DNA of 38,012 bases from Candidatus Bathyarchaeota archaeon (GCA_037386325.1 JARRMB010000003.1:1-38012); one strand, 5' to 3'. Shown: positions 1 to 38,012, counted from the stretch's first letter. Program-made: numbers and translations. The notes: generated by a model not told the origin, from the sequence alone.

Positions 1-1
1 T

Positions 2-1639
2 GTAAATTAGAAGAGCCACTCCGATTATTATTACTATTGCTCCAAGAATCCATGTTATCGGGATTCCATTGAAATCAGATTCTGCTCCTTCAGATATTGT
101 GAAATAAACTCTTTCTGATAAACCTGTAAATCCATCTAAATCTTGAGCATATACAATTATGTTATGTGTTCCCTCATCAAGTCCTGCAAGTATTGTATTT
201 CCAGTTATTGTGACGTTAGCGTTTCCATCTAAACTATATTTGACCCATGTTGTCGATTCACTAACAGAAAATTCTAAAGATACATCATTAGTTGAATACG
301 TTTTATTTTCTGGAGAATCAATAAATATTCCTGGAGCGCTTCCATAAGGAAGAAGTGGAAAATCATCTTTATTAGCTCCATAAAGAACATAGGGTGAATC
401 TCCTATGTTATCACTTCCTGTTTGGTTTTGATTAGGTCCACTTTTCACGTCAACACCTGTATAATCGCTCCAATAATTGCCTCCTACTTGATAGGATATA
501 GACCAAAAGTTAAGAGATGGTGTTATCGACGAGTTACCTAGGAAATAATCATATACCTGTTCTTCGTTTTCAACGAAATAGTTACTCCATATTCTATTGC
601 TTGAAGACCCTCTGAAACCTATACCCGTATCGTTATCTGTGATATTGTTTCCAGAAATAGCATTCTGTGAGGATTCAAAAAGAAACAGTCCACTTGTATT
701 ACGAGAAATATTATTTGAACTTACACTATTACTGTTTGAAGCATTAGCGAATTGAATTCCCCTGAAATTATCTATTATTTCATTGCTACTGACTAAATTT
801 CCGGAGGATCTAAAAAAGAGGATACCATTGAAGTTCTCACTGAGAACATTTTGCCCAATTGTAGAGCTTGATGTGTAAGCAAGTAATATCGCTTGTCCAT
901 TGTGTTTTAATTCTAGATCTCTAACTGTAATATTATTACATCCTACTAGACCAACAAATCCAGCATCGGGGTAAGTACTTGGACCAATTACTAAATTATT
1001 CTCTTCGACTAGGTAATAGACTCGTTTATTGTTAACCATATTTGAAGAATCAATATCATTTATAAAATGGGAAAGATCTGTTCCATAAATCCCAAAATTA
1101 TAGCTATTATTCAGCATATTATCTCTAAATATATTATCGGGTGCTGATCGTAATTCAATACCTATTTGATTACCAGTTACACTGTTTCCAGAAATAGTAT
1201 TTTGCGTAGAATTATATAGAAAAATACCATCACCATTGCCAACTATGCTATTGTCAATAACAGTTATCCCTGAAGATTCAGCTAGGTAGATACCATAATA
1301 AAAACTACCCAGAATATTCACATTCTTTACTGTTACACCGCTCATGAATGATAAATCGATACCTGCATCTCCTTGACCATATAAATTAAAACCGGCACCA
1401 TCAATAATGATGTTGCTTCGTAGAACTACCAAAGAAGTAACAATAATATCATCAGTAAAAGTGTAAGTATTTCCATCTCGTTGAATTGATACAGTTGCAT
1501 TTGTTGAAGAAATAACATTTCCATCACTTAAGATATATATGAGTTCAGGTTGTTCTTGTGATTGAACTCCTTGGATATTAATGGAAAAAAGTCCTACTAA
1601 ACATAAGAATATAAGAAAAACCACTTTAGTTATTTTCAT
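2..1639 (-). CDS. Secreted, membrane-anchored right-handed beta-helix (NosD/CASH-like) surface protein; 3' end runs off the window
   Basis: Absent from the ORF track; translated by hand from ATG 1639. Signal peptide MKITKVVFLIFLCLVGLFS, many GIxLxxSxxNxIxxNxI repeats, GGNYWSDY..D.IGDSPY motif, Ig-like segment (SPENKTY..YSLDG), C-terminal TM helix WILGAIVIIIGVALLIY. Confidence 0.85.
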   Translation of the reverse strand, partial: MKITKVVFLIFLCLVGLFSINIQGVQSQEQPELIYILSDGNVISSTNATVSIQRDGNTYTFTDDIIVTSLVVLRSNIIIDGAGFNLYGQGDAGIDLSFMSGVTVKNVNILGSFYYGIYLAESSGITVIDNSIVGNGDGIFLYNSTQNTISGNSVTGNQIGIELRSAPDNIFRDNMLNNSYNFGIYGTDLSHFINDIDSSNMVNNKRVYYLVEENNLVIGPSTYPDAGFVGLVGCNNITVRDLELKHNGQAILLAYTSSSTIGQNVLSENFNGILFFRSSGNLVSSNEIIDNFRGIQFANASNSNSVSSNNISRNTSGLFLFESSQNAISGNNITDNDTGIGFRGSSSNRIWSNYFVENEEQVYDYFLGNSSITPSLNFWSISYQVGGNYWSDYTGVDVKSGPNQNQTGSDNIGDSPYVLYGANKDDFPLLPYGSAPGIFIDSPENKTYSTNDVSLEFSVSESTTWVKYSLDGNANVTITGNTILAGLDEGTHNIIVYAQDLDGFTGLSERVYFTISEGAESDFNGIPITWILGAIVIIIGVALLIY

Positions 1640-1849
1640 GCCTTTATCTTTCTCCTATTAATTATATCTCTTAATTTGTATCAACCTTACATTAAAGCAA
1701 TGTTTTTAAGGTTTGTTACATTTGTGATCAAACTCGTTATTTTTTTGATATAAAAAACTTTTTCAAAATTAAACCAAACTAATTTATTTTTACCTTCTTC
1801 TAACAATCTTCTAGATATAAACGATAAAATGAATTTGAGATGTTAGCAA

Positions 1850-2839
1850 TTGAGTTTAGCAAAGGAACTTGGGGAAAGAAAAATTATACAATTAATTATT
1901 AATTGTCTGGACAAAATGCCGAATATGCCCATACCTTTTGGTGATGATTCTGCGGCTATAGATTTAGGAGATGAAAAAGTCATAGTGATAAATACTGATA
2001 TGCTTGTTGGAAAGACTGATGTTCCTAAAAATATGACTCTTTGGCAAGCAGCCCGCAAAGCCGTAATAATGAATATCAGTGATTTGGCAGCAAAAGGTAT
2101 TCAACCGTTAGCTATCTTAGCTTCAATAGGAATCTCTCCAAATCTGACAAGAGCAGAGATCAATCAGATTGGAAATGGGCTTAATTCGGGAGCTCGTGAA
2201 TATGATTCCTATATTATCGGAGGTGATACAAACGAAGCTTCCGACCTAATAATCAATTGTGTTGCAATTGGAACTGGAGATAAACGTTTTTTTATTAAAA
2301 GAAGTGGAGCAAAATCTGGTGATTATGTTGCTGTAACGGGTTTATTTGGTAAAACTTCTGCTGGCTTGAAAATTCTTATGAATAATTTTTCAGCTCCAAA
2401 AATAAAAGAACATCTCATTAAATCAGTTCTTATGCCCAAAGCAAGGGTTAAAGAAGGAATAGCATTATCTCAATCTCAAGCTACAACTGCATCAATAGAC
2501 GTTAGTGATGGATTAGCTTGGAGTCTTCACGAACTTTCTTTAGCCAGCAATGTTGGTTTTAATATTGATTTTATACCAATAGCTCCAGAGGTAGAAACTT
2601 TTGCGAATATTCACCATTTAGATCCTATCAGCTTAGCATTATACGGAGGAGAAGAGTACGAACTTCTTGTGACTATCAAACCAAATTTATGGATTAAAGC
2701 TGTCGACGTTATAGAAGCTGTTGGAGGTTCTCTGATAAAAATTGGAGTAGTGACAAAAAACAAACAAATTTTATTTAAGTCAGATGAAAAAACAACCCCA
2801 ATAGAATTTCGTGGTTGGGAACACTTTAAGACTGACTAG
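1850..2839 (+). CDS. thiL: Thiamine-monophosphate kinase
   Basis: LGERKII, GDDSA, NISDLAAKG, GGDTN, IDVSDGL, GGEEYELL and C-terminal GWEHF motifs; TTG start. Confidence 0.93.
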   Translation: MSLAKELGERKIIQLIINCLDKMPNMPIPFGDDSAAIDLGDEKVIVINTDMLVGKTDVPKNMTLWQAARKAVIMNISDLAAKGIQPLAILASIGISPNLTRAEINQIGNGLNSGAREYDSYIIGGDTNEASDLIINCVAIGTGDKRFFIKRSGAKSGDYVAVTGLFGKTSAGLKILMNNFSAPKIKEHLIKSVLMPKARVKEGIALSQSQATTASIDVSDGLAWSLHELSLASNVGFNIDFIPIAPEVETFANIHHLDPISLALYGGEEYELLVTIKPNLWIKAVDVIEAVGGSLIKIGVVTKNKQILFKSDEKTTPIEFRGWEHFKTD

Positions 2840-2868
2840 TTTAACAATGAATACAGAGAAGTATAACA

Positions 2869-3966
2869 ATGATAAGCTCTTGTGACTCTGGTAGTTTACC
2901 ATTTAATGGTGACGTTTCTAAGTTTCTTGACGGGGCAAAAGATTTTGGCAACCAAACTAATGATAATTCTGCTGATTATTTTAAAAAAATTGTTATTGAA
3001 AGTTTTCTAGATAAAATTCGGGTTGGGCTTGATTTACCTAATTACCCTCAATTTAGAGACATGAGTCAAATGATTCTTGATATGATGGATGGTTTAGAAA
3101 AACTCAGAGAAGGATACATTGAAGCATCAGCTCTCAATTTAAAGCCTAATAATACTTTACCTGAAATTGCAGTTTTAGAAAAAAATTCTAAATTAATTGA
3201 AGAAGAAGCCGGAAAACCATTTGAAGTTAGAGTTTGTATCACGGGACCATACACATTAGCTTCATTTTTTCCTTATAGAAACGAAGAAATTTTCAAAAGA
3301 CTTGGATTGGTTATATCCCAAATACTGGAAAAAAGTCTCTTTTTTAATAGATATGGTAAAACAGTTTTAGTTTCAATAGATGAACCATTGTTTGGTCTGA
3401 TGGATGATCCCTTAATCGATTTTGGCTCAGACGGAAGAGAGAATCTTCGAAAATCTTGGGAAGCAATTTTTTACACGGCAAAATCAAAGAATATCAAAAC
3501 AATGATTCATTTACACAGTACTGCAAATCCACTGTTCTGGGAAATTTCAAATTTAGATATTATCGATTCGCATGTTAATGATCCTTTGATTCAGATGAAA
3601 AAAACACGTGAACTTCTAGAATCAGAAGACAAATTCCTTAAAGCTAGTTTAGCGATAAACGATTTTGATTTATTAATAAAGAAAAAAATTGTGTCAAGTT
3701 CAAAAGAAAAGATTATTGAATCAGAGATAAACCAAGAAATTGCGAATACTTGGAGTTTTATACAAAAAGGAAAAATTGATCCAATACAATTTTTAGAAAC
3801 TTCAAAAATAATGGAAAAACGTTTATTTGAAATAATTGGACGGTTTGGGCCAGAAAGAGTTCAATACAGTGGACCCGAATGCGGATTAAAAGGATACCCC
3901 ACATACGAAACTGCATTAGAATGCTTAAGAAGAATATCAACAACAACTAAGAATTTAAAAAAATGA
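2869..3966 (+). CDS. Single-barrel MetE/UROD-superfamily protein (core methionine-synthase-like)
   Basis: GSLP, ITGPYTLA, IDEP, IHLHS and GPECGL motifs; 365 aa, with no second (folate-binding) barrel. Confidence 0.65.
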   Translation: MISSCDSGSLPFNGDVSKFLDGAKDFGNQTNDNSADYFKKIVIESFLDKIRVGLDLPNYPQFRDMSQMILDMMDGLEKLREGYIEASALNLKPNNTLPEIAVLEKNSKLIEEEAGKPFEVRVCITGPYTLASFFPYRNEEIFKRLGLVISQILEKSLFFNRYGKTVLVSIDEPLFGLMDDPLIDFGSDGRENLRKSWEAIFYTAKSKNIKTMIHLHSTANPLFWEISNLDIIDSHVNDPLIQMKKTRELLESEDKFLKASLAINDFDLLIKKKIVSSSKEKIIESEINQEIANTWSFIQKGKIDPIQFLETSKIMEKRLFEIIGRFGPERVQYSGPECGLKGYPTYETALECLRRISTTTKNLKK

Positions 3967-3971
3967 TTTAC

Positions 3972-4520
3972 CTATTTTTTAGCTTTTTCAATTATTGATA
4001 ATATGAAAAGAAGTTTGCTAATTATTCTGTAAGTTAATCCCCATATTACCCTATTTTGTATTAAGTAACATGGATATTCCATAGAATTGTATTTGATCGT
4101 TCCCTTTTGTTTTAAAAGTTCCTCCAAAGGAACCCAGAAGAATCCAATCAGCTCTTCATTTAGTTTAATAAGTTGATCTTTATTTTGAATGAAAAAGAAT
4201 GGAAGAATTCTCATTTCTGGTTTCTGAGTAGACCTAAAAGGCTCCATTACTCCAAGAAATTGACATTCCTTACGAAGATTAATACTTGTTTCTTCTAGAG
4301 TTTCCCTTATGACTGTTTCCATATTATCTTTATCTTCATGATCACGTTTTCCTCCAGGAAGTCCAGTTTGTCCGGACCAAGGATCAGAAGATTTTTCTGC
4401 TCTATTAACAAACAAAACATGAATCTTCTTATCTTTTCTTTTCAGAAGAACGACAACTGCAGCTTCAGCCTCTAAATTATCAATTTTATGAATCAGTTTT
4501 TTAGATAATTCAGAGAGCAT
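3972..4520 (-). CDS. Nudix hydrolase, CoA pyrophosphatase-like
   Basis: AAVVVLL, PWSGQTGLPGGK..RETLEET Nudix box, IWGLTYRI. Confidence 0.88.
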   Translation of the reverse strand: MLSELSKKLIHKIDNLEAEAAVVVLLKRKDKKIHVLFVNRAEKSSDPWSGQTGLPGGKRDHEDKDNMETVIRETLEETSINLRKECQFLGVMEPFRSTQKPEMRILPFFFIQNKDQLIKLNEELIGFFWVPLEELLKQKGTIKYNSMEYPCYLIQNRVIWGLTYRIISKLLFILSIIEKAKK

Positions 4521-4571
4521 TTTTGGATTCCTAAAAATATAGAATTGACCTGATTAATAAAAAATGGTCAT

Positions 4572-4982
4572 CTAAACTTTAAGTAATTCTCTTATTTTCA
4601 AAATTGTTTTTTTATCTACTTCTAAATCTAACTTATCAATATTTTTTTCCCAGAAAATGTCTTCTGCATCTTTACAAATAGGATTTCCTTCATATTCAGT
4701 TACTAAATAACAAAAGGCATGTTGTCTCTCACCATTACTTGCAACATAAAAATTTTTACACACAAACTTAATTTCTTTAATGTCGATATCTAATTCTTCT
4801 TTCATCTCTCGTTTTAGTGCATCTTCTTTATTTTCATTTGGTTTAATATGTCCCGCAGGTAAACATACAATTCCAGGGTCTATTTTTTCATTAGACCTTC
4901 GACGTTCAACCAAGAATTTGTTTCCATTAAAAATTATTCCAACTACAACTCCTACAGTTTTCATTTTATTATCCTCTAGCAT
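4572..4982 (-). CDS. Nudix hydrolase (MutT-like)
   Basis: LPAGHIKPNENKEDALKREMKEELDI Nudix box; may start at the second Met (MKTV). Confidence 0.85.
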   Translation of the reverse strand: MLEDNKMKTVGVVVGIIFNGNKFLVERRRSNEKIDPGIVCLPAGHIKPNENKEDALKREMKEELDIDIKEIKFVCKNFYVASNGERQHAFCYLVTEYEGNPICKDAEDIFWEKNIDKLDLEVDKKTILKIRELLKV

Positions 4983-5192
4983 TTTTTTAGAGTTTAAATA
5001 TAAAATCTGAATTTGAAATTTATTACTTACGTTCTTATTTCAATCAATTTAGTATTCAGTGTACCTTTATTAATTCCCATGAGTATTTTTGTGTTATAAA
5101 ATTGCTTTGTCTTGCAGTTTGCGTGTAACTGCTTTGATTTTCGCAAAAAGTCAGACATTATCAGCGATTTGTATCCCAGGAATTGAAAGTAC

Positions 5193-5717
5193 ATGAATAC
5201 TTTACGTGAAGAAATAATAAAACGTTCACCTAAAGTATTTTCTAATTTTGCACTTGCGTTACTTTTTTGGTTGATTCGTTTTGTTGTTTTAGTGGTTCTA
5301 GATTCTATAACTGCTGAGTTTGTATTTTTATTGCAGATGGGACTGTTGATTGTTACTGGAATTTTTTTAGTACAAGGGTCTTTTAATGGTTTAATTATTG
5401 TTGATCGTTTAATAGGTTCTTTTTTGAGACGTTTTGGAATTAATGAAGATTGGTCAAAACAAAGAATATTTAAAGATACGGTGTGCATAGTAGCAATTCT
5501 TTTGATAGCTGCAGCAGTATTTCCATTGTTGAATGGATTGTCAAATTTTGAACCAATTTTACAACAAATAATAACATACACTGCTTTAGGCTTGATTTTA
5601 TTGTTTGTTTTTGATATAGGTAGAAGTTTTTATAGACTAACTGAAGATAAAGCAAACTCGGTTGTTGACCGATTATCAAATTCAATTATTAATGAGGAAA
5701 AAGTGAATGGAAAATAG
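5193..5717 (+). CDS. Hypothetical membrane protein, about 4 TM helices
   Basis: Four hydrophobic segments; overlaps the start of the downstream radical SAM gene. Confidence 0.7.
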   Translation: MNTLREEIIKRSPKVFSNFALALLFWLIRFVVLVVLDSITAEFVFLLQMGLLIVTGIFLVQGSFNGLIIVDRLIGSFLRRFGINEDWSKQRIFKDTVCIVAILLIAAAVFPLLNGLSNFEPILQQIITYTALGLILLFVFDIGRSFYRLTEDKANSVVDRLSNSIINEEKVNGK

Positions 5718-6828
5718 TATATGTACAATTGAACAGCTTAAAAACTTCATTGATTTATCTCTAAATGAAGAAAAAATAATTAAGCAAATCATCCAACGTC
5801 ATCCGATGCGTGTAACTCCTTATTATTTATCTTTGATAGATTGGGATGATCCTGATGATCCAATAAGAAAGATGGCTATTCCTTCTTTACAGGAATTAAA
5901 CCTTCAAGGTTCTTATGACACAAGTGGTGAAGCTGAGAATACCAAAATGTCTGGGCTTCAATACAAATACGAAGAAACAGCTTTGATTTTGGCTACGAAT
6001 AAATGTGCAATGTATTGTAGACATTGTTTTAGAAAAAGATTAGTAGGTTTACAAACGACAGAGATAATTAAGCGTTTTGAAGATGCTGCAGATTTTATAA
6101 AACAGAATAAAAAAATTAATAATGTTTTAATTTCTGGGGGGGATCCCCTTGTACTCAAAAATGAAGTTATAGAAAAAATTCTTTCAATTATTTCTGAATT
6201 ATCTCAAATAAAATTCATAAGATTTGGGAGTAGGGCTCCTGTTACATTTCCATCAAGATTTGAAGATGATGAATTATTACAAATTATGTCAGCATATTCA
6301 CATCCAGATAGACGAATATATGTTATAACTCAATTTAATCATCCGCGAGAGATAACACCCGATTCTATTAAAGCTGTAAATAACCTGATAAAATCTGGTG
6401 TTGTTTTAAATAACCAAACAGTTTTGTTAAAAGGTGTTAATGATAATTCTTTAATATTAGCTGATTTATTGGATAAACTTGTTAGTATAGGTGTAAATCC
6501 GTACTACATTTTTCACTGTAGACCCGTAAAAAGAGTTAAACACAATTTTCAATTGCCCCTTTTGAGGGGAATAGAGATTGTTGAGAATGCCAAAAAACTT
6601 TGTAACGGACATAGTAAAAGATTCAAATACATTCTTTCCCACAGAACTGGCAAAATTGAAATTCTAGGAATATTTAATGATGAAATTTATTTCAAGTATC
6701 ATCAAGCAAAAAATAGGAAAAAATTAGGTAAAATCTTCACACGACCTATAGCTAAAAAGATTGGTTGGTTAGAGGACCTGCGAACCTACCCCGTTAATAC
6801 ATTGGACGCTGTCAGTCATCTTTCATAA
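5707..6828 (+). CDS. KamA-family radical SAM aminomutase (lysine 2,3-aminomutase-like)
   Basis: TPYYLSLIDWDDPDDPIR, CAMYCRHCFRKR (CxxxCxxC), LISGGDPL, QFNHPRE, NQTVLLKGVND, PYY. Confidence 0.9.
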   Translation: MENSICTIEQLKNFIDLSLNEEKIIKQIIQRHPMRVTPYYLSLIDWDDPDDPIRKMAIPSLQELNLQGSYDTSGEAENTKMSGLQYKYEETALILATNKCAMYCRHCFRKRLVGLQTTEIIKRFEDAADFIKQNKKINNVLISGGDPLVLKNEVIEKILSIISELSQIKFIRFGSRAPVTFPSRFEDDELLQIMSAYSHPDRRIYVITQFNHPREITPDSIKAVNNLIKSGVVLNNQTVLLKGVNDNSLILADLLDKLVSIGVNPYYIFHCRPVKRVKHNFQLPLLRGIEIVENAKKLCNGHSKRFKYILSHRTGKIEILGIFNDEIYFKYHQAKNRKKLGKIFTRPIAKKIGWLEDLRTYPVNTLDAVSHLS

Positions 6829-7166
6829 TATTCATCTTCTGTTATGGAAAATAATTCCAAAGCTTTTACTGGTCCACTTACAACCTCAGCAGTATGACTT
6901 TTCTTTGCAGGAACAAATAAACAATCTTTCTCTTTAAGAATTATTTCTTGATCTTCAAATAAAAATTTGATTTTCCCTTCTAATACAACAACCAAATGTT
7001 CAACTGGATGTATATGAATAGGAATATTTGCTTCTCGAGTTTTAATTTCGAAATAGTTAAGTGTTAATTCTTTTCCTTTAATTATTCTTACTAAAACGTC
7101 ATTAAAAATCTCTTTAGCTAGTAAGGATTCGAGTTGAAACTGAAACTTTGACACTCTCCACTTCAA
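6816..7166 (-). CDS. Cupin-domain protein
   Basis: PIHIHPVEHLVVVLEG and VPAKKSH cupin motifs. Confidence 0.82.
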   Translation of the reverse strand: MKWRVSKFQFQLESLLAKEIFNDVLVRIIKGKELTLNYFEIKTREANIPIHIHPVEHLVVVLEGKIKFLFEDQEIILKEKDCLFVPAKKSHTAEVVSGPVKALELFSITEDEYYER

Positions 7167-7320
7167 TTAACATTTTAATTATCAAGATAAAATCATGAAT
7201 TTATGTAATTATTGTTTTCATTTTAAGACAATTGAATTATTGCTAACCTTTGAGAAAGGTTTATCTTGTTTAAGATATGCTTTCCCATACAAAACGGATA
7301 ATCTGACGAAAGTGACAGTA

Positions 7321-8259
7321 ATGATTTATGATAACTGCAATCGTCCTGTTCTGAATTTACGGGTTTCTGTTATCCAAAAATGCGATAAACATTGTCCTTA
7401 TTGTCACAGAGAAGGAGAAAATGCACCTATCGAACTAATGACTGTACCCGAAATTATTCGAATTATCAGAGTAGCGGTAAGTTTGGGAATAAATCGCGTT
7501 AAATTAACCGGTGGAGAACCTCTTCTTCGCAATAATATAGTAAAAATTGTAGAAGGGATAGCTAAACTGAAGGGTTTAAATGACCTTTCTATGACAACAA
7601 ACGGAACACATCTGAAAAATTTAGCAAAAGATCTAAAAAAATCTGGATTAAATAGAGTAAATGTGAGTTTACCAACATTAAATCCTTTAACCTACAATGA
7701 AATTATGGGTGGGAATCTTCAGGATGCTCTTGATGGAATTAATGCTGCCGTTGCTGTCGGGATGAATCCAGTTAAATTAAATATGTTAGTGTTAAAAAAC
7801 ATAAATGATAATGAAATAGATCAAATGATCAAGTTTGCTACAAAAACACGTACAATTTTGCAATTAATTGAATTGGAACCCATTAATCTTAGCAATAATT
7901 ACTACCAGAACCATCATATCGAATTAGATAAAATAGAGAATAACTTAAAGAGATTAGCATTGGAGACAAAAGTAAGAAAATTTATGCAAAAAAGACGAGT
8001 TTATAAATTGCAGGGAGTAAAAATTGAATTAATCCGTCCTATAGAGAACACTGAGTTTTGTGGCAATTGTACACGTCTCAGGATAACTAGTGATGGAAAA
8101 ATAAAACCCTGTCTTATGCGATCTGATAATTTAGTGGATCTATTATCATCGATGCGAAAAGGGGCTGATGATGAACTGTTAAAAAAACTCTTCATGGAAG
8201 CAATTAAGAGACGAGAACCCTTTTACAAAGTAAAGTTAAGTTCCAAAATTTCTAATTAA
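7321..8259 (+). CDS. moaA: GTP 3',8-cyclase (molybdopterin biosynthesis)
   Basis: LRVSV..CDKHCPYCHREG, LTGGEPLLR, SMTTNG, FCGNCTRLRITSDGKIKPCL. Start moved to ATG 7321 (MIYDNCNRP). Confidence 0.93.
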   Translation: MIYDNCNRPVLNLRVSVIQKCDKHCPYCHREGENAPIELMTVPEIIRIIRVAVSLGINRVKLTGGEPLLRNNIVKIVEGIAKLKGLNDLSMTTNGTHLKNLAKDLKKSGLNRVNVSLPTLNPLTYNEIMGGNLQDALDGINAAVAVGMNPVKLNMLVLKNINDNEIDQMIKFATKTRTILQLIELEPINLSNNYYQNHHIELDKIENNLKRLALETKVRKFMQKRRVYKLQGVKIELIRPIENTEFCGNCTRLRITSDGKIKPCLMRSDNLVDLLSSMRKGADDELLKKLFMEAIKRREPFYKVKLSSKISN

Positions 8260-8345
8260 TTGAATTTTGCTCTATTGATTCCGAAAGCCTTTAGAATGTT
8301 TTTCTTTTAAACAATCTATATACAGAACAATTGGTGATTTGTAAT

Positions 8346-9521
8346 TTGATTTCAGAAGAAGCTTCGACTTCCCCTTCGCATTCAAATAAATGGAGTTATA
8401 TTCTTGGAGTGATCATCATCATTCTTATTGTTAATACTGGATTTTTTGCGGTTGCTTTTTTGAACCTTCAGAATCAACTCGAAGATATGGAAAATAATTT
8501 AACAGAAAATAATAATGAGATTAAGTCATTAAAGAATCAGCTTGAAGTTTTTGATGTAGTCAACCAAACAGGAATGATTCCTTGGCCTACAATTTACAAT
8601 CAATTTAAGGATTCAGTTGTGCTCATCGAAACAAATCTTGGTTTAGGTTCGGGTTTCGTTTATGACTTAAATGGACATATAATAACCAATCAACATGTAA
8701 TTGATGAAGCAGATTCTATCCAGGTCACATTTTTAGATGGAAATATTACATCAGCAGATTTAGTTGGAATGGATATCTATAGTGATTTGGCCGTAATTAA
8801 GGTAGATCCACAAGTTACAAATTTGTTTCCTGTGGTTCTTGGTAAATCTTCTGATTTATCTGTTGGTGAACCTGTAGCTGCTATGGGAAATCCCTTCGGT
8901 TTAAGTGACACTTTGACTGTTGGTATCGTATCTTCACTTGAAAGAACTTTAACTGCTGAAGGAAATTACGCAATAATCGACATTATTCAGTTAGATGCGG
9001 CCATAAATCCTGGAAATTCAGGTGGTCCACTAGTAAATCTAAGTGGCCAAGTTGTGGGTATAAACTCAGCTATCCAATCAGAAACAGGTACATTTACAGG
9101 TATAGGTTTTGCAATTCCTTCTGATACTATTAAAAGGGAAATTGACGATCTCATTGAAACAGGGGGTTATAAACATCCTTGGTTGGGTATTTCAGCATTA
9201 GGAATGAATATCCCACTTGCTGAGGCGATCGGTTTGGATAAACCTCAAGGTATTCTTGTTACTGATGTGATCTCTGGGAGTCCAGCAGATTTAGCTGGAT
9301 TGGAAGGGAGTGATGAAACCCAAATTATAGAAGGAGTTGAATATCCCATAGGAGGAGATGTTATTATAGAAATTGATGAAATTCCCGTAATAACTATGGA
9401 TGATCTAGTAGTCTATATGGAAAGAAATACTGTTCCAGGAAATACTGTTTCATTAACAATAATAAGAGAAGGACAAGAACAAAGTCTAGATGTAACTTTG
9501 GGAGAGAGACCCTTACCTTAA
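8346..9521 (+). CDS. htrA: Membrane-anchored HtrA/DegP serine protease with PDZ domain
   Basis: N-terminal TM helix and coiled coil; GSGF, TNQHV, DLAV, INPGNSGG, PWLGI. TTG 8346 follows a GGTGA RBS; 8331 is an alternative start. Confidence 0.9.
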   Translation: MISEEASTSPSHSNKWSYILGVIIIILIVNTGFFAVAFLNLQNQLEDMENNLTENNNEIKSLKNQLEVFDVVNQTGMIPWPTIYNQFKDSVVLIETNLGLGSGFVYDLNGHIITNQHVIDEADSIQVTFLDGNITSADLVGMDIYSDLAVIKVDPQVTNLFPVVLGKSSDLSVGEPVAAMGNPFGLSDTLTVGIVSSLERTLTAEGNYAIIDIIQLDAAINPGNSGGPLVNLSGQVVGINSAIQSETGTFTGIGFAIPSDTIKREIDDLIETGGYKHPWLGISALGMNIPLAEAIGLDKPQGILVTDVISGSPADLAGLEGSDETQIIEGVEYPIGGDVIIEIDEIPVITMDDLVVYMERNTVPGNTVSLTIIREGQEQSLDVTLGERPLP

Positions 9522-9540
9522 CTTGCTCTATCATTTCATA

Positions 9541-10800
9541 TTAAGCTATTTGAGCCATAATCTTTTTTGTCAGTCTTTTATTTCCTGCTAAATATAGAAT
9601 CATATCATCATCTAAGTTAAGCCATGTTGATAATTCTGCTGCACTTTGAAGATTATTTTCGAAAATTATCTTGAGATAAGGGATAATTTCTTTAATACTT
9701 CTTGAAGCGGAAATATGGCATTTGTTTCTTATCTTAATTCCTAAAGCTTTCTGAAGTGCTCTTTCTCCTTTTGTTTTTGAAAGCATACGAATCTTATCTG
9801 GGAACCTGAATGGAATCCAACCTGATGATTTACTTCTCTCTCTTGATACTGCTACCCCAGAAGTCATGAAATCTATAACATATCGAAGAAAACTCCAGTT
9901 CTGAGTTTCTCTTATCCTTTTTCTATAAATGTCTGCCAATGCCAAAAAATCCATAGCTTTTACAAGATCATGAGGATCATTTAGATGATAGGGAGTGTTT
10001 TCATATATCCAGTAAAAAAGCATATCATGATCTACATCAGCGCTGCTTACTGTTTTCTTTGCTTCCCATGCATCTTTTGAATATAAAATTGTTTGCATAA
10101 CAGCAAATATTTCTTCTTTTCTGTCTCTACCCGATAGCCATTCTACATCTTTCATTCTAAGACATGTTTTTCCCTGAGCAAGTGCCTGTAAATCATTTAC
10201 AGCAGATCTTACATCTCTTCCAGAACGGGTAACAATGAATTTGAGTACTTCTTCTTCAGTTTCTATGCCTTCTTTTTTACAAATAAGTTTAAGATGAGAA
10301 ACTGCTTCTCTAACAGTTGGCTTTTTAAATGGAATAATTAAACAATATCTACGAATACTGCTAAACCGAGGATTATATGCATCGTTCGCTGTTAAAACAA
10401 TTGGGCTCCGCGTATCTTTTAAAATTTTTATAAGTTCCCTAACTCCACCTCTATCTTCTTTTCCTGAAATTCCATCAACTTCATCTAATAGAATTAATCG
10501 CTTTCCGCCAAAAAGTGTGGAATATTGAGAAGCGAGACCTGCGAACCTATTAATAGCATCAGCTGTTCTATAATCACTCGCATTTTTTTCAATAAGTTCT
10601 AAATTTAATTCTTTAGCAGAAGCCTCAACAGTCACAGTTTTACCTATTCCCGGTGGTCCCTGTAAAAGTGCTACTCTTTTTTTCGGGATTCCATTTTCCC
10701 AAGATTGAAGCCAATTAATAAATTGTTTTTTAGATTCCCTATTTCCTACTATTTCCTTCAAATTTTGAGGTTTGTATTTTTGGGTCCATGTTGTGGACAA
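9541..10800 (-). CDS. rfcL: Replication factor C large subunit
   Basis: WTQKYKP, GPPGIGKT, NASDYR, LLDEVD; directly downstream of rfcS. Confidence 0.95.
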   Translation of the reverse strand: MSTTWTQKYKPQNLKEIVGNRESKKQFINWLQSWENGIPKKRVALLQGPPGIGKTVTVEASAKELNLELIEKNASDYRTADAINRFAGLASQYSTLFGGKRLILLDEVDGISGKEDRGGVRELIKILKDTRSPIVLTANDAYNPRFSSIRRYCLIIPFKKPTVREAVSHLKLICKKEGIETEEEVLKFIVTRSGRDVRSAVNDLQALAQGKTCLRMKDVEWLSGRDRKEEIFAVMQTILYSKDAWEAKKTVSSADVDHDMLFYWIYENTPYHLNDPHDLVKAMDFLALADIYRKRIRETQNWSFLRYVIDFMTSGVAVSRERSKSSGWIPFRFPDKIRMLSKTKGERALQKALGIKIRNKCHISASRSIKEIIPYLKIIFENNLQSAAELSTWLNLDDDMILYLAGNKRLTKKIMAQIA

Positions 10801-10805
10801 AATAT

Positions 10806-11777
10806 CTAACAGCCTCTACTAAGCTCTTTTCCTGCTTCAGTAAACCTAGCCAATAGTGCACTTAACTGAACTTCCACGTCTGCACCCTGAACCATTCTGA
10901 AATCTATTTCTCCTATTGCTTCGCTTAGTGTTACCTTCCATGAATCAGGTAACATTGATCGAAAGATTGCAGTGTGGATTTGTTTAATTATGTCGCTTCC
11001 TGCAACGCCATATTTCATAATCATTTCTCTGAGTTGTTTTCTGGCATCCAAGAAATCACCTTTCATTGCAGTCTTTATCATAATGTTAACATCTTCTGGA
11101 TTTGCATGCCCTATAACTGAATATACAGTTTCAGCATCAATTATCTTACCCATTGAAGCTGCAGCTTGGATTGTGTTAGTTGCTTTTCGTAAGTCACCTT
11201 GGCTAACTTCAAAGATAGCATTATACCCTTCATTTAATATCTCAATCTTTTCTTTTTCTATAATATTTCGTAAATATCGATCCTGATCTGGTTGGGACAT
11301 GTAAGAAAAACGGAATGGGGCACATCTAGATTGTAGTGGTTCTATTATTTTGCCACTATAATTTGCAATCATTATGAATCGGCATGTTTCAGTAAATCTT
11401 TCCATTGTTCTTCTTAATGCTTGTTGGGCGTCAGAGGTCATATTATCTGCTTCATCTAATATTAGAATCTTAAATGGGATTTCTCCAATTGAGCGTGTTC
11501 GAGCAAAAGTTTTCACTGTTTCTCTTACAATCTTAATTCCTCTTTCGTCGCTGGCATTCAACTCCATAAGATGCTCTCTGTATTCTTTTCCGTAAAGATC
11601 CATTGCTAAACAGAGTGCAGCTGTAGTTTTTCCCGTACCTGGTGGGCCTGCAAATATGCAATGTGGAACATTTTGTGCTTTAACAAAACTTTTCAAACGG
11701 TCCACGATTTCTTTTTGATTGATTATAGCCTTAAGTGATTTGGGGCGGTACTTCTCAGCCCACATCTCATAACTCAT
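10806..11777 (-). CDS. rfcS: Replication factor C small subunit
   Basis: WAEKYRP, GPPGTGKT, ELNASDERG, LDEADNMT, QSRC; no intein. Confidence 0.96.
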   Translation of the reverse strand: MSYEMWAEKYRPKSLKAIINQKEIVDRLKSFVKAQNVPHCIFAGPPGTGKTTAALCLAMDLYGKEYREHLMELNASDERGIKIVRETVKTFARTRSIGEIPFKILILDEADNMTSDAQQALRRTMERFTETCRFIMIANYSGKIIEPLQSRCAPFRFSYMSQPDQDRYLRNIIEKEKIEILNEGYNAIFEVSQGDLRKATNTIQAAASMGKIIDAETVYSVIGHANPEDVNIMIKTAMKGDFLDARKQLREMIMKYGVAGSDIIKQIHTAIFRSMLPDSWKVTLSEAIGEIDFRMVQGADVEVQLSALLARFTEAGKELSRGC

Positions 11778-11855
11778 GTGTTAGTCTCCGTGAGGACTAA
11801 TAGAAAAAAGACCATTATAAATTAGTATTTGTAATATTTTTTTGCTAATAATATT

Positions 11856-12413
11856 TTATTTTTTCTTTGAAAAACCATAATTTCCCAGTTTTTTATTTAT
11901 ATTCCAATATTCACCTTGATTGAATACGAAGGGATCTGCTTTTTTAAAGTCTATATTACCTTTCTCATCCAAAATTTCATTGTCAACATGAACTTGAACT
12001 ATTTCACCAAGGAATAAGTCATGCGCTCCTAATGGGATTACTTCTTTCAATTTACATTCAATATTCACTGGACACTCTTTTATTAGAGGACTTTTGACAT
12101 TTTCTGCTTTTTGTTTAGTTAACTTAGTTTCAGAAAACTTTTCAACATTTTTTCCCGAAGAAACTCCACAATAATCAGATTCTCTTAGTATTTTTGTTGT
12201 TGGAATGTTTACTACAAATTCTTTATTGCTTTTAATCAATCCATAAGAATAACGAGTCGGTCTAATACCCATTGCGATTATTGGGGGTTCAGAACACACC
12301 GTTCCAACCCAAGCTAGCGTGATTATATTAGGATTTCCCTCATTGTCTAGGCATGTGACAAGAACAACTGGGCAAGGAAATAAAGCAGTCCACGGATTCT
12401 TTTTAGTCTTCAT
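11856..12413 (-). CDS. Flavin reductase-like FMN-binding protein (flavoredoxin family)
   Basis: PCPVVLVT, NIITLAW, EFVVNIP, ECPVNIEC, HDLFLGEI. Confidence 0.88.
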   Translation of the reverse strand: MKTKKNPWTALFPCPVVLVTCLDNEGNPNIITLAWVGTVCSEPPIIAMGIRPTRYSYGLIKSNKEFVVNIPTTKILRESDYCGVSSGKNVEKFSETKLTKQKAENVKSPLIKECPVNIECKLKEVIPLGAHDLFLGEIVQVHVDNEILDEKGNIDFKKADPFVFNQGEYWNINKKLGNYGFSKKK

Positions 12414-12717
12414 AAAAACAAATTCATATAGTTGGCTATTTACATCTTTCTAAGATTAGTCCATCCATACAAATGAAATTAATTCCATGAAAATTACCAA
12501 TAGTCTTCGAGATAAATAGTCTCTACTTCATTTTTTCTTTTTTCAAATTTTTTTGTTTTTAAATAAAAATATTAAATTTAAATTTTCAATATGTATTTAA
12601 AAGAAAAAATTTAAATTTGAGCCCAAACATTTAACTCAAAAGTTAACAAAACCATAATGTTCGTAATATTATTACAAAAGTTACTGAATAACAATTTTAG
12701 TTGGTTGGAAATATTTA

Positions 12718-13929
12718 ATGCAGTTGTTAGCAATTTTACCAATAATCCTCATTGTTGCATTTATTTTGGGCGAATTATTCAAAAGAATAGGTTTACCATC
12801 TGTAGTGGGTGAAATATTAGCCGGATTATTATTTGGTATTCCATTTCTAAAGAATCTACTATTCGGCGATGGAGAAACACTAGTAATCATCGATTTTCTA
12901 GCTACACTTGGGGTATTACTTTTACTTTTTCTGGCAGGATTGGAAATTGAAATTGAGAAAATTAAAGAAACCTCAAGAGATTCAATTCTTGTCTCTTTAA
13001 GTTCTGCTCTTGTTCCATTTGGACTCGGATTTCTTTTTATGACAATATTTTTTCCTGAATATGGTTCTCTATCTGCAATAATATTTGGTGGAGCCATGAT
13101 GGTAACCTCCGAAGGAACAAAAGTCAAAGTACTAATGGACCTTAACTCTTTGAACACTAGACTAGGAGCAGTAATGCTTGCTGCAGGTGCAATAGACGAT
13201 ATATTTGAAGTCCTATTCTTGTCAGTTGTTGTCATATTCGCAAATGAAGGAAGTCTATTTGATCTCGCAATGATTCCTGTAGAAATTATAATCTTTCTAG
13301 CGATAGCATATATTTCTTTTAAGCTCATGTCTAAAGTTCTTCGTGCCCTTGACAAAAAACCTGGAGAGGAGACAGGATTATTTTCTATAGTCATGATTTT
13401 CATTTTGCTACTAGCAGCTCTTTCTGAATCCTTAAATGTTGGTTACTTAATTGGAGCTATTCTTGGTGGTTTTTTCCTTCAAATTTCTTTACAAGAAATT
13501 AGCCAGAAAAACAGAAAAGATTTGATTAATGTAGTCAAGCTTATTGCATTAGGGTTTATCGTTCCATTTTTCTTTGTTAATGTTGGATTGACATTTGATT
13601 TAACAACACTTCTTTCTAATACTCCACTCATTATTGCTACAATCCTAATTGCTTTTTTTGGGAAAATGATCGGAACGTTAATAATTAAACCAGTTTCGAC
13701 TTTGAACTGGAAACAATTATATTATATTGGTTGGGCAATGAATTCAAGGGGTGCAGCAGAATTAGTTATTGCATTGATTGCTGTTCAGTACAATTTGATT
13801 CCCCTTGAAATTTTTTCAGCTCTTGTTGCTATGAGTATTGTAACTACTCTTATCTTTCCTCCAGTCTTATCCAGGGGAATTAAGAAAAATCCGGGATTAA
13901 TGGATGCAAAAGTGGACAGAAAATATTAA
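12718..13929 (+). CDS. Cation:proton antiporter (CPA2, Kef/NapA-like)
   Basis: About 12-13 TM helices; LPSVVGEILAG, LFLAGLE, AIDD, GKMIG, SRG motifs. Confidence 0.9.
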   Translation: MQLLAILPIILIVAFILGELFKRIGLPSVVGEILAGLLFGIPFLKNLLFGDGETLVIIDFLATLGVLLLLFLAGLEIEIEKIKETSRDSILVSLSSALVPFGLGFLFMTIFFPEYGSLSAIIFGGAMMVTSEGTKVKVLMDLNSLNTRLGAVMLAAGAIDDIFEVLFLSVVVIFANEGSLFDLAMIPVEIIIFLAIAYISFKLMSKVLRALDKKPGEETGLFSIVMIFILLLAALSESLNVGYLIGAILGGFFLQISLQEISQKNRKDLINVVKLIALGFIVPFFFVNVGLTFDLTTLLSNTPLIIATILIAFFGKMIGTLIIKPVSTLNWKQLYYIGWAMNSRGAAELVIALIAVQYNLIPLEIFSALVAMSIVTTLIFPPVLSRGIKKNPGLMDAKVDRKY

Positions 13930-14005
13930 GACTAAATATAGGCAAATGAATATGTGAGAAGTTTAATTAGTATAGTGTGAATGAAGAGAAATCGGGGGTA
14001 ATTGA

Positions 14006-14392
14006 ATGAAAGAAAAAATGAGAATCTTGGTTGGTCTTGACGGTTCTGATTATTCTACTTGGGCATTGATGGAAGCAATTAGCTTAGCAAAAAAGTTCTC
14101 TGGTCATATTACAGTCATTACAGTTTACAAAAGAGGAAGTAAAGAAGAAGCAGATAAAATTCAATTGAAAGCTAATCAACTTTTAGAAGAAGAAAAAATT
14201 GATTGCAATTTACTATCAATTCTTGGCTCTAATCCTTCTAGAGCATTAGTTGAAACTGCAGAAAATGAAAAATTTGATTTGATTGTTGTTGGTAGCAGAG
14301 GGTTGGGTATGGCCGCTGCTTTCTTAATCGGTAGTGTTTCTAAACAAGTAGTTTCTAAAGCAAATTGTGATGTCCTAGTAGTGAAAAAATAG
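14006..14392 (+). CDS. Universal stress protein
   Basis: ILVGLDGS, DLIVVGSRG, GSVS, CDVLVV. Confidence 0.9.
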   Translation: MKEKMRILVGLDGSDYSTWALMEAISLAKKFSGHITVITVYKRGSKEEADKIQLKANQLLEEEKIDCNLLSILGSNPSRALVETAENEKFDLIVVGSRGLGMAAAFLIGSVSKQVVSKANCDVLVVKK

Positions 14393-14537
14393 ATTCAATT
14401 TCTGTGGTCTTCTATTTTATTATTTAGAATGCAAAATGTAATGGAATTGTTTTAATTGAAATATATTTTAAATTCTTTATTTTTTATTCAGGAAAAAAAT
14501 ATTAATTTAGATTTTAATATGTAACTGAGAGATTTCT

Positions 14538-15522
14538 TTGAGAATCTGTTTTTTTGTTTGGGAATATCCTCCAAAACTTGTTGGAGGATTAGGGACTTAT
14601 GCAGAATATATAACTCGTGAGTTTATTGAAATGGGTCATGATGTTACCGTTTTTACACTTAATCCTGGAAATCTTAAAACAAGAGATGTGATAAATGGCG
14701 TTGAAGTCCATCGACCATTAATTGCTGATGCAAGTAATGTCTTTCCCATGTTTGTAATTGATGACCTGAAAAAATGGGGAGCAAATCTTCGTTTATTCAA
14801 TGATATTTTTATATATAATATTTTGAGTGCAACAAAACTTGTTAATAGTCTAATTAAGAAAGAAGGCTACACATTTGATGTAGTTGCAGTTCATGATTGG
14901 TTAAGTAGTATTGCTGGAATAATCATAAAAAACGAAACGAATATTCCAGTAGTTTTTCACGTACATAGTACAGAATTTGGTCGATCTGGTGGACAAGGAT
15001 CTGAAGTTGTATCTCATTTTGAATCAGAAACAGCAAAAACTGCTGACAAAATAATTACAGTTAGTCACGCGATGCGAGAAGATCTAATTAGACATGGCAA
15101 AAAGGCTTGGAATAAAAAATAATGTAATTTGTCGTTTCGATTTTATACCTGAAGAAGAAAGAATTCTTCATTATGCTGCTTCAGATGTATGTGTTTTTCC
15201 TTCGGTCTATGAACCTTTTGGAATTGTAAGTCTCGAAGCTATGGCAATGGGAAAACCTATAGTTGTAGGAGCTCATGGTGTTGTTGGCTTTCGTGAACAA
15301 GTAATAAACTCTGGTCCTGAGCAGAATGGTATTCATATTAATGGAGAAAATGCGGCAGATATTGCTTGGGGTGTAAAAGAAGTGCTAAAAAATTTTGAAA
15401 AGGCAAAATTATGGGGTAAGAATGGTCGTGAAAGGGTTTTAAAATACTTTACTTGGGAGCAAGTTGTTGAACAAACACTTCAGATTTATCGATCTCTTCA
15501 ATCCAAGACAGCAAAAAAATAG
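14538..15522 (+). pseudogene. GT4-family glycosyltransferase split into two frames by an internal deletion near 15095
   Basis: The N-half (WEYPP..GGLG, HDWL, HSTE, ITVS) and C-half (VFPSVYEPFGIVSLEAMA) overlap in different frames. The NGVD and GRL..KG segment expected between them is absent. Confidence 0.8.
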
Positions 15523-15564
15523 TGTTAAACTAATTCTTTCAATCATTATGATACATTCTGCAGC

Positions 15565-16382
15565 TTATCTAACTATCAATACAGAACTTCTCGCATGTAT
15601 ACTTATGTCGTCACTTACACTACCGAGCATGTATCTTCTTACACTGCTTAAGCCTCTACTTCCTACTACAATGATGTCTACATTAGCTTTTTTTGCAACT
15701 TTTATTATGATTTCCGCTGGACTACCATATTCAAGTATCTTATCAAATGATAATCCTTTAACCTTTGTTTCTGCATCTTTTAAAATGCATTCTCCAACGG
15801 TTCCAAGACAATCTACTACTTGAGGTCCACCTATCCGAACAAGTTTATCTTCTTCAACATGAACCAAAGCCAAGTTAGCATTAAAATTTCGAGCCAATTC
15901 AGCTGAATATTCTAGTGCTTTATTAGAAGGTTTAGATCCATCAACAGCTGAAAGTATTTTCATTACTTTTGGTTTCTTTTTCACAATGAGAACTGAACAG
16001 TCAGAATGTCTTGCAACTTTCTCTGTAATACTTCCCAAAGAATAACGTTCAGATTGATGTTCTGCACGATTTCCAATAACAACTAAGTCATATTCTTCAT
16101 CTTTAACTAATTCTAGAATGTATTCAGCCGGATCTTCAAAGGTAACTAATCTTGCATCAACATCAATTTTCGCTTCTCTGAACATTTCCTCGGCATTTCT
16201 AATAAAAGTTGCAACAGTTCCGGATGCATAAATTCATGTGACGCTACATGAACCACAGTTACTTTTGATTTAAATTTCTTGGCGATTGAAGAAGCAAACA
16301 TTTTTGCATGAAGACAAGAATGGGAACCATCTACTGGAACTAGAATCTTTTTAAAAATTTGCCTATCAATCATCTCAGTCAC
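15565..16382 (-). pseudogene. Tandem two-domain universal stress protein, frameshifted near 16200-16215
   Basis: FKKILVPVDGS..HVASHEFMHPEL lies in one frame; IRNAEEMFRE..DLVVIGNR..LGS plus a complete second USP domain lie in another. Confidence 0.8.
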
Positions 16383-16425
16383 AAACTAAATTAACTATAT
16401 TGAATATTTTAAGTTTCTCGCAAAT

Positions 16426-17952
16426 TTATGATGATCCTGAGCTCACATTTAACGTGTCACTAATTATAGTTCCCAAATCAGTTCTAGTTAGTAAACCAAC
16501 AATTTTCTTAGGATTAGTTGAATCAACTACTGCAATACGATCCATTTTATGTATTCTCATCTTATTGAATGCAACAAGCACCAGATCTTCTGGAAATATC
16601 ACAATAGGGCTTTCTTGAACAATATCTCGAATTAGAACCTCGTTTCGTTTCTCTTTTTCAATCTTAGTCAAATCATCCAAACCTACGAGACCAATAAAAT
16701 TACCATTCTCATCAACTACAGGATATCCAGTATGATGATGTTTGGCCATGACATCTAATAGTTCATTTATGGAGAAATTAGGAGATACCGTATTAAGCTG
16801 TTTAGACATAACATCCTTTACTTGAAATTGTGAAAGCACTGCAATTTCTTTCAAGGGACGAACAGGAACAGGTACATAAGCTTCTTTCATATCAGAAATT
16901 TCTTTTAAGGCAGTTCTTCTTTTCTGTACCGCAGCCTGAAGTACATGTGAAAAAGCGTCCGGTTCAAGTTCTATTACACCTGTATTTATTACTCCTGCTT
17001 CTACTGCGGAATAAAAGAAATCTTCTCCTTCCTTTGTTCTTATGATAACCGTTGACCATTCTTTAAGAGGATATGCACTTCCGATTGAAATGTCAGCTAG
17101 TTCTGATGTGAAATCAGTGCAAGTTTCACAACTGGTCAAAATATGTGGTTTAACTTCAGATAATGGAATGGATATTTTACCATTTTCTGTTTGGACAATT
17201 AACTCTTTCAAGATGTCAAGTCGTTTTATTTCTTTTGGATTTATGTTATATTTTTTGGACAGAAAACTTAGCAAATGACTAAAAGAAAGAGTCCAGAAAC
17301 AGAAGAGACCTATTATAACTTTTAAGTTTCCAGTGATTTTATGTTCCCAAGCCTCAAGTTTTCGAAGAGCTTGTACATGACATGGGACTCCTACGAATGC
17401 GATATTACCTTTTCCATACTCATATACTGCACTTCCGTAAGCTCTAGCTACTGATGATGGAAAGAATTTGCTTCCCACTGCTGAAAAAACATCATCAGGG
17501 ACTTCACCAACTAAAGCCTTAGGTTTTATAGGAACATCAGTTTCTGCTTGAGAAACAATTGCGCTATCTATTATTCCTTTTTCAATTGCATTTGTTAAAA
17601 GAGTTGTAACCACCCCACCGCCATGACCTAGTTTCCTAAGTTCTGGATCTGCTGCTTGAGCTAATAAGATCCGTCTATAATGTCCTAATCCTTCTCTCTT
17701 TATTGGTGAATCTGAAACAAATTTTAGACTTTCATCAAGGAGATTTTCAGAATGTGGGCAAATATTGTAACATATAGGACAAGATTCTATATCTTTTGAG
17801 CAATCAAAATGTTCAATCCTATCTTCTTTTATTGTTATTGCATGAACGGGGCATGCTGCTTCACAAGCTCCACAGAAAGTGCAAAATCCAGAGTTTATTA
17901 TTTTAAATTCTAAGTCGTCATATGCGATATGTTTGTCTTTTTTTGTTACCAA
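16426..17952 (-). CDS. FrhB/FpoF-like F420-oxidoreductase subunit with N-terminal 2x[4Fe-4S] domain and C-terminal CBS pair
   Basis: CTFCGACEAACP and CPICYNICP; GGGVVTTLL, GVPCHVQA, IGLFC, CETCTDFTSELADISIG; CBS motifs VKDVM, GYPVVD, IAVVD..GLLTRTD. Confidence 0.88.
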   Translation of the reverse strand: MVTKKDKHIAYDDLEFKIINSGFCTFCGACEAACPVHAITIKEDRIEHFDCSKDIESCPICYNICPHSENLLDESLKFVSDSPIKREGLGHYRRILLAQAADPELRKLGHGGGVVTTLLTNAIEKGIIDSAIVSQAETDVPIKPKALVGEVPDDVFSAVGSKFFPSSVARAYGSAVYEYGKGNIAFVGVPCHVQALRKLEAWEHKITGNLKVIIGLFCFWTLSFSHLLSFLSKKYNINPKEIKRLDILKELIVQTENGKISIPLSEVKPHILTSCETCTDFTSELADISIGSAYPLKEWSTVIIRTKEGEDFFYSAVEAGVINTGVIELEPDAFSHVLQAAVQKRRTALKEISDMKEAYVPVPVRPLKEIAVLSQFQVKDVMSKQLNTVSPNFSINELLDVMAKHHHTGYPVVDENGNFIGLVGLDDLTKIEKEKRNEVLIRDIVQESPIVIFPEDLVLVAFNKMRIHKMDRIAVVDSTNPKKIVGLLTRTDLGTIISDTLNVSSGSS

Positions 17953-18000
17953 AGAATTCCCTTCTAATATTGTATTATTCTCTTAAGTTAAATTTTTGGA

Positions 18001-19482
18001 TTATACAGGTAAATATGGGGTAATTGAAGATAACACATTTAGAATTAAATCTGGGTATAAACCTAGAATGATAATTATTATTACTAAACAATATATTGGA
18101 ATCAGTAATTTTCTCGGTTCTTTAAACTGTTTATCACTGTTTGGAGTTTTGGCGTAAAAGTAATGTATAACCCTTAGCAGGTAAGCAGATTGAAGCACCG
18201 AATTAAGAACACCAACTACTGCCAACCATGCAACAGTTGATTGTAAAACTGAAGTGAACACCATATATTTTGCAATAAATCCTGCAAATAATGGTACTCC
18301 TGAAAATGAGAGGGCTGCACATACAAAAGCAAAACTTGTTAATGGCATTTTTCGTCCTAATCCCGCCATATCCTCCAAAGTTTCTAACCCCTTTCTTTTG
18401 AATACTCCAATAACCATAAACGCAAGAGCAGTCTCCATGGCCGCAACAAAGAAGAAAAATAAGTTACCTGTTAATCCAATAGACGTTATACTTGTTATCG
18501 CTATTAGATTGTAACCGATATCAGCGATACAAACGTATGATACCATTCTTTTTACATTTTGTTGAGCTAGTGCAAAAAGATTACCAACTATCATTGTAAA
18601 TGCAGAAAATACTGCAACAGTAAATCGCCAATCTACAATTTCTGTAGGTGTTAGAATGAATAATAGAACTCTTAGAAGCACATAGTAACTACCCTGATCT
18701 ACAATAGCTGATAAGAAAGCTGATCCAGAATCTGGTGCTGCAGTATAAGCATCAGGCAACCACATGTGAAAAGGAACAATAGCTGTTTCGATGGCATAAC
18801 CTGCAATGATAAAAGCAAATGCTACCAATAGAAGCTGTGGGTTACTCGTAGTTAACAGTACTTCTTTGACAATCCAGAAGTTTAGTGAACCGGTAAGGCT
18901 GTATAATAATGATAGTCCAAATATTGTAAAACCAGAAGCTATGATAACCATAATTAGATATTTTAATGCTGATTCTAATGATTCTCGAGTTTTCTTATAT
19001 GCTACGATAAAACAAGCACCTGCTGCTGTTGATTCCCAGAAAATAAAAAGAGTGAGTAAATCTCCTGAGAATGTAGCTGCTATTACAGTACCTGTGACTA
19101 TAAGCAACAATGCATAATATCTTTCGGATAGACTCTCTTTTGAATTTACATGCAGAACGCTATAAAGACAGGTAATAGTACCAACTACAATGTACGCACT
19201 AACCATGTATACTGATACTGTATCCACGAGAAATGTCGTTGATATTGGAGCTAAAATTGTATCTACTGCAGAAATTTGAAGAACTGGTTGTGATTGCGTA
19301 AAATATTCTGAAGCTATTCTGTAAACACCAATTGCAGCTATAGAAAAAGAAAGAAGTATCCATGCTACAATGAAATTTTGGGGATCTTTTTTTGTTCTTT
19401 TAATAAGGCGTACAAGTGGAACAGTAAGTAAGGAGCAAACCGTGAAAACTATTGTGGGCCATAGAATGTCGATTATGTTCAT
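18001..19482 (-). CDS. nuoN: Antiporter-like membrane subunit (NuoN/MrpD-like)
   Basis: DLLTLFIFWE, ESALKYLI, VPFHMWLPDAY, NVKRM, GVPLFAGFIAK. Confidence 0.85.
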   Translation of the reverse strand: MNIIDILWPTIVFTVCSLLTVPLVRLIKRTKKDPQNFIVAWILLSFSIAAIGVYRIASEYFTQSQPVLQISAVDTILAPISTTFLVDTVSVYMVSAYIVVGTITCLYSVLHVNSKESLSERYYALLLIVTGTVIAATFSGDLLTLFIFWESTAAGACFIVAYKKTRESLESALKYLIMVIIASGFTIFGLSLLYSLTGSLNFWIVKEVLLTTSNPQLLLVAFAFIIAGYAIETAIVPFHMWLPDAYTAAPDSGSAFLSAIVDQGSYYVLLRVLLFILTPTEIVDWRFTVAVFSAFTMIVGNLFALAQQNVKRMVSYVCIADIGYNLIAITSITSIGLTGNLFFFFVAAMETALAFMVIGVFKRKGLETLEDMAGLGRKMPLTSFAFVCAALSFSGVPLFAGFIAKYMVFTSVLQSTVAWLAVVGVLNSVLQSAYLLRVIHYFYAKTPNSDKQFKEPRKLLIPIYCLVIIIIILGLYPDLILNVLSSITPYLPV

Positions 19483-19499
19483 AAATTATACGCACCCAA

Positions 19500-20969
19500 T
19501 CATAAAGATGTAACAGCATGAATCAAGTCTATGAAAATTCCAGGATAAATACCAAGTATAACAACAAACGCTGCTAAAGCAATCATTGCAATAATCATGT
19601 AAATATGTGGATCCTTAATGTCTTCTCTGGGTTCTTTTGGTGCTTCTAGGAAAACTTTCCAGAAGTATCTTAGAACATAAGCAAGACTAAACACAGTTGC
19701 GATAAGCATTAAAATAGTGGGTAAATAAAATGCTCCATCTGCACCAGATGCGGTAACAGCTCCAACAAAAATATGAAACTCACTTATGAAACAGGCAAAA
19801 GGCGGAATACCGCCTATACTAAAAGCTGCAATAGCAGAAGTGATCGCAGTAAGAGGCATCTTTGATGCTAAACCACCCATATCCTTGATGTTTCTCACAC
19901 CTGTTTGATGCATTACTGCACCTGCAGTCAAGAAGAGAAGTCCTTTGCTTGCTGCATGGTTAACTAGATGGAGTACTCCTCCAGTGATTCCCTCTGGAAT
20001 TGGATAGAGGGATAACGCAAACAGAACGTATCCCATGTGACTTATACTAGAATAAGCAATTATCCGTTTAATGTCTGTTTCAGCTAGCGCTAAGAGAGAT
20101 CCATAAAACGCTGATAATACCCCAAAAAAGCTTAGCACTAACAAGAAATCATTGCTAGTTGTTGCCATAGCAGAATAAACTGTTCCAAGAGCTATTCTTA
20201 GAACTGCATATCCTCCTGCCCCAATTATTACTCCACTCAGAAGAGCGGACATCGGTGCGGGTGCTTCACCATGGGCGTCTGGAAGCCACATGTGAAGAGG
20301 AACAATAGCCATCTTTACAGCAAAACCTGCAGTAAATGAAATCAAAATCCAATTTAGAATGCCGGGATCAATATTCATTAGAAGTGTTTGTGCTTCAAAA
20401 ATGTCAAGAGTACCTGTGAGCATGTAGATAGCACCAATACCCAGCAAGACAAAAATTGCACCTGCATGTGTGAAGATGAAGAATTTAAAAGCAACCTTAA
20501 ATGAGTCTCTGTATCCCCATCCCCCAATTATGAAATATGTTGGAACAAGCATAAGTTCCCAACAAAAGTAGAACAGCAATAGATTGGATGTTATAAATAC
20601 TCCAACTAATCCGATTGTTAACAAACTCATTAGTGCATAATATTGTGGAAGCGATTTCTTTTCTTCCATATAATTTATCGAAAATATAGTTGCACTTGCG
20701 ACCAGAATTAATGTAACAATAGCTAGCGATAAGCTGATTCCATCCACAAAAAGTGTAAATGCAGAACCCAATGATGGTATCCAATAATAGGATTCAATAT
20801 ACTGTCCCTCATTAAGAACAGTGGGTATTAATGTTAGAAGAAGAGATAAACTGATTAATGAAAGAACAGCAAGTATAAGAGCTGCTATTCTTGCGGATTT
20901 TTTACCAATGCCATAGACTATTGGAATAGCCAAGACAGGCAACATTAAAGCTATTAATAATGTTTGCAT
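19500..20969 (-). CDS. nuoM: Antiporter-like membrane subunit (NuoM-like)
   Basis: VDGIS, WELMLVP, KFFIFT, VKMAIVPLHMWLPDAHGEAP, KRIIAYSSISHMG, FISEF. Confidence 0.9.
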   Translation of the reverse strand: MQTLLIALMLPVLAIPIVYGIGKKSARIAALILAVLSLISLSLLLTLIPTVLNEGQYIESYYWIPSLGSAFTLFVDGISLSLAIVTLILVASATIFSINYMEEKKSLPQYYALMSLLTIGLVGVFITSNLLLFYFCWELMLVPTYFIIGGWGYRDSFKVAFKFFIFTHAGAIFVLLGIGAIYMLTGTLDIFEAQTLLMNIDPGILNWILISFTAGFAVKMAIVPLHMWLPDAHGEAPAPMSALLSGVIIGAGGYAVLRIALGTVYSAMATTSNDFLLVLSFFGVLSAFYGSLLALAETDIKRIIAYSSISHMGYVLFALSLYPIPEGITGGVLHLVNHAASKGLLFLTAGAVMHQTGVRNIKDMGGLASKMPLTAITSAIAAFSIGGIPPFACFISEFHIFVGAVTASGADGAFYLPTILMLIATVFSLAYVLRYFWKVFLEAPKEPREDIKDPHIYMIIAMIALAAFVVILGIYPGIFIDLIHAVTSL

Positions 20970-20975
20970 TTTATT

Positions 20976-23075
20976 TTACCTCAAAGCTGTAAATGCTAAT
21001 ATAATAATGATTATGAAAAAACCAATTATAGCTGCTAAAATGAAGTCTGGTAAATGTCCCCTATGGATTTTCTCAATTTTGCGTCCTTGTTCAACTGTTT
21101 TTCCTGCAAAAAGGTAAACCAATTTATCAAGAAATGTGTCAATATATTCATGGGTTACCTTAGCAGTTTCCACTGTTCCACCTGCAAGAATATACCCAAG
21201 GCGATCCAAGAAAGATTCAAGATGGGTATGTGTTTTGTTAGCAGTTACTACTGCTCCACCTGATATTATGTAAACAAATCTATCAAGGAATTTTTCTATG
21301 TAGTCATGAGTTCCATTTGCTAATCTTGAAGCGCTACCTGCAACTACATAGGGAAATCTTTGTAATCCTGAATTTTCAATAGTTTGATACGCGAATTGTG
21401 ACAAACCCATAACTCCATTCAATATTTTGTAGTACACAGCATCAAAATAATAACCATTGTTTACTAAACGATAAAGTGAATTATTTAAAAAACTTCTTGT
21501 TGAAACCGTTGAAGTATCCCTCTTTTTAAAGTAAAGATAATATGCGGTAGGGATAGCAATAGATAGAATAATTGCTGAAGTCAAACTAGCAAACACAAGT
21601 CCATTTAATGAAACTTCAAAATGTATCTCAAGAAAATGTTCTAGTGGTCCTTTGAAGAAACCTGCGATACAAGATGCAGCCGCTAACAAAATAAGCGGTA
21701 TAGTAATTGTTGGTTTAGGGTCATGTATTTGATGTTTTTCAAGATGCTCAGATTTTTTTCCAAGGAAAACTAGACTTATCCAACGAAGGCTGTAAATAGC
21801 TGTTAATACCGAAGTTCCGAAAATAAGGATGAAAAGGGGAAGATTATTGCCAAGGATAATTGCTTCGAATATTGTATCTTTACTCCAGAATCCACTGAAA
21901 GGTGGAATCCCAGCAAGCGAAAAAGCCCCAATAACACTTACAATAAATGTTATGGGCATTGCCTTTCTCAATCCTCCGAGCTGTTTTATGTCTAAAGTGT
22001 GAGTTACATGCATCACAACTCCTGCAGAAAGGAAAAGCAAAGATTTGAAAAGAGCATGACTTATCACATGAAATTGACTTGCAAACCAACCCAACTCAGT
22101 TCCAATGCCTAGAGCAGACATTATCATTCCAAGCTGGCTAATTGTAGAAAACGCTAGAACTCTTTTCAGATCGGTACTAGTTAATGCCATAGTTGCTGCA
22201 AGGAGAGCTGTTATTCCCCCAATATAGGTTATAGTAGTTAACCACGGTGCTACAAGCGAGAAAAGAATGTAAATTCTTGCTACAAGGTAAATTCCTGCTT
22301 TAACCATTGTTGCACCGTGAATTAGAGCGCTAACTGGTGATGGCCCCTCCATTGCATTGGGAAGCCATACCTGCAATGGAACTTGGGCTGATTTACCGAT
22401 AGCTCCAATCAGCATTAATAAAGCCACAGTCAACATTGGAACTGAGACCGATCCTTCGGCAATAAGTTCACGGGTTTTTAGGAAGTCTAAGGTTCCTGTA
22501 TTTACGAATAACAATAAAATTCCAAGAAGTAGAAAAATATCACCAATTCTTGTAACGATGAAAGCTTTAATACCTGCTTTAGCTGCTTCAGGTCTACTAT
22601 ACCAGAATCCAATAAGAGAATAAGAGCATAGTCCAACTGTTTCCCAGAAGAAGTACATTTGTAGAAGATTGTTAGCCATAACTAATCCGAGCATTCCACC
22701 AACGAAAAGTAACATAAAGAAAAAGAATCTGGGTGTAGCCTTTTCTTTTTCCATATATTTTACAGAGTAAATCATTATCAATAAGCCGATGCAAGCTGCT
22801 ATATTTGCCATCATTGTGCTTAACGGGTCGATAAGGACACTGAGGTCTATGCCTAAAGCAGGCATCCAAGGTATAGAATAAACTTGTGCTTCAACATGGG
22901 CTTCAAGTAAGTTTGGAATCATTGAAACTGTGCATACTGCGGCAAGGAAAGTAATTAAAACAGCAAACCATCCAACACTTTTGCGACGTAACTTCGCTAC
23001 AAGAGGAATAAATAATGAGCCTGCAAAGGGAATTCCCCAACTTAGCCATGAAGCAAATTCAAGAGGAATTAGCAT
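20976..23075 (-). CDS. nuoL: Antiporter-like subunit with extended lateral helix (NuoL-like)
   Basis: DPLS, WETVGLCSYSLIGFW, RIGD, GKSAQVPL, PVSALIH, HALFK, GFWSKD, YYFD, terminal TM helix; 699 aa. Confidence 0.92.
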   Translation of the reverse strand: MLIPLEFASWLSWGIPFAGSLFIPLVAKLRRKSVGWFAVLITFLAAVCTVSMIPNLLEAHVEAQVYSIPWMPALGIDLSVLIDPLSTMMANIAACIGLLIMIYSVKYMEKEKATPRFFFFMLLFVGGMLGLVMANNLLQMYFFWETVGLCSYSLIGFWYSRPEAAKAGIKAFIVTRIGDIFLLLGILLLFVNTGTLDFLKTRELIAEGSVSVPMLTVALLMLIGAIGKSAQVPLQVWLPNAMEGPSPVSALIHGATMVKAGIYLVARIYILFSLVAPWLTTITYIGGITALLAATMALTSTDLKRVLAFSTISQLGMIMSALGIGTELGWFASQFHVISHALFKSLLFLSAGVVMHVTHTLDIKQLGGLRKAMPITFIVSVIGAFSLAGIPPFSGFWSKDTIFEAIILGNNLPLFILIFGTSVLTAIYSLRWISLVFLGKKSEHLEKHQIHDPKPTITIPLILLAAASCIAGFFKGPLEHFLEIHFEVSLNGLVFASLTSAIILSIAIPTAYYLYFKKRDTSTVSTRSFLNNSLYRLVNNGYYFDAVYYKILNGVMGLSQFAYQTIENSGLQRFPYVVAGSASRLANGTHDYIEKFLDRFVYIISGGAVVTANKTHTHLESFLDRLGYILAGGTVETAKVTHEYIDTFLDKLVYLFAGKTVEQGRKIEKIHRGHLPDFILAAIIGFFIIIIILAFTALR
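21120..21353 (-). repeat. Three diverged in-frame 78-bp (26-aa) tandem repeats in the NuoL amphipathic helix
   Basis: PYVVAGSASRLANGTHDYIEKFLDRF / VYIISGGAVVTANKTHTHLESFLDRL / GYILAGGTVETAKVTHEYIDTFLDKL, followed by a partial unit VYLFAGKTVE. Confidence 0.88.
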
Positions 23076-23077
23076 GT

Positions 23078-23410
23078 TTAGGTTTCCTCCTGAATTTCAT
23101 CATCTTCCGATTTGGGTAACTCTTCATTCATGTCTGATAGATCTCTGAAATCTCGAACGTTTAATTGTTTATAGATTGCTATTGCAAGTGCAAGGGCAAC
23201 AGCTGTTACACAAGCATCAACCGACAATGCGAGAATTGCAAATGCTTGGCCAAGTGTGTCTTGCATTAATGATCCAAAAACAACAAAATTCATTGTTGCA
23301 GCTGCGGTAATCATTTCTATTGCGATTAACATTTTTATTAAGTCATGTTTTGTAACAAGACCTACTACTCCTATGGCTAGAATCGTTATAGATAATATTA
23401 TGTAATCCAA
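23078..23410 (-). CDS. nuoK: NuoK-like 3-TM subunit
   Basis: IKMLIAIEM, GQAFAIL; position between J and L; TTG start. Confidence 0.85.
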   Translation of the reverse strand: MDYIILSITILAIGVVGLVTKHDLIKMLIAIEMITAAATMNFVVFGSLMQDTLGQAFAILALSVDACVTAVALALAIAIYKQLNVRDFRDLSDMNEELPKSEDDEIQEET

Positions 23411-23875
23411 TTACTTGCGCCCCTGTTTATCTTTCAAAAGAATTGCCACACCAACTGCAGCAACCAAAACTACCAAACCTTGAGCAAGGACGTCAATCGC
23501 CCTCAAATCCCACAAGGCTGTAGAGAGAGAAAAATCGAATGAACTTGTAAATGTTTGTGTTATTACAGTTCCAACAATTACTGGAATAGAAAGGATGGCA
23601 GAAGCAATTAATGCTGCAATCTTTGTTCTGTTGGAAGTTTTTAGATCGTTTCTCTTAGTTAATGAATCACCTGCAAGAAGGAAAATTGCTGCCGTTCCTG
23701 CACCTATTGCCAGTTGAAAAATAGCCGCAAAAGGTGAATTAAGATTAAAATATAACAGCGAAAGCAGAAGCATCATTGTGCTTAAAGACAAAACTGAAGA
23801 TACTGTTTCTTTCAGATAAATCGCAAAAACTGCAGAGGTTATCATTCCAATCGCTAGGATAGTTTCAAACCACAT
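23411..23875 (-). CDS. nuoJ: NuoJ-like membrane subunit
   Basis: About 5 TM helices, AAIFQLAIGAG, LWDLR; start moved to ATG 23875, adjacent to the nuoI stop. Confidence 0.75.
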   Translation of the reverse strand: MWFETILAIGMITSAVFAIYLKETVSSVLSLSTMMLLLSLLYFNLNSPFAAIFQLAIGAGTAAIFLLAGDSLTKRNDLKTSNRTKIAALIASAILSIPVIVGTVITQTFTSSFDFSLSTALWDLRAIDVLAQGLVVLVAAVGVAILLKDKQGRK

Positions 23876-23876
23876 A

Positions 23877-24278
23877 TTATTTTTCCTCACTTGTCGATGT
23901 TTTTTGTTTTGAAACAAATTCTTCTGGGTGTATTAGCAATTTTTCTGTTTCAGTTGTCGACATTTCATAATTGGGAGAAAGTTTAATCGCTTCTCTGGGG
24001 CAACTTTCAGCACAAAGATAACAAAATATGCACCGATCAAGATAGAATTTTGGCATTCGTTTTCCTGAAACTTCAATTAATTCTATGGCTTTCGCTGGGC
24101 AATCTCTTTCGCATAACCCACAACTAATGCACTTTTCAGGAGATAAAACTTGTCTACCTCTATATCCATCAGGAACTTCTACCTTTATTATTGGGTATTG
24201 ACGAGTAATTGGTTTTTTAAATATACATGCACCCATGTCTTTTAATAAGGCTGGAAATCGTCGTCGTTTTTTCGGCAT
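23877..24278 (-). CDS. nuoI: NuoI/HycF-like 2x[4Fe-4S] subunit
   Basis: TRQYP, GYRG, CISCGLCERDCP, CIFCYLCAESCP. Confidence 0.92.
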   Translation of the reverse strand: MPKKRRRFPALLKDMGACIFKKPITRQYPIIKVEVPDGYRGRQVLSPEKCISCGLCERDCPAKAIELIEVSGKRMPKFYLDRCIFCYLCAESCPREAIKLSPNYEMSTTETEKLLIHPEEFVSKQKTSTSEEK

Positions 24279-24289
24279 TCCTTCTCCTC

Positions 24290-26875
24290 CTACGCAATAA
24301 CCGCTCGCAAAAATGGTTCAATAATTACTGTGAGTGCAAGAGAAACAATAGATAATGGAATCAATAATTTCCAATTACCATGAACAACCTGATCAATTCG
24401 CAATCTAGCAGAAACGTTACCAATATATTCTAAGACAAAAACCACTCCTAGAGTCTTTACAATAAACCAGAAAACATACCACAGATCTGGTGGACCAAAA
24501 AAAGCTGGCCCATGAGCTCCACCTAAAAATAGAACAGTTACTAATGATGCACCAACCAAAAATTGAAAATCTTCTGAAAGTTTAATGAAAGCCAATTTTC
24601 TTCCTCCATATTCTGTTTCATAGCCTCCTACAATTTCAGTTTCTGCGTGCGGAATATCAAATGGATCTTTTTCCAATTCAGCTTGTAAGACGATAATAAA
24701 TAAAACAAGAGACCATGGAATTAACAGAGCAAAAGGAATAGATTGGCTTGCTGTAATATTTACAATCGACAAACTATTTGCAAGAAAAGCTGGACAAATC
24801 GCTAGAATAATAAGAGGAATGTCATATCCGAGAAATTGGGTTAAAATTCTAGTTGCTCCGATCCCACTATAAGGATTTAAGGAAGACCATCCTGAGAGAA
24901 ATATTCCAAAGTTGGCCAGAGTAATTAGAATAAATACAAGAATTAAATCACCTTCAAAACTTGAATTCAAAATTACATTTGCGCCGTCAATTGGAATATA
25001 AAATAAAGCAAGAACAAAAAGAGAAAAAGCAAGCATCGGTGCTACAACAAAGAGTATTTTATTTGTTTGCTCTGGTGTTATATCTTCTTTTGAAAACAAT
25101 TTTATATAATCCGCTATTGGTTGAAGTAAACCAAAGGGTCCAGCATATGATGGTCCCATTCTATTTTGGAATCTAGCCGCAACTTTTCTTTCGAACCAAT
25201 CAAAAAATAATACAAGTACTAAGAGAAAAATAAATCCAGGAAAAAGAATTGTCCTAAATTGGTCTTCGTTAGTATCTATGAAAGCCATACGATCAGTGCA
25301 TGAAAAACATGGATCTAGACTTCCCATAACCGAAGGGATATCAGCAATATATGAACCTCTAATCGCATCAGGAAAAGCTACAAGATTTGCTAAAGTTGGG
25401 GCTCTAACTTTGACTCTGTATGGATAAGCAGTTCCATCACTTTTGACGTAATGTATGAGTTCTCCTCTGGGGGCTTCAACGCGACTTACTGCTTCACCTT
25501 CTGGAATTTTTCGTTGAACTCTGACTCTTAAACGTCCTCCTGGAAGATGATTGAATCCATATTCGATTATGTCTAAGCTTTCCAGTACTTCTTCAGCTCT
25601 AACCATCAAACGAGCCCATGTATCGCATTCGTTGTAGCTAATTACGTTAAATGGAATTTCATCATAAGCTGCATAAGGATCATCTTTTCTTACATCAGCG
25701 TCTATTCCCGAACCTCGGGCTACTGGACCTACAACACAATATTTTAAGGCGTCTTCTCTTTTCAAGACTCCAACACCTTCAGTCCTCAACCTTAATGTTG
25801 CATCTTCTTCAAACACATTCTTGTAAAATATTGCTCGTTTGCGAACGTCTTTAACAGTTTTCAATGCTTTCTCGATCGTATTTGGATCTATGTCTCTTCT
25901 AACTCCTCCGATTGTATTGAATCCATTCATCAACCGATTACCCGTAATCCTTTCCACTATGTCCATTACCGGTTCTCGATCACGCCACACATGTTGAAAC
26001 AGTGCTTCAAAACCTAATAAATGACCTCCAACTCCAAGTAGCAGGAGATGACTATGGACTCGATTTAATTCGTGAATTATTGTCCGTAAGTATAACGCCC
26101 GAGGTGGAGTTTCAATTTTTCCAACATCTTCGACAGCTTGGCAAAAAACAGTTGTATGAGCAGCATTGCATATTCCACAGATTCTTTCAACAAGAAAGAC
26201 ATCTTGATGGTACATCATCCTTTCAGCAGCTTTCTCAATTCCTCTATGAACATAACCAAGACGCTGTTCAACATCAACTATTCTTTCTCCATCAACTTTG
26301 AAGGAGAATCTTTCTGGTTCATGCAAAACAGGATGCTGTGGACCTACTACTACATTTACAATAGATCCCGCATCGGTTTCTTCTATGCTCTCAGATTTTT
26401 GTGATTCTTCAGAATTAGTATTTTCTTCTTGTTGCTCAGGTGATTTCCAATTTTTTCGAAGTGGATAGTTCCCCTTAGGCCAACTTTCAGGTAGCATTAA
26501 TCTTTTAAGGTCTGGATGTCCCTCAAAAACTACTCCTAATAAATCAAAAACTTCCCGTTCATATAGGTTTGCTCCAGGAACGATGTCAGTTATTGTTTTA
26601 GTGAACGGTTTTTCAATGGGAATCCTATTTTTTAATGTTATCACACCATTGCAGGCCATATGATAATTTAATTCTATTTCATTTCCCAGATCTATTCCAG
26701 TTATGGTTGAAAGCAATATTTTTTCATCATAATTTATAAGTAAAGAGATTGCATCTTTGTGCTTTTCTGGCTTAAGTAAAATATATGCTCTCTTAGACCT
26801 AGGAATATTACATTCTATGATATCTTTTGCAAACTTTTCTTTTAGGACGTCTACAGCTTTTTCAAACTTTTCCAT
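24290..26875 (-). CDS. Triple fusion: NuoC-like domain + group 4 [NiFe]-hydrogenase large subunit + NuoH/HycD-like membrane subunit
   Basis: EREVFDLLGV.F.GHP..YPLRK (C domain); GPQHP, GYVHRGIEK, ERICGIC and DPCFSCTDR (Ni-Fe ligands); then ERKVAARFQNRMGP, QPIADYIKL and PFDIPHAETE (H domain), all in one frame. Confidence 0.88.
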   Translation of the reverse strand: MEKFEKAVDVLKEKFAKDIIECNIPRSKRAYILLKPEKHKDAISLLINYDEKILLSTITGIDLGNEIELNYHMACNGVITLKNRIPIEKPFTKTITDIVPGANLYEREVFDLLGVVFEGHPDLKRLMLPESWPKGNYPLRKNWKSPEQQEENTNSEESQKSESIEETDAGSIVNVVVGPQHPVLHEPERFSFKVDGERIVDVEQRLGYVHRGIEKAAERMMYHQDVFLVERICGICNAAHTTVFCQAVEDVGKIETPPRALYLRTIIHELNRVHSHLLLLGVGGHLLGFEALFQHVWRDREPVMDIVERITGNRLMNGFNTIGGVRRDIDPNTIEKALKTVKDVRKRAIFYKNVFEEDATLRLRTEGVGVLKREDALKYCVVGPVARGSGIDADVRKDDPYAAYDEIPFNVISYNECDTWARLMVRAEEVLESLDIIEYGFNHLPGGRLRVRVQRKIPEGEAVSRVEAPRGELIHYVKSDGTAYPYRVKVRAPTLANLVAFPDAIRGSYIADIPSVMGSLDPCFSCTDRMAFIDTNEDQFRTILFPGFIFLLVLVLFFDWFERKVAARFQNRMGPSYAGPFGLLQPIADYIKLFSKEDITPEQTNKILFVVAPMLAFSLFVLALFYIPIDGANVILNSSFEGDLILVFILITLANFGIFLSGWSSLNPYSGIGATRILTQFLGYDIPLIILAICPAFLANSLSIVNITASQSIPFALLIPWSLVLFIIVLQAELEKDPFDIPHAETEIVGGYETEYGGRKLAFIKLSEDFQFLVGASLVTVLFLGGAHGPAFFGPPDLWYVFWFIVKTLGVVFVLEYIGNVSARLRIDQVVHGNWKLLIPLSIVSLALTVIIEPFLRAVIA

Positions 26876-26877
26876 TT

Positions 26878-27306
26878 TTATTCCTTCAATTTTTCTAGAA
26901 GTTTTGCGACTCCTTGAACTATAGCTTCTGGTTTAGGAGGACAACCTGGGATATAAACGTCAACTGGAATTATCTTATCTAAACGTTGACTAACTCCGTA
27001 ACATCCCTGAAATATTCCGCCTGAACAAGCACAAGCTCCAATCGCTATTACAAATTTTGGTGAAGGCATTTGCTCATAAATTGTCTTGAGTCGAGATATG
27101 CATTGTTTGGTAACTACTCCAGTTACTACAAGAACATCTGCGTGTCTAGGTGAAGGTTCAAGCTTTATTCCAAAACGTTCGACATCGTATCTTGGTGTTA
27201 ACAAAGCTACAACTTCAATATCGCAGCCGTTGCATGCTCCGGTATTGAAATGGAGAAGCCAAGGTGATTTTCTCCTTGCCCAATTTAGTAGTTTTGAAGT
27301 TGACAC
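26878..27306 (-). CDS. nuoB: Hydrogenase small subunit (NuoB/HycG/EchC-like)
   Basis: GACNGCDIE (CxxC, hydrogenase type), SPRHAD, GACACSGG, PGCPP. Confidence 0.92.
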   Translation of the reverse strand: MSTSKLLNWARRKSPWLLHFNTGACNGCDIEVVALLTPRYDVERFGIKLEPSPRHADVLVVTGVVTKQCISRLKTIYEQMPSPKFVIAIGACACSGGIFQGCYGVSQRLDKIIPVDVYIPGCPPKPEAIVQGVAKLLEKLKE

Positions 27307-27629
27307 TATTCATGCCCTCCTAAAAGTAGCAAATCTGCTACTAACACCAAACCTAGATAAATTAACAAATTAATTGGACTAATCATTTCTAAAGACAAAG
27401 CAGCGAATGCTAGTATCAAAGCTGGAGAATCGATTATTACGAAGTATATCAGATATCTAAATAGTGTTACATTTACTAAAAGTTTAGTTGGATTAATTTT
27501 TTCTCCACAAGCATACATTCTATTTTTTTCTTTGTTGTCAGAAGTTTTGGGTGATAAACGCCCCATAAAAATATAGATTAATGAAGCTCCTGCTAATATT
27601 AAAATAAATGCAGCAATTGGTTCGAACAT
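27306..27629 (-). CDS. nuoA: NuoA-like 3-TM subunit
   Basis: TM helix, loop with K..YACGE, two more TM helices; first nuo-like gene of the operon. Confidence 0.75.
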   Translation of the reverse strand: MFEPIAAFILILAGASLIYIFMGRLSPKTSDNKEKNRMYACGEKINPTKLLVNVTLFRYLIYFVIIDSPALILAFAALSLEMISPINLLIYLGLVLVADLLLLGGHE

Positions 27630-27733
27630 TAAGCCTTCACCTTTTCAATAGAGTAAATTATTTGGAATTGAATGTTTAATTTTGTTCGAAAAGGAGGTTT
27701 AATTTTATTTTTTGAATTAAGAGTCACCGCCAT
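27629..27733 (-). CDS. Putative 34-aa leader ORF (MAVTLNSKNKIKPPFRTKLNIQFQIIYSIEKVKA)
   Basis: Preceded by AAGGAGG; its stop overlaps the nuoA start (TAATG). No homology evidence. Confidence 0.3.
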   Translation of the reverse strand: MAVTLNSKNKIKPPFRTKLNIQFQIIYSIEKVKA

Positions 27734-27826
27734 CCAATTCTGCCTCCTTTCGATTCAATTATTACAACTTTTTTTATAGAGTTTTTCCTCTATTTCGTGT
27801 TAATTGTAGCCAGTTAGACGAATTGG

Positions 27827-27853
27827 TATAAACTTTTCGTATAAGTTTATATA
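27827..27853. promoter_or_regulatory. Back-to-back BRE/TATA promoters forming the palindrome TATAAACTT-N7-AAGTTTATA
   Basis: Minus strand CGAAAAGTTTATA faces the hydrogenase operon; plus strand AAGTTTATATA faces the regulator gene. Confidence 0.6.
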
Positions 27854-27909
27854 TTTATTATATTTACTTAAACTCGATTTTCCTTATTTAAACTTAGAGG
27901 AATCCTATA

Positions 27910-28941
27910 ATGTCTGAAACTAGAAAACTCCAAAAAATAGGAAGAACTCTTTACGTTTCAATTCCAAAATCATGGTCTAAACAAATGAAATTGAAACATG
28001 GAGATAAAGTCAACATGCTTTTGCAACCAGACAATTCTATGTGTATATCTTCAATTGATTTTCAAGAAAGTCCTCGAGAAATTACATTAAAAATCAAATC
28101 CCAATCCTCTAAGCATTCAATTAAACGAGAAATTGTTGCCGCTTATGTTGATGGTTTTGATATAATTAAAGTAATTTCAGAAGAAAGTATTTCAGATGAA
28201 AAACATGATGCAATTCGAGAAATAATAAATAGTTTATTTGGTCTGGAATTAATCGAAATTTCAAAAAATAGTATGACAATTCAATGTTTGCTTAAAAGAA
28301 GTTTAGAAATAGACAAAACAATTCATCGAATACATAATGTTATTTCCTCTATGTTTGAAGAAACCATTGTTATATTACGAAAACAAAATGCTAGTCCAAT
28401 TTCTGGTTTATCAAGAAGAATGGAAGATATTAGAAGACTTCATTTAGTTTCCAATCGTTTACTTCGAAGTTTTTTGCTTTTTCCTGATCCAAAAAATAGT
28501 ATGGAAATTAGTTTAATTGATTGCGTTGATTACCTTCAAATTCTCCATTTAATATCAGAAATTGCTTCAAATGTACATAGAATCTCTCAAAGTGTTTCAT
28601 CATTAAATAGTCATGAGCTTCCTAAGCAGGTGTCAGAGCCATTGTATCAAGTAAGTGCAACAATAAAACGCTCCTTGGATTCCTCAGTTGAAGCTTTACT
28701 TACCAAGGATATAGTTCTAGCAAATCAAATCCTAGATATGAAACAAACTTCTGAGATGAACCTTGAAGAATTATGGAAATTCTGTAAAAATACTAGTAAC
28801 TCAACAATTTCAAGTCGTATTTTATCTTATGCTTATCTTCTCATCGATTGTTTAAAACGTATAAATCATCACTCTTCTGAAATTTCTGAAATTGCCATAG
28901 ATAGAGCTGAAGCTTCTAATGTTAATATTCAGAAGTCTTAA
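27910..28941 (+). CDS. Archaeal AbrB-PhoU-type regulator
   Basis: ETRKLQKIG..YVSIPKSW (AbrB/SpoVT), REIVAAYVDGFD, helical PhoU-like C-terminus. Confidence 0.85.
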   Translation: MSETRKLQKIGRTLYVSIPKSWSKQMKLKHGDKVNMLLQPDNSMCISSIDFQESPREITLKIKSQSSKHSIKREIVAAYVDGFDIIKVISEESISDEKHDAIREIINSLFGLELIEISKNSMTIQCLLKRSLEIDKTIHRIHNVISSMFEETIVILRKQNASPISGLSRRMEDIRRLHLVSNRLLRSFLLFPDPKNSMEISLIDCVDYLQILHLISEIASNVHRISQSVSSLNSHELPKQVSEPLYQVSATIKRSLDSSVEALLTKDIVLANQILDMKQTSEMNLEELWKFCKNTSNSTISSRILSYAYLLIDCLKRINHHSSEISEIAIDRAEASNVNIQKS

Positions 28942-29081
28942 ATTTACATTAAATTGTTATTTTTAAAACTTAATTAGACCAACTATTTTCAAATTTTTGC
29001 AATCAACCATTTAATTATAGTTTTATAGGTGTCCGTTACATTCTTTCTTGGGCATAGTTTCTGTCCAAGAGGAGAATATTA

Positions 29082-29660
29082 TTGCAGATTGATCCCATAT
29101 CCTCAATCAAGGATGCTGATTTCATTTATGAAAATACGCCTGTTAAAATAGTGGCAAATAGGAATAGTCCTAAAATCGATCTTCCTGGGTTTACAGTTGG
29201 GCCTTTCAAAGAAGGACAAGAATATGAAGTTAGATTGTGGGTTGCAAATGAACTTAAAAAAGCTGGAATAGCTAGGATTCGTATGGATGATCCTATGGAT
29301 TTGATGGTATTGAATAAGATACAGTGGAAAGAACGTGTTCAGACTTCTCAAAAAGTCACATCAGTTCCTGTTGATTTCTATCCTAAATTACGACGTTATT
29401 TAGAAGAGTTAAATGAAGAAGCTATAAAAAAACCTGAAAAAAGAAATGATTATGAAAAAGCAATGAATCTTTCCGATGATATTGCTCGGATGAGACTTAA
29501 AAAGATTGTATCTTTGGCTTCCTCTTCTTCTAAGACACAAACCAGCCAAATTCTTCGAAGTCTAACAAATGAGGAAAAAAGTATCTATTCTCATTTACAT
29601 ACAATTATAAGTCAGTGGAGAAACGAAATCTTGAAAAGTCAGCGAGTTGTCAAAACGTGA
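29082..29660 (+). CDS. GINS subunit (Gins23/Psf2-like)
   Basis: GPFKEG.EYEVRLWVA, P.DFY, RLKKIV, LTNEE; overlaps the mcm start. Confidence 0.78.
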   Translation: MQIDPISSIKDADFIYENTPVKIVANRNSPKIDLPGFTVGPFKEGQEYEVRLWVANELKKAGIARIRMDDPMDLMVLNKIQWKERVQTSQKVTSVPVDFYPKLRRYLEELNEEAIKKPEKRNDYEKAMNLSDDIARMRLKKIVSLASSSSKTQTSQILRSLTNEEKSIYSHLHTIISQWRNEILKSQRVVKT

Positions 29661-31693
29661 CCGAAGGTGTTTTAACTGCAGATCCAGAGGAATTGTTTCT
29701 GGACTTTTTTAAAGCTAATAAGTATCGTGAACGTTTGTCCATAATGGCTGTTTCTGGAAAGAAATCCTTTGTTGTAGATTTTGAAGAATTATTATCTGCT
29801 GAACCAAAATTAGCCCAACAGTTATTGGACCATCCTGATGAATATCTTGAATATGCTAATAGAGCTGCTAAGGCTCAATTGCAGATCGAAGAACCTGAAT
29901 ATGCAGAAGAACTGGTCAACATTACGGTTCGATTTGAAGGGTTACCTGAAGTAACCCCATTGCGAATTTTGGGTTCTAAACACATCAGTAGATTTGTTAT
30001 GTTAGAAGGAATTGTTGTTAGAGCCAGTCCTGCTCGACCCTTGGTAATGGAAGCTGCTTTTAAATGTAAATGGTGTGGTGCTATGTCTAATGTTATTCAG
30101 TCGGGTCCTTTTCTAACTGCTCCACCTCATTGTAGTGCCCCTGAATGTAGAAGAAAAAGTTCTTTTGATTTTATTCAGGAAGAATCTACTTTTATAGACT
30201 CGCAAGATGTTAGGATTCAAGAACGTCCAGAGGATCTTCCTCCTGGTCAACTCCCTCGTTGGCTTGATATCAAACTTCTTGAACGCGATTTAGTTGATAT
30301 GGCTAGACCTGGTGATCATGTTGTTGTGGTGGGAATAGCTCGAGCAGTTGCTTCGACTTTACCTAGAGTTGGTCGGCTTCGTTCTTTTACTTTACATCTC
30401 GATACTAACTTTATTAATGTAGTTAGTAAAGAACCTGAAAAGCTCGTTGCCACACCAGAAGAAGAAGAAAAGATTATTGAGCTTTCTAAAGATCCAAAAA
30501 TTCAATCAAAGATTCTTTCTTCTTTAGCTCCATCAATTTATGGATATGAACATATCAAAGAAGCTATAATGTATCTCCTATTTGGTGGTACATCAAAAAT
30601 ATTTCCTGACATTACAATAAGAGGAGACCTCAACGTCCTTATGGTAGGAGATCCAGGAACTGCAAAATCTCAGCTTCTTCAATATGTGGCTAAAATTGCT
30701 CCTCGAGGTCTATATACTAGTGGACGAGGAACAACTGCTGCTGGATTGACTGCTGCTGTTCTTCGCGATAAATCTGGTGGTATGACTCTTGAGGCGGGTG
30801 CACTGGTTCTTGCCGACAAGGGTGTAGCTGCTATAGATGAGATGGATAAGATGCGAACTGAAGATCGGGTAGCTATTCATGAGGTTATGGAACAGCACAC
30901 TGTTTCAGTTGCAAAAGGTGGCATAGTTGCTACATTAAATGCTAGAACCAGTATTTTGGCAGCTGCTAATCCCACATTAGGACGATATGATCCATATCGG
31001 ACAGTGAGTGAAAATATTTCCCTTCCAGTTACAATTCTTTCAAGATTTGACCTAATTTTTGTTTTGCGTGATGTTCCTGAGAAAAGTAAAGATTCACGTA
31101 TGACTGAGCATATTCTTGATCTTCATAGAACTGGTGTTTCCCCTGTTGATCCTCCAATTGATGCAGATCTTTTCCGAAAATATGTCAGCTATGCTAAGAA
31201 TATTAAACCTGTTTTAACAAAAGATGCATTAGAAAGATTAAAGGATTTTTACCTAATTATGAGGTCTGCAAGTGAAACTGAAGGAACGCCTGTGGCTATA
31301 ACAGCTAGACAATTAGAGTCACTGGTTCGTATTGCTGAAGCTAGAGCACGAGTAGGTCTTAGAGAAAAAGTTTTGGTAGAAGATGCTGATCAAGCTATTG
31401 AGATTATGAAGACATCATTAGAGCAGGTTGGAATTGATGTCTCTTCCAACAAGTTTGATATTGATATACTTATGACTGGAAAACCTAAGAGTCTTCGTGA
31501 TAAACTCTCAGTTATGCTCGGTTTGATTTCGAGTATGGAAAAAGAAACGGGTATTGTTGACAAAGAGCGTTTGATAGAGCGGTTACAAACGGAATATGAT
31601 ATTTCAGCTGGAGAAGCTGAGCGTCTAATTGGGCAAATGCTTAAAGAAGGAACACTATTTGCACCTCGTGATGGATTTATCAAAAAAACTTGA
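29657..31693 (+). CDS. mcm: Replicative helicase MCM
   Basis: C4 zinc finger, GDPGTAKSQ, IDEMDKM, SRFD, ITARQLE, winged-helix tail. GTG start overlaps the GINS stop (GTGA). Confidence 0.96.
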   Translation: MTEGVLTADPEELFLDFFKANKYRERLSIMAVSGKKSFVVDFEELLSAEPKLAQQLLDHPDEYLEYANRAAKAQLQIEEPEYAEELVNITVRFEGLPEVTPLRILGSKHISRFVMLEGIVVRASPARPLVMEAAFKCKWCGAMSNVIQSGPFLTAPPHCSAPECRRKSSFDFIQEESTFIDSQDVRIQERPEDLPPGQLPRWLDIKLLERDLVDMARPGDHVVVVGIARAVASTLPRVGRLRSFTLHLDTNFINVVSKEPEKLVATPEEEEKIIELSKDPKIQSKILSSLAPSIYGYEHIKEAIMYLLFGGTSKIFPDITIRGDLNVLMVGDPGTAKSQLLQYVAKIAPRGLYTSGRGTTAAGLTAAVLRDKSGGMTLEAGALVLADKGVAAIDEMDKMRTEDRVAIHEVMEQHTVSVAKGGIVATLNARTSILAAANPTLGRYDPYRTVSENISLPVTILSRFDLIFVLRDVPEKSKDSRMTEHILDLHRTGVSPVDPPIDADLFRKYVSYAKNIKPVLTKDALERLKDFYLIMRSASETEGTPVAITARQLESLVRIAEARARVGLREKVLVEDADQAIEIMKTSLEQVGIDVSSNKFDIDILMTGKPKSLRDKLSVMLGLISSMEKETGIVDKERLIERLQTEYDISAGEAERLIGQMLKEGTLFAPRDGFIKKT

Positions 31694-31714
31694 TATGGAT
31701 AAAGGACATTCGCC

Positions 31715-33949
31715 TTGAAGATCGAAGAGCTATCGCTGCATGATTCTGTAAAACAAGTTTTAAAAGATTCAGGAATAACTGAACTTTATCCTCCTCAGAA
31801 AGACGCTGTATTAGCTGGAGTTTTAGAAGGGAAAAATCTTGTTTTAGCAAGTCCTACCGCTTCAGGTAAAACTTTGGTTGCAGAATTGTGTGCTCTTAAA
31901 CATGTTCTTGAGAAGGATGGCAAAGTCTTGTATCTTTCTCCACTAAGAGCATTAGCTCGTGAGAAGTTTGATGAATTCAATAAATATACTCATATACGAA
32001 AAGGAAATGGAAGACACATCAGGATAGGTGTAAGCACAGGAGATTACGATAGTAGTGATCCTTGGATGGGAAGATATGATATTATAGTTACAACTAATGA
32101 GAAAGCTGATTCTTTACTTAGACACAGAGCAAAATGGGTCAATGATATATCCTTGGTAGTTGCTGATGAAGTTCATCTTTTAAATGATGCAGATCGTGGT
32201 CCAACTCTTGAAGTTGTTTTGGCCCGTCTTATGCAAGTTAGTCCAGATATACAACTTCTGGTTTTAAGTGCTACAATAAAGAATGTAGATGAAGTTGCCG
32301 AATGGCTTAAAGCATTTTCTGTTACTACAGACTGGAGACCTGTTACCTTAAGGGAAGGAGTAATTCTTCATGATGAAGTTTTATTCAAAGATGGTGGGGC
32401 ACTCAAAATAGAAAATAGCACAAAGAATTCTGTACTCAACTTGGCAGTGTACACTGTTCGTTCGGGGAATCAGGCATTGGCTTTTGCAGGAACTAGAAGA
32501 AATTCTATAAGTTTAGCAAAGAAGATTTCAGTTAAGATTAAACCTCTACTATCCAAGCCAATGAAACGTTCTTTGAAACAATTATCTGAGAAAATATTAG
32601 CAACTGGAGAACGTACGCGATTAGGAGAACAGTTAGCAGAAATTGTTAGTGGAGGAGCTGCGTTTCACCATGCGGGGTTAAGTGGTGGTCATAGAAAGAT
32701 TATTGAAGATTCTTTTCGACAAGGTCGAATAAAAGTTCTAGCAGCTACTCCAACTCTAGCATTTGGTATGAATCTTCCAGCAAGAACTGTAATGATCAGT
32801 GAATATCGTCGATATGAATCAGGATATGGATATTATCCGATACCTGTTCTTGAGTATAAACAGATGGCTGGAAGAGCTGGAAGACCAAGATACGATAAAT
32901 TTGGAGATTCAATACTTATAGCTAAGACTGAAGACGAACGTGACTATTTGATGGAAAATTATATTTTGGCTGAAACCGAGAGAATATGGTCAAAATTAGC
33001 TGTAGAAAAAATTCTTCGTTCTCATGTTTTAGCTACTGTTGCATCAGATTTTGCTCATACAGAACAAGGAATCTATGAATTTTTTGGAAAGACTTTTTAT
33101 GCTTTTCAATATGATCCTCGAGCAATAAAAGGAGTTATTCAGAAGAGTTTGGGTTTTCTTTTCACTGAGAAAATGATTGAAGTTGTTGGTGCAAAAATTT
33201 TTGCAACTAAATTTGGGCGTAGAGTATCGGAGCTTTATATTGATCCTTTTACTGGAGTAACTATTCGAGATGGATTGACAAATCGAGCTCAAAGTTTAAC
33301 TGATTTTAGTTTTCTGCACATGATTTCTCGGACGCCAGATATGTATCCTAAGCTTCGTCCATATGCAAACGAAATGGATCCTCTTCAATTTTTTATTGAA
33401 GATCATAAAGATGAATTTGTGTTTGATTTACCTGATCCTTGGATTGATAGGATAGATTTTGAGAATTTTCTTGGTGAAGTTAAACTTTCATGGGTTCTTA
33501 AATCATGGATGGATGAAATAAGTGAAGACGAAATGATTGAACGTTTCAAAGTGCAACCGGGGGATCTTTATCGTCTTATTTCAACCGCCAAATGGCTTAT
33601 TCATGCATCTCATGAGTTAGCTTCTCTGTTTAAACACAAGGATTTGTTACCGCGACTTGCTAAGTTAACCGTAAGAATTGAAAAAGGAGTCAAGCCAGAA
33701 CTTTTGCCCTTAACTGCTTTAGATGGAATTGGTAGAGCAAGAGCTCGGGTACTTTTCAATTCTAGTTTCAGGACAATTGAAGATCTAAAACGAGCTCCAT
33801 TACCAAGATTAACAGGACTTCCATTAATTGGTCCTCGGTTAGCCCAAAAAATTAAGGAACAAGTTGGAGGTTTTGTTAAACAAGATGCGTGGGAAAGTTT
33901 AAAAAATAAAAAAGAAACAGAGAGACAAAAATCATTAACCGATTTCTAA
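31715..33949 (+). CDS. hel308: Ski2-like SF2 DNA helicase Hel308/Hjm
   Basis: PTASGKT, DEVH, LSAT, FHHAGL, QMAGRAGRP, LYIDP, GIGRARAR. Confidence 0.93.
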   Translation: MKIEELSLHDSVKQVLKDSGITELYPPQKDAVLAGVLEGKNLVLASPTASGKTLVAELCALKHVLEKDGKVLYLSPLRALAREKFDEFNKYTHIRKGNGRHIRIGVSTGDYDSSDPWMGRYDIIVTTNEKADSLLRHRAKWVNDISLVVADEVHLLNDADRGPTLEVVLARLMQVSPDIQLLVLSATIKNVDEVAEWLKAFSVTTDWRPVTLREGVILHDEVLFKDGGALKIENSTKNSVLNLAVYTVRSGNQALAFAGTRRNSISLAKKISVKIKPLLSKPMKRSLKQLSEKILATGERTRLGEQLAEIVSGGAAFHHAGLSGGHRKIIEDSFRQGRIKVLAATPTLAFGMNLPARTVMISEYRRYESGYGYYPIPVLEYKQMAGRAGRPRYDKFGDSILIAKTEDERDYLMENYILAETERIWSKLAVEKILRSHVLATVASDFAHTEQGIYEFFGKTFYAFQYDPRAIKGVIQKSLGFLFTEKMIEVVGAKIFATKFGRRVSELYIDPFTGVTIRDGLTNRAQSLTDFSFLHMISRTPDMYPKLRPYANEMDPLQFFIEDHKDEFVFDLPDPWIDRIDFENFLGEVKLSWVLKSWMDEISEDEMIERFKVQPGDLYRLISTAKWLIHASHELASLFKHKDLLPRLAKLTVRIEKGVKPELLPLTALDGIGRARARVLFNSSFRTIEDLKRAPLPRLTGLPLIGPRLAQKIKEQVGGFVKQDAWESLKNKKETERQKSLTDF

Positions 33950-35316
33950 TTTGATAAACCTCTGTTCTTCCTTTCTTGTTGTGTCATTTTAATGACAAGG
34001 TCAATCTGTTCCAATGCTGTTCCTAAATAATTTGTTGGATTCATTACATTTTCAATTTCTGGAGAGCTCAAAGTGTCTTGCACAATTTTATTCTCTTTTA
34101 GAATTTCCTTGAATATTCTTTTTTCAGTGTAACTTTTTATCGCTAATTGTCTTGTTATTTCATGTGCTTTCTGGCGACCTAACCCCTTTTTTGCTAAAGC
34201 AAGCATTACTGCTTCGGACATCATTCTACCTTGAGTTATTCCCATATTTTTTTGCATCTGTTTTTCGTCAACTTTTAACCCTTTCATTACTCTAATCATT
34301 AGAATTAACATGTAATCAATTAGAATACATTCTTCAGGAATTACAAACCGTTCACAAGATGATTGGGTTAAATCACGTTCATGCCAAGTCGGAACATTCT
34401 CCAAAGCAGGAGAGACAAGACTTCTAAGTATTTTTGCTAGACCACAGATTCTTTCACTTATCATTGGATTTCGTTTATGAGGCATGGTAGAGCTTCCAAC
34501 TTGATTTTTTTGCTCAAAAGACTCAAAAACTTCCCTAATTTCTGGTCTCTGTAACTCTCGAACTTCAGAAGCTATATTGTCTAATGAAGATGCAAGAATA
34601 GCTAATATACACGTTAATTCTGCATACCTGTCTCTTTGAATAATTTGTGTTGAAATTTCTGAGGATTTTATTCCCAGTTTTTCCATAACAAGTTTTTGTA
34701 TCTTAATTGCCCCTAATCCTAAACCCGCTTGTGTTCCTACTGCTCCACTCATTTTTCCAACCAATAACCTTTCTTTGCATTCTTGTAACCGTTGAATGTG
34801 TCTGGCGATTTCTCTTGTCCATACAGCAAATTTAAATCCAAGAGTTGTTGGTAACGCATGCTGTCCATGAGTTCTTCCCATCATAACTGATTGTTTATAC
34901 TTTCTTGAATGATCAAGTAAAACTGATTCCAAATCATTCAATCTTTTTTCAATAATGTTTACTGCTTCTTTGAGTTGTAATGCAGTAGCAGTATCTAAAA
35001 TATCGGAACTAGTGGCTCCCAAATGAATGTAAGCACCACTGGGACCACATTTTTCCGACAAGGCTCTTACTAATGCCATTATATCATGTTTTGTTTCTTT
35101 TTCTATTTCTTTAACTCGTTTTAATTTAACATACTTAATTGAGGCTTTTTCTGATATTATCTCAGCATCAGTCTTAGGTATGTTTCCCACTTGGCTATGA
35201 GCCCATGCCAATGCGGCTTCTACATCCAACATTTTTTGTAATCTGTTTTTTTCATCAAAGTTTTTTAGCATTTCAGGTGATCCATATCGACCTGTGTCTA
35301 TAGGTAAAATCGGCAA
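33946..35316 (-). CDS. purB: Adenylosuccinate lyase
   Basis: HDIMA, IHLGATSSD, GRTHGQHA, GSSTMPHKRNP, WHERDL. Start moved to TTG 35316, behind a GGAGGAG RBS. Confidence 0.95.
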   Translation of the reverse strand: MPILPIDTGRYGSPEMLKNFDEKNRLQKMLDVEAALAWAHSQVGNIPKTDAEIISEKASIKYVKLKRVKEIEKETKHDIMALVRALSEKCGPSGAYIHLGATSSDILDTATALQLKEAVNIIEKRLNDLESVLLDHSRKYKQSVMMGRTHGQHALPTTLGFKFAVWTREIARHIQRLQECKERLLVGKMSGAVGTQAGLGLGAIKIQKLVMEKLGIKSSEISTQIIQRDRYAELTCILAILASSLDNIASEVRELQRPEIREVFESFEQKNQVGSSTMPHKRNPMISERICGLAKILRSLVSPALENVPTWHERDLTQSSCERFVIPEECILIDYMLILMIRVMKGLKVDEKQMQKNMGITQGRMMSEAVMLALAKKGLGRQKAHEITRQLAIKSYTEKRIFKEILKENKIVQDTLSSPEIENVMNPTNYLGTALEQIDLVIKMTQQERKNRGLSN

Positions 35317-35404
35317 TTTGTTCTCCTCCGGAAACGATACATAAATGTATTGAGCATAGCTTTTACCAGTTTCGCCTAAAAATTGTGTCTTTGGAGGTAG
35401 AAGT

Positions 35405-36874
35405 TTGGGAGCTTTAGTAGCAGCTATCGATAAGAAGGGTAGAAATGTAGTTCCATCAGTTTTTTCTATGATGAAAGAGTTGGTACATAGAGGAAATGAT
35501 TCCCATGGACTTTCAACATCAAAACTGGTTTCTATTGGAAAAAAATTCAATGAATTGGACTTGGACTCTGCAAACTCGAATTTAGCAATGGGTTATAACT
35601 TTTCGCATATTTTACCCAGAGATCATCCTCAACCCATTCAAGCTGGTGATTTTTCCTTAATATTTGAAGGAAGATTCTTTCCTTCTCCAAATTTGAATGA
35701 ATTACCCGAACCAAAACAGCTTGCGATAAAAATTACTTCAAATCCTGTTAGATCTACCGAAAAAATTCTTGAAAGGATGGAAGGCTCTTATGTTTTTATT
35801 TTAGCAAAATCTGACAGGTTAATTGTCGGAAGAGATGTTTTTGGGGCTACTCCCCTATACTTTGCAGAAAATGAATCTTTGTGTGCTTTAGCGTCTGAAA
35901 GAAAAGCACTTTGGAATATAGGTTTAAAGAATGTAAAATCTTTTCCTCCAGGGAATTTATCAATAGTTACCGCAGATGGGTTCTCTTTCCGTTCTGTCAA
36001 GAAGTTGCGAATGCCTCCGATCAAGCGTGTAAACTTAGAGACAGCTGCACAAGCATTACAAATTCTTCTTTTAGAATCTACTAGAAAACGAGTTTCTGAT
36101 CTTGACAAAGTTGCTGTGGCATTTTCTGGTGGTATAGATAGTAGTGTGGTCGCATGTTTAGCTAAGTATTCTGGTTTAGATGTTCAACTTATTACTGTTG
36201 GATTAGAAGATCAACCCGAAGTACAGTTTGCACAAGAAGCTGCAAATGAATTAGATTTGCCATTAAACCTCAAACTTTACACTAAAGATGAGTTAGAGAA
36301 AACACTTGAAAAAGTATTATGGTTAACCGAAGAATCAAGTTCTGTTAGTTCTAGTATCGCTATTCCTTTCTACTGGATTGCAGAAAACACCGCTAAACTT
36401 GGATATCCTATTCTATTAGCGGGGCAGGGTGCTGACGAACTTTTTGGTGGTTATAATAGATACCTTGTGGAATATTCTCAATCAAATGAGGAGTCTGTGA
36501 GGAAAAAAATGTTTGATGATGTTGTTAATGCATATGATGATAATTTTCAAAGAGACAATCAAGTCTGTGCTTTTCATGGAGTTGAGTTACGTTTACCATA
36601 CATAGATAGTAGTGTTGTTGATTTTTCATTACGGTTACCGTTTCATCATAAAATTAATTCGATCAACGATAATCTTAGGAAACAAATTCTTCGTAGAGTT
36701 GCTCAGAACTTAGATATTCCAGATTTCATTGCTAATAAACCCAAGAAAGCAGTTCAATACACGACTGGAGTAACAAAAGTTCTTAAACAAATAGCTAAGA
36801 ATCAAAATTTGACGTTGGCTAAATATATAAAAAATGTGTTCAATAAAATCTATCAAAAAAATTCTATCAAATAA
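35405..36874 (+). CDS. asnB: Asparagine synthetase B-like amide ligase lacking the N-terminal Cys
   Basis: HRG, GRD..G..PLY, SGGIDSS, GQGADELFGGY, ELRLPY, KKAVQY. Confidence 0.82.
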   Translation: MGALVAAIDKKGRNVVPSVFSMMKELVHRGNDSHGLSTSKLVSIGKKFNELDLDSANSNLAMGYNFSHILPRDHPQPIQAGDFSLIFEGRFFPSPNLNELPEPKQLAIKITSNPVRSTEKILERMEGSYVFILAKSDRLIVGRDVFGATPLYFAENESLCALASERKALWNIGLKNVKSFPPGNLSIVTADGFSFRSVKKLRMPPIKRVNLETAAQALQILLLESTRKRVSDLDKVAVAFSGGIDSSVVACLAKYSGLDVQLITVGLEDQPEVQFAQEAANELDLPLNLKLYTKDELEKTLEKVLWLTEESSSVSSSIAIPFYWIAENTAKLGYPILLAGQGADELFGGYNRYLVEYSQSNEESVRKKMFDDVVNAYDDNFQRDNQVCAFHGVELRLPYIDSSVVDFSLRLPFHHKINSINDNLRKQILRRVAQNLDIPDFIANKPKKAVQYTTGVTKVLKQIAKNQNLTLAKYIKNVFNKIYQKNSIK

Positions 36875-36960
36875 TCAAAATTGAATGTTTGAACCGGTTA
36901 AGATTTCTAATTAATGTTATATATTGATAGAAACTAAAGTTTTCTAAAGGAATAAAAAAA

Positions 36961-37368
36961 TTGGATGTGGAATCATTAGCTTGTAACCTTAAAGAACTTG
37001 AAAATGAATATGATGACCTTGTAAAGAAAATTGAAGCAATTGATAGCAAATTATATTTAAGAAAATCAATTTTATCTTTTTCAGGTTTTTTTGTCCTTAT
37101 CCTTTTTGTATCTTCGATAGTTCTAATTGGTGGAATTATTCTTACTTTAGTATCAGGTATTTTTAATCTATATTCTGATTTATTTTCGATTATGCTTTTA
37201 ATTCTTAGCTATTTGTTTAAGAGCTTTTGTTACTCCAGTCGTATATTGAACTGCTTTCTTGCGTTTATTAACAATGAAATCTGGAATATCCAAGTTCTGA
37301 GCAACTCTACGAAGAATCTGTTTCCTAAGATTATCGTTAATCGAATTAATTTTATGATGAAACGGTAA
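36961..37368 (+). CDS. Hypothetical coiled-coil plus TM protein, probably interrupted at about 37200
   Basis: The first ~80 codons look protein-like (coiled coil, hydrophobic helices); the rest is antisense to the asnB duplicate. Confidence 0.4.
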   Translation: MDVESLACNLKELENEYDDLVKKIEAIDSKLYLRKSILSFSGFFVLILFVSSIVLIGGIILTLVSGIFNLYSDLFSIMLLILSYLFKSFCYSSRILNCFLAFINNEIWNIQVLSNSTKNLFPKIIVNRINFMMKR

Positions 37369-38012
37369 CCGTAATGAAAAATCAACAACACTACTATCTA
37401 TGTATGGTAAACGTAACTCAACTCCATGAAAAACACAAACTTGATTGTCTCTTTGAAAATTGTCATTATATGCATTAACAACATCATCAAACATTTTTTT
37501 CCTCACAGACTCCTCATTTGACTGAGAATATTCTGCAAGGTATCTGTTATAACCTCCAAAAAGTTCATCAGCACCCTGCCCAGCTAATAGAACAGGAAAA
37601 CCAAGTTTAGCGGTGTTTTCTGCAGTCCAATAGAAAGGAATAGCGATACTAGAACTAACAGAACTTGATTCTTCGGTTAACCATAATACTTGTTCAAGTG
37701 TTTTCTCTAACTCATCTTTAGTGTACAGTTTGAGGTATAATGGCAAATCTAATTCATTTGCAGCTTCTTGTGCAAACAGAACTTCAGGTTCATCATCTAA
37801 TCCAACAGTAACAAGTTGAACATCTAAACCAGAATACTTAGCTAAACATGCAACCACACTACTATCTATACCACCAGAAAATGCCACTGCAACTTTGTCA
37901 AGATCAGAAACTCGTTTTCTAGTAGATTCTAAAAGAAGAATTTGTAATGCTTGTGCAGCTGTCTCTAAGTTTACACGCTTGATCGGAGGCATACGCAACT
38001 CTTTGACAGAAC
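37198..38012 (-). CDS. Second, inverted asnB-like copy; 5' end outside the window, C-terminus 23 aa shorter
   Basis: 15 differences in 266 aa versus copy 1 by manual count; TAA where copy 1 has CAA. Confidence 0.7.
   Translation of the reverse strand, partial: SVKELRMPPIKRVNLETAAQALQILLLESTRKRVSDLDKVAVAFSGGIDSSVVACLAKYSGLDVQLVTVGLDDEPEVLFAQEAANELDLPLYLKLYTKDELEKTLEQVLWLTEESSSVSSSIAIPFYWTAENTAKLGFPVLLAGQGADELFGGYNRYLAEYSQSNEESVRKKMFDDVVNAYNDNFQRDNQVCVFHGVELRLPYIDSSVVDFSLRLPFHHKINSINDNLRKQILRRVAQNLDIPDFIVNKRKKAVQYTTGVTKALKQIAKN

Follow-up and report, generated by a model that had tools for sequence, protein, structure and literature searches.

The [NiFe] hydrogenase Hfo of Bathyarchaeia is an Fpo-like complex of 11 subunits belonging to subgroup 4g (Loh, Herve & Brune 2021, PMC7886697), and the gene cluster of Ca. 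Bathyarchaeum tardum has been equated with Hfo by its authors (PMC10477458). In the accessible text of Loh et al. and Qi et al. these complexes are described as lacking FpoFO, the F420 module, and FrhB homologues are treated as orphans by the former (Loh et al. 2021, PMC7886697). A group 4 [NiFe] hydrogenase flanked by frhB and termed Ehi has been proposed to oxidise F420H2 in Methanonezhaarchaeia, according to the available part of the preprint (10.1101/2025.06.25.661132). A further point of comparison is the zeta subunit of the F420-reducing CODH of Ca. Ethanoperedens thermophilum (8RIU), which the accessible sections describe as anchored through its ferredoxin domain (PMC11493965).

The locus analysed here lies on the minus strand of a 38,012-nucleotide stretch of Candidatus Bathyarchaeota archaeon DNA (the window), where ORFs and Pfam matches give the complex-I-like gene order A-B-CD-H-I-J-K-L-M-N between positions 27629 and 16426, including a last gene termed FrhB-CBS. 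The operon starts with hfoA, encoding a NuoA/FpoA-like membrane subunit of 107 aa (27306-27629; Oxidored_q4, 28.5 bits, cut-off 23.3), followed by hfoB for a NuoB-like hydrogenase small subunit of 142 aa (26878-27306; Oxidored_q6, 122 bits; NCBIfam nuoB_fam, 171 bits) and hfoCD, which encodes the [NiFe] large subunit with a NuoC-like domain fused to it (25259-26875; Pfam and motif coordinates). The NuoH-like membrane subunit is encoded by hfoH (24290-25258; NADHdh, 300 bits) and the NuoI-like 2x[4Fe-4S] subunit of 133 aa by hfoI (23877-24278; Fer4 families); eight cysteines of HfoI are invariant across 27 homologues. Two small membrane subunits, hfoJ (23411-23917; Oxidored_q3, a marginal 33.5 bits at a cut-off of 33.2) and hfoK (23078-23410; Oxidored_q2, 71 bits), precede the antiporter-like subunits hfoL (699 aa; 20976-23075), hfoM (19500-20969) and hfoN (18001-19482), which match Proton_antipo_M with 276, 235 and 196 bits, respectively. 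All eleven Hfo subunits are therefore recovered by Pfam and NCBIfam in Fpo/Nuo order, with C and D as one gene and with J and A scoring near their cut-offs, whereas families of the NuoE/F/G type are absent among the 35 window ORFs scanned with Pfam.

Since CD is 77% identical to its homologue in the B. tardum cluster, itself equated with Hfo, the operon is almost certainly the Hfo of Bathyarchaeia. It shares with Hfo, as far as the accessible descriptions go, the eleven subunits, their Fpo/Nuo order, both large-subunit motifs, the lack of NuoEFG and the Bathyarchaeia host. Hfo is, however, defined as having neither an FpoFO nor a NuoEFG module, and the operon here closes with a conserved gene of the FrhB/FpoF family with a CBS pair, a difference from the published account that we do not take to exclude membership. 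The core hydrogenase is already known, and the FrhB-CBS gene is unreported in the accessible parts of the published Hfo descriptions. An earlier, sequence-only reading of this DNA had suggested an undescribed system, which does not hold for the core enzyme; its caveat that related Bathyarchaeia clusters may have been described was well placed, given the accessible accounts of Hfo (Loh et al. 2021) and of B. tardum. Nor is an frhB-linked, F420H2-oxidising hydrogenase new as an idea, having been proposed earlier for Methanonezhaarchaeia in the available text of the preprint (10.1101/2025.06.25.661132). By description, Ehi shares with the present locus the membrane-bound, group 4 type of hydrogenase and a neighbouring frhB. 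It differs in belonging to another class and another complex, in its organism encoding F420 biosynthesis and in that a CBS fusion is not described for it in that text.

The large subunit retains a complete Ni-Fe site. Group 4 enzymes are defined by the motifs L1 (RxCGxCxxxH) and L2 (DPCxxCxxR) in the accessible text of Loh et al. (2021, PMC7886697), and CD carries both, with RICGICNAAH at aa 231-240 (26156-26185) and DPCFSCTDR at aa 521-529 (25289-25315), so that the D part has all four Ni-Fe cysteines. HfoB contributes C25-x2-C28, C92, C94 and C122 and should hold the [4Fe-4S] cluster adjoining the Ni-Fe site. The main features given in the sequence-only reading are thus borne out: a Nuo/Fpo-like A-to-N order, the absence of nuoEFG, an intact Ni site, a CxxC in B and an FpoF/FrhB-like gene 48 bp behind the operon. 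Its implied separate C and D genes are correct in their order but not in their separateness, as C and D form one gene in all relatives.

Ranked by PDB matches, the closest solved relatives of CD are HycE of the Escherichia coli formate hydrogenlyase (FHL; 7z0s_E, 1.5e-99) and MbhL of the Pyrococcus furiosus Mbh (6cfw_L, 3.8e-80), both from energy-converting group 4 enzymes, with NuoCD behind at 4.9e-75 and weaker. Mbh has a Mrp-type sodium module with fewer antiporter-like subunits, and FHL receives its electrons from formate dehydrogenase; unlike the present locus, neither is known to possess the complete A-N order or an FrhB module. The complete complex I gene order, together with an hfoL that scores near the NuoL equivalog (544 bits, NCBIfam cut-off 556), would also suit a respiratory Fpo/Nuo-like complex reducing a membrane acceptor, in which the Ni-site cysteines are a relic. 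Such a relic is very improbable, as the four Ni cysteines and both motifs are kept in relatives down to 52% identity and the large subunit is nearer to HycE and MbhL than to NuoD. In addition, the large subunits of relatives carry a C-terminal extension of 25-33 aa, of the kind cleaved at Ni insertion, and the genome itself encodes the maturation proteins HypD (471 bits) and a HycI-type endopeptidase (53.6 bits). Methanophenazine genes are moreover reported as lacking in Bathy-6 in the accessible text of Loh et al. (2021, PMC7886697).

In the window, C, D and H are read in frame as a single ORF of 861 aa (24290-26875; Complex1_30kDa, NiFeSe_Hases/Complex1_49kDa and NADHdh), whereas CD is a stand-alone protein of 551-563 aa in relatives. 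Alignment with the DNA of L004, L006 and L001 shows that the window lacks 84 bp at 25258|25259 that relatives possess, which brings H into frame with CD after the initial 10 residues of the C-terminal extension. Contigs from three of the four sequencing runs (X4, X6 and X20) have 84 extra letters between 25258 and 25259, the fourth run having no cover there. The CD-H fusion thus probably reflects a gap in the assembly or a rare variant. A similar case is the conserved downstream neighbour of the operon, a tandem universal stress protein (USP) gene (15565-16373, minus strand; Usp, 148 bits). It encodes 277-297 aa in the loci of 11 close relatives and is shorter in the window, where 9 letters at 16205-16215 are replaced by 73 in the X4 and X6 contigs, so the short form looks like an assembly gap as well.

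The last gene of the operon (16426-17952, minus strand) starts 48 nt past the stop of hfoN and encodes an FrhB/FpoF-like flavoprotein of 508 aa fused to a CBS pair. Pfam places a ferredoxin domain (Fer4) at 17689-17913, FrhB_FdhB_N at 17443-17667, FrhB_FdhB_C at 16972-17406 and two tandem CBS repeats at 16459-16830 (aa 378-498, 81 bits). Cysteines 24, 27, 30, 34, 58, 61, 65, 218, 275 and 278 are conserved without exception across 28 homologues, and the combination of FrhB_N and FrhB_C with conserved cluster cysteines marks an FrhB/FpoF-type module. The best PDB matches are 8riu_B (1.1e-47, residues 8-341) and FrhB (3zfs_C, 4.2e-43), and all of the best matches are F420 oxidoreductases, namely the CODH zeta subunit, FrhB and Fsr; a relative that does not use F420, 7-hydroxymethyl chlorophyll a reductase, matches at 2.4e-9. 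The CODH zeta subunit and its Fwd counterpart (8RJA) likewise combine a 2x[4Fe-4S] ferredoxin with an FAD/[4Fe-4S] F420-reductase domain and plug into a ferredoxin-type enzyme via the ferredoxin domain, as laid out in the accessible sections of the report (PMC11493965). The host in the window is a hydrogenase rather than CODH or Fwd, and a C-terminal CBS pair replaces the short dimerisation tail.

Identity with either of the two classical F420-linked complexes was considered and rejected. Fpo of Methanosarcina, an F420H2:methanophenazine oxidoreductase, has the same A-to-N order, and FpoF is also a member of the FrhB family with an N-terminal ferredoxin part. However, FpoD has no Ni site whereas the D subunit here keeps its Ni ligands, and the FpoF equivalog NF040616, matched over profile positions 6-292, reaches 108.6 bits where its cut-off is 475. 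The group 3a hydrogenase Frh couples H2 to F420 through its FrhB subunit, but it is a soluble enzyme whose large subunit is of group 3, in contrast to the group 4/complex I type large subunit with a membrane arm found here. The FrhB equivalog TIGR03289 (NCBIfam) reaches 173 bits against 331.5, and the FrhA and FrhG models align only weakly and in part with D, B and I.

The proposed synteny of the frhB-CBS gene with the operon is well conserved. It follows hfoN in 15 of the 16 related archaeal loci in which N is complete and the DNA continues, at distances of 22-131 nt, and is absent behind N only in L021. In the window, the 48-nt gap contains no terminator-like site. A sample of 151 Bathyarchaeia genomes was surveyed more widely: FrhB-like genes occur in 125, and such a gene lies within 15 kb of a D-like gene in 28 of the 76 genomes that have both among the matches listed. 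In 20 annotated regions FrhB stands beside B/D/I in varied arrangements (behind N, ahead of A, immediately behind I, or convergent with B-D-I), and 18 of the 20 D genes keep both Ni motifs. Where clusters are split, FrhB remains at the B/D/I locus with the best NuoH-like match elsewhere in the genome (five of five genomes tested). The CBS-bearing form adjoins hydrogenase genes in 10 of the 13 genomes having it, and in a sister genus the same gene lacks the CBS pair (L101, L102).

These distributions bear on the possibility that Hfo is purely ferredoxin-coupled and ion-translocating as published, with FrhB-CBS acting as a separate soluble oxidoreductase (e.g., ferredoxin:F420) that shares neighbourhood or regulation through common redox pools. 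Besides the accessible accounts of the complexes as lacking FpoFO, such a separate enzyme would agree with the missing gene in L021 and with G115 and G087, where the available flanks of FrhB-CBS (at least 2.5 kb to one side and 6 kb to the other) contain no Hfo gene. Of the 26 genomes in which C+D is matched over its full length at 45% identity or more, only 10 show the CBS-bearing form among the matches listed, and the AT-rich 48-nt gap could hold an internal promoter. Nevertheless, the FrhB-type gene keeps its link to B/D/I in at least four distinct gene orders, and it lies directly behind I on the same strand in L087, where the ORFs are 6 nt apart, and in L092. Furthermore, the closest relatives of solved structure are not free enzymes but subunits bound within larger FeS enzymes. 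A structure prediction of FrhB with subunit I, a check put forward with the sequence-only reading, also speaks for association: HfoI with FrhB-CBS residues 1-365 scores 0.68 and the best of three controls 0.01. The prediction passes the docking mark, a level attained in 116 of 157 solved complexes and in 2 of 215 mismatched pairs. Three runs share at least 70% of the contacts, with a partner pLDDT of at least 83. The interface residues of HfoI are predicted to be 49-55, 58, 67, 74 and 92-96, its cysteine motifs (49-58 and 92-96) lying on the ferredoxin-domain motifs of FrhB (33-36 and 54-60). The ferredoxin domain of FrhB-CBS is thus predicted to dock on HfoI, although the score may partly echo likeness to the solved FrhB-FrhG or zeta-CODH complexes. 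A separate soluble enzyme appears rather unlikely, and FrhB-CBS is probably a subunit of Hfo.

The nature of its substrate is more evenly poised, with F420 having about an even chance. The genome encodes the F420-dependent enzymes Mtd (381 bits) and Fno/npdG (171 bits), B. tardum has Mer, CofE and Fno, and Mer scores above its cut-off in three of three further genomes of the genus. Profile searches for CofG, CofH and CofD, however, came up empty both in the genome itself, which is 81% complete, and in the complete genome of B. tardum. The F420 pathway and the accompanying hyp and cof genes proposed as a check in the sequence-only reading are hence only partly in evidence: HypD, HycI and the F420-dependent enzymes are present, and the three biosynthetic genes were not found. 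CofH turned up in only 17 of the 151 Bathyarchaeia genomes and in no other member of the same order (33 genomes); among the 13 genomes with FrhB-CBS it occurs in none, and CofD in six. F420 would therefore be salvaged, or the substrate would be something else. A true Hfo subunit whose flavin site serves a non-F420 carrier or substrate, in lineages unable to make deazaflavin, would account for the missing Cof genes, for the disparity between CofH and FrhB-like genes (17 against 125 of 151 genomes) and for the sub-threshold FrhB and FpoF equivalog scores. The FrhB_C family also matches in the control genomes of Synechococcus and Bacteroides, neither of which is known to make F420. Such a carrier is nonetheless improbable next to Mtd and Fno in the same genome, Mer throughout the examined genus relatives and best sequence matches that all use F420. 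Moreover, elsewhere in the class a gene for an Mtd-like and Mer fusion lies directly upstream of an FrhB-like gene facing B-D-I (L088), and FrhB-like genes adjoin CofD in G004, G005, G083 and G146.

On balance, the best overall explanation, held with modest confidence, is that the last gene of the Hfo operon encodes an extra peripheral subunit coupling a hydride carrier, most likely F420, to H2/H+. The protein has three parts, namely an N-terminal 2x[4Fe-4S] ferredoxin, an FrhB-type FAD/[4Fe-4S] domain and, at the C-terminus, a CBS pair. In the proposed mechanism its ferredoxin domain would dock at the distal cluster of HfoI, so that HfoI and HfoB would wire the flavin site to the Ni-Fe site of HfoD and a carrier of two-electron hydride, in all likelihood coenzyme F420, could be coupled to H2/H+. 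Subunits H, A, J, K, L, M and N would tie the redox step to ion translocation, and the CBS pair would probably sense an adenosine nucleotide and gate the FrhB module. Gene content, motifs, the conserved linkage and the presence of maturation genes and F420-dependent enzymes are established here, and we infer the binding of FrhB-CBS to the complex, its use of F420, the reaction direction and the CBS role. A bolder proposal, which we regard as possible and advance tentatively, is that Hfo with FrhB-CBS acts as a membrane-coupled, nucleotide-gated F420H2:H+ oxidoreductase, or in reverse as a gradient-driven H2:F420 reductase at low H2, with deazaflavin being salvaged by organisms unable to make it. 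It would then be one form of a wider, unrecognised Bathyarchaeia family of group-4-derived hydrogenases with an FrhB-type module always on the B/D/I arm. If true, Hfo with FrhB-CBS would amount to an Fpo with protons rather than methanophenazine as terminal acceptor. The F420/H2 couple yields about 11 kJ/mol from textbook potentials, which fits poorly with a full three-antiporter pump.

Upstream of hfoA, a divergent gene on the plus strand (27910-28941; Pfam) encodes an AbrB/MazE-type protein with a PhoU domain, a candidate regulator that often neighbours these clusters. A homologue adjoins the cluster in 10 loci and is also found beside the B-C-D-I-FrhB-CBS locus L087.

The hydrogenase genes lie on the minus strand of the window, where the G+C content is low (0.30-0.39), and encode eleven complex I/Fpo-type subunits in canonical order, as established by ORF calling and Pfam. 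These are A (27306-27629), B (26878-27306), a single 861-aa ORF containing the C, D and H domains (24290-26875), I (23877-24278), J (23411-23917), K (23078-23410), L (20976-23075), M (19500-20969) and N (18001-19482). The stop codon of N is separated by 48 nt from the start of the FrhB-CBS gene (16426-17952, minus strand), whose 508-aa product comprises an N-terminal Fer4 domain, the FrhB_FdhB_N and FrhB_FdhB_C domains and two CBS repeats according to Pfam. The same annotation places a tandem USP gene after it (15565-16373, minus strand) and a divergent AbrB/MazE+PhoU gene upstream of the operon (27910-28941, plus strand). The D part carries RICGICNAAH at aa 231-240 and DPCFSCTDR at aa 521-529, the cysteines of B are arranged as C25-x2-C28, C92/C94 and C122, and I contains two CxxCxxCxxxC motifs with eight cysteines, while NuoE, F or G families are absent among the 35 window ORFs scanned with Pfam. 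The sequence-only reading had described an A-N order with intact Ni-Fe motifs, followed after 48 nt by an FrhB-type gene and lacking nuoEFG; given the gene order, the D and B motifs, the linked FrhB-CBS gene and the absent NuoE/F/G, this observation is therefore correct. A scan for sigma-70-type promoters returned 48 sites in the window against 46.2 expected and is uninformative, the host being an archaeon.

As far as the core of the enzyme is concerned, the further proposal of an undescribed energy-converting system is not borne out. Among the homologues listed, the named relatives of CD (NuoC-like plus [NiFe] large subunit) all come from Bathyarchaeia, many of them from Ca. Bathyarchaeum, and the same cluster, with a CD that is 77% identical, is present in Ca. 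Bathyarchaeum tardum (L001), whose genome is complete. In the available portion of its description, the B. tardum cluster is presented with L1 and L2 motifs and referred to ‘Hfo’ (PMC10477458), which the accessible text of Loh, Herve and Brune defines as an Fpo-like 11-subunit [NiFe] hydrogenase of subgroup 4g (PMC7886697). When compared with solved structures, the large subunit matches HycE (1.5e-99) and MbhL (3.8e-80), both ahead of NuoCD. Furthermore, the source genome encodes HypD and a HycI-type endopeptidase. Taken together, the B. tardum match, the Hfo papers, the likeness of the large subunit and the maturation genes therefore identify the core as the published enzyme type.

Two features of the window are read as assembly gaps or rare variants rather than biology. 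All of the best 120 homologues of CD are 551-563 aa long; in related loci CD has an extension of 25-33 residues past L2, and H is always a separate gene, of 330 aa. DNA alignment shows that, relative to these relatives, the window lacks 84 bp between 25258 and 25259; the loss removes the CD end, the stop codon and the first H codons and thereby creates the in-frame CD-H fusion of 861 aa. Contigs from three sequencing runs of three studies (X4, X6 and X20) contain 84 extra letters at exactly this position, a fourth run (X1) having no cover there. A genuine CD-H fusion freed by the maturation protease is rejected on the basis of the homologue lengths, the loci with separate genes and the 84 letters recovered in three runs. 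Likewise, the USP gene forms a 206-aa ORF in the window against 277-297 aa in the loci of 11 relatives, and in the X4 and X6 contigs 73 letters replace 9 at 16205-16215, which is thus probably also an assembly gap. A GT4-type glycosyltransferase at 14538-15522 is split into two overlapping ORFs (N-terminal and C-terminal domain) and may represent a third frameshift of the assembly. Beyond it, about 1.2 kb from the USP gene of the operon, lie a Na+/H+ exchanger gene and then a single-domain USP gene (12718-14392).

The FrhB-CBS gene has a different standing in the literature. As far as the accessible text goes, Loh et al. report that FpoFO is absent from the cluster and that FrhB homologues are orphans that might work with Hdr (PMC7886697), Qi et al. 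state that fpoFO is missing from Bathyarchaeia (PMC8407382), and a figure legend in ISME Communications places the FpoF gene far from the Fpo/Nuo-like genes (PMC11697101). Full-text searches brought up no paper describing FrhB-CBS as a subunit of Hfo, although the genes may stand side by side, unremarked, in supplementary tables. A close precedent is the ‘Ehi’ of Methanonezhaarchaeia, a group 4 hydrogenase flanked by frhB for which, in the part available, F420H2 oxidation is proposed (10.1101/2025.06.25.661132). The operon in the window is genuine, and its enzyme type is known; for FrhB-CBS the claim of novelty stands only in part, this probable subunit being under-reported and not categorically new.

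The association of FrhB-CBS with the operon is conserved. A search of genome contigs gave 505 pattern matches, 424 of which encode relatives, and the best 80 of these correspond to 78 loci. In 15 of the 16 archaeal loci among L001-L033 with a complete N and DNA beyond it, FrhB-CBS follows N (the exception being L021) at distances of 22-131 nt. None of the 45 remaining loci (L034-L078) has the gene; their sources are bacteria, Atabeyarchaeia and another three Bathyarchaeia, and their architectures differ.

In a class-wide sample of 151 Bathyarchaeia genomes, FrhB-like genes are present in 125 and D-like genes in 119. Among the best 150 matches listed per query, both occur together in 76 genomes and within 15 kb of each other in 28. 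Annotation of 20 of these 28 regions revealed four kinds of gene order: A-B-CD-H-I-J-K-L-M-N-FrhBCBS; FrhBCBS ahead of A to N at a distance of about 1 kb (L093, L094); A-B-C-D-H-I-FrhBCBS (L092) or, by Pfam, HypA and an Mrp/NUBPL-type ATPase followed by B-C-D-I-FrhBCBS (L087); and a small B-D-I set facing an FrhB gene that lacks the CBS pair (L086, L088-L091, L105). Both Ni motifs are kept in the D of 18 of the 20 regions, one of the others having L2 only by pattern and one neither. The CBS-bearing form is found in 13 of the 151 genomes and stands beside hydrogenase genes in 10 of them; two (G115, G087) have no hydrogenase genes within the available flanks, and in the third (G068) the contig is too short to tell. 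In the sister genus the gene is the same but lacks the CBS pair (L101, L102). Where B/D/I loci have no membrane genes nearby, the cluster has probably been split, as a NuoH-like gene is present elsewhere in all five genomes tested; for the same reason no ‘soluble’ B-D-I-FrhB hydrogenase is claimed. With a single D-like match in each of G011, G029 and G035 and NuoH located elsewhere, a split cluster is the simpler reading. In such split clusters, the FrhB gene stays with the genes of the peripheral arm.

A physical link between FrhB-CBS and the NuoI-like subunit HfoI is also predicted. From the loci, 27 HfoI and 28 FrhB-like sequences were aligned, and the complex of HfoI with FrhB-CBS residues 1-365 was predicted with a score of 0.68, compared to 0.01 for the best of three controls; 116 of 157 solved complexes attain this mark, as do 2 of 215 mismatched pairs. 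The runs share at least 70% of contacts, with a partner pLDDT of at least 83. Predicted contacts connect HfoI residues 49-55, 58 and 92-96 with FrhB residues 33-36, 54-60 and 202-205, around cluster cysteines on both sides, a modelled placement that fits the needs of an electron relay. The prediction supports binding of FrhB-CBS to HfoI, although likeness to solved FrhB-containing complexes may raise the score. In Ca. Ethanoperedens, the F420-reducing CO dehydrogenase has a zeta subunit that is the nearest solved relative (8riu_B, 1.1e-47); this subunit shares the layout of ferredoxin and FrhB domains with FrhB-CBS and, according to the accessible part of its description, is anchored to its host enzyme via the ferredoxin domain (PMC11493965).

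F420 as the substrate is favoured by the best matches of FrhB-CBS, which are all F420 oxidoreductases (zeta subunit, FrhB and Fsr). Against it, the protein scores under the equivalog thresholds for FrhB and FpoF. FrhB-CBS may act on a substrate other than F420. The F420 pathway, on whose presence the original proposal depended, is only partly represented. The source genome encodes an F420-dependent Mtd (381 bits) and an Fno/npdG over the cut-off (171 bits), B. tardum has CofE at 262 bits, and Mer exceeds the cut-off in each of the three other genomes from the genus and, across the class, in 43 of 151. CofG, CofH and CofD were found neither in the source genome (81% complete) nor in the complete genome of B. 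tardum. CofH occurs in 17 of 151 genomes, nearly all from two families, and is absent from the 33 others that belong to the order of the source genome, while CofD occurs in 67 of 151; the 13 genomes with FrhB-CBS include none with CofH and six with CofD. Genomic context adds that no more than about 1 kb separates an FrhB-like gene from CofD in G004:C5, G005:C2, G083:C1 and G146:C25. Furthermore, in L088, at 10064-13182 on the minus strand, a 649-aa gene fusing an MtdA-like N-terminal domain (Mpt_N) with Mer stands immediately upstream of the FrhB-like gene, both converging on the B-D-I set. Most simply, these archaea would use F420 but obtain the deazaflavin from outside, and many Bathyarchaeia lineages seem to use F420 without making its chromophore, judging by the counts of Mer (43), CofD (67) and CofH/FO synthase (17) among the 151 genomes. 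In B. tardum FrhB-CBS is the sole FrhB-family gene, no second match being found; the idea that it is the only route of F420 recycling there was dropped, as an Fno/npdG gene is present. Besides FrhB-CBS, the source genome encodes another FrhB-like protein, which includes a ferredoxin domain but lacks the CBS pair; its gene is 3 kb away from an F420-dependent Mtd gene (contig C97, 3125-3946 and 7087-7497; L081).

In the proposed mechanism, electrons would pass from the FAD and [4Fe-4S] cluster of the FrhB domain to the two clusters of its ferredoxin domain, and onward via the two HfoI clusters and the HfoB cluster to the Ni-Fe site. With standard potentials of about -340 to -360 mV (F420), -414 mV (H2) and about -500 mV (ferredoxin), the F420/H2 couple yields little energy in either direction. 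At the low H2 of sediments, oxidation of F420H2 to H2 could drive some ion export, equivalent to an Fpo with protons as acceptor, and the reverse reaction would require a gradient. The full L, M and N set looks oversized for either direction. In line with the published model, HfoI may additionally react with ferredoxin as a second substrate. In HfoL, three 26-residue tandem repeats (THxY/HI/LExFLDR/K...) occupy aa 589-666 (21078-21311) before the last membrane helix, a stretch taken to be the lateral-helix region.

Few archaea are as abundant in anoxic sediments as Bathyarchaeia, whose energy metabolism has been deduced almost entirely from genome sequences. In published models Hfo is a ferredoxin-only hydrogenase, and how the F420 pool serving Mer and Mtd is reduced or re-oxidized is left open. 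A conserved FrhB-type subunit of Hfo would, if true, fill this gap and revise both the predicted flow of electrons and the number of ions budgeted per electron. After those of the CODH and Fwd of Ethanoperedens, it would be the third F420-reductase module on a ferredoxin-type enzyme. In addition, the occurrence of F420 enzymes without FO synthase in many genomes points to dependence on the deazaflavin of neighbours, which bears on the difficulty of growing these archaea alone.

The CBS pair suggests control by adenosine nucleotides or the energy charge of the cell. Its first repeat carries a K-H-H-H-x-G-Y-P-V motif in 19 aligned CBS-bearing homologues, with few rows substituted (alignment A3, columns about 447-456); to our knowledge, other CBS pairs are not reported to carry a motif of this kind. 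The AbrB/MazE+PhoU-domain gene adjoins the hydrogenase cluster, on either side, in 10 loci (L004, L005, L007, L008, L009, L012, L026, L029, L087 and L101) and is a candidate for a dedicated regulator of these clusters.
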